A stretch of DNA of 64,000 nt. Origin: Candidatus Woesearchaeota archaeon. Its GTDB lineage: Archaea; Nanobdellota; Nanobdellia; SCGC-AAA011-G17; ARS1403. A program made the position numbers and the translations under genes. Below, in pieces: positions 1 through 64,000 of this stretch (within the stretch, counting starts at the first letter, position 1; each line of letters starts with the position of its first letter). The DNA lies in assembly GCA_016188065.1 (NCBI GenBank), contig JACPIN010000021.1, positions 1,954 through 65,953 of the forward strand, given 5' to 3'. The notes below the pieces were generated by a model. That model saw only the letters and a list, made by a program, of their open reading frames with translations, had not been told where the DNA came from and ran no database searches.

Positions 1-531
1 TTGCAGTGGAATGATGCCAAACTGCAAACTCTGTATTATCAAAATCTGGAGCCTAGGTTTTGTGATTCTGCAATTAAGGCGAATTTAGATTTTGCTGATA
101 AAGTGTATGAGGAAGGATTGAGGATAGAGGAATATGACCGAGCAAGCTTCTTGACTAGCGATCTTGAATTGGAGAAGAAGAAATATGCCTTGCTGAAAGT
201 TGAGTTCTGGCTGAATAGCATCGTTCTGAAAGAAAAGTGCAAAGCCAATTACGTAAACCTGGTGTACTTCTTTGCAAATGATCCTGAATTCAATGCAGAG
301 GCTGAGCAGGATACACAGGCAGAGATACTAAAAGACCTGAAAGAAAAATACGGAAAAGATTTGATGCTGATTCCTTTGCCGATAGACTTGGATATTTCCA
401 TGATAAATATAATTAAAGAAACTTATGACATCACAAGGACGCCTACACTTCTGATAAATGAAAAGACGAAACTAGAAGGACTGCAGAACCTTGAGGAGCT
501 TTCTAAATTAATAAAGAATGGGCAGCTGTGA
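1..531 (+). CDS. hypothetical protein, 5'-truncated by the window edge; C-terminus vaguely thioredoxin-fold-like ('TRTPTLLINEK')
   Basis: ORF open from base 1; ends 14 nt into the next gene. Confidence 0.45.
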   Translation: MQWNDAKLQTLYYQNLEPRFCDSAIKANLDFADKVYEEGLRIEEYDRASFLTSDLELEKKKYALLKVEFWLNSIVLKEKCKANYVNLVYFFANDPEFNAEAEQDTQAEILKDLKEKYGKDLMLIPLPIDLDISMINIIKETYDITRTPTLLINEKTKLEGLQNLEELSKLIKNGQL

Positions 532-973
532 TCTTTGCGGGAGAGAAGCTGGATTGTTTAAAGTAAGAATAGAAGGGAGCTTAGTTAATGTATGCGAAAA
601 ATGCGGCAGATTCGGAAAAATTATTGAGAAGAAAACTGAATATTTTCCCGAGACTAAAAAATTGACTGTAAATGAGATCGAGGAAGAGATTCTTGTAGAG
701 AGTTTTAATAAAATAGTTAGAAAAGAAAGAGAGAAGAGAGGATTGACTCAAGAAGAATTAGCGAAAACCATAAACGAAAAGGTAAGCCTAATACAGAAAT
801 TAGAAAACAAGGAAATTGAGCCGGATTTTAAGATTGTAAAGAAGCTAGAAAAATATTTTGGGATTGTTTTGACTGAAAAGCAACAGCTTATAAAAGAAAA
901 AATCAAGCATTACGAAATCAAATCCTATACTTTAGGAGACTTGATTCATGAAAAGCAAAAAGGAACTGGCTAA
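518..973 (+). CDS. mbf1: archaeal MBF1 (N-terminal Zn-ribbon plus C-terminal HTH)
   Basis: 'CDLCG...CEKCGRFG' zinc ribbon, then 'REKRGLTQEELAKTINEKVSLIQKLE' cro/C1-type HTH. Confidence 0.85.
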   Translation: MGSCDLCGREAGLFKVRIEGSLVNVCEKCGRFGKIIEKKTEYFPETKKLTVNEIEEEILVESFNKIVRKEREKRGLTQEELAKTINEKVSLIQKLENKEIEPDFKIVKKLEKYFGIVLTEKQQLIKEKIKHYEIKSYTLGDLIHEKQKGTG

Positions 974-1550
974 AAAACTTTCTTATCTTGACAAGTTTGA
1001 TAATCCTGTTGTGAATCTCGAGCAATATTCTACCGATTCTGAAATAGCAGCTGAAGCGTTATGGTTTTTACACATGAATAATGGGATAAATGGAAAGATA
1101 CTTGCTGATCTTGGATGCGGCAACGGGATTTTGGGGATAGGCTGCCTGCTGCTTGGGGCTGAAAGGGTTTACTTCGTCGAGAAAGATAAAAACGCAATTG
1201 ATCTTGCTAAGAGAAATTTTGAAACTTTGAAGTTGAGAAATGGAGCCTTTGTCAATAAAGACGTTTTTGAATTTGATAAGAAAGTTGATGCCGTGATTGA
1301 AAACCCCCCTTTTGGAGTTCAAGAAGAGCACGCAGACAGAGTATTTTTAGATGCTGCAATGAAAATCAGCGATAAAATTTATAGCTTCCACAAGCTTGAG
1401 AGCCATGATTTTCTGGAGAAATATTGCAATGGCTTCAGAGTCGAGCTTTTATTTTCCTTTAATTTTGTTTTGAGAAAAACTCAGAGATTTCATAGGAAAG
1501 AAAAGCATTATGTAAAAGTTGGGTTCTTTAAGATAGACAGAAAGGTTTAA
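948..1550 (+). CDS. class I SAM-dependent methyltransferase (METTL5-like / putative RNA methylase)
   Basis: 'LADLGCGNGILG' SAM-binding motif I and 'IENPPFG' motif IV. Confidence 0.7.
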   Translation: MKSKKELAKKLSYLDKFDNPVVNLEQYSTDSEIAAEALWFLHMNNGINGKILADLGCGNGILGIGCLLLGAERVYFVEKDKNAIDLAKRNFETLKLRNGAFVNKDVFEFDKKVDAVIENPPFGVQEEHADRVFLDAAMKISDKIYSFHKLESHDFLEKYCNGFRVELLFSFNFVLRKTQRFHRKEKHYVKVGFFKIDRKV

Positions 1551-1575
1551 AAGTGCTGTAAATTGTGGCAGAGAG

Positions 1576-1842
1576 ATGGAAGTTCAATTTCTTATTGAGG
1601 AAAAAAATAAGGTCAAAGTCGAGATAAAAGGCGAGGGGCATACATTGTGCAATCCTCTTGTCAAGGAGCTTTGGAAAGACGATAAAGTTGATATTGCCGG
1701 CTATAGCATTGATCATTCTCTTGTCAGCAACCCTTTTTTGACTGTTGAGGGAAGTGATGCTAAAAATAGCTTAAGAAAAGCGATAGAAAGATTAAATAAA
1801 AAAGCAAAAGACTTGGATGATAAATTTAAAAAGGCCAAATAA
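1576..1842 (+). CDS. rpoL: DNA-directed RNA polymerase subunit L (Rpo11)
   Basis: 'KVEIKGEGHTLCNPLVKEL...DIAGYSIDHSLVSNPFLTVE' matches the Rpo11/RpoL pattern; size 88 aa. Confidence 0.8.
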   Translation: MEVQFLIEEKNKVKVEIKGEGHTLCNPLVKELWKDDKVDIAGYSIDHSLVSNPFLTVEGSDAKNSLRKAIERLNKKAKDLDDKFKKAK

Positions 1843-1853
1843 TTTTTTTATTT

Positions 1854-2498
1854 ATGAGCTGGAAAAAGCTTTGGTGGTTTATCTGGAAAGATGATAGTTT
1901 TGCTAGCCTTTTGGTGAATATTTTAATTGCGATAGTTCTGATCAAATTCGTTGTTTATCCTATCCTTGGCTTGATTTTGGGGACTAGCTTTCCTGTTGTT
2001 GCAGTTGTCAGCTGCAGCATGCAGCATGATGCTACTAATTGCTGGGCTGACTGCTATTTGAAAGGACAGGGCAATTTAAATTATTGCATGAACAGAGAAG
2101 AGAATTTATGCGGGAAAAATGCGGAAAAGAATTACTGGGGTGCCTGCGGCGAGTGGTATGAAAATAAAGGAATTACAAAAGATGAGTTTGAAGAATTTCC
2201 GCAGAAGAATGGCTTTAACATAGGGGACATCTTTGTGCTGAAAAAAGCTGATAGTGTGGAGATTGGTGATGTGATAGTGTACAATAATAAGGTTAACAAT
2301 GCCCCAATTATACATAGAGTAGTGGATATTAAGGATGGATACTATACAACTAAAGGAGACCATAATTCCGATACTTTCTTCTTTGAGGAGAAAATTGCAA
2401 AAGAGCAGGTTTATGGGAAAGTTTTATTAAAGATACCCTACTTAGGCTGGGTTAAAGTCATGTTCAATATATTGCTTAAGGGAATTGGTGTGATATGA
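1854..2498 (+). CDS. signal peptidase I, archaeal/ER type (S26B), with a Cys-rich insertion
   Basis: N-terminal TM, 'VVSCSMQH' (Ser box), 'GDIFVLKK', 'IHRVV', 'TKGDHN'. Confidence 0.7.
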   Translation: MSWKKLWWFIWKDDSFASLLVNILIAIVLIKFVVYPILGLILGTSFPVVAVVSCSMQHDATNCWADCYLKGQGNLNYCMNREENLCGKNAEKNYWGACGEWYENKGITKDEFEEFPQKNGFNIGDIFVLKKADSVEIGDVIVYNNKVNNAPIIHRVVDIKDGYYTTKGDHNSDTFFFEEKIAKEQVYGKVLLKIPYLGWVKVMFNILLKGIGVI

Positions 2499-2812
2499 AG
2501 TTTTGCAGCAGCGATGGGGGGCTATTAGTCCCTGACAAATCTGGAAAGAAAAAACTAGTTTGCATCAGGTGCGGGAAGAGCTTTCCAATGACTAAAGAAA
2601 AAGTAATTCTTAAAGAGGGGGTTAAAAGCAAAGAAAGAATTGAGGTTGTTGACAGCAATATTGAGGTTAATCCCAAAGTTGATATTGAGTGCCCTAAATG
2701 CGGACATGGAAAAGCATACTATTGGAGCTTGCAGACTAGAGCTGCTGACGAGGGGGAAACTAGATTTTACAAATGCGTTAAATGTAATCATAAATGGAGA
2801 GACTATACTTGA
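2495..2812 (+). CDS. tfs: transcription factor S (TFS / RpoM-like)
   Basis: two Zn ribbons 'CIRCG' and 'CPKCGHGKAYYWSLQTRAADEGETRFYKCVKCNHKW'. Confidence 0.88.
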   Translation: MKFCSSDGGLLVPDKSGKKKLVCIRCGKSFPMTKEKVILKEGVKSKERIEVVDSNIEVNPKVDIECPKCGHGKAYYWSLQTRAADEGETRFYKCVKCNHKWRDYT

Positions 2813-3075
2813 AAGGGTTTGTTAGAAAATTGATTGGATATGAAAAACAGCCTGAGTTAAGAACTTTAAAAATTATTTTGAAAAGTATCTCCAAAAATTC
2901 TTACTTAGAATTAGAGAAAATTTTTAGCAGCATGGAAGGGATTACTTGCCCCGGACTTGATGTGCCAACCAAAAAATTTGAGACAGTCTACGATCCGAGT
3001 GTGATAAGCAAGGAAAAAATTCTGCAAATTGTAAAAAAGCTTGGCTACTGTATTGAAAAAGTTTTTGATAGTTAA
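2794..3075 (+). CDS. hypothetical protein (start uncertain)
   Basis: ORF only; overlaps the tfs stop. Confidence 0.3.
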   Translation: MERLYLKGFVRKLIGYEKQPELRTLKIILKSISKNSYLELEKIFSSMEGITCPGLDVPTKKFETVYDPSVISKEKILQIVKKLGYCIEKVFDS

Positions 3076-3124
3076 TAGTTTAAAAGCAGTTATATTTATA
3101 TAGAAGTTTAAAATATATATTCTT

Positions 3125-3544
3125 ATGGTAGTTTGGAATGCAGTTGTTGTTCTTGGAGTTATTCTCGGATTGTATGAATTATTTGCTATCCATGGGGACT
3201 TGAATTTTCGAGGAAGCCACTGGATTGGGCATGGGGTACATTCTATAATCTTGATGATGATCGGGTTGTTTGCTGTCTTTAACTGGCAGCTGTTTTTAGA
3301 CATCACTACCTTGTCTTCCAGCAGTATCCCTTTTTTAAGCAATGTCTGGATAGGAAGAATTGCAATAGGATTGATTTTAAATTTGAAGATGCATGCTGTC
3401 TCGAAAGTTGTTCATGGCCAATTAGCTGCTAGGGGAATGGCTGAGCACTGGACACATACTTTGCTTGTTTCTGGGCTTGTTGTTGCCGCTCCTTTATATT
3501 GGCCATATATCGAACCATTACTTCCAATATGGCTGATTTTTTAA
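3125..3544 (+). CDS. hypothetical integral membrane protein
   Basis: about four hydrophobic segments. Confidence 0.5.
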   Translation: MVVWNAVVVLGVILGLYELFAIHGDLNFRGSHWIGHGVHSIILMMIGLFAVFNWQLFLDITTLSSSSIPFLSNVWIGRIAIGLILNLKMHAVSKVVHGQLAARGMAEHWTHTLLVSGLVVAAPLYWPYIEPLLPIWLIF

Positions 3545-3598
3545 ATTATATTTTTAAAGATACTTAATTTTATAAATTAGCAATTTAAAACATTATTT

Positions 3599-4342
3599 AT
3601 GAAACTGGTATTAGCCGAGACAAAACTGTTGAAAGAGCCGATCAGTATACTATCTGACCTGGTTAATGATGTGCAATTCAAGATTGACAAAGAGAAATTA
3701 GAGATTGCCGCTACAGATCCTGCCAACGTCGTTCTTGCAGTTTTTAAATTATTGAGCAGCGCCTTTATTGAATACCAAGTCGATGATAAAGAGATTATTT
3801 GCGTCAGCCTGGATAATCTAAATCAAATATTGAGAAGGCTAAAAGGGAATGATGTTTTAACTTTGGAGCTGGACAAGAGAAGAAATAAATTAAGAGTGGG
3901 AATGCAGGGGGACTCTCAGAGATTATTTCATTTGAGCTTGATTGACATAGAGGAGAAAGAGCACCATATTCCTGAGCTGGAATTCAAATCTAATGTGATA
4001 ATGAATTCAAAGATGCTTGAGGATGCAGTTGAGGATGTTGGCATTGTTGCTGAAAGCGTTGCACTCGGGTTGAGCAAGGAAAGGATGACAATCAAAGGGG
4101 AAGGGAATTTGAGCAATGCCCATGTTGAATTTCCTAAAGGCGAGAATACTGAGATCAGCACTGAAGACGAAATCAATGCCAAGTATAGCATAGAGTACTT
4201 AAAAAAACTGATAAAGGGCGGAAAGCTGAGCGATAAAGTCGCAATTAGATGGAATACTGACTATCCGTTAAAATTAGAATACAATGTTTTGGATAAATTA
4301 GCTTTGAGCTTTATCCTGGCTCCAAGAATTTCTGAAGATTAA
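3599..4342 (+). CDS. pcn: DNA polymerase sliding clamp (PCNA)
   Basis: 247 aa; 'LEIAATDPANVVLAVF', 'KYSIEYLKK', C-terminal 'FILAPRI'. Confidence 0.9.
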   Translation: MKLVLAETKLLKEPISILSDLVNDVQFKIDKEKLEIAATDPANVVLAVFKLLSSAFIEYQVDDKEIICVSLDNLNQILRRLKGNDVLTLELDKRRNKLRVGMQGDSQRLFHLSLIDIEEKEHHIPELEFKSNVIMNSKMLEDAVEDVGIVAESVALGLSKERMTIKGEGNLSNAHVEFPKGENTEISTEDEINAKYSIEYLKKLIKGGKLSDKVAIRWNTDYPLKLEYNVLDKLALSFILAPRISED

Positions 4343-4377
4343 AATGAACCCTTTATGAAAACATTCACGAAAATAAA

Positions 4378-4836
4378 ATGGATGAGATTGAGAAGGCAAT
4401 TAGGAAGATAAGGAATGGGGTTTTTGTAATAACTTTTAATTTAGACGGGAAACATTATGGGATGACTAGTGCATGGGTTAACCGTGCCAGCTTTAAGCCA
4501 AATATACTGACGGTAAGCATAGGAAAAAACAGGAAAGGCTGTGAAGAGCTTTTGGATGCAGAGGTTTTTTGCGTTAATATTCTTGGCAATGAACACTTAG
4601 AAATTGCGAGACACTTTGGATCCACCGATGGCAAAAACTTGAATAATTTTAAAGACATTGAAGTGAAAGAGATGGAAGATGGGAGCCCTGTGCTAGAGAA
4701 TTGCGTCGGTGCTGTTGAATGCAAGCTGGTTAAGAAAATTGATGCTGGAGATCACGTAGTTTTATTTGGAGAGATTTTGAATGGGGCAATCCAGGATGGA
4801 GAAAGCATGATTTTTGATAGAAATGAGTTTTCTTAG
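4378..4836 (+). CDS. flavin reductase-like (FMN-binding split-barrel) protein
   Basis: 'GMTSAWVNRASFKPNILTVSIGK...H' pattern; 152 aa. Confidence 0.65.
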   Translation: MDEIEKAIRKIRNGVFVITFNLDGKHYGMTSAWVNRASFKPNILTVSIGKNRKGCEELLDAEVFCVNILGNEHLEIARHFGSTDGKNLNNFKDIEVKEMEDGSPVLENCVGAVECKLVKKIDAGDHVVLFGEILNGAIQDGESMIFDRNEFS

Positions 4837-4941
4837 CTAGATAGATTATAAATCCTGATTAAAACTATTAAAATCATTGATTTATAAATGTTTCACTAAA
4901 AAGCGAAAGATTTATAAATAAAATATTCTTTAAAGTGAAAT

Positions 4942-5550
4942 ATGAAATATGAGAAGATCTATAGGGAAATCCTTATAGGGGCACTTGAAAGAAGGGAAAG
5001 ATTTACACAACTTGAGTTATCTAAAAAATGCGCTCTTTCGCTAGGTTTCGTCAATAAAATAATAAAAAGATTAGCAGAAATTGGAGCGGTGGATATACAG
5101 AGAAGAGGATTTAGAATAATAGATAGCTCTAAGATCCTTTTTGACTGGGCATCTAAAAGAAGAATAAAGAAAGAGGTTTCTGAGAGTTATTGCATTGATA
5201 TGAATATTGGTGAAATAGAGAAGTCTTTGCCTTTTATATTCACGGCTTATTCTGCATGGAGATTATTAATGAATTCTATGCCATTTGATTATGATGAAGT
5301 TTATATTTATGTTCCTATTGAAGGAAAAAAATTATTTAGAATGTGGCTTAAGGATAAACCTGCTAAAAAAAGAAAAGAAAATTTGTTTGTTATTTTTACG
5401 GATGATGATCATTTAATAAAGAATAGCAAAAATAAAATTGCACCATTGCCTCAGATATTTGTCGATACTTATAATCTTGGAAGCATAGCTAGTAAATATT
5501 TTATAAAAGAAATGCTGGATAAATATCCTATTTTTAAGGTAGAGGCTTAA
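4942..5550 (+). CDS. winged-helix DNA-binding protein, possible AbiEi-like partner of the next gene
   Basis: N-terminal 'FTQLELSKKCALSLGFVNKIIKRLAEIGAV' wHTH; 1-nt gap to the next ORF. Confidence 0.45.
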   Translation: MKYEKIYREILIGALERRERFTQLELSKKCALSLGFVNKIIKRLAEIGAVDIQRRGFRIIDSSKILFDWASKRRIKKEVSESYCIDMNIGEIEKSLPFIFTAYSAWRLLMNSMPFDYDEVYIYVPIEGKKLFRMWLKDKPAKKRKENLFVIFTDDDHLIKNSKNKIAPLPQIFVDTYNLGSIASKYFIKEMLDKYPIFKVEA

Positions 5551-5551
5551 A

Positions 5552-6190
5552 ATGGAATTGTGGAATGAAACTGTAGTTGAGAAGAGTTATGATATATTAA
5601 ATAAAATAAAGGAAGAATTAGATTTTATTATTATAGGCGGATGGGCTTCTTGGTTTCATACTAAAACAGTAAAATCAAAAGATATAGATATATATGTTGA
5701 TTTTGGAGACTTTTTTAATTTTCAAAAATCTCTTGCTAATAAGGGGATTTTTATTTCTCTAAATCAAAAACTGAAAAAATACGAATCTAAGATAGATGAC
5801 GTGGATATTGATATCTATACTCCCAATTATTGTGATTTAATAATTCCCTGCAAGGATGTGTTTTTTGAGAAGTGGTTTAAGAAAATTGATGGGTTTAATG
5901 TTATCTTGCCTGAGCCTTTTTTGATTTTGAAATTAAAGGCCGAAGAAAATAGGAGCGGAACAATAAAAGGATTTAAGGATAGGATAGATATTCTTGCGAT
6001 GATTCATAAATCGGATTTGGATAGAAAATTTTTGTCAGAAATAGAAAAGAGATATAAATTTGATGCAAAGGGAAGGGTTTCAAAAATAATTAGAACGGCT
6101 AAAAAGGAATTCGAATATTTCTTTCCAGAATATCAAAATTTAAGATTACTAAAGAAATTAAAATTAGATTTGATGAAAAAATTGGACTGA
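5552..6190 (+). CDS. nucleotidyltransferase-fold protein (AbiEii/MNT-like)
   Basis: 'FIIIGGWASWFH...SKDIDIYVD' G-x-S...DxD-type NTase signature. Confidence 0.5.
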   Translation: MELWNETVVEKSYDILNKIKEELDFIIIGGWASWFHTKTVKSKDIDIYVDFGDFFNFQKSLANKGIFISLNQKLKKYESKIDDVDIDIYTPNYCDLIIPCKDVFFEKWFKKIDGFNVILPEPFLILKLKAEENRSGTIKGFKDRIDILAMIHKSDLDRKFLSEIEKRYKFDAKGRVSKIIRTAKKEFEYFFPEYQNLRLLKKLKLDLMKKLD

Positions 6191-6298
6191 TTCTGCAGGG
6201 TTAATTTTATATATTAGTTTGAGTTCTATGAAATAAGTTATATAAATTAAATTGCTAAGCTAAATAAGTTAAATAAGCTAAGTTAGTTAAGTTATTTC

Positions 6299-6436
6299 AT
6301 GACAAGAGTGAACATAGAAGTTGAGGATGAGCTGCACAAGAAGGCTAAATTAGCTGCTGTTCTGGAAAATAAAACTTTGATAGAATTCATTAATGATGCT
6401 ATTAGAGAAAAGGTTGAAAAAGGTAAAAGAAAATGA
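6299..6436 (+). CDS. ribbon-helix-helix (CopG/Arc-like) small protein, 45 aa; not in the ORF track
   Basis: Translates to 'MTRVNIEVEDELHKKAKLAAVLENKTLIEFINDAIREKVEKGKRK'; stop overlaps the next start (AAATGATG). Confidence 0.6.
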   Translation: MTRVNIEVEDELHKKAKLAAVLENKTLIEFINDAIREKVEKGKRK

Positions 6437-7212
6437 TGTTTGATGAAAAAAGAGGGCAGAGCACTATTTTCATTATAGCTGGAATTGTTATTGTTATAGC
6501 TGCTGTTCTTGTTGTGTTCTTTATGCGTGAGAATGTGCAAATTGGCGAGAGGATAACAACTGCTCAAATAGAGCCAATTAAGGAATATGTTGAGGGATGC
6601 GTTAAAGATGAATTGAAGGAAAATTTGGAAAATAGACGAGAATTCGGAGGTAGAGACATTCCTGACTTTGCTGCCCGTAAACTTCAACCAGATTATCCAG
6701 ATTACAATGTTTTAAATGTTCCAAGCAATAATCTACCGTCGTTACTTGCTATTGAAAGAGAAATCTCTATTAAGATCAAATCTAATTTAGAAAATGTTTG
6801 TACCTTAGAAAGATTTAGAGATAATTTTAATGTTGAAAAGAAAGGAGATATAGGTGTCAGAGTTAATATCTCTGACAAACTTATTGAGGTCGATGTTAGC
6901 TACCCCATTGTTATTGAGAAAGCTAATTTCAAAACTGAGGTTAAGGATTTTAATGTGATTTATGAAAATAAATTTGGAAAAATATACGGTGTTGTTAGAG
7001 ATATCTTAAATGGATTTGATGCCGGAACTAATGAGCCTATTTCCAGCTACTGCTTTGGTTCTCCTGATTTAATTTGTAATGTTGTTGAAAATAGTGGAGG
7101 GTTGATGTTTGTTCAAGTTGGTGAGGTGGATAAATTTCCTAAACCAAGCGGAAATCGATTTGTTACAGGAGATGCAAGGGAGGTTTTTACATTTGTGATT
7201 GCTAAACCATGA
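6433..7212 (+). CDS. class III signal peptide (archaeal prepilin-like) protein, 259 aa
   Basis: 'EKRGQSTIFIIAGIVIVIAAVLVVFF': [KR]G-Q followed by a hydrophobic helix. Confidence 0.65.
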   Translation: MMFDEKRGQSTIFIIAGIVIVIAAVLVVFFMRENVQIGERITTAQIEPIKEYVEGCVKDELKENLENRREFGGRDIPDFAARKLQPDYPDYNVLNVPSNNLPSLLAIEREISIKIKSNLENVCTLERFRDNFNVEKKGDIGVRVNISDKLIEVDVSYPIVIEKANFKTEVKDFNVIYENKFGKIYGVVRDILNGFDAGTNEPISSYCFGSPDLICNVVENSGGLMFVQVGEVDKFPKPSGNRFVTGDAREVFTFVIAKP

Positions 7213-9326
7213 ATAAGAAGATTTTGTTTTGGATATTTGTATTTGTTTTTTCAATAATTAATGTTCATATATCTTTCTCGCAAAGTAATGTTTGCTGCTT
7301 GGAGGCCGATGGATACTGCAGTTCTAACAAAGAGATTAATACTTGTGTGTCTGGAGGGGGAGTCTCTCTCGGAGCTGCTAGTTGCTACAAAATTGATTGG
7401 AGCTCTAATTTTAACCAGTGTTCGCTTGTTAGCTGTGTATTCTCAAATGTTAATAAATGTAGCTTTACGACTGCTTCCCGATGTCAGGCTTTGAATGGAA
7501 GAATTGACAATACTTTAGATAAAGATGGATGCAGTAGGTTCAATATTCCTATTGTTAGCAAAGGTTGTTGTGTTGTTGGTAATTCTTGCAGTCAGATTTC
7601 CAATAATGAGTGTACTCAAATGAAAGGTAATCTTGTTTCAAGAACTTGCAAAGATGTTCCTGCTTGCAACGGAAAATGTGGAGAGACGAGAGAGATTTGC
7701 AGTTCTGATGGGAGGAGAATAGAAAAATGGAATAATTGCGGACTATTAGATGCTGGAAATGAGCTTCCTAGCGATCAAAGATGTGTTCTTGAAGATGGAA
7801 GAGTTAAGACTAAAAGCACTTCTTGTAAAGTTGGCGATTCTACAATAGTAAGAAAGATGAATCTTGGGACGAAAGAGCCACTTGTCAAAGAAGAGATTAT
7901 TACAAAAGATATGCTAGGGGGATTTAAGAATGTAGAGAAAACTGAAAGAAAGAATGGAGAGAGCTGGTGTATAATTTATGGAACTGAAGATGGGAGAAAT
8001 TGGAAATTGTACCCTAAAGGGGCATTAGATGATAAGGATAATCCTTGGTCTGGTAAAAATTATAAGAAATTAAGAATTGAATACTCTGCAGGACAGAGGC
8101 ATGCAGTTTATAGCTGTCAGGATGGAAACATTGTTGTTGATGAAGGTGATCAGTTTAGGGTTAAAAGTGGGATTTGTTTTCAAAATGACGAATTCAGATA
8201 TTATCTTTTAGGTACTAGTGATGAAGATTTGGCTACTTGTGATAAAGACGCATCTATTTGGAGAACTGATACATTTCCGGATTTGGTTTTATTTGGAGAG
8301 CTTTATGATCCAAAGGAAAATGCGAATTATTTAAACTTATTAATTAATAAATTAGGAGTTAGCGGTACGGGTTCTAGAACTCGGGGGGTTAGAAATGATC
8401 CTATTAAGAATGCTTTAGCTGATTATCAGAAAGATTTTAGTCGAGCTAAATTAGTTGATAATTACGCAATTACGACTAGTTGCAGAGCAAGATATCCATA
8501 TGGTAATATTTTTTATGGTGAGAAAGCAGTGAATGATATCGCTCCTGAGCCTATATGTGGGAAATGCGGAGAGGGATTTTTTAACCGATGTGATAAAGAT
8601 GAATGCCATAGACGAGGGGATTGTAGTTATAAAGGAAGAGGATTTTTTGGGATCTTTAAAGGATGCGCAACGGGTGCTGCTATTGCTGAGATTATGTATT
8701 TAACCGCTGGTAGTGCTGGTTTACATTCTGGGGGCGGATGGGGGACTATTTTTGCCAGTCAACCTGTTGCAGGTAGCATTGCTGTTGATGTTTCTCAGCC
8801 AGTTGGAGCTGTTGGTACAGGTATACAAGGATCTGGAGTTTCTGCTGCTAGTAGTGTTGGACAAGTAAGTCCTTTTGTTTCAGGTGGAGGAACAGGAATT
8901 CCTGTGAGTGTTGGTAGTTCTACTGTTTCCTTTGGTCCTCCTACTGGTACTGGAGTTTTCACTTCAGGGGTAAGTGCAGGAACGAGTGCTGCTCAGACGA
9001 CTACTGTTCTAGTTGTTAAGGAAGGCAGTGCTTCCATGGCATCTCAGATAGCACAATATACTTCTGCAGCTGCAGCGGGTAATCAAATTGTTGCTACTTT
9101 TCGCGGACCGAGGAATTTGAGAGATGCTCCTTCACTTGATGCTGACGTTGTTGGTGTTGCTCAGAGCGGACAGCCTCTTCCGGTTGTTGAGTATAAATTG
9201 GATGGCGACAAATTATACGGGAAAACTATTGACGGTAAATGGGCTTTGTTAAATTCTCCGGATGGAACTAATCCTGCAACATTGTCTTACTCTCCTATAA
9301 ATCCTGGAGATATAAAAGGTAGTTAA
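7209..9326 (+). CDS. Cys-rich secreted/surface protein with a G/S/V/T-rich linker and a C-terminal SH3b-like domain
   Basis: Sec-type signal 'KKILFWIFVFVFSIINVHISFSQ'; many Cys; C-terminal 'LRDAPSLDADVVGVAQSGQPLPVVEY...GKTIDGKWALL'. Confidence 0.7.
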   Translation: MNKKILFWIFVFVFSIINVHISFSQSNVCCLEADGYCSSNKEINTCVSGGGVSLGAASCYKIDWSSNFNQCSLVSCVFSNVNKCSFTTASRCQALNGRIDNTLDKDGCSRFNIPIVSKGCCVVGNSCSQISNNECTQMKGNLVSRTCKDVPACNGKCGETREICSSDGRRIEKWNNCGLLDAGNELPSDQRCVLEDGRVKTKSTSCKVGDSTIVRKMNLGTKEPLVKEEIITKDMLGGFKNVEKTERKNGESWCIIYGTEDGRNWKLYPKGALDDKDNPWSGKNYKKLRIEYSAGQRHAVYSCQDGNIVVDEGDQFRVKSGICFQNDEFRYYLLGTSDEDLATCDKDASIWRTDTFPDLVLFGELYDPKENANYLNLLINKLGVSGTGSRTRGVRNDPIKNALADYQKDFSRAKLVDNYAITTSCRARYPYGNIFYGEKAVNDIAPEPICGKCGEGFFNRCDKDECHRRGDCSYKGRGFFGIFKGCATGAAIAEIMYLTAGSAGLHSGGGWGTIFASQPVAGSIAVDVSQPVGAVGTGIQGSGVSAASSVGQVSPFVSGGGTGIPVSVGSSTVSFGPPTGTGVFTSGVSAGTSAAQTTTVLVVKEGSASMASQIAQYTSAAAAGNQIVATFRGPRNLRDAPSLDADVVGVAQSGQPLPVVEYKLDGDKLYGKTIDGKWALLNSPDGTNPATLSYSPINPGDIKGS

Positions 9327-9327
9327 T

Positions 9328-12300
9328 ATGGATAAAAAAATAAAATTGCGTTTAGTATGGATTTTGTTAATTATAATCTTCTCAAGTAGCATGGTGGTTG
9401 TGCCAAATGCTTTAAGTTATGCAGGTATAGATGATGCAGTTGTTGCGGGAGTTGGTTGTATAACAGGAGCGTTTTTAGCTGGTGGAAGCTGTCGATTGTA
9501 TAACCCTCCTAAAGATAGCTATGATTGCGAAGTGTGCAATAAAAAAATTTTTGGTAAATGTACGGAGTATCAATGCAGAGCTATTGGAAGAGATTGTAGA
9601 TTTGTTCCAAGTTTAAAAGATCCTAAAGAAGGATTCTGTGTTGCCAAAGGAAAACCTGTTTATAGCTCTCCAGACATAATCTCTTGTGGCGTGATTGATA
9701 TTGCGACGATGAAACCTAAAATAGATGTTAGGCAATTTAAGGGTTCAGCAAGTTCTGTAAGTTCTGGTATTTCCACAGTCGGTTCAGGTTCAGATGGTTT
9801 GACACCAGAAACATTTACTGGAGGCGCTGTTACAAACATTGTTTATGGATGCGACCTTGGAGAGTTAGCTTTAAACAAACAATATGTATTGATATTATCT
9901 ACAGATAGAGTTGCTGAATGCAGATTTAGCAGAACGCCTAATAAGAGAGACCTTTTTGAAGTAGATCTCTTTAGAGATGTTTATGAAGATATGCCTGAAG
10001 AAGAAGCATATGGAAAAATTTTGAACAATGCCAGAAACAGTGGCATAAATTTATTTACTGAAGCGCCTAATGGTTTGGATCATTTATGGCCGATTTACTT
10101 TAACAATGGTCAAACTCCTGATCAGCAATGGACTCCTGAAAATATTGATCAATGCAATAATGGTGGCTGCACTTGGTATGCAAGGTGTGCTGATTTTGAT
10201 GGGAATGAAATGAGTCGGGATTATGTATTTAAGTTTTCTTTAGTTGATGGTGTTGGCGATATTGATCCTCCTGTTATTCTTGCTTTTGACCCCATTGATA
10301 AATTTGGAGAGGATAAATATACCCTGCCATTAGGAGCAAAAGGCGAGCTAGGAGTTAAATTTAAAGTTTCTGATTTGACCGGAGTCGAGAGTTGTGGATA
10401 TAGTGATAAAATTGTTGGATTCGAGCAGATGGTTTCTGTTAATTGCAGAATACCTACTGAAAATGAGACTACCTTTAATCTTGGTGAGCAGCCGTTTCTT
10501 AAATTATGCACTGTACCTCTTACAGGAATTAAAGAAGGAAATAATGAATTCTATTTTAGTTGCAGAGACTCTAGTGAAAAGAGAAATGTGAATCCTGTTC
10601 CTTATAAATATACTATTGTTGGAGCGAGTAAATTGTCTTTACAGATTAAAACTCCTATAGATGGAAGTACAATTGATGGGATTAATGATGTTTTGCATGT
10701 TACAACTTTTGGAGGCATTGACGGTACTGCCCTGTGTAAGTATAATTATGCTAAAGTTGGAGGGGGTGTTTCTGGGACTAATTTAGTTTTTGCTTCTGAT
10801 ACTCCTGGGTCTGAAAATAAAAAAGAGCATAAACAGGGAATTAATTTCTTAACTGAAAATGGAGAATATATTTTAACTATTAATTGCGCTGATTTTAATG
10901 ATCCTGAAAATACTGCTAATGGAGATTTGAAGATTAAGTTTGAAAAATCCCAACTTGTGATTACTAAAGAATCTCCTTCTGATCTTATTGCAGAAAGAAA
11001 TCCTATGTTAAAAGTGAAAACTAGCGGGTATGATAATGGAAGGGCTGAATGCAGGTTATATGATAAGCAGAGCATTGCTGTCTTTGATGACAGGAGCGGA
11101 GTTTCTATGACCTCTTCTGGAAATTTATTGCACCAGTTTATTTTTAAGGATTTAACTTTAGGAAAACATAGTTCTTCTGTTGTTTGCAGGTCTCTCGATA
11201 AAAATATACAAAACTCTTTAGAAATTTCTTTTGAAATTCGAGAAAATTTGCCTGTTGCTTGCACTTCACCAACTCAATGCCCTTCTTGTTCGAATGATAA
11301 ATATTGTGCTACTGTTATAGGATCTGGCAAGCATTTATGTGACCCAAATAAAGTTAAACAAAGCTGTGTTAATGGATTTTGCTCTGAGGTAAGTTGTCCT
11401 ACCGGCGATAAGTTTAGTACAGACTATTGCGAGATAAATCCGGATCCTTTATGCTTAAGCGATAAAGATAAAGATAGAATTGCAGATAATTTAGATTGCA
11501 ATGATAGATTAAGTAATATAGGACCGTGCTTAATTGACCAATGCAAGAGATGCAGTGAAGACGAGAGTAAAATAGATAATACTGGGATTTGTGTTGATAT
11601 TCCGAATTGCACTCCAAAAACTCCAACGCGGCCTCCTGGAACCGGAACAGGACAACCCACTGGGCAGTGTAAGTTAACTAAAGCTATGTGGGTTGATAGT
11701 ACTGGAAGAAATCAATTAAGCGGAAATGTTAATGAAAATACAAAAGTAAATGTTGCCTTACAAGGACAAAATTGTCAAGGACAGAGCTTCAATTTAGAAC
11801 TTTATGAATTGGATGATAGAGGATTATTAGGAAAATCTTTTGAAAAAATAAATACTTTAGATTTCCCAAGCCAAATTGTATTTGGCGATCAGGGAGCAGC
11901 ATTTGCTGAATGGGGAGTTAAATGGCTGGAAGACAATGGAGGCATTAATGATGATCCTGAATTTGTATTTAGAGCTGCTAATACTAATATCGAATCTCCT
12001 GTGATAAACGTGAAGAAAGTTCTACTGCCTTCTGGAGCTAAACAAGGCGATTCTTGTAAGACAAATGATAATTGTGATGGTAAACGGGATAGTAGTTTAG
12101 CTTGTGTTAAGATAGATCCTAACTGTCCATCTCAACCAGTACAGAGCGGAGATATAAGGATTTCAATAATAAATCCTGCTCCTGGAAAAGTATTTACTTC
12201 ACTTCCAGTTGAATTCGGCTTAGATATCAAAACTGGAGATCAAACTTTGTCGAAAGAAGAATGCGGATACTGGTTTAAATTTGGGAGATATCAGGCAAGT

Positions 12301-14397
12301 GATCTTCCTCTTGGAAATGTTCCTGATTTCAACACGTTATTTAAATTTCAAAGAATAGGAAGGGATACTACTTATCAAAGTGCAATTGTTAATTTGTATA
12401 CTGTTTTAGGTGTATCTGGACCTGCAAGTGTTAGTAGTGGAGATTATGGATACTATCTTAAATGCAAGAAAGGTGAAAAAGAAGGAGAAACAATTGGGTA
12501 CATAAATTTGAATCTCCTAACTTCTCAGGGAATTTATCATTCAGAATGCAACACTAATCGAGAATGTGTTCAAGTAAGTGGTGCTGGAACTAATAAATGC
12601 GCTATTCCTGAAAACTGCCAAAATGTTCCTACAAGTCCAAGTCATAAAATTTGTGGAGCAAACGGAAGATGCATTAATGTTGTTGGAGCTGGAACAAATA
12701 CTTGCGACGATGATAATCAATGTACAGTTACTCCTCCTCCTGCGTTGCCAAAACTTACTATCAGAAGCATTTCTGCAGAGAATACTGATACTTTAGCTCC
12801 AACACTTAATGTGGAAACAATTGGAGGAAGCAGAATTGAAAAAGATGGAAGAGCTAGCTGTGTATATGGGACAAATGTTGATGAAGTAAGGGCTGGAAGA
12901 GGGAATTCATTTTCTAATGTTCAGCCACTTTTAGACTATACAAAGCATTCTGTAAATCTAGGCGGGTTGAAAGCCGGCGATAAAATTACTTATTTTATTA
13001 AATGCACTGATACTGTAAATTCAAATATATTTGATATTAAACAAAAAGAGATTAACATTAAAATCGTTGCTGTTGATCCAAATTTACCTAAACTAAGTAT
13101 CTCCAATTTTAAAGCAATTAACACTGATACAAGAAATCCGATGATTATTTTAGATACTACTGGCGGGGTTGAAAATGGGAGAGCTACATGCAAATATAGC
13201 AATAAACTTGAAACTGTTCAAGCTGCTGGGGGAAATTCGATGATTAAATCAACGCGTATATCTTCTGTTAATCATGGTGCTTTACTATCTGACTTAATCG
13301 ATGGGAGCCATAGTTATTTTGTAAGATGCGTCGATGATAAAAATGATAGGATTTATTCTGATGCTGAAATTCAGTTTATAGTTAAGATTCCAATTGAGAA
13401 AGCTCAATGCAGTGATGGGATAGATAATGATGCGGATGGATGTCTTGATTTGCAAGATAATGACTGCCAAAATGCTGCGGATAATACAGAATCTGGAAGC
13501 AATTGCCAAGCTGCTCCTCCGATACAATTAGCACCTTCAACCTTGCGTGTTGTCAGCAAAGGACCAAGTGGAATTCAAGCAGATACAAGGGTAAATCTTT
13601 CAGTTACTTTGAGCGGCGGACCTGGCAAATATGGACAAGATGCTGAATGCAGATTTACTAATATAGCTAATAATAATTTATTGGAAGGATATGATGCAAC
13701 CCTCTTCCCAGAGACATTAGACTTTGATCCTACTAATGTTGTTTTGGGATCTACTGTTTATCGCAATGAAATAAATTTGGATAGAATTGGAGATTATACT
13801 TACTATGTTAAATGCAAGGATAATCTTGGAGGGATAACTGTATTACAAACTATTCCATTTAAAGTAGAGATTCCTGCAAGCCAGCAGATTAGCATTGTCA
13901 GAAAATCTCCTGAAGGAGTTTATGGAAGCAAGAATGTTGCGATTGCAATTGAGACCAATGGCGGATTGGATAATGGGGCTAGCGTTAACTGTAATTATCA
14001 AGGGATTATTGGCGGTGGAATCTTAACCAAGCAGCAGATTGCTGGAGGCAGATATGCACATCTTGCAATTGTTCCTAATGTTCCTAATGGAAATTATACT
14101 GCTACAGTAAGTTGTGTTGATAGAGCTAACCAAATTGCATCCACTACTTTAAACATTGATGTGCAAGAGGATTTAATTGTGCCTGTTGAGCAACTGATTA
14201 TAACAAAGGGAAGCAGCAAGTTTATTACTGTTAGCGAGGCTGCTGAGTGCGAAGCTTCTACAGACAATGTTAATTGGCAGAAAGTCGGAAGCGACCAAAA
14301 TAAAAGGAAACATATTGTTACTTTGAGCGGAACTTATTACTTTAGATGCAAGGACTTGTGGAATAATCAGATGCAGACAATTATAATTCATCCATAG
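9328..14397 (+). CDS. giant (1689 aa) secreted protein with about eight Ig-like repeats that each carry a conserved Cys pair, plus Cys-knot-like linkers
   Basis: N-terminal TM/signal; recurring 'G..(A/T)(E/T)C(R/K)Y ... Y(F/Y)(V/I)(K/R)C.D' units; 'CSDGIDNDADGCLDLQDNDC' motif. Confidence 0.75.
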   Translation: MDKKIKLRLVWILLIIIFSSSMVVVPNALSYAGIDDAVVAGVGCITGAFLAGGSCRLYNPPKDSYDCEVCNKKIFGKCTEYQCRAIGRDCRFVPSLKDPKEGFCVAKGKPVYSSPDIISCGVIDIATMKPKIDVRQFKGSASSVSSGISTVGSGSDGLTPETFTGGAVTNIVYGCDLGELALNKQYVLILSTDRVAECRFSRTPNKRDLFEVDLFRDVYEDMPEEEAYGKILNNARNSGINLFTEAPNGLDHLWPIYFNNGQTPDQQWTPENIDQCNNGGCTWYARCADFDGNEMSRDYVFKFSLVDGVGDIDPPVILAFDPIDKFGEDKYTLPLGAKGELGVKFKVSDLTGVESCGYSDKIVGFEQMVSVNCRIPTENETTFNLGEQPFLKLCTVPLTGIKEGNNEFYFSCRDSSEKRNVNPVPYKYTIVGASKLSLQIKTPIDGSTIDGINDVLHVTTFGGIDGTALCKYNYAKVGGGVSGTNLVFASDTPGSENKKEHKQGINFLTENGEYILTINCADFNDPENTANGDLKIKFEKSQLVITKESPSDLIAERNPMLKVKTSGYDNGRAECRLYDKQSIAVFDDRSGVSMTSSGNLLHQFIFKDLTLGKHSSSVVCRSLDKNIQNSLEISFEIRENLPVACTSPTQCPSCSNDKYCATVIGSGKHLCDPNKVKQSCVNGFCSEVSCPTGDKFSTDYCEINPDPLCLSDKDKDRIADNLDCNDRLSNIGPCLIDQCKRCSEDESKIDNTGICVDIPNCTPKTPTRPPGTGTGQPTGQCKLTKAMWVDSTGRNQLSGNVNENTKVNVALQGQNCQGQSFNLELYELDDRGLLGKSFEKINTLDFPSQIVFGDQGAAFAEWGVKWLEDNGGINDDPEFVFRAANTNIESPVINVKKVLLPSGAKQGDSCKTNDNCDGKRDSSLACVKIDPNCPSQPVQSGDIRISIINPAPGKVFTSLPVEFGLDIKTGDQTLSKEECGYWFKFGRYQASDLPLGNVPDFNTLFKFQRIGRDTTYQSAIVNLYTVLGVSGPASVSSGDYGYYLKCKKGEKEGETIGYINLNLLTSQGIYHSECNTNRECVQVSGAGTNKCAIPENCQNVPTSPSHKICGANGRCINVVGAGTNTCDDDNQCTVTPPPALPKLTIRSISAENTDTLAPTLNVETIGGSRIEKDGRASCVYGTNVDEVRAGRGNSFSNVQPLLDYTKHSVNLGGLKAGDKITYFIKCTDTVNSNIFDIKQKEINIKIVAVDPNLPKLSISNFKAINTDTRNPMIILDTTGGVENGRATCKYSNKLETVQAAGGNSMIKSTRISSVNHGALLSDLIDGSHSYFVRCVDDKNDRIYSDAEIQFIVKIPIEKAQCSDGIDNDADGCLDLQDNDCQNAADNTESGSNCQAAPPIQLAPSTLRVVSKGPSGIQADTRVNLSVTLSGGPGKYGQDAECRFTNIANNNLLEGYDATLFPETLDFDPTNVVLGSTVYRNEINLDRIGDYTYYVKCKDNLGGITVLQTIPFKVEIPASQQISIVRKSPEGVYGSKNVAIAIETNGGLDNGASVNCNYQGIIGGGILTKQQIAGGRYAHLAIVPNVPNGNYTATVSCVDRANQIASTTLNIDVQEDLIVPVEQLIITKGSSKFITVSEAAECEASTDNVNWQKVGSDQNKRKHIVTLSGTYYFRCKDLWNNQMQTIIIHP

Positions 14398-14518
14398 AGA
14401 GAACTTTGCAAGTCTATTAACTCTTTTTGTATTAACAAACCAGCTAATCAATGGTTAGACTAATGTCACAAATTTATCATAGGAAGATTTAAATAGTATA
14501 ATTATTATTAGTATAATC

Positions 14519-15841
14519 ATGATTATACAGTTTAAGGATAGGGACAAAGAGCTTAAAGAAATAAAAGAGGTTTTGGATTCTAATAGATTTGAGTTTCTTA
14601 TTCTTTATGGAAGGAGAAGGATCGGGAAAACGGAGTTGGTTTTAAATGCTACCAAACATAGAAGAAGAGTTTATTATCTAGCAACTGGAGAGAAAAATTT
14701 GGAAAGATTTTACAATAGCTGTTTAAAATACGACCATAATATATCAAAATTGAAAAAGGACTGGGAGATTTTATTTGAGCATCTTAAAGACAAAGCAGAG
14801 GTCATTATTATTGATGAATTCCAGAATCTGATAAAAGAAGATAAAAATATATTACATTTATTCCAATCCATTGTAGATACTATCTTTAAAAGCTCTAAAT
14901 TAAAATTAATCTTACTTGGCTCATCAGTTTCAATTATAAGTTCCAAAGTTTTAAGCTATCAAAGCCCGTTGTATGGCAGAAGAACTGGTTCTATTAATCT
15001 CAAACCCGTTTCTTTTTTTGAATTGAATAAATTTTTTCCAGATAAAGACATAAATGAATTAGTTGATATCTATGGGTTTGCTGACGGCATTCCGTTTTAT
15101 CTTGTAAGGATAGAAAAAGAATTTTGGTCGTGGATTAAAGAAGAGATTGTTAAAGAAAGAAGCTTCTTAAGAGACGAAGTTGATTTTTTAATGAAATATG
15201 AATTTGAGGATGCAGGAACTTATAAATTAATCTTAGAGGCTATTTCCAATGGATGCAACAAACTCAATGAAATGAAGAATTTTATTAAGGTTGAGAGGAC
15301 AGATATCAGCCCTTATTTAAGGAACCTCATAGACGTTGGATTTGTAGAGAGAAAAGTTTCAATTACAGAGAATGTAAAATCAAGAAATGGAAGATATTAC
15401 TTATGCGATAATTTTCTTAATTTTTGGTTTCGCTATTTCTATCCAAATCTAAGCTCATTAGAAGAAGGAATTTTTGATGTCAATTTTATTAGAAAGGATT
15501 ATAGCTCTTATTTGGGGCTTGTTTTTGAAAAAATTTCAATGGATTTTTTTATCCGGAAAAATATTTTCAAATTCGATAAAATTGGAAAGTGGTGGCATAA
15601 AGACAAGGAGATTGATATTGTTGCTTTAAATAATAATGAGGGTAAAGTTTTTTATGCTGAATGCAAATGGAAAGAAAGGGTGGATGCTCTTAAAGTTTTA
15701 AACGGGCTGAAGGAAAAAGCTAAATATGTGAAATGGAATAGGAAAAAAGAGGAGCATTATTGCATTATTGCTAAAAGCTTTAAAGAGAAGATAAAGGAAA
15801 AGAATTTATTGTTGTTCGATTTGGAAGACATTAAAAGATGA
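14519..15841 (+). CDS. archaeal ATPase (Arch_ATPase AAA plus DUF234 C-terminal domain)
   Basis: Walker A 'YGRRRIGKTELV', Walker B 'VIIIDEFQ'; stop overlaps the next start. Confidence 0.8.
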   Translation: MIIQFKDRDKELKEIKEVLDSNRFEFLILYGRRRIGKTELVLNATKHRRRVYYLATGEKNLERFYNSCLKYDHNISKLKKDWEILFEHLKDKAEVIIIDEFQNLIKEDKNILHLFQSIVDTIFKSSKLKLILLGSSVSIISSKVLSYQSPLYGRRTGSINLKPVSFFELNKFFPDKDINELVDIYGFADGIPFYLVRIEKEFWSWIKEEIVKERSFLRDEVDFLMKYEFEDAGTYKLILEAISNGCNKLNEMKNFIKVERTDISPYLRNLIDVGFVERKVSITENVKSRNGRYYLCDNFLNFWFRYFYPNLSSLEEGIFDVNFIRKDYSSYLGLVFEKISMDFFIRKNIFKFDKIGKWWHKDKEIDIVALNNNEGKVFYAECKWKERVDALKVLNGLKEKAKYVKWNRKKEEHYCIIAKSFKEKIKEKNLLLFDLEDIKR

Positions 15842-16338
15842 AAAGAGGACAGACTCAGGAAATTTTTGTATGGCTTTTTGTTTTAATTGTTGCGGCTGCT
15901 ATTTTATTTTTTGGAATTAAACTGATAAAGAAGAGCGAAGGATTGAAAGACGAAGTCTTGATTGTTAAATTGTTTAATGATATAGATAAGAAATTAAGTC
16001 AGTATTACTTTTTGGATAAAGGAAGTAGTGGAGAAGAGAGATTTTTGCTGCCAAGAAATATTGAATGGGTCTGCTTCGCTAAAAAGGGGGCTATTAATTT
16101 TAATTATTTGTCTCGACCACATGTTGGTGGTGAAGATGGCAAACTGATGAGAGATATTTTAGGTATATTAGACGAAGGGACTTATGTTTTTGTCGGTCCT
16201 TTAAACTTATATGAGAATAACAGATTTAAATTAAATATTAAGATTAAAACTGAGGTTTTATGCAAAGAAGTTGTTAATGGTGTTTTGAGTTTGGATTTAG
16301 AAAACAAAGGTGTTAGCGATGGTATCGAGGTTAAATAA
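15838..16338 (+). CDS. class III signal peptide (prepilin-like) protein
   Basis: 'MKRGQTQEIFVWLFVLIVAAAILFFGI'. Confidence 0.7.
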   Translation: MKRGQTQEIFVWLFVLIVAAAILFFGIKLIKKSEGLKDEVLIVKLFNDIDKKLSQYYFLDKGSSGEERFLLPRNIEWVCFAKKGAINFNYLSRPHVGGEDGKLMRDILGILDEGTYVFVGPLNLYENNRFKLNIKIKTEVLCKEVVNGVLSLDLENKGVSDGIEVK

Positions 16339-17296
16339 AAAAGGTATTGCAATTACTTTTGACTGGATGTTTTCAATAGTTGCCGGAGTTTTGATATTTT
16401 CCTTTCTTATTTATTTTGCTGTGCAGAACACTGATTTATTTGGAAAAGTAACTGCTAGAATTGTTTCTGAAGAACTTGATATCTTATTTTCTGGATATGA
16501 AACTGCTCAAGTTAGTACTGTGCTAGATTTTGGCAGAGAAGCTACATTGGATTTTAGATGCGATGAGATAAATAAAAGACAAAAATTTATGATTAATGAT
16601 AGAGAAGGAAAAAATTTGTGGGGCAAGATAATTTTTGCTCCTAAGAATGTTAAAAGTGACAAAATAAATGTGGCTACTGCTAGTTGGAATGCCCCTTTCA
16701 GGGTTGCTAACTTTGTTTATTTGTGGGATAAAAGATATCTGTTAGATTATGATTCTGATTTAGAGCTTCCTGAATGGGTTAATCCTTCTGCTTCTGGAGA
16801 TATTAATATTAAATTTGCACGTGATTCCAGTTTGGCTTTGAGTTCGTCTTCAAGTTTTGATTGTTCATACAATTTCAGGACTTCGAATAATGAAGAATAT
16901 GATAAGGTGATTTATTATGATAAAAATCCCTCAGATGATGATGTTAGAGGGTATGTTTGCTTCAAGGGCAAAGAAAAATCTTTTTTCTATGGCGAGGCAA
17001 TGATGATTGGTGCTATTTTTTCTGAAAGCAAAATAGAGTTTGACTGTGTTAAGGATATTGCTGTTGATAGATTAAAGATTGTGAATGATATTTATACAAA
17101 GAAGGTAAGTAATTTGATTATTTCTGATAGAAGCTGTAATCCTAATTTTGGTGCTTCTTATAATAATGCAGTTCATGAGATTGATAATAATGGCATGCTA
17201 GAAAAAGATTTTGATTCATTTGACTTTGGTTATGTTAATAGGATTAGAAGTGCAAATCAAAATTTAATATCTACGGGGTGTGCAGGTGTCTATTAA
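16319..17296 (+). CDS. class III signal peptide-like protein (ATG at 16319 preferred over the GTG at 16310)
   Basis: 'MVSRLNKKGIAITFDWMFSIVAGVLIFSFLIYFAV'. Confidence 0.6.
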   Translation: MVSRLNKKGIAITFDWMFSIVAGVLIFSFLIYFAVQNTDLFGKVTARIVSEELDILFSGYETAQVSTVLDFGREATLDFRCDEINKRQKFMINDREGKNLWGKIIFAPKNVKSDKINVATASWNAPFRVANFVYLWDKRYLLDYDSDLELPEWVNPSASGDINIKFARDSSLALSSSSSFDCSYNFRTSNNEEYDKVIYYDKNPSDDDVRGYVCFKGKEKSFFYGEAMMIGAIFSESKIEFDCVKDIAVDRLKIVNDIYTKKVSNLIISDRSCNPNFGASYNNAVHEIDNNGMLEKDFDSFDFGYVNRIRSANQNLISTGCAGVY

Positions 17297-17780
17297 TCAT
17301 AGAGGACAATTAGAAATAGGAATTACTACAATGGTTTTGATAGTATTTATTGTCTTACTGTTATTGAGCTTAATTCTTTATTTTAAGTTTACTTATTTAG
17401 AACTAGAAGAAGATAGAACGACTTTGTTAGACCAAAAATATAACAGCATTTTAAGCGTGATTATTGGCTTGCCAGAATTTAGATGCAGCAGAGGTGGGAT
17501 TGAAAGTGAATGCTTGGATGCTGCTAAACTCTCTGCATTTTCTGGAGTTTATGCAAGCAACAAGGAACATTATGGTAATATATTTGGCACTGTCAATGGA
17601 ATTTGGGTCGATGTTCCTGTTAATGATGTGAATAATTTGAATTATCCTGATCAAGGAAGATTTTCAGTATATGGAAAAGCTGATTTAAAAGGAGGGATTT
17701 ATTCTGTTCCTGTTTCATTATATTATCCTGAATCAAAAAAATATAAAATAGGAATTTTGAAGATTAGGGGGGAGTTATGA
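17280..17780 (+). CDS. class III signal peptide (prepilin-like) protein (GTG start)
   Basis: 'NHRGQLEIGITTMVLIVFIVLLLLSLILYF'. Confidence 0.6.
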   Translation: MQVSINHRGQLEIGITTMVLIVFIVLLLLSLILYFKFTYLELEEDRTTLLDQKYNSILSVIIGLPEFRCSRGGIESECLDAAKLSAFSGVYASNKEHYGNIFGTVNGIWVDVPVNDVNNLNYPDQGRFSVYGKADLKGGIYSVPVSLYYPESKKYKIGILKIRGEL

Positions 17781-18202
17781 AACGAGGTCAGGCTGAGATT
17801 ATCGGACTTGTGATAGTTGTTTTGTTGCTTGTGTTTGCATTGATATTTTTTGTTAAAATAAAGGGTTTTGAAGATGATAATGAGAGCAGACTGATAAGAA
17901 GCAATTTGAGAGCGAATAGCGCCTTGAATGCGTTGATGAAAGTGCATATTGAAAACGATAAAAAACAGATGAAGGACTTGGTTGATGACTGTATAACTGC
18001 TTCTAAAGATTGCGATAGTGTTGAGAGAAAGTTAAGAGAAGCTTTGCTTTATGCTTTTGAAGACAATATTAATTATAATCTTACGGTGTATAGGGGAGAT
18101 GTAGCAGATATAAGTCTTGGTAGAACTTGTAAGAGCAGCATAAACGCTAGTCCGTTTATTATAAGATCTAATGGTAAAGTTGAACTTAAAATTTGTACTT
18201 AG
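17777..18202 (+). CDS. class III signal peptide (prepilin-like) protein
   Basis: 'MKRGQAEIIGLVIVVLLLVFALIFFV'; ATGA overlap with the upstream gene. Confidence 0.7.
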   Translation: MKRGQAEIIGLVIVVLLLVFALIFFVKIKGFEDDNESRLIRSNLRANSALNALMKVHIENDKKQMKDLVDDCITASKDCDSVERKLREALLYAFEDNINYNLTVYRGDVADISLGRTCKSSINASPFIIRSNGKVELKICT

Positions 18203-18265
18203 TTAGTAAGTTAGTTAGTAATTTACTAAGAAAACTTTATATATCTTGAAATAATTGATGAATTG

Positions 18266-18388
18266 ATGAAAAAGTACCTTCTTCTTATTGAGGATGAGAA
18301 ACTTTGGGAAAAATTCAAAGAATCTATTAAAAACGATATCAATAGCGAAATTATTGAGATGATTAAAAAGAAGGTGAAAGAAAGATGA
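18266..18388 (+). CDS. small RHH-like protein, 40 aa; not in the ORF track
   Basis: Translates to 'MKKYLLLIEDEKLWEKFKESIKNDINSEIIEMIKKKVKER'; stop overlaps the next start (AGATGATT), as at 6299-6436. Confidence 0.5.
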   Translation: MKKYLLLIEDEKLWEKFKESIKNDINSEIIEMIKKKVKER

Positions 18389-20340
18389 TTTTTTGGGGTA
18401 AACGGGGGCAGATGACGCTGTTTATTATAGCTGGCATAGTTATCCTATTCGCTGCCTTCTTTATTGGCTACTTGCAGAATGAAAATTTTAGGCAGAGAGT
18501 TGAGAGCCAACTCTTTGGAGTTAGCGTTGTTCCTGAGCAGGCGAAAGGAGTTGTGAGCTACATAAATAATTGCATAGAGAACATTGCTAGCGACGGGGTT
18601 GAACTCTTAGGATTTCAGGGAGGGTATCTTGATGTTCCAAATTCTTTGAGTTCGAGAGAGTATTTACAGCCAGATCCTTTAAGCAAAGTTCCTTACTGGG
18701 TTTATGGAAATAAAGTTGTTGTTCCCTCTCCAGGGCAGATGGAATCCCAGTTAAAGAGCTATATAGATAGAAGGGCGAATGTTGAATGTGATTTCAATGC
18801 TTTTAGCGATTATGAATTTAGTTCTGAACAGATATCTACGAATGTTAAAATATCTGACGGAGGGATTTTAGTTAATTTAGATTCTGATATCGATGTTAAT
18901 ATAAAAGACAGTGTTTATTCTTTAGATGATTATATTAGTGCAAGCATTCCTGTTGATTTAAGTTTGTTATATGATCTTGCTGTTGATATTGTTAATAGGG
19001 AAATGAGAGAAGGCAAAATAGGAAGAGCTCCTTTTGAGTTGGCAACAAAGGAGTTGATAGCAAGCCATTCTAAAGATGAAAATAGTAGACTTAGCATTCC
19101 CCCTATTGGTAAATTAGATTTTAGCTGTAATCCTAAAACTTGGCTGATGGAAAATGTGAAAGAGAATATAAAAGAAATTTTGAGTGATAATATGAGATTT
19201 TTGCGTGTTGAAGGTGCTGGTAATCTTGACTATGGGGAGGATTATGTTAACCTATTTGTAGATGATGTTTTTTCGTCAGAACATTTAGATGTTGGGATAG
19301 ATTTTAACTACAATAAAGAATGGCCTTTATTTTTAGACATTTATCCAAGAAATGGAAGGGTGCTGAAACCAGATACTTTGAAAATTGGACTACCGTTTAT
19401 TTCTTTATTCTGTACTACAACATATAACTTTAGATACACTTTAAGATATCCGTTAATGGTTAATTTGGAAAATGACGGGTTTATATTTAGGTTTCCTATT
19501 GAGGTATTTATTTTAGATAATTATGCTGGGAGAGATATTGAAGGGGATGTTTCTCGTGTCAGTTTTGCTGACATAGAAAGTGAATTTTGTAATAAAGGGC
19601 AGAGATTGAGTGAAGACATAAACATTGTTACAATTGATGCAACTAATAGACAACCGCTGTCTGATGTTCAAGTTATGTATGTTTGCGGTGTAAACAACTG
19701 CGTTATTGGAGATACTAAATTGGAAAGTGGAGAGGTTAGACTTAATAGTAAATTTCCTTTGTGTTACAATGGTGAGATAAGATTAAGCAAGGAAGGTTAT
19801 GGAGAGTTTACTCAGGAATTAACAACTCTAAATTCTAAAAGCACGAGAATATTTGGCGTTATGAAACCTTTTATAGAAAAAGAAATTGAGCTTAGAGTTA
19901 TTGATCTTAGCGATGGGATTACTAGTGTAAGAGAGTTAAATGAAAATGAGATAGCTAGTGTGCAGTTTAATATTTTGGAGAATGGCATGATTAAAAATCA
20001 GATTGGTGTTGTATTCGAAGGGGATGGTATCGAGAAAATTGAGTTGTTGCCTGAGCAAGAATATAATATTTTGATAAATTTAGTTTTGAATGATAAAGTT
20101 GTTATTCCTAAAGGTAAATATGGAGAACAAGAAATTCCCTCTCAGGAATTGGAAAATATTTTGCTAGGTGGAGCAGATTTCAATGCTTACACCTCAGAGG
20201 AGGATTTGATGAAGGACAAGATAATTATTTTTGCCTTGTCTAATGGTATTCCGAAAAATTATCAGGACTATATTGAGGGCTTTGATATGAAAGCATTAAG
20301 CGAATTAAATCAAGATAAACTGGAGTTGAGGTTTGAATGA
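18385..20340 (+). CDS. large (651 aa) class III signal peptide protein, paralogous at its N-terminus to 6433..7212
   Basis: 'GKRGQMTLFIIAGIVILFAAFFIGY' versus 'EKRGQSTIFIIAGIVIVIAAVLVVF'. Confidence 0.7.
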   Translation: MIFWGKRGQMTLFIIAGIVILFAAFFIGYLQNENFRQRVESQLFGVSVVPEQAKGVVSYINNCIENIASDGVELLGFQGGYLDVPNSLSSREYLQPDPLSKVPYWVYGNKVVVPSPGQMESQLKSYIDRRANVECDFNAFSDYEFSSEQISTNVKISDGGILVNLDSDIDVNIKDSVYSLDDYISASIPVDLSLLYDLAVDIVNREMREGKIGRAPFELATKELIASHSKDENSRLSIPPIGKLDFSCNPKTWLMENVKENIKEILSDNMRFLRVEGAGNLDYGEDYVNLFVDDVFSSEHLDVGIDFNYNKEWPLFLDIYPRNGRVLKPDTLKIGLPFISLFCTTTYNFRYTLRYPLMVNLENDGFIFRFPIEVFILDNYAGRDIEGDVSRVSFADIESEFCNKGQRLSEDINIVTIDATNRQPLSDVQVMYVCGVNNCVIGDTKLESGEVRLNSKFPLCYNGEIRLSKEGYGEFTQELTTLNSKSTRIFGVMKPFIEKEIELRVIDLSDGITSVRELNENEIASVQFNILENGMIKNQIGVVFEGDGIEKIELLPEQEYNILINLVLNDKVVIPKGKYGEQEIPSQELENILLGGADFNAYTSEEDLMKDKIIIFALSNGIPKNYQDYIEGFDMKALSELNQDKLELRFE

Positions 20341-23300
20341 GATTAAAAATAATTGCTTTGCTTATTGTACTTTTAATAGCAGGAGTTAACTTTCATGCAT
20401 CTATTGCTTTAGCCCAGATTCAAGGAAGCACTGGAAGTCCTCAATTTGGTAATGCTTATGACAGCGATAGTGACGGGATATGTGATGCGCCTAGAGGAAG
20501 TGCAAAGCATCAGGGACAAAGTGGATTTAGTTCACTTGGATGCAATGATAATGCATATGGTGATTTGTGCCCTGGTACCTTTTTGAATGATAGGCCTGTT
20601 GGAAGTAGCTCTACTAATAGCGGATGTGGTCCGAGCCAGACTGCTAGATTGATAAATTTTTGGAGTGTTTCGAGAGGCGAATTAACGCCTAAAACATTAA
20701 AAGTAAATTGGATTACCGATACTAGAAATGGTGTTTTGGTTTATCAAATAATTAACCTTATTAGAAATCCTGTATTTTCTAATCGCAAGATTGAGTTGAG
20801 AGATGTTAGTGTAAGCTGTGATTCTGGGACTGGGATAGATAAAACTAGTGGGCAGTATAGGGAAATTCCTGGGGGGTTTATTTCTGATGCTAGAATTGTT
20901 CCTGCGGATGATACGCAAAATGAGGGGAGAGCGATTCAGTTTAGTGTGAGACAGAGATCTGATCAAGATGTGAGAACTAAGAGTGCAATTGCCCTTGCTT
21001 CAGAAAGGATAAAAGGCATAGATGAAATTAAAACAACTTGTAGAATAACAATAAACCAATGTGAGAAAGATGGTAAAACAGGAGACTGTTTTCCAATGTA
21101 TCCTGCTGAACAAGATGAAATAGATTTTTTTATTCCTATTGATACTTTGGCTGTTCAGCCTCCAGAGTTTGCATTGGCTGCTGGCATTGATTTTGCTGAA
21201 AAGACAATTAAGATTACAGATGATTTGATTCATAAGTTTACTAAGATTTATCAATTTACATTAAAGTGGTGCAGTTATTCTATTGCTGCTGTATTGGCTA
21301 CTAAGTTTCTGAAATTTATTACCGGTGGTTTTGGTGATTTAGCCGAGTTGATTTGGTATGGCCCTGAAGGATTGAGGAGATTTGGTTTTGAAGAGAAGAG
21401 CTTTGTTATAAGTGGGAGAAGTATGTGTGCTGCTGCTCTCTGTCCTAAGAACTGGTGTAAGTTTGCCAATATTGAAACTGGTCAGAAGCAAGTTCAGGAA
21501 TATGTTGATTTGGATAAGGATGGAAAACCAGAGACACCTGTATGGGAGCAAGATGAGAAAGGGAATATTAAATATTATCCTGGAAAAGATGGAGGAATAA
21601 CAACTACTCCAATTCCCAAACTAACAAGTCAAAAAATTACATTAGGAAGCAAAACTGTAAATATTCAGGATAGTTTAATCTTGAGTGCTGGATGTGGCTG
21701 TATTAGTGGAATTTTAACTAATTTATATGAGATTAGAGCTATTGCCGATTCTTGGAGAACTTGTTTGCTTGAGGCTAAGACTGGAGGGGCTTATACTGCC
21801 AGATGTGATCAGTTATTGAATCATGGAATTTGCAAATTTGTTTTACAGGAGCTTGATTCTTTCCATGGAACTGATTTATTAAAGAGAGCGTTTAGCGTTG
21901 ACAAAGGGGGGGTTCTAGGTGATGGAGAAACTAGAGGTGCGACTGAAGATGCCAGAATAGCCCAAGGACTAAAAGAAAAAGTTAAAGACTCTGTAGATGA
22001 TGCTAAGAGGTTTGCTAAGGATGATTTGGTTGAATTAGGAATGGCAGCTGGCGGTGGTGTTTTGGGTTATAATGAATTGCAATTAGAGAGTACAATTTGT
22101 TCACTTGCAATATATCAAAGACTTCCACAGATAGATGCATTTACAAGATTTGATTTTAACAGACCTGTATTAAAAACAAGCATTTCATTAAACTGGGATT
22201 CTAAACCTTTATTCCAAACGCCTACAGGAGAAAGGATGTTTGAGTATAGTCTTGACTGGATGATTTTAGCTGGAAGGGATAATTTGAGATATGAAGTTTA
22301 TTTGGAATCTTTTGATGGAAAGAGAAGCCCGAGATTGGATAGACAAAGCGGTTATTTGAATAGAGCAGGTGATTATCATAGTGACTTTGTTCAGATTTTA
22401 GACACTACTGATTATACAAGGGCATGTGTTAGCATTCCTAATGAATTTCCTGAACCGAGATGTTTCCCAATTGGGAAGGGAGGAGACGATACTATTTTTG
22501 GCGAGTTTAAAGTATATGGTGTTGAGTTAGATACAGATAAGGATGGGATGCCGGATGAATGGGAATTAGAAATGGGATTTAAACCCGATGATGCAAGAGA
22601 TGCTGCTCAAGATGAAGACATGGATGGTTTGAGTAATTTGAGAGAATATTCTTTAGGAACAAATCCTAAATCTGCTGATGATCCTGGTAACAAGCCGCTT
22701 AGTGTCGAATTTGCTCGAAGTGATTGCAGGGCAGTGTTCAATAAAGACATTGAATTCCTTGGCAAGACTGAAATTATTCCTCGATATCAACTAGGAGATA
22801 TGATTGAAGTAAATCCGGTTAGTTTAGTAACTATAACAAGGCCTAGCGACGGGGTGCAGATAAAAGTAGAGATTACTGGTGAGGGTGTTAATTTCAATAA
22901 AATTGTTAGAATTAATGCTCATGATGTTGCCAATAATGCCCGGTTTGTTGTGTGGGGTATTCCCAAAATAGGAGCAGAGGTTCCTTATGGTGGTATGTAT
23001 AATATTAAATTTAGTCTAGTTAAAAGTGCTGCTCTGAGCGATCCGTTATGTGGAGATGAAAGAGGATTAACTATTAATTCAATAAGGGAAAAAAAGATTG
23101 TTATTTATGATCCGGCTTTTAGCGGTTGTTCTGATTTTGGCGGGCATGATATCTCAAGACAGCAAGCTTGTATTTCTGGAAACGGAAACGTTCAAATTAA
23201 AATTGATGAATGCGTAGCTGATGGAAAACTTGTTGAGTATTCTTGCAAGGAAAATCAATGCGTTTCACAACTTGTTGGATGCCCTACTGGAAGTGTTTGC

Positions 23301-23981
23301 CAGAATGGAAGGTGTACTTTAGCAAAAGAAGTTAAGATCCCTATTATCCCTATTCCAACTGAGCCTGCTAAAGTTATTCCTGTACCTACACTTATTCCTC
23401 CCGGACCTTATGCTACAGAGCCTACGACTGGTACTATCTTTGAACAAACCAAAACCAATCTGGGCTATCCCGGAGGAGAGACATTTAATTATGTTAGGAA
23501 TACTGTGAAAGAGATTTTTGGTGATTCAGCAGCTACAGCATTACCTTTAATATTAGGAATGATTACCCAGGAATCAAAGGGAAACAGAGAAACCAAGCCG
23601 TCTTCAAAAGGAGCAATCGGTTTAATGCAGATTATGCCTGACGCTCAGAGTGATGTTAACTCTTACTTAAGAGGAAAAGGGATACAAGCAACTAAGGAAC
23701 GGGGGATATGGCAGGACAATGTTTATATCGGAGTTTTGTATTTCAAATTTCAAATTGATAAATATAAAGATTTTAAGTCTCAAACTGACAACTATAATGA
23801 GGTTAAATTAGCATTGGCTGCTTATAATGCCGGACCTGGATTTGTCGACAGAGCATGTACTACTCTTAAAAATTTTGAAGAGTGCAAATCTTTCTTGCCG
23901 AAGGAAACTCAAAATTATGTACCTTCTGTTATGAAGCATGCAGAGGCATGGAGAGGAGAGCTTAAAATACCTGGTGTTTGA
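20337..23981 (+). CDS. 1214-aa secreted protein with TSP3-like Ca-binding repeats and a C-terminal lytic transglycosylase (SLT/GH23) domain
   Basis: Signal peptide; 'DTDKDGMPDEWE...DEDMDGLSNLREYSLGTNP'; 'GMITQESKGN', 'GAIGLMQIMP', 'LAAYNAGPGFV'. Confidence 0.8.
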   Translation: MRLKIIALLIVLLIAGVNFHASIALAQIQGSTGSPQFGNAYDSDSDGICDAPRGSAKHQGQSGFSSLGCNDNAYGDLCPGTFLNDRPVGSSSTNSGCGPSQTARLINFWSVSRGELTPKTLKVNWITDTRNGVLVYQIINLIRNPVFSNRKIELRDVSVSCDSGTGIDKTSGQYREIPGGFISDARIVPADDTQNEGRAIQFSVRQRSDQDVRTKSAIALASERIKGIDEIKTTCRITINQCEKDGKTGDCFPMYPAEQDEIDFFIPIDTLAVQPPEFALAAGIDFAEKTIKITDDLIHKFTKIYQFTLKWCSYSIAAVLATKFLKFITGGFGDLAELIWYGPEGLRRFGFEEKSFVISGRSMCAAALCPKNWCKFANIETGQKQVQEYVDLDKDGKPETPVWEQDEKGNIKYYPGKDGGITTTPIPKLTSQKITLGSKTVNIQDSLILSAGCGCISGILTNLYEIRAIADSWRTCLLEAKTGGAYTARCDQLLNHGICKFVLQELDSFHGTDLLKRAFSVDKGGVLGDGETRGATEDARIAQGLKEKVKDSVDDAKRFAKDDLVELGMAAGGGVLGYNELQLESTICSLAIYQRLPQIDAFTRFDFNRPVLKTSISLNWDSKPLFQTPTGERMFEYSLDWMILAGRDNLRYEVYLESFDGKRSPRLDRQSGYLNRAGDYHSDFVQILDTTDYTRACVSIPNEFPEPRCFPIGKGGDDTIFGEFKVYGVELDTDKDGMPDEWELEMGFKPDDARDAAQDEDMDGLSNLREYSLGTNPKSADDPGNKPLSVEFARSDCRAVFNKDIEFLGKTEIIPRYQLGDMIEVNPVSLVTITRPSDGVQIKVEITGEGVNFNKIVRINAHDVANNARFVVWGIPKIGAEVPYGGMYNIKFSLVKSAALSDPLCGDERGLTINSIREKKIVIYDPAFSGCSDFGGHDISRQQACISGNGNVQIKIDECVADGKLVEYSCKENQCVSQLVGCPTGSVCQNGRCTLAKEVKIPIIPIPTEPAKVIPVPTLIPPGPYATEPTTGTIFEQTKTNLGYPGGETFNYVRNTVKEIFGDSAATALPLILGMITQESKGNRETKPSSKGAIGLMQIMPDAQSDVNSYLRGKGIQATKERGIWQDNVYIGVLYFKFQIDKYKDFKSQTDNYNEVKLALAAYNAGPGFVDRACTTLKNFEECKSFLPKETQNYVPSVMKHAEAWRGELKIPGV

Positions 23982-24784
23982 TTATGAATTTGAATTTTTT
24001 AAAATTATTTCTGGAAAGCCTGAAAATATTAAAGAACAAGAAAATATTTGCCTTATTCGGAATTGAGTTTCTTTTCTTTTTGTTATTGATGATTCTTGCT
24101 TTAGTAACGGTGACTTCTGTTGCTGAAGACGTTAATCAACTAAGAAATTTCCAGCAGGAATTTACTGTCGATGAGAATGCGAGCGCGAATTATCTGTATG
24201 AAAATCTTCTTTCTCTTTCCAATATATTAAATGACCTTATCAAAATAGTTATTGCTGCATTTATAATCCTCTTCTTTATCTCGGGTTTATTTAATGGGAT
24301 TTTATGGAAAGCGAGCGTTAATTTGATACATGGAAAACCACTGTTTAAAGATTATAATAAAAGATATTTCCTTAATTTTTTCTTGTTAACTTTCATTTGG
24401 TTTGTTGCTTTTGCTGGTGTGTTTTACTTACTTTATCAATATGGATTCAGCTATGGCGTTTTTGCAATAATTTTAATTTTGTTTTTCTATTCTGCTTGGA
24501 TTAATTTTAGCTGTTATGCGCTTGATAAAAACTTCAGTTCAATTATGAGGGGATTTGTTTTTGCAATAAAGAAACTTTATATTTTTGTACCTGCCTTTGT
24601 GCTGCTTGCAGTTATTTTATTTTTAGGCTCTTATGCTTTTGGAGTGTTTAATAATTTTTTTGTTTCTTTTTTGGCAAGTATATTTTTAGTATTTATTTTT
24701 GCATGGTTCAGAATTTTCTTGATAACGATTTGCGGGGAACAGGATTCGAAACCTGCCAAGAAATCTGCTGATAATAAATATTAA
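23978..24784 (+). CDS. multi-pass membrane protein, last gene of the cluster
   Basis: about six hydrophobic helices; start overlaps the upstream stop. Confidence 0.6.
   Translation: MIMNLNFLKLFLESLKILKNKKIFALFGIEFLFFLLLMILALVTVTSVAEDVNQLRNFQQEFTVDENASANYLYENLLSLSNILNDLIKIVIAAFIILFFISGLFNGILWKASVNLIHGKPLFKDYNKRYFLNFFLLTFIWFVAFAGVFYLLYQYGFSYGVFAIILILFFYSAWINFSCYALDKNFSSIMRGFVFAIKKLYIFVPAFVLLAVILFLGSYAFGVFNNFFVSFLASIFLVFIFAWFRIFLITICGEQDSKPAKKSADNKY
24732..24757. repeat. degenerate copy of the 3' end (acceptor plus T-arm) of the nearby tRNA-Leu gene; candidate att-type direct repeat
   Basis: 'gcggggaacaggattcgaaacctg' versus 'gcgggagacaggattcgaacctg' at 25441; same orientation. Confidence 0.5.
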
Positions 24785-25203
24785 ATGATTCTTGTAATGC
24801 TTACGCTCTTACTATCATTAAATAAGATTTTAAAATGCTCAAATACTCCTCTTGTTCCAACAACAACCTCTTGTTCTTCAGGATCCTGCATTACAGCAAT
24901 TGGAACATCATGTAGAACTTCATCTAGTCTCTGTACTTTACCTTTAAAGATAATTGTCACTTTACTATTTTTTATTTTTCCTATTCCTTTATAACCAATC
25001 ATCTCACTTTCTTCATTTTCAATTTCTAAGTCTAAAAAATCAGCAATCGCCTTAGGTACTGTGGTGATATCGCTTCCTGAATCAAGAATCACAGAGAATT
25101 CCATAGACTTATTTCCTTTCTTTAGTACAATATCAATTAGCGGTCTTTTAATATAGGTACCATTTTCTAATTTAAATTTTCTGAATCTATAAACTAAAGA
25201 CAT
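24781..25203 (-). CDS. retropepsin-like (clan AA) aspartyl protease
   Basis: 'VILDSGSDITTVP' active-site D-S/T-G; 140 aa. Confidence 0.65.
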   Translation of the reverse strand: MSLVYRFRKFKLENGTYIKRPLIDIVLKKGNKSMEFSVILDSGSDITTVPKAIADFLDLEIENEESEMIGYKGIGKIKNSKVTIIFKGKVQRLDEVLHDVPIAVMQDPEEQEVVVGTRGVFEHFKILFNDSKSVSITRII

Positions 25204-25204
25204 C

Positions 25205-25405
25205 TTAAGAATGTAATCTTAACAGCTTATTTGTAATCCTAGCAAACATTGGTCTAGATTTTGGGTGTTTATCTTTAATCTTATACAATAAGGTGCCTAT
25301 TTTAACATCACTATCTAAAACTTTTTTATTTTCTATAGCAATCCATTTACCAGAATATTCATCTAAATCAGTTTCAATAAACCAGTCATAATCTGTTTTT
25401 ACCAT
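25205..25405 (-). CDS. small partner protein (DUF5678-like, from memory)
   Basis: 'SGKWIAIENKKVLDSD...'; 1-nt spacing to the protease gene. Confidence 0.5.
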   Translation of the reverse strand: MVKTDYDWFIETDLDEYSGKWIAIENKKVLDSDVKIGTLLYKIKDKHPKSRPMFARITNKLLRLHS

Positions 25406-25440
25406 TTTAATAATGAATGATTTCAGTCTTTTTAAATATT

Positions 25441-25537
25441 GCGGGAGACAGGATTCGAACCTGTGAAGGCACTAAGCCATATGGTTTCTTTGAGATTTAC
25501 CTAAGCCATACCCGTTTGGCCACTCCGGCACTCCCGC
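25441..25537 (-). tRNA. tRNA-Leu (anticodon UAG), type II, with a 14-nt intron at the canonical 37/38 position
   Basis: Hand fold: acceptor GCGGGAG/CTCCCGC, 3-bp D stem, anticodon stem TATGG/CCATA, loop CT-TAG-G|intron|A, variable arm GGC-TTAGT-GCC, T arm ACAGG-TTCGAAT-CCTGT. Confidence 0.85.
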
Positions 25538-25595
25538 ATTCAAACTTTTAGAAAAAGTTTGGACAAAAATATATAGAATTAGCTGTTTTAAAAAG

Positions 25596-25790
25596 TTATT
25601 TCTTTTTTATTTCCAGATAGTCTTTTCTTGAAATCTTGAAACTTTTCGCATTTTTTATTTGGCTGTCAATTAGTAGTTTTTGCTGCCTGCTCCAAACTTC
25701 ATCAGGATTGTTTTTTACGAAGTCTGCCCAGTATTCTACAAAATTCATCCTTTCCTGCTTGTTATCCTTATCTGTTTTTAGTTTTTGCAT
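25596..25790 (-). CDS. hypothetical small protein
   Basis: ORF only; overlaps the end of the upstream NTase-like gene. Confidence 0.4.
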   Translation of the reverse strand: MQKLKTDKDNKQERMNFVEYWADFVKNNPDEVWSRQQKLLIDSQIKNAKSFKISRKDYLEIKKK

Positions 25791-26352
25791 TTTCTATCGT
25801 TATTCTATATTCTTTTACTTTATTATAATTTATGTTTTCTTTAAATAACTTTTCTATGTGTTTAGCGTCTTCCAAATCTTTGTCTGATTTTAGATAATAT
25901 TTTTTGAAAGCGATTTGCCTTTCTAATGAAGATATTTTTAATTCTCCTAATGTAGTTTTTACTATTACTGAATCTTTAAATGCTTCTTTGGCTAATAGTG
26001 TTTTTGCAAATTTTATCTCGAAATTCGGAATTGCCTGATCTTTGATTGCAACCCTTATTGGAAGCCCATCTTTCAGATAACTGTATATTTCATTTACCTC
26101 GTCACTATTTAAGCACCAATATTTTTCTTCTATCTCTTGATATAATTTTATGAAACTTTCTTTGGTAGCCTCCTCAATAAAAACATCTATATCCTCTGTT
26201 CCTCTCGCTCTTCCGAATAAAAGAGAGACATAACCGCTTATTATGACATAATCTGTGTGTTTTTTAAGAATTTTTATGAAGTCTAAGACAAATTTGTCCA
26301 ATTCATTTAATTCCTTGTCCAGTTTTATTGTATTTTTGCCGAGAAACTTCAT
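25768..26352 (-). CDS. nucleotidyltransferase-fold protein, paralog-like to 5552..6190
   Basis: 'VIISGYVSLLFGRARGTEDIDVFIE'. Confidence 0.5.
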   Translation of the reverse strand: MKFLGKNTIKLDKELNELDKFVLDFIKILKKHTDYVIISGYVSLLFGRARGTEDIDVFIEEATKESFIKLYQEIEEKYWCLNSDEVNEIYSYLKDGLPIRVAIKDQAIPNFEIKFAKTLLAKEAFKDSVIVKTTLGELKISSLERQIAFKKYYLKSDKDLEDAKHIEKLFKENINYNKVKEYRITIENAKTKNR

Positions 26353-26383
26353 TAAAACAGTGTAGAAGTAAAATTATAAAAAG

Positions 26384-26551
26384 TTATTTCTTTTTCTGCC
26401 ATGCATATTTTCTTAATCTTGAGGATTTTCCATAACCGCAGTAAGAGCACCTCTTCTCCCTAATGTGGTAGCTGTGCTTTCCGCATCGCCTGCATCTAAT
26501 ATGCGTTTTCTTCCCGGATTTTTTCCCCATTGAGGGGGTGCCCTTTGTCAT
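26384..26551 (-). CDS. rpl37e: 50S ribosomal protein L37e (55 aa; not in the ORF track)
   Basis: Translates to '[55 protein letters not shown]'; C4 zinc knuckle; ATGA overlap with the upstream gene; near LSm as is usual in archaea. Confidence 0.9.
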
Positions 26552-26832
26552 CTTCTAACCTTGTTATAGATTTTTATGATAATACAAGTAATGATATAAA
26601 CCATTATAATGTTTAAAATCATAAAACTAAATGAAAAACCCGAATCTACATATGCTCCGGCTGGTCCGAAATTTCCTCCTGCATTATAAAACGGAATTGG
26701 AAATCCATACTTATCGGGACAGTCATAACATTGTCCTAAACTTAAAATACTAAAGTTTTTTATAAGGCTTAGTCCGAATAAGATTACAAACATGATTAGT
26801 TTTTCTTTGTTTGGATTGAAAAATTCTTTCAT
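26548..26832 (-). CDS. small membrane protein
   Basis: two hydrophobic helices; lies between LSm and L37e. Confidence 0.5.
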
Positions 26833-26837
26833 TTTAT

Positions 26838-27068
26838 TTACTCTGAAGGAGAAATCAGAATTATTGTGTCCCCGCGGATAAATGCGGGGCCTAATTTTCT
26901 TTTCAACTCACTATCCTGATATTCTTCTGCTCCGTCTAATGTTACGTTAATATGAATGTCAAATGCCCTTAATATCCCTCTGATTTGCTTTCCGTTTTTC
27001 AATTCAACTATGACTTTTTTATCTCGGGCTTTGTTTAATGTGTCTAGCGGCCTTGAGCTTGTCTCCAT
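26838..27068 (-). CDS. Sm-like (LSm) protein
   Basis: 'KVIVELKNGKQIRGILRAFDIHINVTLDGAEE...FIRGDTIILI' Sm1/Sm2 motifs. Confidence 0.88.
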   Translation of the reverse strand: METSSRPLDTLNKARDKKVIVELKNGKQIRGILRAFDIHINVTLDGAEEYQDSELKRKLGPAFIRGDTIILISPSE

Positions 27069-27290
27069 GTAATTCCCTCCTGATTCTCTCGTAATAAGAG
27101 TGTATTTAAAACTTGCTAATCTCTTGCGTTAAGCAGGATTTAAAAATATATCCTAAATGGACAACAAAGCGATTAAAACTTATTATTTTATTATTCTTAG
27201 AATTAATAGGAAGCCTGGCATTACCCTACAGAGCCATACCAGCGCAGAAAACCGATAAATTTTTATAGGTCCTTTTATTATATAAATTGC

Positions 27291-27378
27291 AATAGGGAAA
27301 AGCGACCTGACGAATCCCGTGCTCCGTAAGGATGATGCGGTTAGTAGGATAGATGGACGCCCTTACCCTATTATTACA
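27291..27378 (+). ncRNA. candidate structured small RNA, possibly an H/ACA-type guide
   Basis: GC-rich island in an AT-rich spacer; closing stem AAUAGGG/CCCUAUU; internal GUAA-capped hairpin; 'GAUGAUG' K-turn-like element; ACA 3 nt after the stem; TTTTTATA box about 25 nt upstream. Confidence 0.3.
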
Positions 27379-27398
27379 ACCTTTTAAATTTTCTGCTT

Positions 27399-27857
27399 TC
27401 ATTTCTTTAACCTATTAATATTTAGCCAATTATCTAATACTAAGCTTAGTGAATACTCAACAGTTCTCCTCTTTAATTGACTTTCTTTTAAGACTTTGAT
27501 ATTATCTCCATCTATAATCTCAATAAATTTCCCAAAGGCGGAATATTGTTTATCATCAATAGATAAGAGAATAATGCAGTTAGAATGCTTTTTAATGAAC
27601 TCGCCAACATCCATAAATATACTTATGTTATCTCTTATATTTCTTATTTTTCCTTTTATAAAATATTGCTGAAGTTTTTCTTTTTTGAAGGTATTTCTGA
27701 CGTTTTTTATATACAAACTTTTATTTCTTGCTTCCCGATAATGCCTGAATTTTTTTGTTTTAGATAACAACTCTTTTATTTTTCCCTTATGAATAATGTT
27801 ATAACCAATTAAGTTCTCTGAAAAATCAATAAAAATATAGTAATCAAATTCCTTCAT
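27399..27857 (-). CDS. hypothetical protein
   Basis: ORF only, 152 aa. Confidence 0.5.
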   Translation of the reverse strand: MKEFDYYIFIDFSENLIGYNIIHKGKIKELLSKTKKFRHYREARNKSLYIKNVRNTFKKEKLQQYFIKGKIRNIRDNISIFMDVGEFIKKHSNCIILLSIDDKQYSAFGKFIEIIDGDNIKVLKESQLKRRTVEYSLSLVLDNWLNINRLKK

Positions 27858-28009
27858 TTCTTAGCCAACTCCCCTGACCTATCAAACCATGGCAGATCTT
27901 TTATATTTATTACACAAGTAAAAATCAACTAATATATAAATCAAATCACGGCAATCATCTTTAAATCTCAATAAATATTAAATATTATCAAATAAATCTA
28001 TAAAATGTT

Positions 28010-28092
28010 TTTTTCCTTTGGACACGATTTCTTTTTCCTAAAAAGAAAGTGTGAGAGGAAAGGCAAATGGAAAACTTCGTTGTCCATCAGCG
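28010..28092 (+). repeat. copy 1 of an ~80-nt conserved structured element (inverted copy at 54571..54653), upstream of rps8e
   Basis: Near-identical to the reverse complement of 54571-54653; contains an A/U hairpin, a GAGAGGAAAGG tract and an ATG. Confidence 0.75.
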
Positions 28093-28140
28093 CCAGCGCC
28101 ACCATAAGTTTTATAAGCATCTCTTTTTGTGTTTTATTTT

Positions 28141-28512
28141 ATGAAGAGCCAACTCAGATCAAGAAGGAAGGCTAGCGGCGGGAGATACAAGGCAATCAGA
28201 AAGAAAAAGTTGAGAGAGCTTGGAAGGGATCCGCTTTATACTTCAATAGGGAAGAAGAAAGTTAATCTCTATAGGGGTGCTGGCGGGAACATTAAAAGAA
28301 GTTTAGTTGTGGCTGATGAAGCTAATATCTTTGACGGCAGCAAACACAAGAAGGTCAAGATTTTAAGCGTTATCGGAAATAGTGCCAACAGGCATTTTGT
28401 CAGAAGGAATGTTTTGACTAAGGGTGCTGTCATTAAAACCGAGATAGGCGATGCTAAAGTTGTTAACAGACCTGGGCAAGAAGGGCAAATAAATGCAGTT
28501 TTGATCAGATAA
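28141..28512 (+). CDS. rps8e: 30S ribosomal protein S8e
   Basis: 'RSRRKASGGRYKAIRKKKLRELGRDP...'; ATG at 28141 preferred over the GTG at 28129. Confidence 0.9.
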   Translation: MKSQLRSRRKASGGRYKAIRKKKLRELGRDPLYTSIGKKKVNLYRGAGGNIKRSLVVADEANIFDGSKHKKVKILSVIGNSANRHFVRRNVLTKGAVIKTEIGDAKVVNRPGQEGQINAVLIR

Positions 28513-28619
28513 TTATCATCTAATTGTAGTGAATTAAAATTTGCAGGAATAGCAATGTTTATATACCACTTTTTCTCTGTGTTTATAAAGTTTGTTATGT
28601 TTGAATAGGGGGTTTGTAT

Positions 28620-29543
28620 ATGGCTATAAGCTATGTTAAAAAATGTCCTGAATGTGGGGGCATTAATCTTGTTCTTGACAAAGAGAGGGGGGAAGTTCAT
28701 TGCAGAGATTGCGGTCTAGTAATTGAAGAAAAGATGGTGGACTTTGGCCAGGAATGGAGAGAGTTTGACCATGAGCAAGCCACTTCTAGAAGAAGAACTG
28801 GCGGGCCTATGACCTATACAAAATTTGATAGGGGCCTTGGTACTGATGTTGGGAAGAAAAGTGATATTTATCAATTAGGCGGAAAAGAGAGAAATAGATT
28901 TTTCAGGTTAAGAAAGTGGCAATACCGGATTTCTACCGCTATTGAAAGAAATTTGAAATTAGCTCTTGCCGAGTTGAAAAGAGTTTCTAGTTATTTAAAA
29001 CTGCCTAAAGCTGTTGAAGAGGAATCCGCTAGAATTTACACTCTTGCTGTGCAGAGAGGGCTAGTAAGAGGAAGAAGCATGGAAAGTGTTGTTGCTGGCG
29101 CTTTGTATGCTGCATGCAGGAGACACGAAGTTCCTAGAACCTTGGATGAATTAAGCGAGGCGTCTGGCATAGATAAAAAAGAGATTGGAAGAACTTATAG
29201 ATTTGTTACAAGAGAATTAGGGATTAGGATTTTGCCAAGCAATCCTGTTGACTATTTAGCTAGATTTGCGTCTGCTCTTAAATTAAATGCTGAGACTCAA
29301 TCGAGAGCTGTTGAAATACTTGAGAAAGCGCAGAATTCTGAGCTGACTTCTGGAAGGGGCCCTACTGGAATTGCTGCTGCTTCTTTGTATGTCGCTGCTT
29401 TAATGAACAATGAAAAAAGGACGCAGAGAGAGGTTGCCGACGTTGCAGGCGTCACTGAAGTTACAATCAGAAACAGATACAAGGAATTGCTAAAGAAATT
29501 AAAATTGGATGAGAAAGTAAAGAAGAAAGTTGGAAGGGGATAA
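28620..29543 (+). CDS. tfb: transcription initiation factor IIB (TFB)
   Basis: Zn ribbon 'CPECGG...HCRDCGLV', B-finger, two cyclin repeats ('GRSMESVVAGALYAACR', 'GRGPTGIAAASLYVAAL'). Confidence 0.92.
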   Translation: MAISYVKKCPECGGINLVLDKERGEVHCRDCGLVIEEKMVDFGQEWREFDHEQATSRRRTGGPMTYTKFDRGLGTDVGKKSDIYQLGGKERNRFFRLRKWQYRISTAIERNLKLALAELKRVSSYLKLPKAVEEESARIYTLAVQRGLVRGRSMESVVAGALYAACRRHEVPRTLDELSEASGIDKKEIGRTYRFVTRELGIRILPSNPVDYLARFASALKLNAETQSRAVEILEKAQNSELTSGRGPTGIAAASLYVAALMNNEKRTQREVADVAGVTEVTIRNRYKELLKKLKLDEKVKKKVGRG

Positions 29544-29544
29544 G

Positions 29545-29730
29545 ATGGAAGGAAATTATAAAGATGAAAGAGAACCAACAATTTTGGGTGTTCCATATTC
29601 TGAACTTGAAGGAGAATTGAGAAATGCATATGTGGAATTAGAAAGAATTAAAGACCCTATTGAAAGGGAATGTGTTGAGTTGTTAATTCATTTAGCCGAA
29701 AAAAGATATCATAACAGATTTTTTGATTGA
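29545..29730 (+). CDS. hypothetical small protein
   Basis: ORF; ATG immediately after the tfb stop. Confidence 0.4.
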   Translation: MEGNYKDEREPTILGVPYSELEGELRNAYVELERIKDPIERECVELLIHLAEKRYHNRFFD

Positions 29731-29740
29731 ATTTTTTAAG

Positions 29741-30094
29741 ATGGAAGAAAACTACTGCTTTCTGACGAGAGAGGAAGTTCGCAATGGGATCTATATTAAT
29801 TATGATGCCCTGTTTGTTGTTCAGGCCGGAAACAAATGCGGAGAAAACCCTTGGATGAGAAGAGTTAGATCATATGCTGAAGAAATTGGAGGGCATTATG
29901 TAGTTGTTAGAGAAGATGAGCTCAAAACAAATACTGAAACAACATCTAATTTTTCTATTCTGGGTGTTGAGCATGAAAAAATAGTTGCTGAGGGCTTATG
30001 CTTAGATGAATGCAGGAAACTGGCTGCAAAAATTGCTGATCCACTGGGATGCGGTGTCAAAGACTTTACTATAGAAAAAACTGTTCAGTCTTAA
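29741..30094 (+). CDS. hypothetical protein
   Basis: ORF only. Confidence 0.45.
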   Translation: MEENYCFLTREEVRNGIYINYDALFVVQAGNKCGENPWMRRVRSYAEEIGGHYVVVREDELKTNTETTSNFSILGVEHEKIVAEGLCLDECRKLAAKIADPLGCGVKDFTIEKTVQS

Positions 30095-30105
30095 TTACTT
30101 TTAAA

Positions 30106-30477
30106 ATGGGAAAGATTTCTGACGCGATTAAAAGAGGAAGGATAGAGGGAAATCCTAATTATGAGAAGTGCGGCAGCGAGCCGATTATCATTAAGACCAA
30201 GAAGATTATCGACGTTGAAGAGTGGAAAGATTATCTTGACCTTGATCCTAATGGCTATTTCTTATTTGAAGTTGAAGATGAATGGATTTATGCAGGATTA
30301 GTGAATGATGACAATGAGATGACTTTGATCTTAAGAGGGAAAAGCGCAATTGACATGTTTAAGGGTATAATAAATAAAAAATTGGTGAGTTCATTAGATC
30401 ATGCTGCCTATATTGGATATGAATTAGGGAAGTGCGAAGAGGCTTTGAAGAAAAATAAAAAATATATTCAGGATTAA
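30106..30477 (+). CDS. hypothetical protein (DUF4346-like, from memory)
   Basis: 'DLDPNGYFLF...HAAYIGYELGKCEEAL...YIQD'. Confidence 0.45.
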   Translation: MGKISDAIKRGRIEGNPNYEKCGSEPIIIKTKKIIDVEEWKDYLDLDPNGYFLFEVEDEWIYAGLVNDDNEMTLILRGKSAIDMFKGIINKKLVSSLDHAAYIGYELGKCEEALKKNKKYIQD

Positions 30478-31364
30478 ACATTTATTTGCATGAAATCCTC
30501 TGCCAGAATCGTGTTCTTGAAAACCTTTTTTGCTTCCATCTCCAATTGGTCAATATCATTATAGCGCTGTGAGAAATGTGTTAAGATTAATTTCTTTGCA
30601 TTTGCCTGCTTTGCCATCTTTGCTGCTATCTCTGCCGTGAGATGCTTTCTTTTCATCACGAACTTTTCAAGGTCTTTGCTCCATGTAGATTCTGCTATCA
30701 ATATGTCTGAATTTTTTGCTATCTTAACTGCGCTATTTGCTGGTGCTGTGTCCATGATTATTGTAATTTTTTTCCCGGGAATTACATTTGTTGCTTTGCT
30801 TGCCAGGATTTTTTTCCCTTTGTAGACTATGTTTTTCCCCTTCTGCAAGTCTCCTAATAGCGGATGCTGTGTTAAATCAAATTTTTTCAGATAATTCAAA
30901 TTAATTTTTCTCCTGTCCTTTTCTTTGAATGAGTATGCCAAGCAAGGAATGATATGATTTAACTGAGCTGCTTCCAATGTGAAACTGTTTTTATAAAAAA
31001 TTCCAGATGATAATTCTTTTACCTCATACTTTATTCTTTCCTGCATAACAATTCCAGATAATAAACTTTTCAGATATTTCTTTGAGCCTTTTGGGCCGTA
31101 GATTTCCAATGTGCTTTTATAATTGTGAGCTGCTAAATTCTGTATTAATCCCGGGATTCCTAGAGTGTGATCGCCATGCCAGTGTGTGATTAGTAATTTT
31201 GTAATCTTGCCTGGTTTTATTCCTGCTATTCTTAACTGGCGCTGGGTTCCTTCGCCGCAATCTATTAATATCCCTTGATCCTTGTAACTAATTAGAATAG
31301 AACTATGGTTTCTTTCTTTTGTAGGAATCATTGCAGATGTCCCTAGGAAAGTTATAGTTATCAT
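30474..31364 (-). CDS. rnz: ribonuclease Z (tRNA 3' endonuclease, metallo-beta-lactamase fold)
   Basis: 'ITHWHGDHTLGIPGL' HxHxDH motif; 296 aa. Confidence 0.85.
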   Translation of the reverse strand: MITITFLGTSAMIPTKERNHSSILISYKDQGILIDCGEGTQRQLRIAGIKPGKITKLLITHWHGDHTLGIPGLIQNLAAHNYKSTLEIYGPKGSKKYLKSLLSGIVMQERIKYEVKELSSGIFYKNSFTLEAAQLNHIIPCLAYSFKEKDRRKINLNYLKKFDLTQHPLLGDLQKGKNIVYKGKKILASKATNVIPGKKITIIMDTAPANSAVKIAKNSDILIAESTWSKDLEKFVMKRKHLTAEIAAKMAKQANAKKLILTHFSQRYNDIDQLEMEAKKVFKNTILAEDFMQINV

Positions 31365-31415
31365 GAACTATATGTTGCCGAAAGGGTTTTAAATACCTTT
31401 TCATGAAATTATTTT

Positions 31416-31991
31416 ATGAGTAAGAAGCAAAAGAAGACTGGAGAGATTAAGGATGAAGAGACTAGCATAAAGAAATTCAAGGCTGTTTTTTCTAAGGAAA
31501 GAGTCCTGGCTGATAAATCTGACGAGGCTGTCGATCTATATAATAAAAGCAGGTATGGAGAATATGTCGAGGATAAAATACAATATTCTTTAGTTGAGGC
31601 TCTGCACTTGCTTGAAAGAAAAAGAGCCATGCTTAAAGATGCCAAGGGAAAGAATATCAAGATAGATGTGTTTAGAAAGATATGCGAGAAGCTTGAGAAG
31701 AATTTCTGGATTAGATACTGCGTTTTTAGAGATTTGAGGCAGAGAGGATATATTGTTAAAACTGCCTTGAAATTTGGAGCTGACTTTAGGGTTTATGACA
31801 AAGGAATTAAACCTGGTGATGATCATGCTAAGTGGATTGTTTACCCTTTACATGAGACTGAGACTTTGACTTTGTACGAGTTTTCTGCCAAGAATAGAGT
31901 TGCACATAGCACTAGGAAAACATTATTGCTTGCGGTTGTCGACGATGAAGGCGACGTAAGCTACTGGAATTCAAGCTGGGTGAAGCCGTAA
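31416..31991 (+). CDS. endA: tRNA-splicing endonuclease, single ~190-aa catalytic subunit
   Basis: 'KFGADFRVYD', 'DHAKWIV', 'AHSTRKTLLLAVVD' (Tyr/His/Lys catalytic residues). Confidence 0.85.
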   Translation: MSKKQKKTGEIKDEETSIKKFKAVFSKERVLADKSDEAVDLYNKSRYGEYVEDKIQYSLVEALHLLERKRAMLKDAKGKNIKIDVFRKICEKLEKNFWIRYCVFRDLRQRGYIVKTALKFGADFRVYDKGIKPGDDHAKWIVYPLHETETLTLYEFSAKNRVAHSTRKTLLLAVVDDEGDVSYWNSSWVKP

Positions 31992-32049
31992 GGTTTATAT
32001 AATCGTTATGATGTACTATAATATATTTGATGTACTATAGTGAAATTTA

Positions 32050-32307
32050 ATGACTGAACTTATAGTTTATGAAAAAAGAGTATTGTCTAAGAATGATTTT
32101 ATTGAAATTAAAGCTTGGAAATTTCCTGTAAGTGAGGATTTTCCAAATGGAGTGAAATATTCATTTGCTTATATCCGTTATGGAAAAAGAGTTTTTGGAT
32201 ATGATAATGAAAGAGGGAAAGGACACCACAGACATTTCGAAGATAAGGAAGAGGAAATAGAATTTGAAGGCTATGAAAATTGCTTGAGAAGTTTAGAAAT
32301 GAAGTAA
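32050..32307 (+). CDS. putative toxin (TumE/DUF6516-like, from memory)
   Basis: 'FGYDNERGKGHHRHFEDKEEEIEF'. Confidence 0.5.
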   Translation: MTELIVYEKRVLSKNDFIEIKAWKFPVSEDFPNGVKYSFAYIRYGKRVFGYDNERGKGHHRHFEDKEEEIEFEGYENCLRSLEMK

Positions 32308-32316
32308 AAGAACTAT

Positions 32317-32733
32317 TTGGAAAATATGAGGAGAAGGAAAATGAATAACGGAAATAAATTGGAAGTAGATAGTATACATATTGAAGTTAAACCTTTTGAT
32401 GAAAGCATAAAAGAAATTGCTAATGTTTTAAGGAATGCTTCTGAAGGAAAGCCGTTTAAAAAGATAAGAAGAGTTGCTTTTGAAGACATTGAAACATTGA
32501 GAAGTATTTTGACTCCGCAAAGGATAAAACTTATGCATTCAATAAGGGTAAAGCATCCTGAAAGCATTTATGAATTAGCAAAGATGACAGATAGAAAATG
32601 GAGGGCTGTTGCAAACGATATTGAAATATTAAGCAATGTTGGACTAGTAAAATTAGTGAGAAAAGAAAAGCCTAAAGAGATTATTAAGCCTATTGTCAAT
32701 TTCAGCAAGATGAATATAAGTGTTTCAGTATGA
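32317..32733 (+). CDS. HTH transcriptional regulator, putative cognate antitoxin
   Basis: 'LTPQRIKLMHSIRVKHPESIYELAKMTDRKWRAVANDIEILSNVGLV' wHTH. Confidence 0.5.
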   Translation: MENMRRRKMNNGNKLEVDSIHIEVKPFDESIKEIANVLRNASEGKPFKKIRRVAFEDIETLRSILTPQRIKLMHSIRVKHPESIYELAKMTDRKWRAVANDIEILSNVGLVKLVRKEKPKEIIKPIVNFSKMNISVSV

Positions 32734-32763
32734 TTTAAATATCTGTTTGTGTTTTATTTTGCT

Positions 32764-35700
32764 ATGCTTAAAAGAGGCGTTTGGATTATTTTGTTTGTTT
32801 TGTTAAGCAGTTCTGTTTTAGCTTTGAGAGGTGATTTTGATGATAATGGATGTGTTAATCTTGAAGATTTTTTCTTGTTTGTAGATAATTTTCAGAAAGA
32901 AGTGAATAAAGATAATGAGAAATTTGACTTGGATGGAAACAAGAAAATAGATGTGGAGGATTTTTTTATTTTTGCTGAGGATTGGGATAAATGTGGTGAA
33001 GACGAAAATTTACTGATAGACCTTGGTTCTGAGCATGAAACATTTAACTTCTTAAAGAAGGACAGTACAGCTTTTATTTTAGGCGTACCAGTGACTTTAA
33101 ATGAGATTGATTTGTCAGAAAGAAAATATAATCTCTCTATAGACAATAAATCTTTTGATAATTTGGAAATCGGGAGGAAAATACAATTAGAGGATTTTAC
33201 CATCACAATTGAAGACTTTTTTGAAACTGAGATGTATTATCGCCTTAGAATAAATAATCCATTGATAAAAACTTTTGATTCTTTGGGTGTGGAATATGAC
33301 TTTTATGGTGGAATTTTAGGGAGTTCTACGTTAGTAGTGAATAGACGCGGAGAAATCATAAAAGATGACAGTGAACATTTCCCACAACTTAATGATTTCT
33401 ACAAATATAAAAATATCTTTTGGATTGTTTCAGAAAAAGATCTATTTGATGAACAAGAGCTAAAAAAATTTGCTTTGTATTTAGAACATGGAGGTAACCT
33501 TTTTATCTTTTTTGAAAGAGCATTGCCTATGTCAAATGAGGATTGGAAAAAATTATCTTTTTTACCTGATGTAAGTTTTTCTGATAATAGGGGAAAGATA
33601 TTTTCTATTATTCCTGGTGGGCAAATTGACCTTGTTAGGGGACTATATCTGCTTGAATTTAGTAAAGGTGAAGGCTTGGAAATTGTTGCATTTGGTGTAG
33701 GTCCTTTTGACTTGAGTAGGGAACAATATGATAATTTAAGCAAGGAGGAGTTATACTCTGGGGAAGTCTTAAGAGCTGATTATTTCGGTTCTTTAGTCTA
33801 TGCAGATATGTTTGGTGGATCTAAGGTCTTGATCAGCAGTTTAAATTTTGACAGAAGGATTCCTTTAGATTTTTCAAAACAACTTTTTAAAAACATTTTT
33901 GAATGGACGAAATCTCCAATTGAGATTTGTTCTGATCATATTGATAATAATGGAAATAAATTAGTCGATTGCAATGACATCGGTTGTTTTGCAAGTGATC
34001 AATGCAAATCCTGTATAGAAAAAGGTCTTTTTGAAAACGATTGTTCATTATTTTCTACCCCTATGATGTGCCAGAATCTTACAATGGTTCCTAACTGTCA
34101 GAAATGTGGCTGTTTGGGAGGACTTGCTTGCAGGGAGGATGGTCAGTGTGAAAGAATAAGTCCTGGGCCTGTTTTTAAAAACTTTACGTTCAGAAATAAT
34201 TATTTTATTAATGAATTCGCTTCGGATATTTTTCTTAGATTTGAAGTTATAGAGCCAGATAAGTTAAATAATGAAAAAGGGATTGCGGTACTTAGGGATG
34301 AGCAAGGCCATTTAAAAAAACTAAGCAATGACATTTATTGTAACAAAGAGAATCTTTTTTCTTCAGTTTATGTATGTAGCTTAGTTATTGAAAGAGATAC
34401 TATTTCCAAATCAGGAAAATATTCTATGAAGATTTCTTTAACTAATAAAGATGGTGTAGCGGCTGTAAGTGAATGGTTTGATTTTGAAGTGTTAGATCTC
34501 CCAAAATGCCAGGCTATCAATGATGCAATAGGTGTTAAACCAGAGAAAAATGCAGTTAAAGTAGCTTTTTATGCTGACAACTACGAAGACTTTGATAGTT
34601 TTAAGAATAGGGTGACAAACATCACTAGTAAAATGTTTAAGAAACATGAAATTTATAATAGTTATAAAGATAAATTTGATTTCTATGTTTCAGAATATCT
34701 TGAGAAAAATAACTGTGAAACTTACGTGAATAGGGATACCTATTTAAGATGTAATGATCTTTTTAATTCTTTATTTTATAGTCGAAGTTGTAAAGAAGAT
34801 GTTGGAGTTGTTTTTAGTAAAAGGGACTTTAGAAGCAATTCTGCTATTCATCTTAGTGTTCCTCCAGATAATATTTATGTTTTTGGTTCAGAAGTTGAGA
34901 AGGTTCTTGCTCATGAATTGGGACATAATCCCATAGGTTTAGGTGATGCTTATTGTGAAAATAAGAGATATACCACTCCTACACCATATCCGAATACATT
35001 TGAAACTTTAAAAAAATGCGAGGAGTATTCTAAGACACATTTAGGTAGTAGGGATTGTGTTCAGATTTGTGAAGGAGACTCTGATTATAATATTGAACAA
35101 GGAGGTTATAAAATGAACCACACCGGGCCAATTATGATGATCTATGGTGGTGATTTCAATCTTGTTGAACAAATGAGAGTCAACTGGTTTTTTGATTGTT
35201 GTAGCCCTAACTCTTGCAGTGAGCTTCCTAAATATTGTTTTAGTAATATTTGTGGTAGTTGTCCATCTAAAGAATATGATCTCGATGAGAGTGCTTTGCC
35301 TCCTTGTGCAGAGGTTGTTTGTAAGGCAGCCAAAACTGATGAGGATATAGATGAAGATGGAAGTCCAAGAAAATTAGATTGCGGTATTAACGATTATGCA
35401 GTCCATCCAGGAAAACCTGTTGTTCCATTTATAGATGTGGAAAATAGGTTAAGCGAGAGCTGTGCTAAGACTGATTATAATTGCGATGGTAACATAGAGG
35501 AGCAATGCCATTTTACTCCTGAGTGTCCTGATTTATATAGAAGTAAATGTATGAATGATCGTGAATATATTGTTGAAACAGCTGTAACAAAAGAGAAATG
35601 TTGCGGTGGTTGTAGCGGAGAAATAGATGAATGGAAGGTTGTTCGAAAGGAAAGTTGCGATGATGGAGAGGTTTGTAGAGAAGTGACAGAAAAGAATGGA

Positions 35701-35805
35701 GGAGTATTTGCTAAGTGCAAAGGTAATTTTGAAGGATCCACAACGGAAACAAGACCTGTTATACCTACTGCTGCTACAAATGAGACGGGAGGAGGCGGAA
35801 AGTAA
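32764..35805 (+). CDS. large secreted Cys-rich protein: N-terminal dockerin-like EF-hand pair plus M64-like zinc metalloprotease module
   Basis: Signal peptide; 'GDFDDNGCVNLEDFFLFVDNF' and 'FDLDGNKKIDVEDFFIFAEDW'; 'LAHELGHNPIGLGDAY'. Confidence 0.7.
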   Translation: MLKRGVWIILFVLLSSSVLALRGDFDDNGCVNLEDFFLFVDNFQKEVNKDNEKFDLDGNKKIDVEDFFIFAEDWDKCGEDENLLIDLGSEHETFNFLKKDSTAFILGVPVTLNEIDLSERKYNLSIDNKSFDNLEIGRKIQLEDFTITIEDFFETEMYYRLRINNPLIKTFDSLGVEYDFYGGILGSSTLVVNRRGEIIKDDSEHFPQLNDFYKYKNIFWIVSEKDLFDEQELKKFALYLEHGGNLFIFFERALPMSNEDWKKLSFLPDVSFSDNRGKIFSIIPGGQIDLVRGLYLLEFSKGEGLEIVAFGVGPFDLSREQYDNLSKEELYSGEVLRADYFGSLVYADMFGGSKVLISSLNFDRRIPLDFSKQLFKNIFEWTKSPIEICSDHIDNNGNKLVDCNDIGCFASDQCKSCIEKGLFENDCSLFSTPMMCQNLTMVPNCQKCGCLGGLACREDGQCERISPGPVFKNFTFRNNYFINEFASDIFLRFEVIEPDKLNNEKGIAVLRDEQGHLKKLSNDIYCNKENLFSSVYVCSLVIERDTISKSGKYSMKISLTNKDGVAAVSEWFDFEVLDLPKCQAINDAIGVKPEKNAVKVAFYADNYEDFDSFKNRVTNITSKMFKKHEIYNSYKDKFDFYVSEYLEKNNCETYVNRDTYLRCNDLFNSLFYSRSCKEDVGVVFSKRDFRSNSAIHLSVPPDNIYVFGSEVEKVLAHELGHNPIGLGDAYCENKRYTTPTPYPNTFETLKKCEEYSKTHLGSRDCVQICEGDSDYNIEQGGYKMNHTGPIMMIYGGDFNLVEQMRVNWFFDCCSPNSCSELPKYCFSNICGSCPSKEYDLDESALPPCAEVVCKAAKTDEDIDEDGSPRKLDCGINDYAVHPGKPVVPFIDVENRLSESCAKTDYNCDGNIEEQCHFTPECPDLYRSKCMNDREYIVETAVTKEKCCGGCSGEIDEWKVVRKESCDDGEVCREVTEKNGGVFAKCKGNFEGSTTETRPVIPTAATNETGGGGK

Positions 35806-36326
35806 TGATTAAAACAAGGATTATATTATGTCTTCTGTTTGTATTTTTTGCTGTTTCTGTTTTAGCTAAAGGGTCCTTACCTGTTTATATAGTGAGCTTA
35901 ACTTTGCATGATGATTCTAGCATAATTTTGGATAAAATTTATTTATCAAATGTTTTTAAGGAGAGAGATTTTTTGGATGGGCCATTTATTTTGAGGGTTG
36001 TTTCTATTGATGGCAATACATTATATATTGATAGATTCGATTTTGAAGGCATTGCTCCTCCAAGAGAATGGTTTGATGAAAATGGCAAACAGATTGTTTT
36101 TCCTAAGAAATTGACCAAGCCAACAAAGGAATTAGTATCGCAGCCTATTAGTAAAGTTATCCTTACCCTTCCTTATTTTAAAGAAGGAAAGGAGATACAA
36201 ATTTACAATCCTAATGGTGAAAATGCCTTAAATATAGACTTAAGCCTTTATTGTAAAGGAGAGGGGTGTTTGAGAAAAGGTTCTTTATTTAATAGAGTTG
36301 TTAGATGGTTTGGTAACTTTTTTTAA
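35805..36326 (+). CDS. secreted hypothetical protein
   Basis: Signal peptide 'IILCLLFVFFAVSVLAKG'; start overlaps the upstream stop. Confidence 0.5.
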   Translation: MIKTRIILCLLFVFFAVSVLAKGSLPVYIVSLTLHDDSSIILDKIYLSNVFKERDFLDGPFILRVVSIDGNTLYIDRFDFEGIAPPREWFDENGKQIVFPKKLTKPTKELVSQPISKVILTLPYFKEGKEIQIYNPNGENALNIDLSLYCKGEGCLRKGSLFNRVVRWFGNFF

Positions 36327-36355
36327 TATCTTGAAGCTATAAATTTTTATAAACT
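36324..36355. repeat. left copy of a 32-nt direct repeat (30/32 identical) flanking a TA cassette
   Basis: 'taatatcttgaagctataaatttttataaact' versus 37165-37196 'taatatctcaaagctataaatttttataaact'. Confidence 0.85.
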
Positions 36356-36691
36356 TATTTCAATCTTTTTCTTCTCTAAATTAGGATGCACTTTTAATTT
36401 TGTTTTTGGATTGTTCAGGCTGAAAGTTTTTGTTAAGTCTTTTGGAAACGTCATTCCCCAGCTATGTCCTATCTTTATCGGATGTTTTATGTACTCTAAT
36501 TCCAGCTCTCTGGATTCTATTTTAGAAATTGCTTTCATTGCTAAATCCTCTGTAAATATTTTTTCTTTACATTTTGGACATTGCCTAGCTTCGAACTTAA
36601 TTCCGTTATACTCTATATAGGTCTTTCTCATTGGCATATTGCAGCTTATACACAATCTTTCATTTACCATCTTATTCCCTACCACTTTCAA
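36347..36691 (-). CDS. Zn-ribbon plus AbrB/SpoVT-like putative antitoxin
   Basis: 'CISCNMP...CPKCKEK' then 'IGHSWGMTFPKDL'. Confidence 0.55.
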   Translation of the reverse strand: MKVVGNKMVNERLCISCNMPMRKTYIEYNGIKFEARQCPKCKEKIFTEDLAMKAISKIESRELELEYIKHPIKIGHSWGMTFPKDLTKTFSLNNPKTKLKVHPNLEKKKIEISL

Positions 36692-36950
36692 TAATTACGG
36701 TTTTAATTAAATACTTTTTATAATTTTCAAATATCTTTTCTTTGCATATGACATAAAATGATAAATTATCTTTGAAGTACTGGTTAAATGTCACATAGTT
36801 TGCTGACAGGTGCTTTCTTTTTGCTAATCTTCCCAGCCTAACAGTGCTAAATGTCCTTTCTTTTGTATCATAATAATCCAGCCCGAATTTTTGTCCCCTT
36901 TCTAACATTCTGAAAAATGCATGAGATTCTATGTCTATTATTATCTTCAT
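36672..36950 (-). CDS. DUF4258-like putative toxin
   Basis: 'SHAFFRMLERG' motif; overlaps the downstream gene. Confidence 0.5.
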   Translation of the reverse strand: MKIIIDIESHAFFRMLERGQKFGLDYYDTKERTFSTVRLGRLAKRKHLSANYVTFNQYFKDNLSFYVICKEKIFENYKKYLIKTVIIESGRE

Positions 36951-37164
36951 GGCTCATTATAATTTATTTAAATAAATATATAAAACTTTTGGTTAAACTT
37001 TTTGTAAAACTATTTTTATGATGGAAAACTATTTAATGTGTTATATTTCTCAATAATGAATCTTTCTAGTTTATCATTTTTTTACTTTTGAATATCCTGC
37101 TTAATATATGTAACCCTACATATCTTTGAATGTTCCTATCTTGTAGGGTTATATTGCTGTTGTA

Positions 37165-37196
37165 TAATATCTCAAAGCTATAAATTTTTATAAACT
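37165..37196. repeat. right copy of the 32-nt direct repeat; also holds the TATA-like box of the downstream gene
   Basis: See 36324..36355; lies about 20 nt upstream of the ATG at 37217. Confidence 0.85.
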
Positions 37197-37216
37197 CTTC
37201 CGCCTTTTTTATTTTT

Positions 37217-38227
37217 ATGGCTGAGAGTCTGGTTTCTAAGAAGGAAAGAGCTGTCGGGATTGTGAAGGCTTATGGTCCCCTTCTGCCTGTTACTCTTGCT
37301 AAAAAGCTTGACTTGAATATTACTTTTGCTTCTGCTATTTTGTCTGAGCTTGTTGATAATAAATCTTTAGTGCTTACGAGCGTTAAATCCGGCGGAAGCC
37401 CTTTTTATTATGTTCAAGGGCAGGAGAATAAACTTCAGGATCTTATGAAATATTTGAATGGGAAAGATAAGGATACTGCTGAGCTTTTGAAGAAAGAAAA
37501 GATTTTGAGAGACCGGGATCTTGATAATTTGAAGAGATTTGGGTTGAGGCAGATGAAGGATTTTGCTGCACCTATTAAGGTAACTGTGAATAATGAAACT
37601 GATTTGTTCTGGAAATGGTATTTAGCAGATGACAAAGAAGTTAACGAGTTGATTGGCAAATATTTAGAGAGCAATTTCTCAAATAAATTTGAAAGCAAGG
37701 AAGAAGATAAGATATCTGAAAAAGAAGCCAAAGCTGAGGACATCAAAAATGGGAAGGAAGAGCAGAAAAAACTGAAAGAAATTTACGAACAAGAAGATAA
37801 ACGGGATGTAAAAATTAAGGATAAAATCGAGATTAAAACCAAACTTGAAACTGAAAAGCCTATGATTGTTAAAGAAGAGAAAATAAGACAAGAAAAATCT
37901 GAAGAAAAAAGCATTGAGACTGATGATGAAAATCGTGATATACTCGGCAGGTTCTTTGTTGACAATAAAATTGATATTATGGACCAGAAAATTATTCGAA
38001 AAAACAAGGAGATAAATTATGTTGCTGGGGTTAATACTGAAGTTGGGAAGGGGATCTTTTTCTTGAAATATAAGGATAAAGGAAAAATTAATGAAGCTGA
38101 TTTGAGCCTTGCTATGCATGAAGCAGGGAAGATTCCTTTAATATTTTTGGGCACTGGCGAATTGACAAAGAAAGCAAGGGAATTACTTGGAACTGAATTC
38201 AAAGGGGTGATATTTAAAAAGATATAA
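37217..38227 (+). CDS. winged-helix protein with a K/E-rich linker and a conserved C-terminal domain
   Basis: N-terminal wH-like 'LAKKLDLNITFASAILSELVDNKSLV...GGSPFYYV'; low-complexity centre. Confidence 0.5.
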   Translation: MAESLVSKKERAVGIVKAYGPLLPVTLAKKLDLNITFASAILSELVDNKSLVLTSVKSGGSPFYYVQGQENKLQDLMKYLNGKDKDTAELLKKEKILRDRDLDNLKRFGLRQMKDFAAPIKVTVNNETDLFWKWYLADDKEVNELIGKYLESNFSNKFESKEEDKISEKEAKAEDIKNGKEEQKKLKEIYEQEDKRDVKIKDKIEIKTKLETEKPMIVKEEKIRQEKSEEKSIETDDENRDILGRFFVDNKIDIMDQKIIRKNKEINYVAGVNTEVGKGIFFLKYKDKGKINEADLSLAMHEAGKIPLIFLGTGELTKKARELLGTEFKGVIFKKI

Positions 38228-38252
38228 AAAGATTGAATAATCTTTGTTTTTT

Positions 38253-39128
38253 ATGAGTGATTTAAAACCAGAAGGGATTTTTGGACAATATCATTATGAA
38301 AAAGAGGGAGTTGTCGGGCACTCTTGCGATGGCACCGGCAGTAAGATTGTTTTCGATTTGAAGCATGGAAACTTACATGACTCTGCTAGAAATTTAGTTG
38401 CCATGAACCTTGATGACCTTTCTTGCGAATATATTAGACCAAGCCATTTTTGGGATACTATTTTAATGGGGAAAATGAATGAGGGTTTAAAAAATAGGAT
38501 GATTAGCTCTTTGAGCTGCGTTCTTAATGCTTATAATGTTACTTTGATGGGTGGCGAGACTGCTATATTACCTTACCAATTAAAAGAAGGGAGCGTTATC
38601 TGGGACGGTTATGTATATGGAAAAGAAGAGGATATTAAGAGACATAATTTTTTTATTGATAGAAGAACTTCATTAGAGAAAGGTTTGCTGCTGTGCGCTA
38701 TTCCAGATAATAAAGGAAGCTTGGGAAGCAATGGGTTTACTTTCCTTCACGATATTCCATTTAGAAATGAGTTCATTGCACCTTGCAGGATTTATACCCC
38801 TCAAATATTAATGGCTAGGGATGATTCTTGGTTTTTCGCCCATATTACCGGTGGAGGATATAAAAATATTGAAAGAATTTTACCCGAGAATTTAGATGCT
38901 ATAATTGAATTGAGAAGCATTCCTGAAATATTTAGATATGTTCAAGATAAAGCAGGATTTTCTGATAAAGAGATGTTTGAAACTTATCATATGGGATCAA
39001 GATTAATTGTTGGAACGAAAAATGCCGGAAAATTAATGGAAATTTTTGGAAATGCTTTTGTTGTCGGTGAACTGAGAAAGGGAAATGGAAGGGTTTTTGT
39101 CAACAGAATTGGGTTAGATCCTTATTAA
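38253..39128 (+). CDS. PurM/AIR-synthase-like protein
   Basis: 'CDGTGSKIVF', 'VAMNLDDL', 'MGGETAILP'. Confidence 0.55.
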   Translation: MSDLKPEGIFGQYHYEKEGVVGHSCDGTGSKIVFDLKHGNLHDSARNLVAMNLDDLSCEYIRPSHFWDTILMGKMNEGLKNRMISSLSCVLNAYNVTLMGGETAILPYQLKEGSVIWDGYVYGKEEDIKRHNFFIDRRTSLEKGLLLCAIPDNKGSLGSNGFTFLHDIPFRNEFIAPCRIYTPQILMARDDSWFFAHITGGGYKNIERILPENLDAIIELRSIPEIFRYVQDKAGFSDKEMFETYHMGSRLIVGTKNAGKLMEIFGNAFVVGELRKGNGRVFVNRIGLDPY

Positions 39129-39129
39129 A

Positions 39130-40212
39130 ATGAGAGAATATATTTTTGTTTTTGGAAGAGAACCAGAATTAAGCTTTTTGGAAGCTGCGAGTTATTTTCA
39201 GAGCCATGATATTAATTTTAAATTAGTTGAATGGAAAAATGAAATTGCTATTTTTTTACTTGAGGACATGGATTTTGAGTTGCTGATTAAAAGACTAGGC
39301 GGAACTGTGAAAATTGCAGAGGTGTTTGCTGAATATAAATATAGTGGCAGAGAAAATAAATTGAACTATGGGATTAGCGTCTATTCTGGAAATGAAACTA
39401 AGCTAAGAAATTTTCTGGAAAGCGAGTTTAAGAAAGAAAGAGTTAAGGCACTTTTTAGAAAACCCAGGGACAAGGTGTTTATGCCTAGCGAGATATTTGC
39501 GAAGGGCTTAACTGAGTTCGTTGTATATGGAAAATATTGTGCGAGAACGATAGCAGTTTTCAATCCAAAAGACTATAAGGAAAGGGATGAAACTAGACCC
39601 AGACAGATACTGCTGCATCAAGTCAGCTTAAGGCTTGCCAGGATTTTAGTGAATTTGAGCTTTGCAAAACATAATTTGCTTGATCCTTTTTGCGGCGTTG
39701 GAACTATCTTGCAGGAGGCTATGATCTCCGGAATTGACGTTTATGGTGTTGACATCGATAGTGAAAGCATTGAAGCCAGCAAAGAAAATCTGAACTGGCT
39801 GAGAGGGAGATATAATTTAAAAAATAATTTTAAAGTCATTAAAGGCGACAGCGGGAAATTAACGGCGTATTTCAAGAGAGATGAAATTCATGCTGTTGCA
39901 ACTGAGCCTGATCTGGGCCCTTATTATAAGAAAATGCCTAGCAGGGAAAAAGTTGATGATGCTGTTAAAAGACTGGAAAACCTCTATTTGAATTTCTTTC
40001 TAGAATTGAGGCAGGTTATGAAGAAAAAAGGTAAAGTTGCGATAGTTTTGCCGAGGCTGAAGTATAAAAATGGATGCAGAGATATTAATGTTGAGAGGGT
40101 AATAAAGGGGACGGGATTTGAGATGTTTATTGCAGATAAGAAAATAAAATTGCCTATAATTTCAAAAGGCAGGTTTTTGGATAGAATGATCTATGTTTTT
40201 GAGGCTGCTTAA
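39130..40212 (+). CDS. putative RNA (tRNA guanine-N2, Trm11/UPF0020-like) methyltransferase
   Basis: 'LLDPFCGVGTILQEA', 'YGVDID'. Confidence 0.55.
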   Translation: MREYIFVFGREPELSFLEAASYFQSHDINFKLVEWKNEIAIFLLEDMDFELLIKRLGGTVKIAEVFAEYKYSGRENKLNYGISVYSGNETKLRNFLESEFKKERVKALFRKPRDKVFMPSEIFAKGLTEFVVYGKYCARTIAVFNPKDYKERDETRPRQILLHQVSLRLARILVNLSFAKHNLLDPFCGVGTILQEAMISGIDVYGVDIDSESIEASKENLNWLRGRYNLKNNFKVIKGDSGKLTAYFKRDEIHAVATEPDLGPYYKKMPSREKVDDAVKRLENLYLNFFLELRQVMKKKGKVAIVLPRLKYKNGCRDINVERVIKGTGFEMFIADKKIKLPIISKGRFLDRMIYVFEAA

Positions 40213-40320
40213 TCATACTTATTAAATCTTCTTCTAGTTGTTATTTGAAATGATCTATTCTCTTGTTTCTCTCGGTGGATGAATCATGTTGCAGTTTAAT
40301 CTAGTCTATGTTTAATTTTT

Positions 40321-40983
40321 TTATCCTAATGTTCCTCTAGGCAGAAAGATATTTTCTTTATTTTGATGTTGCGGTGCTAAGGAATAAAATATCTTACAAA
40401 CTCTTTTTCCTAATGTTAAACACTTTGGGTCGTACGACCATCTTTTAATAACCCTAACTTTTTTATCTGGAACCACTTCTTCTATTATCTCAACGAAAAC
40501 ATCTAAACACATTCCTACATAACATCCACCAACTAAATTTTCTTTTCCATCTTTAAATTGATTTAAGTCTGATAATTCTAAAGGTTTTCCTTGATTGTTT
40601 TCAGTTAAAATAACTCCATCAAATAGCCCCTCCTCAACAAAATTACAATCATTTATTATGTAGTCAATTGCATCACTTATTAGTATAGTTTTGTATCCAT
40701 CACGGTTTTTTTTAATATAATCTAATAATCTTTGTACTTGTTTTGGTCTTTTACCATTATCTATTTCTTCACAGGAAGGATGAACTACCCAGATATTTCC
40801 ATCACCTTTTGAAATTTTAAATCGCTTTTGACTAATATGTTGTCTTGTAATTTCTACTAATTTATTATAACTTGTCTTAAATTCTTTACTTTCTCTGTAA
40901 TCGACGGGAACAAATCCAAAATAAGTTTCGAGATTAAAATTGTTTAATCTTCTAGCTTCGAGTATATAGTCTTTATTTATCAT
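40321..40983 (-). CDS. hypothetical protein
   Basis: ORF only, 220 aa. Confidence 0.5.
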   Translation of the reverse strand: MINKDYILEARRLNNFNLETYFGFVPVDYRESKEFKTSYNKLVEITRQHISQKRFKISKGDGNIWVVHPSCEEIDNGKRPKQVQRLLDYIKKNRDGYKTILISDAIDYIINDCNFVEEGLFDGVILTENNQGKPLELSDLNQFKDGKENLVGGCYVGMCLDVFVEIIEEVVPDKKVRVIKRWSYDPKCLTLGKRVCKIFYSLAPQHQNKENIFLPRGTLG

Positions 40984-41178
40984 ATCAAAAATTCAGTTTT
41001 ATTATTTTTCATGATGTCTGTTTTTAAAAATAATTTTGTGATGTGCTGTGTTGCATAACTAGTTACATATTGTGATTTGGTGTACTACCGACTACAATAG
41101 GTTGTATCAAATTAATAGTCATGCAACAATGCATTTGTGATGGCAAAGTTTATAAACCTTTTTTCAAATTTTGATTTC

Positions 41179-41376
41179 ATGGGGAGAATTAAAACTCAAT
41201 TAGTGAAGAGGGCTGCCTTGAAGTTCATGCATCAGCACCCTAATACTTTCAAGAAAGATTTTTCTGAGAATAAGGTTCTACTGATGGGTGTTAGTGAGAT
41301 TTATTCTAAGAAATTGAGGAACATTATTGCAGGATACTTGACTAGATTAGTTAGACAACAAGAAACTGGAAAATGA
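41179..41376 (+). CDS. rps17e: 30S ribosomal protein S17e
   Basis: 'MGRIKTQLVKRAALKFM...'; internal ATG preferred over the track start. Confidence 0.85.
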   Translation: MGRIKTQLVKRAALKFMHQHPNTFKKDFSENKVLLMGVSEIYSKKLRNIIAGYLTRLVRQQETGK

Positions 41377-41425
41377 ATGCTCATCTATTGTTAGATGTGA
41401 GTAACTATAACAGGAGGCACAGAAA

Positions 41426-41755
41426 ATGGGGGAAGAGAAAGAAGGACCTGAATCTGGCAGGAGAGAGAGACTTAAGGATCATGTGGTGTTTATAGGTAAC
41501 AAGCCCTTTATGAATTATGTCACAGGTGTTGTCATGCAGTTTACTACACAAAATGCGAATGAGGTTGTAGTTAAGGCTAGAGGAAGATTTGCTTCTAGGG
41601 CTATTGACGTTGTCGAGGTAGCCAGGAAGAGATTTTTAGAAGGGCAGATTGATCTTGCGCCTAATGGGATAGAGATTGGGAGCGAGGAATTTCAAAACAA
41701 GGAAGGGAAAAACATTCGCGTTTCCTTTATCGAGATTAAACTTGTTAAGAAATAG
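41426..41755 (+). CDS. albA: Alba chromatin/RNA-binding protein
   Basis: 'VFIGNKPFMNYVTGVVMQF...VVVKARGRFASRAIDVVEV'. Confidence 0.85.
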   Translation: MGEEKEGPESGRRERLKDHVVFIGNKPFMNYVTGVVMQFTTQNANEVVVKARGRFASRAIDVVEVARKRFLEGQIDLAPNGIEIGSEEFQNKEGKNIRVSFIEIKLVKK

Positions 41756-41827
41756 GTTTTTCTTTTATTTATTTTTTTGAAAAGATTTAAATAGAAATTT
41801 TGTTTCATAAAACCAAGAGGTGAAATT

Positions 41828-43498
41828 TTGGCTGCTAATGTCTTTATTGAGTTAAGTATAATCCTTTCAGTTGCTACTGTTGTTGCAGCCCTGATGAGAG
41901 TTTTAAAACAGCCATTAATCATCGGATACCTGCTTGCGGGCATTTTAGTAAGCCCGTTTTTTTTGAATCTGATAAGATCGCAGGAATTGCTTTCTGTTTT
42001 TTCGCAAATTGGAGTTGCCTTTCTGCTGTTCATCGTCGGCCTGAGCTTAAATCCCAAAGTAATAAAAGAAGTTGGCAAAGCATCACTGATAACCGGAATA
42101 GGGCAGGTTGTTTTTACTTCTATTATCGGCTTCTTTATTGCAAGGCTTCTCGGATTTGAAACCATCACTTCTCTGTATATTGCTGTTGCTTTAACTTTTA
42201 GCAGCACCATCATTATAATGAAATTGCTGTCTGATAAGGGGGATCTTGAAAAATTATATGGAAAAATCTCGATCGGCTTCCTGCTAGTACAAGACTTAAT
42301 TGCTGTCCTTATACTGATACTTGTTTCATCTTTTTCAGAACCAAATCAGGCTTTGAACTCAATAATGTTTATTTTAATTAAGGGTGGCTTGATAATCTTC
42401 CTGTTGGTTTTGATTAGCTTGTATCTTTTACCCAAATTAGGATTCTTTTTTGCAAAATCCCAGGAATTGCTTTTCATGTTTTCTGTTGGATGGGGGCTTG
42501 GTCTGGCGAGTTTGTTTCATATAATTGGACTGACGCTGGAAATCGGGGCATTACTTGCCGGAATTACACTATCACTCTCTCCCTATAGCAATGAGATCAG
42601 CTCAAAGATGAAGCCTTTAAGAGATTTTTTTATAATCCTCTTTTTTATCCTGCTTGGTTCCCAGCTGGTTTTCAAAAACAATGCTGGCTTTATTTTGCCA
42701 GCAATTGTATTCTCTCTGTTTATCCTTATAGGTAATCCATTAATCGTCATGGTACTGATGGGGTTTCTAGGATATCCAAAGAAAGTTGGATTCTTTTCTG
42801 GATTGACCGTTGCCCAGATTAGCGAGTTTTCGCTTATTTTGATTGCACTGGGCATAAAAGTTGGCCACTTGCCTCAAGATGTTCTTTCCCTTATTACCGT
42901 TATTGGCTTAGTAACTATCATGGGCTCGACTTATTTCATATTATACTCTGAGAGAATCTATGCTCCACTCTCCTCATATCTAAGCATTTTTGAGAAGAAG
43001 AGAATCAAGAAAGAAAAAGGCAAGAAGAATTATGATATCATTCTCTTTGGCTACAACAGAATGGGGTATGATCTTGTGAAGAGTTTTATAAAAATGCACA
43101 AAAGATTTCTAGTTGTCGACTATAATCCTTTAACTATTTCAAGGATGCACAAAGAAAAAATAGATTGCGAGTATGGTGACGCGGATGATTTAGAGTTTTT
43201 AGAGCAGCTTAATTTTAAAATGGTTAAGATGATTGTTTCTACAGTTCCGGATTTTGAGACTAACTTGTTACTTATTAAAGAGGTTAAGAAGAAAAATAAA
43301 AGGGCGTTAGTGATAGTTGTTTCAAACCAAGTAGATAAAGCTAAACTGCTGTACAGTGAAGGAGCAACTTACGTTATAATGCCCCACTTCCTCGGTGGAA
43401 AATATGCATCCATGATGATAGACAGATGCGGATTCAGCATCCAAAGATTCAATGAAGAAAAAAATAAACACCTCAATCATCTTAAGGAGAGAAAGTAA
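41828..43498 (+). CDS. Kef-type cation/H+ antiporter with a C-terminal RCK/TrkA-N domain (TTG start)
   Basis: Multi-TM N-terminus; 'YDIILFGYNRMGYDLV' Rossmann; GAGGTGA SD 6 nt upstream of the TTG. Confidence 0.8.
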   Translation: MAANVFIELSIILSVATVVAALMRVLKQPLIIGYLLAGILVSPFFLNLIRSQELLSVFSQIGVAFLLFIVGLSLNPKVIKEVGKASLITGIGQVVFTSIIGFFIARLLGFETITSLYIAVALTFSSTIIIMKLLSDKGDLEKLYGKISIGFLLVQDLIAVLILILVSSFSEPNQALNSIMFILIKGGLIIFLLVLISLYLLPKLGFFFAKSQELLFMFSVGWGLGLASLFHIIGLTLEIGALLAGITLSLSPYSNEISSKMKPLRDFFIILFFILLGSQLVFKNNAGFILPAIVFSLFILIGNPLIVMVLMGFLGYPKKVGFFSGLTVAQISEFSLILIALGIKVGHLPQDVLSLITVIGLVTIMGSTYFILYSERIYAPLSSYLSIFEKKRIKKEKGKKNYDIILFGYNRMGYDLVKSFIKMHKRFLVVDYNPLTISRMHKEKIDCEYGDADDLEFLEQLNFKMVKMIVSTVPDFETNLLLIKEVKKKNKRALVIVVSNQVDKAKLLYSEGATYVIMPHFLGGKYASMMIDRCGFSIQRFNEEKNKHLNHLKERK

Positions 43499-43502
43499 AG
43501 AA

Positions 43503-44015
43503 TTACCTCATTGTTTGTGTTTCATATCTTAACATTAAATCTCTTGGAATCTTTATTTCCAGTAGCCTTAATGCACCCATATACTCTGTATCTCTATCTC
43601 TGTGAAAATATTTTTTAATTTCGTCTCCCAAGTAAAACCACAAAGCTGTTTGAATATCTTTTGGTTCTATAAGCGGCAGTTCCCTATGATGGATTTTCTC
43701 TTGATATTCAAAGGCTTCAAACCAGTATATTGAAATGTTTCCTTTTTTTAGCTCCCAATCATATCCTTCTCTCTTTCTTAGATGCCTTATTGTTGGAATT
43801 ATAATCCTATCCCTCTCTTCGTCGAATTTTGGACTGGAAAACATTACTCCTATCTCTAACGTTACTCTCCTTCCTATATCTTCCGGATCGAAATATTTTT
43901 TTGGAGGGAGGCTACTTGAATTTATTTCCTCTGTTTCTTTCCTTACCAGGATTAGGCTATCTTTTTGGCCAGATATTTTCTTTTTAAGATCAATGTAGAT
44001 TTCTTGCAGATGCAT
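43503..44015 (-). CDS. hypothetical protein
   Basis: ORF only. Confidence 0.5.
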   Translation of the reverse strand: MHLQEIYIDLKKKISGQKDSLILVRKETEEINSSSLPPKKYFDPEDIGRRVTLEIGVMFSSPKFDEERDRIIIPTIRHLRKREGYDWELKKGNISIYWFEAFEYQEKIHHRELPLIEPKDIQTALWFYLGDEIKKYFHRDRDTEYMGALRLLEIKIPRDLMLRYETQTMR

Positions 44016-44074
44016 TAAATTATGAATTGATACTTGTATTTAATTATTTTCGTTTTAGAACGTTTATTTTGGAA

Positions 44075-44149
44075 TGGCGCTTCGGGGATTTGAACCCCGG
44101 ACCTGCGGATCATGAGACCGCCACTCTTACCGGACTGAGCTAAAGCGCC
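44075..44149 (-). tRNA. tRNA with a CAU anticodon (elongator Met or Ile2)
   Basis: Hand fold: acceptor GGCGCTT/AAGCGCC, D arm GCTC/GAGT, anticodon loop CT-CAT-GA, T arm CGGGG-TTCAAAT-CCCCG. G37 and a U31/U39 mismatch are atypical. Confidence 0.8.
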
Positions 44150-44190
44150 TTAGAAAGAATTTCAGAAGACTTGTTTTAAAAGAGTTGCGT

Positions 44191-44622
44191 TTATCTGTAA
44201 GCTTTTTCTATTTCTAATTTTGGACATCCAGGATTATAATTATCTTCTGCCCTTGCACTTAATTTATAAAATGATTTTTTCCTGCCAATGAACACTTCTC
44301 CTTCATACCTGTATTTTTTAAATAAACTTAGAGTACTTGCAGGGCTTATGAACAAAAACAGGTTCAAACCAGCCAAGATATAGGCAAAATAAGAAGTTGG
44401 CTTTTCTGTATAATCTCCTTTGAACCTTACATCTTTCTTCTGCTCCACTGCATTTACAATTTCTTCCAATAGCTGGTTTTTTCCTGGAGACATCGGAATT
44501 TTTAATGTGTATTCTCTTTTTCTCCCTTGCCGATTTTCAAGAGTCATAATTGTCTGCCTAGAAGTATAGGCAACTATTCTTACAGGTCCATTTATTTTAT
44601 GTTTGATATCTTTTCTAACCAT
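44191..44622 (-). CDS. hypothetical protein with a central hydrophobic segment
   Basis: ORF only. Confidence 0.5.
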   Translation of the reverse strand: MVRKDIKHKINGPVRIVAYTSRQTIMTLENRQGRKREYTLKIPMSPGKNQLLEEIVNAVEQKKDVRFKGDYTEKPTSYFAYILAGLNLFLFISPASTLSLFKKYRYEGEVFIGRKKSFYKLSARAEDNYNPGCPKLEIEKAYR

Positions 44623-44623
44623 T

Positions 44624-45034
44624 TTAGTTTGTTAAATTCTGCTTGATCTTATCTACAATCTCTCTTAATTGTTTCTCTGAGAATTTTGGATTTGGCCTTT
44701 CCCAGTGGATTCCATCTCCGCTTTTTCTTGGGACTATGTGGAAATGAGCATGGTGAACTACTTGGCCTGCGACTTCTTTATTGTTTTGTATGACGTTATA
44801 ACCTTCTGAAATTTTGTTGATTGCTTTTGATATCTTTTGGACTGCCGCGATCAATGATCCTAGGGTGTTTTCATTTAACTTGTCCAATGTTTCCGCATGT
44901 GTCTTTGGAATAACTAATGTGTGTCCTAGTGAAACCGGTTTTATATCGAGGAAACCCAGAGTATATTTATCTTCATAAACTATATCCGATGGAATTTCTT
45001 TTTTTGCTATTTTGCAGAATATACAATCAGCCAT
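44624..45034 (-). CDS. HIT-family hydrolase
   Basis: 'CIFCKI', 'GQVVHHAHFHIVPR' histidine triad. Confidence 0.88.
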   Translation of the reverse strand: MADCIFCKIAKKEIPSDIVYEDKYTLGFLDIKPVSLGHTLVIPKTHAETLDKLNENTLGSLIAAVQKISKAINKISEGYNVIQNNKEVAGQVVHHAHFHIVPRKSGDGIHWERPNPKFSEKQLREIVDKIKQNLTN

Positions 45035-45668
45035 TTTTATCCAACCATTGCTGCAAAGATTTAACTGATTTTAAAACATTATCACTTTTTATTCCAAGCT
45101 TCTTAAAATCGTTTTTTTTATAAACTCCAGTTAATACTGCGATGAAATTTAATTTTGCCTTCTTTGCTGCAATGCAATCATAGATTGAATCTCCAACGTA
45201 CAAGATTTCATTCCTTTTTAGGTTTAGCTTTTTTAATGCTTTAATAAAAACGCGAGGATCTGGCTTGTGATGCTTAACATTATCTGAAGAATAAATAAAT
45301 TTGAAATATTTTGTGGATAATCCTATTTGCTTTAGATGTGGGTACATTAATGCTCTTGTTTTTGAGCTGAGCAATCCTAACTTGTACTTTTTGCTGAGTT
45401 GCACAACAACTTCCCTTGCTCCTGGAATTTGTTTTATTTTTTTGGATAAAATTTTTTTATGCTTTATTTTCTGAAACTTCTTTACATTTGCCTTTGGCCA
45501 TAGCTTTTTTATTATTATATGCGAGGGGATTCCATAAAGTTTTCTGATATTCTCAGCCTTGATTTCTCTTAAATTCAACAGTTTTGCAGTCTCTATGTAA
45601 GCTCTTGTTGATATCTCCCCTGTCTCTATTAATGTGTTGTCCACGTCGAATATTATTGCTTTTATCAT
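45027..45668 (-). CDS. HAD-superfamily hydrolase
   Basis: 'AIIFDVDNTLI' DxDxT; 'YVGDSIYD'. Confidence 0.8.
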   Translation of the reverse strand: MIKAIIFDVDNTLIETGEISTRAYIETAKLLNLREIKAENIRKLYGIPSHIIIKKLWPKANVKKFQKIKHKKILSKKIKQIPGAREVVVQLSKKYKLGLLSSKTRALMYPHLKQIGLSTKYFKFIYSSDNVKHHKPDPRVFIKALKKLNLKRNEILYVGDSIYDCIAAKKAKLNFIAVLTGVYKKNDFKKLGIKSDNVLKSVKSLQQWLDKNG

Positions 45669-46309
45669 TTTGTTCCCGAAAGTACGAATAAACCTCCAAA
45701 GAGAAATTCTTTTATTTCTACATTTTTCAGATATTTTTTAGCTTCAGTTATTATGTCCCTTTCAGATTGTGCGGCTGCTAGACAAGAAATAAATTTTACC
45801 CAGAAATTAAATATCTTTAATGGACCATTTAATAATTTTCCATCGATAATAACGACTCTTCCATTTGGCTTGACTGAATTTACCATTTTTTCCAAAGCTT
45901 TTTTCCAATTAGGGATGACTGTTAACCCTAGAGTTACCATTGCAGCATCGAATGTATTCTTATAAGAAATTTTAGCAGCATCTCCCTCTATGAACTTTAT
46001 ATTTTTCCATCCATTTTTTCCAGCTCTTTTTTTAGCAAGTTTTAGCATTTCCTTAGAATAATCAATAGCCGTAATTTTCCCTTTTGATCCTATTGAAGGG
46101 ATTATATAATCGAAATCAAAACCAGGTCCACAAGCCAGGTTTAATACATAGCCCCCTCGTTTCAAATTTAATTTTTTTGCTCCGTATTTTCTTGCTTTCT
46201 TATCTTGTTTCCAGAAGCTAATAAATCTCCCTAACTCAAAATATTTAACAAGTAGACTTTGATTGTATCTCTTTTTTACGCGTTGATGTGATTTTTTAGT
46301 GTTTTTCAT
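45665..46309 (-). CDS. class I SAM-dependent methyltransferase
   Basis: 'VLNLACGPGFD'. The track ORF's N-terminal 22 codons are actually tRNA-Ala, so I moved the start to the 'MKNTKKS' ATG. Confidence 0.72.
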   Translation of the reverse strand: MKNTKKSHQRVKKRYNQSLLVKYFELGRFISFWKQDKKARKYGAKKLNLKRGGYVLNLACGPGFDFDYIIPSIGSKGKITAIDYSKEMLKLAKKRAGKNGWKNIKFIEGDAAKISYKNTFDAAMVTLGLTVIPNWKKALEKMVNSVKPNGRVVIIDGKLLNGPLKIFNFWVKFISCLAAAQSERDIITEAKKYLKNVEIKEFLFGGLFVLSGTK

Positions 46310-46318
46310 TCTATTTTC

Positions 46319-46389
46319 TGGACCTGCCGAGAATTGAACTCGGACCTCAAGACTGCCAGCCTTGCATAATGCCATTTTACTACAGGCCC
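46319..46389 (-). tRNA. tRNA-Ala (anticodon GGC)
   Basis: Hand fold: acceptor GGGCCTG/CAGGTCC with G3:U70, anticodon loop CT-GGC-AG, T arm CCGAG-TTCAATT-CTCGG. Confidence 0.85.
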
Positions 46390-46451
46390 TTAATTCTATT
46401 GTAGAAATTAGTTTTTTAAAAACATATCGGAAAGAAAAATTTAAGGAGAAA

Positions 46452-46580
46452 TTATCTTCTCCTTCTTTTTGAGCTTTTGCCTACAGACATTTTAGCCATT
46501 CTTTTCTTTCTCTTTTCTAATCTTGTCGTCTGCCTTTTTAAGCTTCTTATTTTATTTGCTATTTGTTTTACAGTTACCAT
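46452..46580 (-). CDS. small basic protein, 42 aa; not in the ORF track
   Basis: Translates to 'MVTVKQIANKIRSLKRQTTRLEKRKKRMAKMSVGKSSKRRRR'; AGAGGTGAT SD 7 nt upstream. Confidence 0.4.
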   Translation of the reverse strand: MVTVKQIANKIRSLKRQTTRLEKRKKRMAKMSVGKSSKRRRR

Positions 46581-46693
46581 TTAAATTATCACCTCTTTTT
46601 TAGATTATTACTAGTGGTAGTAACTTTTTCTTTATAAAGTTTTTGTTAAAATTTATTTTTAGAGTTTAAGTAAGTTTCTGAGGAGCACTTAAA

Positions 46694-48202
46694 TTATTTT
46701 ACTGTTTTTCCTATCTGCTCAAATTTTATTTCTTCATTTAATAACTTTGAAATTTTTTCTTTTAGATCCTTTATTTTAACTCTCTTCTGCTTCATAGTGT
46801 TTCTATTTCTGATTGTTACATCTTTTTTCTTTAATGAATCATGGTCTACTGTTATCATAATGCTGCAGCCAATCTCATCCATCCTTCTGTACATTTTTCC
46901 TATGCTACCTGTTTCATCGTAAAAACACCTAAAATCGTCTTTTAGGCCGTCAAAAATCTTTTTAGCTATTTCAGGAAGCTTGTCTTTTCTCACTAGAGGG
47001 AAAATAGCTACATCAACTGGACTAAGTTTATACGGAAATGTAAATAAATTCCTTTCTTTCTCTTCTTTGAAAAAAACGTCCAACAAAGCCCAGATATTTC
47101 TGTCAACACCAAATGAAATCTCTAAGATATTTGGAATAAACCTTTTATTTTCGATGCATACTTCTAATTTTGTCTTCGATCCTGTTTGATGTCCTCCAAG
47201 ATCATGTGACCCGCGGAAATGAAGCCCCCCGAGCTCTACGAATTTTTCAAATGTTTCTAAATTTACTTCTATATCGAAATGAACTTGATTGTAGAATGCC
47301 CTCTCTTTTTCGGATAATTCCCTGAAACGAAATCTTTCTTTTGGAATTTTTAAATCTTCAAGATAGAATTTTTGTATTTGCACTAAATGATAAAGATAGA
47401 AACGAGTTATATTCTTCTTGTGCAGCTGTTCTGGAGTTCTTTCTATGACTTTGTTTGATTTCCTGTCTTGAACTAGAAACGTTCTGAGCTTGTAGTTTTT
47501 TATTTTATTCCAATCTTGGCATTCATCCATTTTATCCGGATCAAAAAATATCTGCAGCTCAGCTTGAGTAAACTCCCTTAATCTAAAGAATCCTTGCCTT
47601 GGACTTATTTCATTCCTGAATGCTTTTCCAATAACTGCTAATCCCATTGGAAGCTTTTCACGCAATGCAGCAAACTCCCGCTTAAATGCGAGATATGGGG
47701 ATTGAGCTGTTTCTGGACGGAGATGCATTATTTCTTTTCCAGTTGCTCCGACTTTTAATTCGAACATCATGTTGAAAAGCCTTGTCTCTCCAAGCTCTCC
47801 TCCGCATTCAGGGCATTTTAACTTATATTTTTTAATTAAACTGTCTAATTCTGCTGTTGTCAATGCTTCAGTTTCTACTCCAGATTCATCTTCTATATAT
47901 TGGTCTGCTCTAAATCTGAAATGACATTTGATACATTCGACTAAAGGGTCGTTAAAATTTTTTAGATGACCAGATGACTCGAAAACTTCTTTTGCTAGGA
48001 TATTAACGTCTTCGATTTCATGATAGTTTGTATTAAGCCCTAAGAATTTTTTCCTCCAAATGTTTTCCCATCTTTGTTTCATTAATGTGCCAAGATGTCC
48101 ATAAGTCCAGAATCCCCCCTTGACTGAATATATCTCTCCTGAGGGAAAGAAGAAACCACGCTGCTGTGCAATGCTCATTATCTTTTCTGCCTTGGTTTGC
48201 AT
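46694..48202 (-). CDS. glyS: glycine--tRNA ligase (archaeal/eukaryal type)
   Basis: 'RGFFFPSGEIYS..GGFWTYGHLG', 'FRNEISPR', 'GLHFRGSHDL'. Confidence 0.9.
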   Translation of the reverse strand: MQTKAEKIMSIAQQRGFFFPSGEIYSVKGGFWTYGHLGTLMKQRWENIWRKKFLGLNTNYHEIEDVNILAKEVFESSGHLKNFNDPLVECIKCHFRFRADQYIEDESGVETEALTTAELDSLIKKYKLKCPECGGELGETRLFNMMFELKVGATGKEIMHLRPETAQSPYLAFKREFAALREKLPMGLAVIGKAFRNEISPRQGFFRLREFTQAELQIFFDPDKMDECQDWNKIKNYKLRTFLVQDRKSNKVIERTPEQLHKKNITRFYLYHLVQIQKFYLEDLKIPKERFRFRELSEKERAFYNQVHFDIEVNLETFEKFVELGGLHFRGSHDLGGHQTGSKTKLEVCIENKRFIPNILEISFGVDRNIWALLDVFFKEEKERNLFTFPYKLSPVDVAIFPLVRKDKLPEIAKKIFDGLKDDFRCFYDETGSIGKMYRRMDEIGCSIMITVDHDSLKKKDVTIRNRNTMKQKRVKIKDLKEKISKLLNEEIKFEQIGKTVK

Positions 48203-48278
48203 GAATTGCTAATGAATACGGGATTTATAATATTTTTGATATGATAAGTTTTTAAAGCTGTTTTTTGAATGTTCTTTT

Positions 48279-49277
48279 ATGGAATATGATTTTGAAGAAA
48301 GCAGAGTAATGACTGAGATTAGAGGGAGAAATGCAAAGAAAGTTTTGATACAATTACCTGAGGGAATGAAAAAAGAAGCTTTTGGGATTTTAGACTCGAT
48401 AGGGAGAAATTGCAATGCAGAGATTGTTATTTCTGGATCAAGCTGCTGGGGAGGATGTGACTTAGCTGTTGACCAAGCTAAAAAAATAAATGCTGATTTG
48501 TTAATCCATTTTGGGCATGCCCAGTTTGTTAGAGCTGATTTTCCTGTCCTGTATGTTGAATTGCATTCTAAATTAGACGCTGCCAGCCTGCTTAGAGAAA
48601 ATATTGGAAAAATAGACATTGAAAAGATAGGCCTTGTTGGAAGTGTCCAGTATGTTAAGCAATTTGAAAATATTAAAAAATATCTTGAGAGCATTGGTAA
48701 GAAAGTTTTTATTCCTAAGAAAAAAGGATTTGCAGCTTATGACGGCCATGTTGTTGGATGCGAATATAATTCCTTGAAAACCATTGAAAATGAAGTTGAT
48801 GGCTTTCTTGTAATAGGAAATAAATTTCATTCTCTTGGAGCTGCTTTAATGTGCGTTGATAAAAACGTGTATTTACTTAATGAGCAGTCTAATAATCTAG
48901 AGCTCATGAACGACGAAAGAAACAAAGTAGTAAGACAGAGGGCGGTTGCTATTGATAAAGTTAAAAGAGCTAATAAAATAGGGATTGTTGTTGATAATAA
49001 AATTGGGCAGTATAACCTGAAGATTGCCGAGAGACTGAAAAATGATTTAGAAAAGTTAGGCAAAGAGGCGATGATAATCGTTGTGGGTGAATTCTCTCCC
49101 GGGCTCATGAATTTTTATGATGTTGATGCATTTATTGATACGGCATGCCCCCGAATTTCTATTGAGGACTATGGAAGGTATGATAAACCTATAATAAATT
49201 CAAGAGAGGCGAGCGTTGTCGTCGGCAGGAGAAGCTGGGAAGAATTATTAGAGAAAGGATTAATTGGGTTTGCTTGA
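48279..49277 (+). CDS. dph2: diphthamide synthesis protein Dph2 (radical-SAM-like ACP transferase)
   Basis: 'KKVLIQLPEGMKKEA...SGSSCWGGCD...LIHFGHA'. Confidence 0.8.
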   Translation: MEYDFEESRVMTEIRGRNAKKVLIQLPEGMKKEAFGILDSIGRNCNAEIVISGSSCWGGCDLAVDQAKKINADLLIHFGHAQFVRADFPVLYVELHSKLDAASLLRENIGKIDIEKIGLVGSVQYVKQFENIKKYLESIGKKVFIPKKKGFAAYDGHVVGCEYNSLKTIENEVDGFLVIGNKFHSLGAALMCVDKNVYLLNEQSNNLELMNDERNKVVRQRAVAIDKVKRANKIGIVVDNKIGQYNLKIAERLKNDLEKLGKEAMIIVVGEFSPGLMNFYDVDAFIDTACPRISIEDYGRYDKPIINSREASVVVGRRSWEELLEKGLIGFA

Positions 49278-49278
49278 A

Positions 49279-49686
49279 TTATTTTTCTTCAATGTTTGTG
49301 ATTTCTCCATCAAAGCAGGCTTTAAACAAATCTAACGATTCATTTCTACCTAATATTGGAGTAACATTATCTGAGTCTGCTATAAAAACCGGTGCGATAA
49401 ATTCATAATTTGCTATTTTTATTTTTAACTTATGTATGTAACCATTTAGGAATGTATTTGGCACTATCCCTCTAATTTCTTTATATGTCCCAGTTGTTAC
49501 TTTTCCCACTAATAGATCCCCTATGAATCTTGGAAGTAGACAAATGTCTGCCCCTGTATCTGCCAAAACATCACTAATAGCAATCCACTTACCTGATTTT
49601 TCTGAATATATTTCTAATTCTATCAATGGCCGTTTTATAGTTTCAAACAATAAACTCTTTCCTTCTTGATATTTAAATGAAGGCAA
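49279..49686 (-). CDS. retropepsin-like aspartyl protease (second copy)
   Basis: 'VLADTGADICLLP', 'ILGRNESL'. Confidence 0.65.
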   Translation of the reverse strand: MPSFKYQEGKSLLFETIKRPLIELEIYSEKSGKWIAISDVLADTGADICLLPRFIGDLLVGKVTTGTYKEIRGIVPNTFLNGYIHKLKIKIANYEFIAPVFIADSDNVTPILGRNESLDLFKACFDGEITNIEEK

Positions 49687-49855
49687 TTAGAATCCCCTCT
49701 TTTAATCTCCATCCTATTGAAACTTTTCTGCCTTGGTTTTTTTTAACTATTTCTTCATATTTTTCCTTTGGATTGAGACCATGCCAAACTAATTTTTTAT
49801 CTACATAAATTTGATATTCATAATCTGGTTTGTCTTCTTTAATCTTGAGCTTCAT
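49673..49855 (-). CDS. small partner protein of the second protease
   Basis: 60-aa ORF overlapping the protease start by 14 nt. Confidence 0.45.
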   Translation of the reverse strand: MKLKIKEDKPDYEYQIYVDKKLVWHGLNPKEKYEEIVKKNQGRKVSIGWRLKEGILIAFI

Positions 49856-49893
49856 ATTTTTGTAGAGAGAACTAAAATTTAAATAGTTATTGC

Positions 49894-50412
49894 TTACTTT
49901 AACTTTTGTACTTCCGTTTTATCTGAAATTATTGCTGAGTTTCCTGACTGGTCTTCCATAATTATTTTTAATGGGAATTCACCTAGTTCTGCCTTCCATA
50001 ATTTTTTGAGCAGATTTTTGGCATGCTTTTTTACTTCTGGATCGTCGGTGCTGTCTCTTTCTTTTTCTATTATTTTTTTGAATCTTAATAAAACGCCCTC
50101 GATGTTTGATATGTAGCCTGAAGATGCAACTCCTGGAGTGACTTCCATCTTTAACTGCGGAATTTTTACAGTTGCCTCTGATGATTTTATAACGCGAACG
50201 TTTAGATCTTTTTTGTTCTCCAATGTGAATGTCTGCCTTGTTGGAGGCTTTTGCTCTTCCGCTTCGACATCTGAGCTGTTGTAGCTGCAGCTTGAGCAGC
50301 TCATTGACATCAAGAAACATTTTCCGAAATGCGGCACATTGTAAGTCTCTTCCCTCAAAGTCAATGTTTTTTCCTTGCAGAAAGGGCAAACTTCATTTTT
50401 TAATTCTGACAT
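49894..50412 (-). CDS. ZPR1-type zinc-finger protein
   Basis: 'CPFCKEK...SCSSCSY' followed by a ZPR1-like beta domain. Confidence 0.72.
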   Translation of the reverse strand: MSELKNEVCPFCKEKTLTLREETYNVPHFGKCFLMSMSCSSCSYNSSDVEAEEQKPPTRQTFTLENKKDLNVRVIKSSEATVKIPQLKMEVTPGVASSGYISNIEGVLLRFKKIIEKERDSTDDPEVKKHAKNLLKKLWKAELGEFPLKIIMEDQSGNSAIISDKTEVQKLK

Positions 50413-50464
50413 GTAAATGACTTTCTATAGAAAGAATTTATAAATATTGCTCTTGCGAAAGATT

Positions 50465-50890
50465 TTAGATGTCACTTAGGCTTGTTGATCCAAATCCTTG
50501 CCTAGAAGGTAATCGAGGAGCTGATGGCTGCCTATGGACTTCTGCAAACTTAGGGGCTACCACGATCCAATCTTCACCGAACCCTGCTATATCGCCTTCA
50601 ACAGCATCACATGTCTTCTTTAGCTTGTTGATTGCCCTTTTTAATTCAACTATGTCTTTGTCCTTTAATGGCCTTATATTCACCAATGCTATTGTATAAC
50701 CATCTCTCAATGCATCTATTGGATGCTTGATGTCCTGGAAGTCATGCATAACAAATGGCTTTATGATTATCTTTGATCTTGAGCTTGATTCTGGGGTGTT
50801 TATCTCAACATAGTCTTCAGGAGACTCATCAAGAAAGTCATCATTTCTTTCGCCAAAAAGCTTTTCCCTGAGTTTTCCAAATGCACCCAT
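50465..50890 (-). CDS. sepF: archaeal SepF-like cell-division protein
   Basis: 'IIIKPFVMHDFQDIKHPIDALRDGYTIALVNIRPL...GDIAGFGEDWIVVAP'. Confidence 0.75.
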   Translation of the reverse strand: MGAFGKLREKLFGERNDDFLDESPEDYVEINTPESSSRSKIIIKPFVMHDFQDIKHPIDALRDGYTIALVNIRPLKDKDIVELKRAINKLKKTCDAVEGDIAGFGEDWIVVAPKFAEVHRQPSAPRLPSRQGFGSTSLSDI

Positions 50891-50944
50891 TTTTTTGCCT
50901 CTTGTCTAAAAATACACTAAGAGATATATAAACATTTCTATAGG

Positions 50945-51202
50945 CTAAACTATCGTTTCCAGCAGACTGGCAATATTCCATAATTGTGTTCTTGTGTAAT
51001 CCGGGATGTTATTTTCTTCCACCATGTCGTCAATTTCCTGCAACACTTTGTTTATCTGCAATGCCCTATCTTCTGAATTATCCTTTAGAATTGTTCCAAC
51101 TTCCTGTATTTTCTGCTTGACATTTTTAGGAACAGTGCTGTCACCATTAATAGTGTTTAGGATTTCCAGAACCTCTTTTTTAACGTCTGTCATTTTCTTC
51201 AA
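50945..51202 (-). CDS. UPF0147-family protein
   Basis: 'VPKNVKQKIQEV...NIPDYTRTQLWNIASLLE'. Confidence 0.6.
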   Translation of the reverse strand: MKKMTDVKKEVLEILNTINGDSTVPKNVKQKIQEVGTILKDNSEDRALQINKVLQEIDDMVEENNIPDYTRTQLWNIASLLETIV

Positions 51203-51524
51203 TTTCGCCGATAACTTCTTTCTGCAAGGCGTTTGCTTTTTCCCTAATTTTTGATTCTTCTTTTTCTAGGTTCTTAATTCTTATATCTGTTATTCCTTTT
51301 TTTGAGGCTAGCTCTTTTTTTAAATCTTCCTTTTTTTTCGAGAGCATTATATTCCCGACTATTTTGTAAACTTCCTCTGCATTTTCAATTTCTTTCAATG
51401 CATTTTCAATTTCAAATAATTCTGACTGGAAGCGCTGCTTTTGCAGCAATGTGTTCTGGAGATTCTGCTCTATTAATTGCAACTGGGCTATTTTTTTCTC
51501 TGTTTCTTTCTGCATCTGCTTCAT
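51180..51524 (-). CDS. pfdB: prefoldin beta subunit
   Basis: Coiled coil 'IAQLQLIEQNLQN...LFEIENALKEI...VYKIVGNIML'; ATGA overlap with the rpoP stop. Confidence 0.75.
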   Translation of the reverse strand: MKQMQKETEKKIAQLQLIEQNLQNTLLQKQRFQSELFEIENALKEIENAEEVYKIVGNIMLSKKKEDLKKELASKKGITDIRIKNLEKEESKIREKANALQKEVIGEIEENDRR

Positions 51525-51658
51525 ATTGCCTTCACTGTCGAAGAAATAATCCTTGGCTTGTATAATATTTTTGAGCCGCAATAAGGACAGCGAACTCTTT
51601 TTTTAATATAGTCCTGCTTTACGGTTTTACTACAGTGAAAACATTTATAGGCTACCAT
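51521..51658 (-). CDS. rpoP: RNA polymerase subunit P (Rpo12)
   Basis: 'YKCFHCSKTV...VRCPYCGSKILYK' zinc ribbon. Confidence 0.8.
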   Translation of the reverse strand: MVAYKCFHCSKTVKQDYIKKRVRCPYCGSKILYKPRIISSTVKAI

Positions 51659-51659
51659 T

Positions 51660-51857
51660 TTACAACTCGTATGCTTTTCCAGCAATTTTTGTGTTGCATT
51701 TTCTGCACTGCCATATGCCAACTGCAACCCTCTTTACTGCCTTCTTACTACAGCTAGGGCAGGTATAAAAAGATTTTTGTTTTTTTTCTACTTTTGCTAA
51801 TTTTACCCTTATTGTTCTTCCGTATCTCGGCCCTAATCTTTTTGTCGGATCTCCCAT
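51660..51857 (-). CDS. rpl37ae: 50S ribosomal protein L37Ae
   Basis: 'RYGRTIRVKLAKVEKKQKSFYTCPSCSKKAVKRVAVGIWQCRKC'. Confidence 0.9.
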   Translation of the reverse strand: MGDPTKRLGPRYGRTIRVKLAKVEKKQKSFYTCPSCSKKAVKRVAVGIWQCRKCNTKIAGKAYEL

Positions 51858-51875
51858 TCTTTAGCTTCTTGAGAT

Positions 51876-52088
51876 TTAGTTTTTAAGTTTAACTATTTTG
51901 AAAAGTCCTTTATCTCCAGATATAATCTCTTTTATTTTATCTTTTAATTTAGTATTAATTAAATAACTTACTGTCGTTTTAGCAAGATTTGTTTCTCTAC
52001 TAATTTGAGAGATATATGTTCCTTCTGGATGTTTTTTCAGCACGTCCATTATTTTTTTGATTTTGTTTTCATCTGCTCTTCTGACCAT
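51876..52088 (-). CDS. small winged-helix DNA-binding protein
   Basis: 'GTYISQISRETNLAKTTVSYLI'. Confidence 0.5.
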   Translation of the reverse strand: MVRRADENKIKKIMDVLKKHPEGTYISQISRETNLAKTTVSYLINTKLKDKIKEIISGDKGLFKIVKLKN

Positions 52089-52140
52089 AATTGTACATAC
52101 GACCAAAAACTATATAAATATTAAGTTTATTATTGCACAT

Positions 52141-52932
52141 ATGAACAGAAATAAATACAAAAGACTTTCTCAGGAAGAGAAAGACGGGATTAAGGAATTT
52201 ACTTTGAAAGGTAAAAGCCTTAGACAGGTCTCTAAGATCTTAGGTATTGGAATAACTACTATCTATTATCATGTTAGAAAATTTAAGCCGAAACAATTTA
52301 AGAAAATGGAGATAACTCTGAAGGATTTCCAATTAGGAGAGTTGATTGGTTCATTTGTTGGAGATGGGAATTTTTATTACGATAGAAATGGAAGAAGTAG
52401 AAGGTATGTGATAAGATATTATCTTTCTTATGAAGATGATCGCCCTTATTCGAGGTATTTAGTGAAACTTCTTAAAAATATGAATCTAAATACTAGAGTT
52501 TTATGTAGAAAAAATCAAGGAAGATTAAGCTCAATAGAGATTAGAATCTATTCTAAAGAATTTTATAATCTCCTAAGGGAGTATATCACATGGGAAGGAA
52601 TTAAAACTTATTCTGTCAGATTATTGAGAGGAATTAATGATTATAGCGAAGATTTTTTGAAAGGATTTATTCGTGGACTTATGGATACAGATGGGTTTGT
52701 TGAAAATTATAACCTCTCTCTTGGTGTTACTTCTAAACCACTTATACTCAATTTTGAGGATATTTTAAGTAAATTTGATATTCAATATAAGCTTACAATA
52801 AGAAAGAGAGATAGCACTAGAAAAGATTTGTTTTTATGTAGGATTCATAGAGTAAGTCTTGAATTGTATAGGGATTTATTTGGTTTTAGTAATCCAAGGA
52901 AAATGAATGGTCTGCTGAATATCTTAAAATGA
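52141..52932 (+). CDS. free-standing LAGLIDADG homing-endonuclease-like protein with an N-terminal HTH
   Basis: 'LIGSFVGDGNF' and 'FIRGLMDTDGFV' (two LAGLIDADG motifs); N-terminal 'SLRQVSKILGIGITTIYYHV'. Confidence 0.75.
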   Translation: MNRNKYKRLSQEEKDGIKEFTLKGKSLRQVSKILGIGITTIYYHVRKFKPKQFKKMEITLKDFQLGELIGSFVGDGNFYYDRNGRSRRYVIRYYLSYEDDRPYSRYLVKLLKNMNLNTRVLCRKNQGRLSSIEIRIYSKEFYNLLREYITWEGIKTYSVRLLRGINDYSEDFLKGFIRGLMDTDGFVENYNLSLGVTSKPLILNFEDILSKFDIQYKLTIRKRDSTRKDLFLCRIHRVSLELYRDLFGFSNPRKMNGLLNILK

Positions 52933-52933
52933 T

Positions 52934-53036
52934 TGGGGCTGCCCGGATTTGAATTTCTCAGTTACTTAGTTAAAAGTAACTTCCGAGATCGCGAGGTCCC
53001 AAACCTCGAAGCATAGCCAAATTAGCCCACAGCCCC
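52934..53036 (-). tRNA. tRNA-Pro (anticodon UGG) with a 29-nt non-canonical intron at the T-stem/T-loop junction (53/54)
   Basis: Hand fold: acceptor GGGGCTG/CAGCCCC, anticodon arm CGAGG-TT-TGG-GA-CCTCG, T arm CTCGG|intron|TTCAAAT-CCGGG. BHB-like: 4-bp helix TCTC/GAGA flanked by bulges GG|A and AA|T. Confidence 0.8.
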
Positions 53037-53108
53037 TCAATAGTTGAATTGTTTAATTTCGTTTATAAAATTATTTGTTTAGCTAACTATAAAAATTAGA
53101 AGCTACTA

Positions 53109-53861
53109 TTATTTTTTCTTCACTTCTTTTGCTTTGGGCTCTTCTTTAATTTTCTTTTCCTCTTTTACTTCTCCCTTTTCTTCAGCTTTGACTTCTTCTT
53201 TCTTCTCTTCAGCTCCTTCTTTTACCACAGCTTCTGCTTCTGCTACTAATTTCTTTGCTTTTGCTTCTTCTGCTTTCTTCTCTGCTTCTGCTTTCTCTAT
53301 TTCTTTCTTGATTCTTTCCTGGATTTCTGTTAACTGCTGCGTTAGAATTTTGAGCTTATCAGGAGAAACTTGAGCGACTTGATTATTGATTAATGAATCA
53401 TAATTCCCTGTATCTATGTCTTTGTTTATTTCCGAGGAGGTTTTTCCCTCTATTAAGACTCCGAGCGAGTTGCACGAGCCTGCAACTGTCTTTACAGCTG
53501 CCTTGAAATTGTTGAATAATAAAGAATCCTGCTTCATCTTTGTCAGCTTAATTATCTGCTCAACTGCTAAGTTTCCGACCTTGTTTATGTTTGGTGTTCC
53601 TGAGCCCTTTTCAATTCCAGCTTCTTTTTTGATTAATTCTGAGATTGGAGGAGTTCCCACTTTTAGATCAAAAGACTTGTCTTCTGTGTCGACGGTAACT
53701 TTCACAGGGACTTTCATCCCGTTAAAAGAAGAGGTTTTTTCGTTGATCTTTTTAATTACTTCCTGTATGTTCATTCCAAGAGGAGCGAGAGGCTGGGCTA
53801 TTGCAGGGCCTGCTTTTGCCTGCCCCCCTTCTATCATTAGATCTATAGTTTCTTTACCCAT
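53109..53861 (-). CDS. rpl11: 50S ribosomal protein L11 with an ~85-aa K/E/A-rich C-terminal extension
   Basis: 'GGQAKAGPAIAQPLAPLGMNIQEVIKKINEKT...KVTVD'; 250 aa. Confidence 0.9.
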   Translation of the reverse strand: MGKETIDLMIEGGQAKAGPAIAQPLAPLGMNIQEVIKKINEKTSSFNGMKVPVKVTVDTEDKSFDLKVGTPPISELIKKEAGIEKGSGTPNINKVGNLAVEQIIKLTKMKQDSLLFNNFKAAVKTVAGSCNSLGVLIEGKTSSEINKDIDTGNYDSLINNQVAQVSPDKLKILTQQLTEIQERIKKEIEKAEAEKKAEEAKAKKLVAEAEAVVKEGAEEKKEEVKAEEKGEVKEEKKIKEEPKAKEVKKK

Positions 53862-53862
53862 T

Positions 53863-54327
53863 TTATCTTCTCTCTTCTTCTAACTTGTCCCTTCTAATAA
53901 CTTTAACAGCGTCGAGCTTAACTGTGATTGGAATTGGAACTGCAGCTTCTAATAATTCCACGACGACTTCATTCTTCTGCTCGTCTATTCTTGTTACTTT
54001 TGCATTTTCCCTTTTAAATGGGCCCGAGATTATCTCTACAATGTCTCCTTTTTGTATATTTACCTGGGCTTTTGCCTGCTCCAGCATTGGCTCAATTTCC
54101 TTGTAATCGACAGGAGAATCAAGCAGTGATTTTGCGTATGGAACACCTTCGAATGCTTCTTGGGCATCCTGCTTTGTTTCAGCCTCGAGAAATACATAGC
54201 TGCGCATTCCATGAGGGCGGACAATTGCATACACTTTCAATCCGTGCTTTTTTATGTTGCTGGCTATGAAATCTACTACTTGGTCTTCTCTGTTTGCTGT
54301 TGTCCTTAATGCAAAAATTTGCGTCAT
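53863..54327 (-). CDS. spt5: transcription elongation factor Spt5 (archaeal NusG)
   Basis: NGN domain 'IFALRTTANREDQV', KOW 'KGDIVEIISGPFKRENAKVTRID'. Confidence 0.9.
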   Translation of the reverse strand: MTQIFALRTTANREDQVVDFIASNIKKHGLKVYAIVRPHGMRSYVFLEAETKQDAQEAFEGVPYAKSLLDSPVDYKEIEPMLEQAKAQVNIQKGDIVEIISGPFKRENAKVTRIDEQKNEVVVELLEAAVPIPITVKLDAVKVIRRDKLEEERR

Positions 54328-54521
54328 GATGCTAATCTCCAGAGGATTTGGATGATGAAGCCAATTATTCCTATCAAAGCGATCCCTATTGCTGAAACTT
54401 TCACTACTGCTTTAAACTCAGTCATTGTCGGCTTCTTCGTTATCCTGAAAACACGCATAGATTCTAAAATGAAAGATTTTAAGCGCGTTAACAGAGTTGG
54501 ATTTTGCTGAAACTCTTCCAT
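54324..54521 (-). CDS. secE: protein translocase subunit SecE (Sec61 gamma)
   Basis: 'RITKKPTMTEFKAVVKVSAIGIALIGIIGFIIQ'; conserved secE-spt5-rpl11 order. Confidence 0.8.
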   Translation of the reverse strand: MEEFQQNPTLLTRLKSFILESMRVFRITKKPTMTEFKAVVKVSAIGIALIGIIGFIIQILWRLAS

Positions 54522-54570
54522 CAAGAAATTTGTAGAAATTGGGTTTATAAATTTAACCGCTCACTATGCT

Positions 54571-54653
54571 CGCTGATGGACAACTGCGTTTTCCATTTGC
54601 CTTTCCTCTCACACTTTCTTTTTAGAAAAAAGAAATCGTGTCCAAAGAAAAAC
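54571..54653 (-). repeat. copy 2 of the ~80-nt conserved structured element, between ftsZ and secE
   Basis: Reverse complement is near-identical to 28010-28092. Confidence 0.75.
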
Positions 54654-54671
54654 TAAGAAATTTTTTTGAAA

Positions 54672-55781
54672 TTAATCAAAGAACTCTATTCCCAGCTCTT
54701 CTCCAAGTTCACTCTTTACTCTTTTTGGCGCTGATGGCGCGGTCTTATGACCGAGTATTTGAGGCGATGAAACCCCAGTTACAATTAACATAGTGCGCAA
54801 TGTGTTTTCCAAATCATCCGATATCTGCGCCCCCCAGATAATTCTAGCGTCTTCATCTAATCTTGAGGATACTGTCTCCACAACTTTCTTTGCTTCGCTT
54901 AATGTTAAGTCCTGACCGCCAGATACGTTAATCAATGCACCTGTTGCACCGCTAATATCTACATCTAATAATGGATTTGAGATTGCTTTTTCAACTGCCT
55001 CTATTGCCCTGTTCTCTGTATCGCTTTCTCCTACACCTATTAATGCTACTCCGCCGTCGCTCATCACTGCTTTTATATCTGCGAAATCAAGATTTACCAG
55101 GCCTGCTTTTGTGACTAACTCTGCTATGCCTTTTACAGCATTTGTTAAAATTTCATCAGCTACCTTGAAAGAGGTTTGCAACGGCAAATCAGGAGCTAAC
55201 TCTAATAGCTTATCATTTGGAATTACTATTAATGTGTCTACAGTTTTTTCCATTTTTTCCAGGCCCATCATTGCATTTTCAATTCTTCTTTGGCCTTCCA
55301 TTGCGAATGGGATTGTGACTATCCCTACTGTCAATGCACCTAATTTTTTTGCTATCTCTGCTACTACGGGGGCTGCTCCTGTTCCAGTTCCACCACCTAG
55401 CCCGCAAGTAATAAAAATCATATCTGACCCCTGCAGCCTTTTTTTTATCTCCTGCTCATTTTCTTTTGCTGATTCCTCTCCTATTTTCGGGATTGAGCCT
55501 GCACCTAGTCCTCCTGTTGTCTCTTTTCCTATCAGGATTTTTACATCTGAATTCGTATAAAGAAGATCTTGAGCGTCTGTGTTAACTGCAATTGTCTCTG
55601 CGCCTGCGATTCCTATTTCTGTGACCCTGTTTATTGTATTATTTCCGCCTCCGCCAACCCCAACAACTTTTATTTTAGCCCTGTGCTTTGACAATAATTC
55701 TTCTAATTCCCTATCAATCTCCGCATTTGACCTTGACCTTTCTGAGAATTCTTCCTTTGAGTCTCTGAAATTGATATCCAT
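54672..55781 (-). CDS. ftsZ: cell division protein FtsZ
   Basis: '[19 protein letters not shown]' tubulin signature. Confidence 0.95.
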
Positions 55782-55813
55782 ATAAACTGACAGAAGGGTG
55801 TTCTATATAAAGA

Positions 55814-56461
55814 TTATTCTTTTTCGATTGTTACTTTCTTTATTGCAGGCATTAAACCCACTATTTTTTCTTTTATGATGTCTTGGAGTTCTTTTGGAAT
55901 GTTCATGCTTGCTGAGATAACTGCCTCATCCTGCTTTATTTCTGCCTTGAATTCCTTGAGGTAGAATGAGAGAAGAGAATCAAGCTTTTCCTTTTCATCT
56001 GTCACTTTCTTTATTATTTTTACTTTGTAGATTACTGCTTTTCCTGCCAATGGATGATTGAAATCTACAATTACTCTTCCAGGGGTTACTGTTCTTACTG
56101 TCCCCATAATTCCGTCAAGATTTATCTGCAGTCCCGGATATGGAGTGATATTCTGCTTCCTAAAAGAGGACTGCGAAACCAACTGAAGAAGCTTCGGATT
56201 TTTTTTGCCGAATGCATTTTCCGGCTGCAGTGTGATTTTATATTCTTTTAACTGCTTTCCTTTCAATGACTCATCAAGGCCTTTTAGGATTTGATTTTCA
56301 CCGATGCAGATTGTAACTGGCTTGTATTTCTGATTTTTATTATAGATATTTGCCGACTTTGCTGTTTTCTCATCGGTCGTGTCGAATGTTTGATTTGTGC
56401 CTTCTATTATTGCTGTGTATTCTATCTCTATGAAATCGTGTTCCTTTATTTCTTCACTCAT
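55814..56461 (-). CDS. FKBP-type peptidyl-prolyl cis-trans isomerase
   Basis: 'DFIEIEYTA...FDTT', 'VDFNHPLAGK'; internal ATG 'MSEEIKEH' preferred as the start. Confidence 0.72.
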   Translation of the reverse strand: MSEEIKEHDFIEIEYTAIIEGTNQTFDTTDEKTAKSANIYNKNQKYKPVTICIGENQILKGLDESLKGKQLKEYKITLQPENAFGKKNPKLLQLVSQSSFRKQNITPYPGLQINLDGIMGTVRTVTPGRVIVDFNHPLAGKAVIYKVKIIKKVTDEKEKLDSLLSFYLKEFKAEIKQDEAVISASMNIPKELQDIIKEKIVGLMPAIKKVTIEKE

Positions 56462-56562
56462 GCCATAAAAATTTGTAGGAAAGGTTTTTATAACTTGCCA
56501 TGCCTGCTTCAAAACCAAATAGTTTATAAACAAATTAGACAAATTTTATTTTTAGAGGAATA

Positions 56563-56955
56563 ATGACGGAAATTAAACAAGTCCAGATTACCAGCTTGAA
56601 ACCTGGAAGATACGTTGTTATCGACGGGATTGCCTGCAGGGTAAACAAGATGGATATTTCTAAGCCCGGGAAACACGGGCATGCAAAATGCAGAGTAGAA
56701 GCTGTCGGGCTCATAAGAGGAGAGAAGAAAGTTATTGTCTTGCCAGGGCATGATAAAATTGACAGCCCTGTTATCGAGAAGAAAAGCGCCCAAGTTCTGT
56801 CTGTTCATGGAGATATTGCAAATGTAATGGATGAGGAAAATTTTGAGACATTTGACTTGAAGATTCCTGAAGAATTGGAAGGGAAGATTGAAAGCGGAGC
56901 AAAAATCCTTTATTGGATGGTTTTAGATGAGAGGGTTTTGAAGGAGATTAAATAA
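56563..56955 (+). CDS. eif5a: translation initiation factor 5A (aIF5A)
   Basis: 'SKPGKHGHAKCRVEAVG' hypusine loop. Confidence 0.92.
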   Translation: MTEIKQVQITSLKPGRYVVIDGIACRVNKMDISKPGKHGHAKCRVEAVGLIRGEKKVIVLPGHDKIDSPVIEKKSAQVLSVHGDIANVMDEENFETFDLKIPEELEGKIESGAKILYWMVLDERVLKEIK

Positions 56956-56956
56956 A

Positions 56957-57121
56957 ATGGTTAGGTTTCCAGAAGCAACTGCGAGATTATTTCATGGTGT
57001 TTTTGTATGCAAGAGGTGCAAAACTAAAAGAAAAGGGGATATGAGGAGCGTCATGCTGAAGAAGATTAGCTGCAGGAGGTGCGGCGGGAAAAGTTTTAGA
57101 ATGGTAAAGAGCAAGAGGTGA
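56957..57121 (+). CDS. rpl40e: 50S ribosomal protein L40e (54 aa; not in the ORF track)
   Basis: Translates to 'MVRFPEATARLFHGVFVCKRCKTKRKGDMRSVMLKKISCRRCGGKSFRMVKSKR'. Confidence 0.85.
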   Translation: MVRFPEATARLFHGVFVCKRCKTKRKGDMRSVMLKKISCRRCGGKSFRMVKSKR

Positions 57122-57145
57122 TAAATTATAGTCAATTATGATTTG

Positions 57146-58330
57146 ATGCTGCTGTTCGGGTTTGGATTAGTTCTCCTTGGTATTATGCTGTTTAACAAAA
57201 AGAGCGTCAAAATTGAAAAAATTCTATTTCCATTTGTTTACATGATCTTGTACAGGACTAAAATTGGCCTTCTTTTAATGGACAAGATTGCAAAGAAACA
57301 CTCTAAACTTGTAAGTGCCTTTGCTTATTTCAGCATTGCTGCAGGATTTGCCGGAATGGCAACTATTTTAATATTACTTGTTAATGGGACATATAACTTT
57401 TTATTTGCCGGCGCCCCTCCTCCGGTTGCTCCGCTTTTTCCAGGCGTGAGAACGGTTCCTGGCCTGCCAGAGCTTAGTTTTTTTCATTGGATAATTGCGA
57501 TATTTATTCTTGCAGGTGTGCACGAGTTCAGCCACGGCTTGATTGCAAGGCTGCATGATATAAAAGTAAAGTCAAGCGGATTTGCCGTGTTTTCGTTTTT
57601 ACTTCCCGTGATTCCTGCTGCGTTTGTTGAGCCTGATGAAAAAGAGCTTGCGAGCAAGAAAAGCAGAGAGCAGCTTGGTGTTCTTGGCGCTGGAAGCGCT
57701 TCTAATTTGATTACTGCCGGTGTTTTTTTCATGCTGTTTATCCTTGTAATGGCACCAATAGTGTCGTCGATAACTATAAGCGAAGGGGTAGTTATAAGGG
57801 GCATTAATGAAGGAAGCCCTGCATCTAATGCCGGGATTGGCACTGATGAGAAGATACTATCAATTAATAATGTAGATGTGAGAAACATCGAGGACTTTAT
57901 CGAATTTTTATCTGGAATTAAACCCGGGGATACTTTACAACTTGAGACTGACAAGAGAGTGTATAATCTTGAAGCCGGGGAGAATAATGGAAAAGGATAT
58001 CTTGGATTGAGTTTCAGCCCTGAGAGACAATACATCGATAATAAATCTGGCTTCTTTGGAAAATTTATTTCCTGGACAGCTTTGTTGTTCTTCTGGATCT
58101 TTGCTGCCAATCTTGGTGTTGGATTATTTAACCTGCTGCCAATGGGGCCTCTTGACGGAGGGAAAATGTTCTACCTTCTTTGCTTGAAAGTGTTTAAAAA
58201 AGAAAACATAGCAAAAAAGATATGGATCTCTGCCAGCTTATTTTGCCTGATGCTTATTGTTATCTCACTTGCTCCATTTTTTGGCAAATTAGCCAGCTTT
58301 GTATTTGGCATTTTTACAGGGCTGTTTTAA
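57146..58330 (+). CDS. site-2 protease (M50) with a PDZ domain
   Basis: 'HEFSHGL' HExxH, PDZ 'GSPASNAGI', 'NLLPMGPLDGG'. Confidence 0.82.
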   Translation: MLLFGFGLVLLGIMLFNKKSVKIEKILFPFVYMILYRTKIGLLLMDKIAKKHSKLVSAFAYFSIAAGFAGMATILILLVNGTYNFLFAGAPPPVAPLFPGVRTVPGLPELSFFHWIIAIFILAGVHEFSHGLIARLHDIKVKSSGFAVFSFLLPVIPAAFVEPDEKELASKKSREQLGVLGAGSASNLITAGVFFMLFILVMAPIVSSITISEGVVIRGINEGSPASNAGIGTDEKILSINNVDVRNIEDFIEFLSGIKPGDTLQLETDKRVYNLEAGENNGKGYLGLSFSPERQYIDNKSGFFGKFISWTALLFFWIFAANLGVGLFNLLPMGPLDGGKMFYLLCLKVFKKENIAKKIWISASLFCLMLIVISLAPFFGKLASFVFGIFTGLF

Positions 58331-58458
58331 TCTTCCTCTTCGCCAAAATATCCCTTTAGAAACCCTGCCTCTCCAGCATCAATCTCTTCATCATCTAACG
58401 CCTGCTCAATCTCTTCTTCTTCCGACAATTCTTCCTCAAGGAAATCGTCACCTTCCAT
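58327..58458 (-). CDS. acidic micro-protein, 43 aa; not in the ORF track
   Basis: Translates to 'MEGDDFLEEELSEEEEIEQALDDEEIDAGEAGFLKGYFGEEED'; GAGGTGAT SD 7 nt upstream; paralog at 60899..61000. Confidence 0.5.
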   Translation of the reverse strand: MEGDDFLEEELSEEEEIEQALDDEEIDAGEAGFLKGYFGEEED

Positions 58459-58527
58459 TAAATATCACCTCTGAAATTTTGTTGCAGTGGTTAAGTATAT
58501 ATAGCTATAGGATATACTGTATATCCT

Positions 58528-59493
58528 ATGGAGCAAAGGAGGCTGATAAGATTCGGGAGCAACTCTCATGTGCTTTCTATGCCGAGCTATTGGCTCAAAA
58601 AAAACAAACTAGTTAAGGGAGATTTTTTGTATGTGCGTGAAGGCATCAACGGCGACCTTGTTATTTCAAATGATTTAAAAATAAAAAAACACCTCAAGAG
58701 CATAATTATTTCTGCCGATGATAAGCAAATTGAGAGGGTTAGCAGGGAGATTCTTGCAGCATACATTAATAATTATGACACGATAAAAATCATCGGAAAA
58801 AATCTCAACAAGATTATGAGCGAGATCAGAAGAATTTTACACAGCTTTGTCGCCTTGGAGATTATCGAGGAGGATGATAAGAAAATTGTTGCAAAAGATT
58901 TCTTGAACATGGGGGATGTTTCTGTTTCAGAAAATATTAGGAGAATGGACATCATAATAAGAGGGATGATGGGCGACATGAGAAAGTGCGTCTATGAAAA
59001 CTGCTCGGATTCTGTCTACCAGAGGGATTTTGACGTCAACAGATTCAGCTTTCTTTTGATGAGGGCAGTCAACGGCGCTATTGAAGACCCTAATATTGCA
59101 AAGCTGCTGAATGTGAAAAGCAGCGAGCTGATGCTGATAAGGATTCTCAGCGTTAATTTAGAGGACATTGGCGATGAGGTAAAAAGGGTTTCCAGATTTT
59201 TGGGCTCTCACGATCTTGATGATAAATTAAAAAAATCCCTGATGCTACTCTTGTCCGATGTAGAAAACGCTTACCTTAATGTGATGAAGGCCTATTATAC
59301 AAAAGATGTTGAACTGGCATTTGAAGTCGACTTCTGGAAGGATGGATTTGTGGAGAGATGCAACAAGCTTTATGATAAGTATCCTGTAAGCGGGTTTGCA
59401 AGAATACTAGAAAGGCTGAAAAAGATGAGTTCTGGAATCAGCAATTTAGCATGGGTGATATACAGCTCAGGATTTGAAAATGAGAAAAAATAA
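58528..59493 (+). CDS. AbrB/SpoVT-domain plus PhoU-domain regulator (phosphate uptake regulator-like)
   Basis: 'RLIRFGSNSHVLSMPSYWLKKNKLVKGDFLYV', then two PhoU-like helical repeats. Confidence 0.72.
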   Translation: MEQRRLIRFGSNSHVLSMPSYWLKKNKLVKGDFLYVREGINGDLVISNDLKIKKHLKSIIISADDKQIERVSREILAAYINNYDTIKIIGKNLNKIMSEIRRILHSFVALEIIEEDDKKIVAKDFLNMGDVSVSENIRRMDIIIRGMMGDMRKCVYENCSDSVYQRDFDVNRFSFLLMRAVNGAIEDPNIAKLLNVKSSELMLIRILSVNLEDIGDEVKRVSRFLGSHDLDDKLKKSLMLLLSDVENAYLNVMKAYYTKDVELAFEVDFWKDGFVERCNKLYDKYPVSGFARILERLKKMSSGISNLAWVIYSSGFENEKK

Positions 59494-59513
59494 TTTAGAT
59501 TTGAGATGGAAAG

Positions 59514-59885
59514 ATGCTTAACGAGATAGTAGCCATTGCTAGCGGATATACTCTGTTAAAGTATTTAGCCAGCAGAACTTTTCATTACCATATGGATAAG
59601 AGCCATTTTGCATACGAAGAAGGAGTGATTGATAAAGATTTGAGAAAACTTAGGGAGATTCATTCAATAAAGGATGAAATAAATTTACATAGGAAAATTG
59701 TCATGGACGGCGATTTAGAGCGCAGGCTTTTTGCCTTCTCTGGATACATTAAGGATAGATACATTGATCTAAATCCGATTTCTGACCTTAAGCATATTTC
59801 TGATGATGTCAGAGAAAGATATAATATAAAACTAAGCGTTTTAAGAGCACTTTATAACACAAATGATGCATTTAAATCTCAATAA
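59514..59885 (+). CDS. hypothetical protein
   Basis: ORF only. Confidence 0.45.
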   Translation: MLNEIVAIASGYTLLKYLASRTFHYHMDKSHFAYEEGVIDKDLRKLREIHSIKDEINLHRKIVMDGDLERRLFAFSGYIKDRYIDLNPISDLKHISDDVRERYNIKLSVLRALYNTNDAFKSQ

Positions 59886-60465
59886 CTTTCCCCTTATTTC
59901 CCGGGTTGATGATCACTGTTGATTTTATTTTGTCTACTTTGCTTTCGTTTTCATGCAGATGACCACAAATGCTCAGCACAGGCTTAAGCTCAGCAATAAA
60001 TTTTCTAATTGATTTGTTTCCTGCATGACCTGATGGAAGTTTGTCGAGTTTTGTCTTATAAGGAGGCTGATGTGTGATTATAATCAGCATTTTATTTTTT
60101 GCAAGAGCTTTTATTTTTGGCATTAACTTTTCCATCTCAAGGCTTTCTTTACCAAAACCCCCAAGACCGTAGCCAAAAAATAAGTAATCATTAAACTGGT
60201 ATATTTTTCTGTGGATGTTAATTGCGAATTTTGTTTTTTTGCATGCTTCTGTTAATTGTGGACTAGTTTCATGATTTCCTGGAATTATCAGCAAAGGAAG
60301 ATTTGTTTTTTCGAACATGTTCAACAGCTTTTTCAAAGCCCTTCCAAAATTTGTCAAATCTCCAGCGCAGATTACTATATCTGGTTTTGAATTTTGAATT
60401 TTTTTTATCAAAGAAGAGATTATTTTTTTATTTCCGTGAGTGTCTGTGAATGCGAAGAGCCTCAT
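59872..60465 (-). CDS. metallophosphoesterase (calcineurin-like)
   Basis: 'FAFTDTHG', 'CAGDLTNFG', 'IPGNHE', 'CGHLHE'. Confidence 0.78.
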   Translation of the reverse strand: MRLFAFTDTHGNKKIISSLIKKIQNSKPDIVICAGDLTNFGRALKKLLNMFEKTNLPLLIIPGNHETSPQLTEACKKTKFAINIHRKIYQFNDYLFFGYGLGGFGKESLEMEKLMPKIKALAKNKMLIIITHQPPYKTKLDKLPSGHAGNKSIRKFIAELKPVLSICGHLHENESKVDKIKSTVIINPGNKGKVIEI

Positions 60466-60488
60466 AAAATAAAAAAAGAATTTTTGGT

Positions 60489-60767
60489 TTATAAGCTTTC
60501 GGCTGGATACAATAAAGAGCAAATTTTTTCGTGTATGGTTAAATACTTCTCTTGAAAGTCCTTAGAAACTCTGCTAAACAGCTGGCTTGGGCAAGCCTTA
60601 TTTGGCGCATATTTTTGTTTCATAATATTTAAAATGGTCTCTTGTCCGGGGGTTCTTTGCCCGGTAGGTACTGGTACAATCCCAACTAACTGCTCAAGAT
60701 CCCTATTAAACTCTTTATCTAGAAGATTTCTAAATAAATTATCGTAATAACCTTGAAGATTTACCAT
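60489..60767 (-). CDS. hypothetical protein
   Basis: ORF only. Confidence 0.4.
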   Translation of the reverse strand: MVNLQGYYDNLFRNLLDKEFNRDLEQLVGIVPVPTGQRTPGQETILNIMKQKYAPNKACPSQLFSRVSKDFQEKYLTIHEKICSLLYPAESL

Positions 60768-60898
60768 ATTTGTATTATGGGCTTATCCTTTTTAAAGTTT
60801 ATTGTGATAGAGACTTATTTTCAAGACTTTCTTCGATTATTATACCTATAAGACTATTTGCCATTTTGATTATTCTTTATCTAATTTTATAGCCTTAT

Positions 60899-61000
60899 CT
60901 AATTCTCATCTAAGTAGCCGAGCATGAATCCTGCATCTCCTGCTTCTATATCGTCATTATCCAAAGCTTTTTCTATATATTTTTTTGAGTAGATGTTCAT
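60899..61000 (-). CDS. acidic micro-protein, 33 aa, paralog of 58327..58458
   Basis: Translates to 'MNIYSKKYIEKALDNDDIEAGDAGFMLGYLDEN'; GGAGGT SD upstream. Confidence 0.45.
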   Translation of the reverse strand: MNIYSKKYIEKALDNDDIEAGDAGFMLGYLDEN

Positions 61001-61002
61001 TT

Positions 61003-61113
61003 TTAACCTCCGCAATATATGCATTTTTTCTTTGATATCTGCGCCATTTTTGTTGGAAGCTTCATCAACTGCCTGCTCAGCAGGTCTCCGATTGTCCGAG
61101 GGTCTAGAGCCAT
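61003..61113 (-). CDS. micro-ORF, 36 aa
   Basis: Translates to 'MALDPRTIGDLLSRQLMKLPTKMAQISKKKCIYCGG'; GGAGGTGA SD upstream. Confidence 0.4.
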   Translation of the reverse strand: MALDPRTIGDLLSRQLMKLPTKMAQISKKKCIYCGG

Positions 61114-61247
61114 TTTTTCACCTCCTTTTTCCAATAATTCTCTACAGATTTTTGCGTTGTTGAAGAAATAAAATCGAGAAGCTGCGCTTCCCGATCTCTG
61201 GCGGCATATTCATGCCATGTTAGATATGTTCTTTTTAACCATCTCAT
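61104..61247 (-). CDS. micro-ORF, 47 aa
   Basis: Translates to 'MRWLKRTYLTWHEYAARDREAQLLDFISSTTQKSVENYWKKEVKKWL'; GGAGGTG SD upstream; overlaps the next ORF. Confidence 0.4.
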   Translation of the reverse strand: MRWLKRTYLTWHEYAARDREAQLLDFISSTTQKSVENYWKKEVKKWL

Positions 61248-61373
61248 TTTGGCACCTCCCTGGCTTATATTCTTTAGAAGCATCTCTTGTTTATATCTGG
61301 TGCGAGGGTATGTGGCAGATATGTCAGTTGAATGGAAAATATATATTGGAAAATATACTTTAAAAATTAATAA

Positions 61374-62738
61374 TTATTGCGGTATTTTACTTCTAAGGCA
61401 ATTATTAACAAAATCACTTAACTCAGAATTATTCCTGCCAATGTGGCTTATTATCTTATTGATAGCATCTGCATATATTTGAAACACTCTTGATTCGGAT
61501 AATGTTCTGCCCAGAATTCCCGAATGACCTATCTGTTTAATAGTCATGTTTTGAAAACAATATGCCCTAAACACTTTTCTTTCATCTCCGCTGAGCTTTC
61601 TAACTGCTTCCACAATCTTTTCTGACCTTTCTTTATAATATAGATTATCTATTGGTGTTAATGATCTGTAGTCATCCACAGCATTAATAACTTCTATACT
61701 ATCTCCTAAAGTTAAGGGCTTGTCATCTCTATCATTAAGCAATATGGAATCTAATGATATTTCTTGTATGAATGCGAGGGAGGATATCTGCCTTAATTCT
61801 GGTTGGGAGATTCCGAAAATTTCAGCTGCTTCTGATTCATCTTTCGTTTTGTTATATTGTGTAAGTTTATGCCTTTCTTCTCTGCTTAAGATATCAAAGT
61901 TTCTTAACTCATCAAAAATTGCGCCTATGATTCTTGGAGCTGTCCATGATGTTACTCTCACACCAATTGAAGGATCAAATTTCCCCAGTGCTTCTATAAA
62001 TCCGGTTATGCCTGCCATGTAATAATCATTTTTCTCTAAGATCTTGTTTTCCATGGGAACTTTTTTAAGAATATCAGTTAGTAATTTCCAGATAAATCCT
62101 TTATATTTTGGAATTATGACATTAAGCAGAGAAGGGTCTTTTGTAGTTGTGTAAATTTGGATAATCTTGTTAAATGCCGGATTGTCTTCAGGATATTCGT
62201 CTACTTTTTTTGTTTCGCTATATCTTTTTTTTAGTTCTGAAAGATTTGAATATGCTCTGACAAGGTTTTCCAGATATGTATCGAGTATGTTTTTTTTTGA
62301 TTCTTTATGTATGGAATTAAATGCGCTTGTAAAAACATCTTTAGAATTTGAATATTGCTGTCTTGTAATAAATGCTATTTCTTCAACTAAAGACTCTTCG
62401 CCATTTTTAAGTTGTTTGGTATGATTCGAATTTAGAGCGTATTCTAATTTCCTTTTTTCGGACTGGAAAAAACTTTGTGCAATTCTATCTATTCTTTCAA
62501 AGTCAAATCCATATGCCATCATTGGAATATAATTAGTAAAATAAGCCAGCTGATCGCCATTCAGGCTGCTTAGAAGAATTCTTTCAGTTGGAGTTATAAA
62601 ATCTGGATATATTTTCCATGCCGAGAATGCAGTTAAAAAATCTGGAGAATTATCGAAATGTATTAGAACTTTATTATCAAGTGTTGCCAAACATTTTTTT
62701 ATCTTATCTAAAGATACCCCATTATTTTCTCTTGACAT
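61374..62738 (-). CDS. sigma-70 family (FliA/sigma-28-like) protein with an ~230-aa N-terminal extension
   Basis: Region 2 'GFIEALGKFDPSIGVRVTSWTAPRIIGAIFDELRNFD', region 3 'AAEIFGISQPELRQI', region 4 'LSGDERKVFRAYCFQNMTIKQIG...LSESRVFQIYADAINKI'. Confidence 0.7.
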   Translation of the reverse strand: MSRENNGVSLDKIKKCLATLDNKVLIHFDNSPDFLTAFSAWKIYPDFITPTERILLSSLNGDQLAYFTNYIPMMAYGFDFERIDRIAQSFFQSEKRKLEYALNSNHTKQLKNGEESLVEEIAFITRQQYSNSKDVFTSAFNSIHKESKKNILDTYLENLVRAYSNLSELKKRYSETKKVDEYPEDNPAFNKIIQIYTTTKDPSLLNVIIPKYKGFIWKLLTDILKKVPMENKILEKNDYYMAGITGFIEALGKFDPSIGVRVTSWTAPRIIGAIFDELRNFDILSREERHKLTQYNKTKDESEAAEIFGISQPELRQISSLAFIQEISLDSILLNDRDDKPLTLGDSIEVINAVDDYRSLTPIDNLYYKERSEKIVEAVRKLSGDERKVFRAYCFQNMTIKQIGHSGILGRTLSESRVFQIYADAINKIISHIGRNNSELSDFVNNCLRSKIPQ

Positions 62739-62795
62739 CCTTATACGGAATTGGAACGATTTCTTTAAAAGCTTTGTTGATTTCTCTTACTTTAA

Positions 62796-63872
62796 ATGAC
62801 AGTGGATTATAAATCAAAACCTATAATGAAGCTTGAAGAGGTTATGGAAAATCAAGCTGATTTGTTGGAGCATAGTGTATATGAAATGATTAAAAGCGTT
62901 TATGAAGATCCTGATTTACACGCCAAAGCTAAATTTGAAGAAATAAGATCCGGAATTAAGAAATCACTTTCTTCTTTAGTTGCATTGAATGTGCGCCCGC
63001 GTTTTTATGCAGCATTGTACGGGATAATGGCTCCTTATTATAGTGAGGAACAGCGAGAAAGGATATGGGAATTTTTTAGTAGAGTTGCATCTAATGAACT
63101 AACTTATATTGTTAATGCGGATAAGGTCTTTGCAGAATTGCCTGATAAGAAATTAGAGGATAATTTAGTAAGGGCTGCTGGGAAAGAAAATCAAAAAGCA
63201 CTTCTGCCAAAGAATGACTTGAATCCTGAAGATAAGCCTGGGGATTCTTTAGAATGGAAAATAGCAGCTGCTGATATTTACAAAGCAGTTATTAGACCTG
63301 AATATCTTGATAAAAATGGAAAAATATTACCTTCTAAATATGTAATTTTAAACAATGTTAGTATATCTTTGAGAGGTGATTTATTAAGAAAAGTTGACGG
63401 TTCAAAGGGGTATTATGTTGATGAGAAGAACATACAGAAAGTTGTTGATTATTTGTGCAAAACAAAACCAGATTTAACTCGTCGACCAGCTGAATTACCA
63501 ACTGCTAAAACTATTTCTGAAAAACCGATTCCTAAAAAGACATCTAGTAGAAGAGAAGAATTTAAATCTGATTCTAGAAATATCATCAATTATCAAGTAG
63601 CGAGGAAGAATGCCAATACTTCAAAAAGAAATACTGTAACTTCTGGAGCATCTTCCGGAGATTTGTGGGGATTTGCAGTGATTGAGAAAGCAATATTAGC
63701 GGAGATGCCAAATCTTATGAAACAAGAAATTAAAATCGCTAGAGATGATATAGAAGAGATCTTGGGGAGATCAGCTATTGGCGAAGTTGATGATGATAAA
63801 GTCAAATGGTCATATAAATCAGCAATAGAGCCAAATTGGTATAGGATACTTGAATTATTTTCAAATAAATAA
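62796..63872 (+). CDS. hypothetical protein, divergent from the sigma-like gene
   Basis: ORF only, 358 aa. Confidence 0.5.
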   Translation: MTVDYKSKPIMKLEEVMENQADLLEHSVYEMIKSVYEDPDLHAKAKFEEIRSGIKKSLSSLVALNVRPRFYAALYGIMAPYYSEEQRERIWEFFSRVASNELTYIVNADKVFAELPDKKLEDNLVRAAGKENQKALLPKNDLNPEDKPGDSLEWKIAAADIYKAVIRPEYLDKNGKILPSKYVILNNVSISLRGDLLRKVDGSKGYYVDEKNIQKVVDYLCKTKPDLTRRPAELPTAKTISEKPIPKKTSSRREEFKSDSRNIINYQVARKNANTSKRNTVTSGASSGDLWGFAVIEKAILAEMPNLMKQEIKIARDDIEEILGRSAIGEVDDDKVKWSYKSAIEPNWYRILELFSNK

Positions 63873-64000
63873 GTTTAGAAAAACCTTCTATTATGCAATA
63901 ATTTTCTTTTCAATTTTTTCTTTTTTAAAATCAGTATTTATTATTTTGTCAAATAGCTCAATGAGTATAATAACATAGTAGTTGCTTATATTGAGTTTGT

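What the first reader, a model, noticed from the sequence alone, without database searches (positions are those of the whole stretch)
61374..62738. Bacterial-type sigma-70 family (FliA-like) protein encoded in an archaeal genome
The C-terminal ~220 residues show ordered sigma regions. Region 2 is 'GFIEALGKFDPSIGVRVTSWTAPRIIGAIFDELRNFD' (compare FliA-type 'KFDP..G..F.TYA..RI.GAI.DELR..D'). A region 3-like HTH is 'AAEIFGISQPELRQI'. Region 4 is 'LSGDERKVFRAYCF.NMTIKQIG...LSESRVFQIYADAINKI'. An ~230-aa unrelated N-terminal extension precedes them. The surrounding sequence is clearly archaeal (aIF5A, L40e and TFB-dependent transcription machinery), and archaeal RNAP does not use sigma factors. Possibilities include a domesticated DNA-binding regulator, a gene carried by a mobile element or virus, or, speculatively given the murein-targeting proteins in this window, a factor acting on a bacterial partner's RNA polymerase.
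Basis: partly seen in the sequence, partly recalled or inferred. Interest (0 to 1): 0.75.

Follow-up and report, generated by a model that had tools for sequence, protein, structure and literature searches.

The report
Bacterial-type sigma factor gene in Woesearchaeon
A gene for a bacterial flagellar-type sigma factor with an extra N-terminal domain really does sit in the chromosome of a tiny DPANN (Woesearchaeal) archaeon, inside a small inserted gene island; such genes have been reported before and nobody knows what they do without a bacterial RNA polymerase.

Summary
The ORF is real: 61374-62738, minus strand, 454 aa. Residues ~186-436 are a sigma-70-family protein of the FliA/WhiG type. 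Evidence: profiles (TIGR02937 65.6 bits, cutoff 42.9; WhiG model E=3e-28; Pfam region 4 above cutoff, region 2 1 bit below), PDB sequence matches (WhiG, sigma-28) and predicted fold.

The host DNA is Woesearchaeal (DPANN). Gene order up to ~61.25 kb matches three related MAGs, and independent assemblies span both junctions, so this is not a chimera.

Relative to those MAGs the gene lies in a ~3.2-kb, four-gene insertion between orc1/cdc6 and a conserved trio of small genes. A 14-bp direct repeat bounds the insertion, and no integrase is present. The gene has the genome's usual TATA box at about -30.

The ~185-aa helical N-terminal extension is conserved in only four clusters among 1.84 billion representatives. 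One of these also sits beside an archaeal gene (aEF-2).

Sigma-70 genes in Woesearchaeota were already reported (Castelle et al. 2021), with the mechanism unknown.

Best reading: a horizontally acquired FliA-derived gene kept as an archaeal DNA-binding regulator. That mechanism is inferred, not shown. Interest is moderate.

The parts
61374..62738 (-). 454-aa ORF: sigma-70-family (FliA/WhiG-like) protein with an N-terminal extension
   Evidence: ORF; profiles; PDB; fold. An identical protein is found on three independent Logan assemblies.
62184..62738 (-). N-terminal extension, aa 1-185: all-helical and family-specific, with motifs SPDF[LI]TA...W and F..[YW]IP[ML]......F[ED].ID
   Evidence: Conserved with P0002, P0155 and the upstream part of the P0003 ORF. 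No Pfam, PDB or other homologue. pLDDT is 40-70.
61839..62183 (-). Sigma region 1.2-like helix plus region 2, aa 186-300 (core-binding 2.1/2.2 and the -10-binding 2.3/2.4 equivalents)
   Evidence: Pfam r2 23.0 bits; pLDDT about 89-98. Conserved D238, G243, G246, A250, R269, G272, D276, R279, R286 and R289 are kept.
61749..61838 (-). Truncated region 3-like segment, aa 301-330, with an 11-residue deletion relative to FliA and to the other family members
   Evidence: Column-by-column comparison with 113 bacterial-type homologues. No Pfam r3 hit, although relative P0155 has one at 22.3 bits.
61431..61631 (-). Sigma region 4, aa 370-436, with the helix-turn-helix
   Evidence: Pfam Sigma70_r4 25.6 bits, above the 24.1 cutoff; pLDDT 94-98. 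K401 and R417 match E. coli sigma-28 K208 and R220, which contact the -35 element.
61506..61523 (-). 2+2-residue insertion in the region 4.2 HTH turn (aa 406-411, SGILGR; the inserted residues are 406-407 and 410-411)
   Evidence: Absent from all 113 bacterial-type homologues and from P0155; shared by P0001, P0002 and P0003.
62764..62769 (.). Palindromic TATA-like box TTTAAA, 31-32 nt from both divergent start codons (sigma ATG at 62738 and the 358-aa ORF ATG at 62796)
   Evidence: Sequence. In this window TATA-like hexamers peak at -28 to -32 from start codons, e.g. FtsZ -30 and TFB -32. Relatives P0002 and P0155 have the same box.
61410..61423 (.). Left copy of the 14-bp direct repeat AAAATCACTTAACT. 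The right copy is 64641-64654, just beyond the window on locus L003, at the last codons of orc1/cdc6.
   Evidence: A repeat of 14 bp or more arose in 0.6% of Markov simulations and in 1 of 83 real-sequence control window pairs.
62796..63872 (+). Divergently transcribed 358-aa ORF of unknown function, cargo of the same insertion
   Evidence: No Pfam, NCBIfam, PHROG or PADLOC hit. No counterpart in 80 Woesearchaeal loci.
61249..61409 (.). Native orc1-to-small-gene spacer, displaced by the insertion. It holds a conserved motif at 61299-61330 and a TATA-like box at 61289-61299. The last 12 codons and stop codon of the sigma ORF (61374-61409) lie inside it.
   Evidence: Motif shared with the equivalent spacers of L009, L010, L012 and L058.
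60899..61248 (-). Three small conserved genes (about 47, 43 and 41 aa, with GGAGG ribosome-binding sites) that mark the end of synteny with related Woesearchaeal MAGs
   Evidence: tblastn hits in L009, L010 and L012 in the same order, directly after orc1/cdc6.

Best explanation
SHOWN:
- The gene encodes a genuine sigma-70-family protein whose nearest relatives outside its own small family are bacterial flagellar FliA sigma factors.
- It lies in the chromosome of a Woesearchaeal (DPANN) archaeon.
- It sits inside a ~3.2-kb, four-gene insertion between orc1/cdc6 and a conserved small-gene trio. The insertion is absent from three related MAGs and is bounded by a 14-bp direct repeat.
- It carries the TATA-at-about-minus-30 promoter layout used by this genome's housekeeping genes.
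- It belongs to a very small, deeply diverged family that shares a ~185-aa helical N-terminal extension. At least one other member is also next to an archaeal gene.

INFERRED:
- A bacterial FliA-type gene was acquired horizontally, probably through an integrating element of which this island is a remnant.
- It gained the N-terminal domain and has been maintained in DPANN archaea.
- The host has an archaeal TBP/TFB-dependent polymerase, so the protein most likely works as a sequence-specific DNA-binding transcription regulator, not as a canonical sigma.
- Region 4 (HTH; both sigma-28 -35 contact residues retained) and the basic face of region 2 would bind a two-part DNA site. Binding would repress by occluding BRE/TATA or the start site, or activate by recruitment.
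- The N-terminal helical domain would serve as the regulatory or oligomerisation module, in place of the missing anti-sigma factor.
- Changed base-reading residues and the lengthened HTH turn predict a target sequence different from the sigma-28 consensus.
For: Identity:
- Profiles, PDB matches and fold.
- The nearest non-family homologues, P0005 and P0006, sit in bacterial flagellar clusters (flhB-flhA-flhF-flhG-fliA).

Host and continuity:
- Archaeal markers.
- 80 FtsZ loci, nearly all titled Woesearchaeota, Nanoarchaeota or Nanoarchaeia, best match 84%.
- Synteny with L009, L010 and L012 through the small genes.
- Logan assemblies from other runs cover 61154-63284 and 61670-64899 at 100% identity.

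Insertion:
- In L009, L010 and L012, orc1 is followed closely (93 bp in L009) by the small genes. In the window genome they are about 3.35 kb apart.
- The 14-bp direct repeat lies at both borders.
- Island GC is 0.316 against 0.369 for the flank.

Expression signals:
- TATA-like box at -31, typical of the window's genes. Relatives P0002 and P0155 have it too.

Maintained family:
- P0001 and P0002 are 36% identical over the full length, including the extension.
- P0155 is adjacent to archaeal aEF-2 (TIGR00490, 885 bits) carrying an intein.
- P0001 keeps 21 of the 30 real columns that are at least 80% conserved in bacterial homologues.
- The four members cluster on the sigma domain alone.

DNA-binding residues (E. 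coli sigma-28 numbering first):
- Identical: R74, R84, R94, K208 and R220.
- Conservative changes: R58K and T69S. R95H is a weaker one. R34K comes from a less certain alignment of the 218-229 region.
- Changed: Q63I, Q73P and R98T. H26K is also changed, with the same alignment caveat.
Against: - No functional data, and no DNA target identified.
- Regions 2.1/2.2 bind the bacterial beta-prime clamp helices in bacteria. Their conservation is not explained by a pure DNA-binding role.
- Free sigma factors generally bind promoter DNA poorly without core (established knowledge).
- The 11-residue loss in region 3 is unique to this member and could signal decay.
- No integrase or other mobility gene lies in the island. 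The 14-bp repeat is only moderately improbable (p about 0.006-0.012).
- Contexts of P0002 and P0003 are unknown because the contigs are short.
- Only identical copies of this gene were found, so selection on it cannot be measured directly.
Confidence: 0.4

Rival explanations
1. The protein still works through an RNA polymerase, but the archaeal one. Region 2 would dock on the clamp coiled-coil of Rpo1N/A', the homologue of the bacterial beta-prime clamp helices and the site used by TFE and Spt4/5. The protein would then act as an alternative specificity factor or as a polymerase inhibitor.
For: Region 2.1/2.2 positions that are near-invariant in bacterial FliA are retained across a family whose members are only 25-36% identical: D238, G243, G246, A250, F254, D255 and P256. 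Castelle et al. also left open a role alongside TBP/TFB/TFE. That the clamp coiled-coil is universally conserved is established knowledge, not tested here.
Against: No docking or co-variation evidence. The beta flap that holds sigma4 and the sigma3.2 path in the RNA exit channel differ in archaeal polymerase (established knowledge). Region 3 is truncated and the 3.2 linker carries an insertion. No archaeal RNA polymerase subunit lies in the window to inspect.
Confidence: 0.12
2. A passenger gene of a degraded integrated element with no current function in the archaeon, that is, a slowly decaying horizontal-transfer remnant.
For: It lies in a lineage-specific island with no mobility genes left. 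It has an 11-residue deletion in region 3 and substitutions at several otherwise conserved positions: L247F, F262V, A266T, Y394C and H422Y. It keeps the fewest conserved columns, at the bottom of the bacterial range.
Against: The 454-codon ORF is intact and has a genome-typical promoter. The whole architecture, including the non-sigma extension, is conserved at 36% identity in P0002 and is recognisable in P0003 and P0155. This implies long-term purifying selection on the family.
Confidence: 0.15
3. An effector delivered to a bacterial partner or host, where it redirects or blocks the bacterial RNA polymerase.
For: The sigma2 core-binding and sigma4 regions are FliA-like. The window also encodes a 1214-aa protein with a murein lytic transglycosylase (SLT) domain, hinting at contact with bacteria.
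Against: The helical N-terminal extension does not look like a signal peptide, though no predictor was run. No secretion-system genes were seen among the island ORFs and nearby genes scanned. Known DPANN hosts are archaea (established knowledge). The region 3 deletion and HTH insertion would likely compromise holoenzyme function.
Confidence: 0.04
4. Artefact: a bacterial or CPR fragment mis-joined to an archaeal contig, or a mis-binned contig.
For: The gene lies within ~2.6 kb of the window's 3' end, and its best named homologues are bacterial.
Against: Conserved Woesearchaeal genes lie on both sides: the small-gene trio at 60899-61248 and the orc1/cdc6 C-terminus at 64659-64898. Both junctions are covered by separate assemblies from other sequencing runs at 100% identity. 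Tetranucleotide composition of the island is typical of the contig, at the 52nd percentile. The promoter is archaeal-type.
Confidence: 0.02

Closest known systems
Bacterial FliA (sigma-28) and WhiG: group 3 sigma-70-family factors (NCBIfam TIGR02479, NF004935; PDB 6pmi, 6pfv, 1rp3)
   Same: It has the same order of region 1.2-like helix, region 2, region 3 and region 4. These are the best-scoring models and best PDB hits, at 27-31% identity. 21 of 30 highly conserved columns are kept, as are both sigma-28 -35 contact residues (K208, R220) and three arginine contacts to the -10 element.
   Different: It scores far below the family cutoffs (89 against 189.6 bits). It has a ~185-aa N-terminal extension, an 11-aa deletion in region 3, a 6-aa insertion in the 3.2 linker and a 2+2-aa insertion in the region 4.2 HTH turn. 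The -10 contact residues Q63, Q73 and R98 are replaced. There are no flagellar genes or FlgM/RsiG anti-sigma nearby, and the host is an archaeon without a bacterial RNA polymerase.
Sigma-70 genes reported in DPANN archaea, especially Woesearchaeota (protein family fam00359; Castelle et al. 2021, PMC8204110)
   Same: Same phenomenon: a sigma-70-family gene on a verified Woesearchaeal scaffold, no anti-sigma factor, function unknown.
   Different: The paper gives no subfamily, architecture or locus detail, and the two supplement files held as text contain no mention of fam00359. The sigma gene I met by chance in another Woesearchaeal MAG (L057, 750 aa) is RpoD-like and shows no significant pairwise BLASTP similarity to this one; their N-terminal extensions are unrelated. 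The FliA-like family here therefore looks like a separate and much rarer acquisition: four clusters among 1.84 billion representatives.
Bacteriophage-encoded sigma factors (PHROG 351; Bacillus phage SigF-like proteins in BFVD)
   Same: Sigma-70-family proteins carried on mobile DNA, often with extra N-terminal domains. PHROG 351 E=2.5e-19; Foldseek BFVD hits down to E=4e-8.
   Different: All matches are to phages of bacteria and are no closer than cellular FliA. No relative was found in 2.9 million viral contigs or 50,697 phage genomes beyond generic sigma similarity. The island has no viral hallmark gene.
Archaeal regulators with a sigma region 4 / LuxR-type HTH only (e.g. Tfx, Bat/HTH_10, 'LuxR solos'; PMC5413776)
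   Same: They are a precedent for a sigma4-like HTH acting as an ordinary transcription factor in archaea.
   Different: Those proteins carry only the region 4-like HTH. This one keeps regions 1.2 to 4 in sigma order, including the polymerase-binding region 2.

Membership tests
Sigma-70 family (superfamily level) | Profile match to region 2 and region 4 in the right order | tested here: met
   TIGR02937 65.6 bits against a cutoff of 42.9, spanning aa 206-430. Pfam r4 25.6 against a cutoff of 24.1; Pfam r2 23.0 against 24.0, 1 bit short.
Sigma-70 family (superfamily level) | Sigma2 and sigma4 helical folds | tested here: met
   AlphaFold2 pLDDT is 85-98 in these regions. The 50 Foldseek PDB hits listed are sigma factors or complexes containing one, best E=2.9e-9.
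Sigma-70 family (superfamily level) | Binds bacterial core RNA polymerase and directs promoter-specific initiation | not testable with these tools
   This needs biochemistry. The host is archaeal.
FliA/WhiG subfamily (TIGR02479) | Score at or above the curated subfamily cutoff | tested here: not met
   89.2 bits against a cutoff of 189.6. The equivalog models for WhiG and FliA are also far below cutoff.
FliA/WhiG subfamily (TIGR02479) | FliA/WhiG models are the best-scoring sigma models, and the nearest homologues are FliA | tested here: met
   The four top NCBIfam hits are WhiG/FliA models. The nearest non-family hits, P0005 and P0006, lie in bacterial flagellar gene clusters; P0004 and P0167 (a member of the P0008 cluster) are named FliA by their sources.
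FliA/WhiG subfamily (TIGR02479) | Complete region 3 | tested here: not met
   11 residues of the first region 3 helix are missing, and there is no Pfam Sigma70_r3 hit.
FliA/WhiG subfamily (TIGR02479) | Sigma-28 promoter-contact residues (E. coli H26, R34, R58, Q63, T69, Q73, R74, R84, R94, R95, R98, K208, R220) | tested here: inconclusive
   5 are identical, about 4 are conservative changes and 4 are changed, including Q63 and Q73. The mapping of H26 and R34 is less certain.
FliA/WhiG subfamily (TIGR02479) | Genomic association with flagellar or developmental genes and a cognate anti-sigma (FlgM or RsiG) | tested here: not met
   The neighbours are unknown ORFs, a small wHTH gene and orc1/cdc6. 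No flagellar or anti-sigma families were found.
DPANN sigma-70 set of Castelle et al. 2021 (fam00359) | Sigma-70-annotated gene on a scaffold whose other genes are phylogenetically DPANN | tested here: met
   Synteny and 84% FtsZ identity to Woesearchaeota/Nanoarchaeota MAGs.
DPANN sigma-70 set of Castelle et al. 2021 (fam00359) | Sequence membership in that protein cluster | not testable with these tools
   The family's sequences are not in the held supplements.
Integrated mobile element / genomic island | Present/absent polymorphism between conserved flanking genes in related genomes | tested here: met
   orc1 and the small-gene trio are adjacent in L009, L010 and L012 but about 3.35 kb apart in the window genome.
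Integrated mobile element / genomic island | Flanking direct repeats (att or target duplication) | tested here: inconclusive
   A 14-bp exact repeat lies at both borders, unique in the window and in the ~1.3 Mb of DNA in the 91 loci fetched. Chance probability is about 0.6-1.2%.
Integrated mobile element / genomic island | Integrase, transposase or other mobility gene | tested here: not met
   None of the four island ORFs matches recombinase, PHROG or PADLOC families.

The most novel reading that the evidence does not exclude
A sigma-70-family protein has been adapted to work with an archaeal RNA polymerase. It would dock through its conserved region 2 on the Rpo1N clamp coiled-coil and supply promoter specificity, or block TFE/Spt5. 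This would be the first functional bridge between bacterial sigma-dependent and archaeal TBP/TFB-dependent initiation.
Probability: 0.08. Interest if true: 0.9.

Novelty: new variant of a known kind. Interest (0 to 1): 0.5.

Why it matters
Archaeal transcription initiation uses TBP, TFB and TFE and is thought never to use sigma factors. A full-length sigma that is kept intact in several DPANN lineages and expressed from archaeal-type promoters therefore needs an explanation. It may be the repurposing of a whole sigma as an ordinary DNA-binding regulator, or an unexpected interaction with archaeal polymerase.

This locus gives a concrete test case:
- a defined protein family with a diagnostic N-terminal domain;
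- a defined insertion event next to orc1/cdc6;
- specific residue changes that predict altered DNA specificity.

The general phenomenon is already published, so the gain is in detail and testability, not in discovery.

Tried and rejected
Searches that found nothing useful:
- Word-indexed homologue search with the full protein: only a self-hit. With the 4-member alignment: only P0001, P0007 and bacterial sigmas. With the N-terminal domain alignment: nothing, not even the query, so that negative is weak.
- GTDB genome scan with family-specific peptide patterns: no relative. The 4-sequence alignment was too divergent to use.
- Viral-contig scans with the family alignment, the protein and the neighbouring ORF: no relative, or region 4-only hits. 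The metagenome scan re-found only the P0002 contig.
- Phage genome tblastn: four weak generic sigma hits, and none for the 358-aa ORF.
- PADLOC: no defence-system match for the sigma or the 358-aa ORF.
- The N-terminal domain against Pfam and PDB: only chance hits to designed helical proteins.

Candidates and similarities rejected:
- P0151/P0156 looked like a family member but is a bacterial SigB-type sigma next to RsbV/RsbW-like genes.
- Similarity between the 358-aa neighbour and the C-terminal extension of P0155: none.
- Similarity between the island's 110-aa wHTH protein and the Orc1 winged-helix domain: not significant.

Motifs, repeats and composition:
- Sigma-28 promoter consensus scan: 15 hits with up to 2 mismatches against 8.4 expected, and 2 against 0.34 with up to 1 mismatch. 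This is at most a weak lead.
- Repeat search in the island for candidate operators: only short, chance-level matches.
- Tetranucleotide composition does not mark the island as foreign.

Methods:
- The first AlphaFold run with 4 sequences was poor (pLDDT 58.8). It was replaced by a 117-sequence run.
- The first neighbour-joining script timed out, and the second had a distance overflow.
Full report
**1. The observation**

An ATG-initiated ORF of 454 codons occupies 61374-62738 on the minus strand. Several lines of evidence identify it as a sigma factor.
- Pfam finds Sigma70_r4 at aa 380-429 (25.6 bits, cutoff 24.1). It finds Sigma70_r2 at aa 234-279 (23.0 bits, 1 bit under the cutoff).
- NCBIfam ranks WhiG (NF004935, E=3e-28) and FliA_WhiG (TIGR02479, E=3.2e-25, 89 bits) first. 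The sigma-70 superfamily model TIGR02937 passes its curated cutoff (65.6 against 42.9 bits) across aa 206-430.
- Against PDB sequences the best matches are Streptomyces WhiG (6pfv, E=3e-14) and E. coli FliA (6pmi, E=8e-13), aligned over aa 191-435.
- An AlphaFold2 model built with 117 homologues has pLDDT 85-98 in sigma2 (aa ~190-300) and sigma4 (aa ~370-440). All of its top Foldseek PDB hits are sigma factors: SigB, sigma-32, WhiG, sigma-S and sigma-28.

Three details need correcting.
- The sigma part starts at about aa 186 with a region 1.2-like helix.
- The extension is therefore about 185 aa, not ~230.
- 'Region 3' is only a remnant (see section 5).

**2. The host is an archaeon and the join is real**

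Archaeal genes in the window:
- TFB
- Spt5 (NGN+KOW), ribosomal protein L11, prefoldin, ZPR1, diphthamide synthase, FKBP26, FtsZ plus SepF, and glycine--tRNA ligase (dimeric glyS type)
- a 98-nt tRNA that Rfam detects and ARAGORN does not

A GTDB scan with the window's FtsZ returned 80 loci. Nearly all are titled Woesearchaeota, Nanoarchaeota or Nanoarchaeia, and the best is 84% identical (L009, MAG ARS1286).

In L009, gene order matches the window from ZPR1, SepF, prefoldin, L11, Spt5, FtsZ, FKBP and the M50 protease through the metallophosphoesterase and a 92-aa ORF. It continues into three very small genes at 60899-61248. L010 and L012 share the FtsZ-proximal genes and two of those small genes.

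Beyond the window, a Logan contig from another run (L003, 100% identical) extends to position 64899. It ends in the C-terminus of an Orc1/Cdc6 protein. Two further independent Logan contigs, L001 and L002, carry the identical gene. L002 spans 61154-63284 and so crosses from the conserved small gene into the sigma ORF.

Conserved Woesearchaeal genes therefore lie on both sides, and both junctions are reproduced in separate assemblies. The chimera or mis-binning explanation can be set aside.

**3. The gene sits in a small insertion**

In L009, L010 and L012, orc1/cdc6 is followed closely by the first small gene (93 bp in L009). In the window genome the orc1 stop codon is at 64638 and that small gene starts at about 61248. 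The extra DNA holds four ORFs:
- the sigma gene (minus strand)
- a divergent 358-aa ORF (plus strand, 62796-63872)
- a 110-aa winged-helix-like ORF
- a 90-aa ORF

None of the three partners has an informative family match.

A 14-bp exact direct repeat, AAAATCACTTAACT, lies at 61410-61423 and at 64641-64654. At both sites it encodes Leu-Ser-Asp-Phe: the last four codons of orc1, and codons 440-443 of the sigma ORF. The 14-mer occurs nowhere else in the window or in the ~1.3 Mb of DNA in the loci fetched. A repeat of this length between the two border regions arose in 0.6% of Markov simulations and in 1 of 83 real-sequence control pairs.

The stretch between the left repeat and the small gene (61249-61409) contains a motif at 61299-61330 that is shared with the equivalent spacers of L009, L010, L012 and L058. 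It is therefore the native spacer.

The simplest reading is a 3.23-kb insertion into the 3' end of orc1. The last 12 codons of the sigma ORF would then read through into native spacer sequence. Two points keep the 'mobile element' label provisional:
- There is no integrase, transposase or viral hallmark gene.
- Tetranucleotide composition is unremarkable, although island GC is lower (0.316 against 0.369).

**4. Expression signals are archaeal**

Across the window's genes, TATA-like hexamers pile up 28-32 nt upstream of start codons: 29 of 66 occurrences fall in the -35 to -26 bins. Examples are FtsZ at -30, TFB at -32 and diphthamide synthase at -28. This pattern is expected for leaderless archaeal mRNAs.

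The 57-bp gap between the sigma gene and the divergent 358-aa ORF holds a single palindromic TTTAAA (62764-62769). It lies 31 nt from one start codon and 32 nt from the other. The relatives P0002 and P0155 have TTTTAAA boxes at the same distance.

**5. A tiny, diverged family with its own extension**

The exhaustive HMMER search of 1.84 billion representatives gave 3630 hits at E<=1e-3, almost all of them roughly 230-290-aa bacterial-type sigmas at about 30% identity. Only one non-self hit was below 1e-30: P0002 (469 aa, 36% identical over the full length), from a 0.1-um groundwater fraction.

Other members:
- P0003 shares the extension. Its N-terminal part is encoded in frame upstream of the annotated TTG start.
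- P0007/P0155 also share it.
- P0155 lies next to an archaeal aEF-2 (TIGR00490, 885 bits) that contains an intein.

The extension is predicted to be all-helical (pLDDT 40-70) and has no Pfam, PDB or other homologue. On the sigma domain alone the four proteins cluster in a neighbour-joining tree. Bootstrap support is modest: 64% for P0001, P0002 and P0003 together, and 30% with P0155 added.

The nearest proteins outside the family are true bacterial FliA. P0005 follows flhB-flhA-flhF-flhG, and P0006 sits among flagellar/chemotaxis-type and type IV pilus genes. Others are named FliA in Bacteroidota and Kryptobacter.

The HMM built from the sigma domain finds one sigma gene in the window. It finds only one in the 80 Woesearchaeal loci, in L057, and that one is a 750-aa RpoD-like protein. 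That protein shows no significant pairwise BLASTP similarity to this one, and their N-terminal extensions are unrelated.

**6. What is kept and what is changed in the sigma domain**

P0001 keeps 21 of the 30 genuine alignment columns that are at least 80% conserved in 113 bacterial-type homologues. The bacterial mean is about 27.5 and the minimum about 21.

Kept positions include the region 2.1/2.2 signature (D238, G243, G246, A250, F254-D255-P256), R269, G272, D276, R279, R286, R289, and in region 4 L382, Y393, I403, E415-S416-R417 and Q420.

Published E. coli sigma-28 DNA contacts (bioRxiv 10.1101/2020.01.02.893370) were mapped through the 6pmi alignment.
- Identical: R74, R84, R94 (duplex and template-strand -10 contacts), K208 and R220 (-35 contacts).
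- Conservative changes: R58K and T69S. R95H is a weaker one.
- Changed: Q63I, Q73P and R98T.
- H26 and R34 map to lysines, with less certainty.

Structural departures:
- an 11-residue deletion in the first helix of region 3, unique to P0001
- a 6-residue insertion in the 3.2 linker, shared with P0002
- a 2+2-residue insertion that lengthens the turn of the region 4.2 HTH, shared by P0001, P0002 and P0003 and absent from all 113 bacterial-type sequences

**7. Mechanism**

Shown: identity, host, insertion, promoter type and family conservation.

Inferred: the cell's polymerase is the archaeal TBP/TFB type. TFB and Spt5 are in the window, and no bacterial polymerase gene was seen in the ORFs scanned. 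The protein therefore cannot act as a conventional sigma in cis.

The retained HTH and basic DNA-contact residues, together with changed base-reading residues and a remodelled HTH turn, fit a sequence-specific DNA-binding regulator with a new target. The family-specific N-terminal helical domain is a candidate regulatory or oligomerisation module, in the absence of any anti-sigma. Castelle et al. also found no anti-sigma. I put this reading at about 0.4.

The main unexplained point is the conservation of the polymerase-binding region 2.1/2.2. This keeps alive the idea that the protein contacts the homologous clamp coiled-coil of archaeal polymerase (about 0.1).

Other readings:
- Decay remnant, about 0.15. 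The conserved full-length architecture across a deeply diverged family argues against it.
- Effector against a bacterial partner's polymerase, about 0.04.
- Assembly artefact, about 0.02.

**8. Comparison with what is known, and novelty**

Castelle et al. 2021 (PMC8204110) reported sigma-70 genes in DPANN (fam00359, 'particularly prevalent in Woesearchaeota'). They ruled out mis-binning, found no anti-sigma factors and left the mechanism open. The phenomenon is therefore known.

New here:
- the FliA/WhiG affinity of this particular gene
- its rare family with a diagnostic N-terminal domain and HTH insertion
- archaeal-type promoters at three members
- a dated insertion event next to orc1/cdc6

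At the superfamily level the protein is a member of the sigma-70 family. It fails the FliA/WhiG subfamily cutoffs and lacks a complete region 3 and the flagellar or anti-sigma context. It should therefore be called FliA-derived, not a FliA.

I rate it a new variant of a known kind, with interest 0.5.

Noticed in passing
window 61299-61330 (also L009 ~5625-5655, and the equivalent spacers in L010, L012 and L058): A conserved ~30-nt motif (window: CAACTGACATATCTGCCACATACCCTCGCACC on the minus strand) lies in the spacer between orc1/cdc6 and the first small gene, followed by a TATA-like box. It is shared by four related Woesearchaeal MAGs, so it is independent of the sigma gene. It could be a regulator site or an origin-recognition box next to orc1.
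   Followed up: partly
L057:5104-7356 (minus strand); MAG contig JAZDLQ010000111.1: Another Woesearchaeal MAG encodes a 750-aa protein whose C-terminal ~235 aa are RpoD-like (NF004208, 287 bits). It has a ~500-aa N-terminal extension unrelated to the one in the window's protein. The gene lies directly beside the FKBP and FtsZ genes. It was the only sigma gene found in the 80 FtsZ loci, and it is probably of the kind reported by Castelle et al. 2021.
   Followed up: partly
window 60775-60801 (minus strand): TAAACTTTAAAAAGGATAAGCCCATAA matches the sigma-28 promoter consensus TAAA-N15-GCCGATAA with one mismatch. It overlies the TATA box and 5' end of the 92-aa ORF that starts at 60767, about 600 bp from the sigma gene. 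The GCCCATAA half is not conserved in L009. Two such hits occur in the window against 0.34 expected, so this is a weak lead only.
   Followed up: partly
window 20337-23981 (+); also 7209-9326, 9328-14397, 18385-20340 and 32749-35805: A 1214-aa protein ends in a lytic transglycosylase (SLT) domain. It lies in a run of very large ORFs (705, 1689, 651 and 1018 aa) with no Pfam match at all. These may be cell-surface or host-interaction proteins.
   Followed up: no
window 52057-52932 (+): A free-standing LAGLIDADG plus HTH ORF lies between prefoldin and ribosomal protein L11. It has no counterpart in any of the 80 related loci, so it may be another lineage-specific insertion (a homing-endonuclease-like gene).
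   Followed up: no
window 25440-25537 (minus strand): Rfam finds a 98-nt tRNA (47 bits) that ARAGORN misses. This is consistent with an intron-containing archaeal tRNA.
   Followed up: no
window 28614-29543 (+): The TFB protein gets a Pfam Sigma70_r4 whole-protein score of 24.9 bits over aa 266-297 of its second cyclin repeat. This reflects general HTH similarity and is a reminder that a region 4 hit alone is not diagnostic of a sigma factor.
   Followed up: no
L091:70-348 and L008:3041-5188: In L091 the N-terminal homologous region of P0003 is in frame upstream of the annotated TTG start, but it has no ATG, GTG or TTG after the preceding stop. This could mean a non-canonical start, a sequencing error or a 5' truncation. 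P0155 carries an extra ~300-aa C-terminal extension with no family match. Its 90%-identity cluster-mate P0007 instead ends in a leucyl-tRNA synthetase fragment, so that contig is probably chimeric.
   Followed up: partly
window 60899-61248 (minus strand): Three tightly packed micro-genes (about 47, 43 and 41 aa), each preceded by a GGAGG-type ribosome-binding site, are conserved after orc1/cdc6 in related MAGs. None has a family match.
   Followed up: partly
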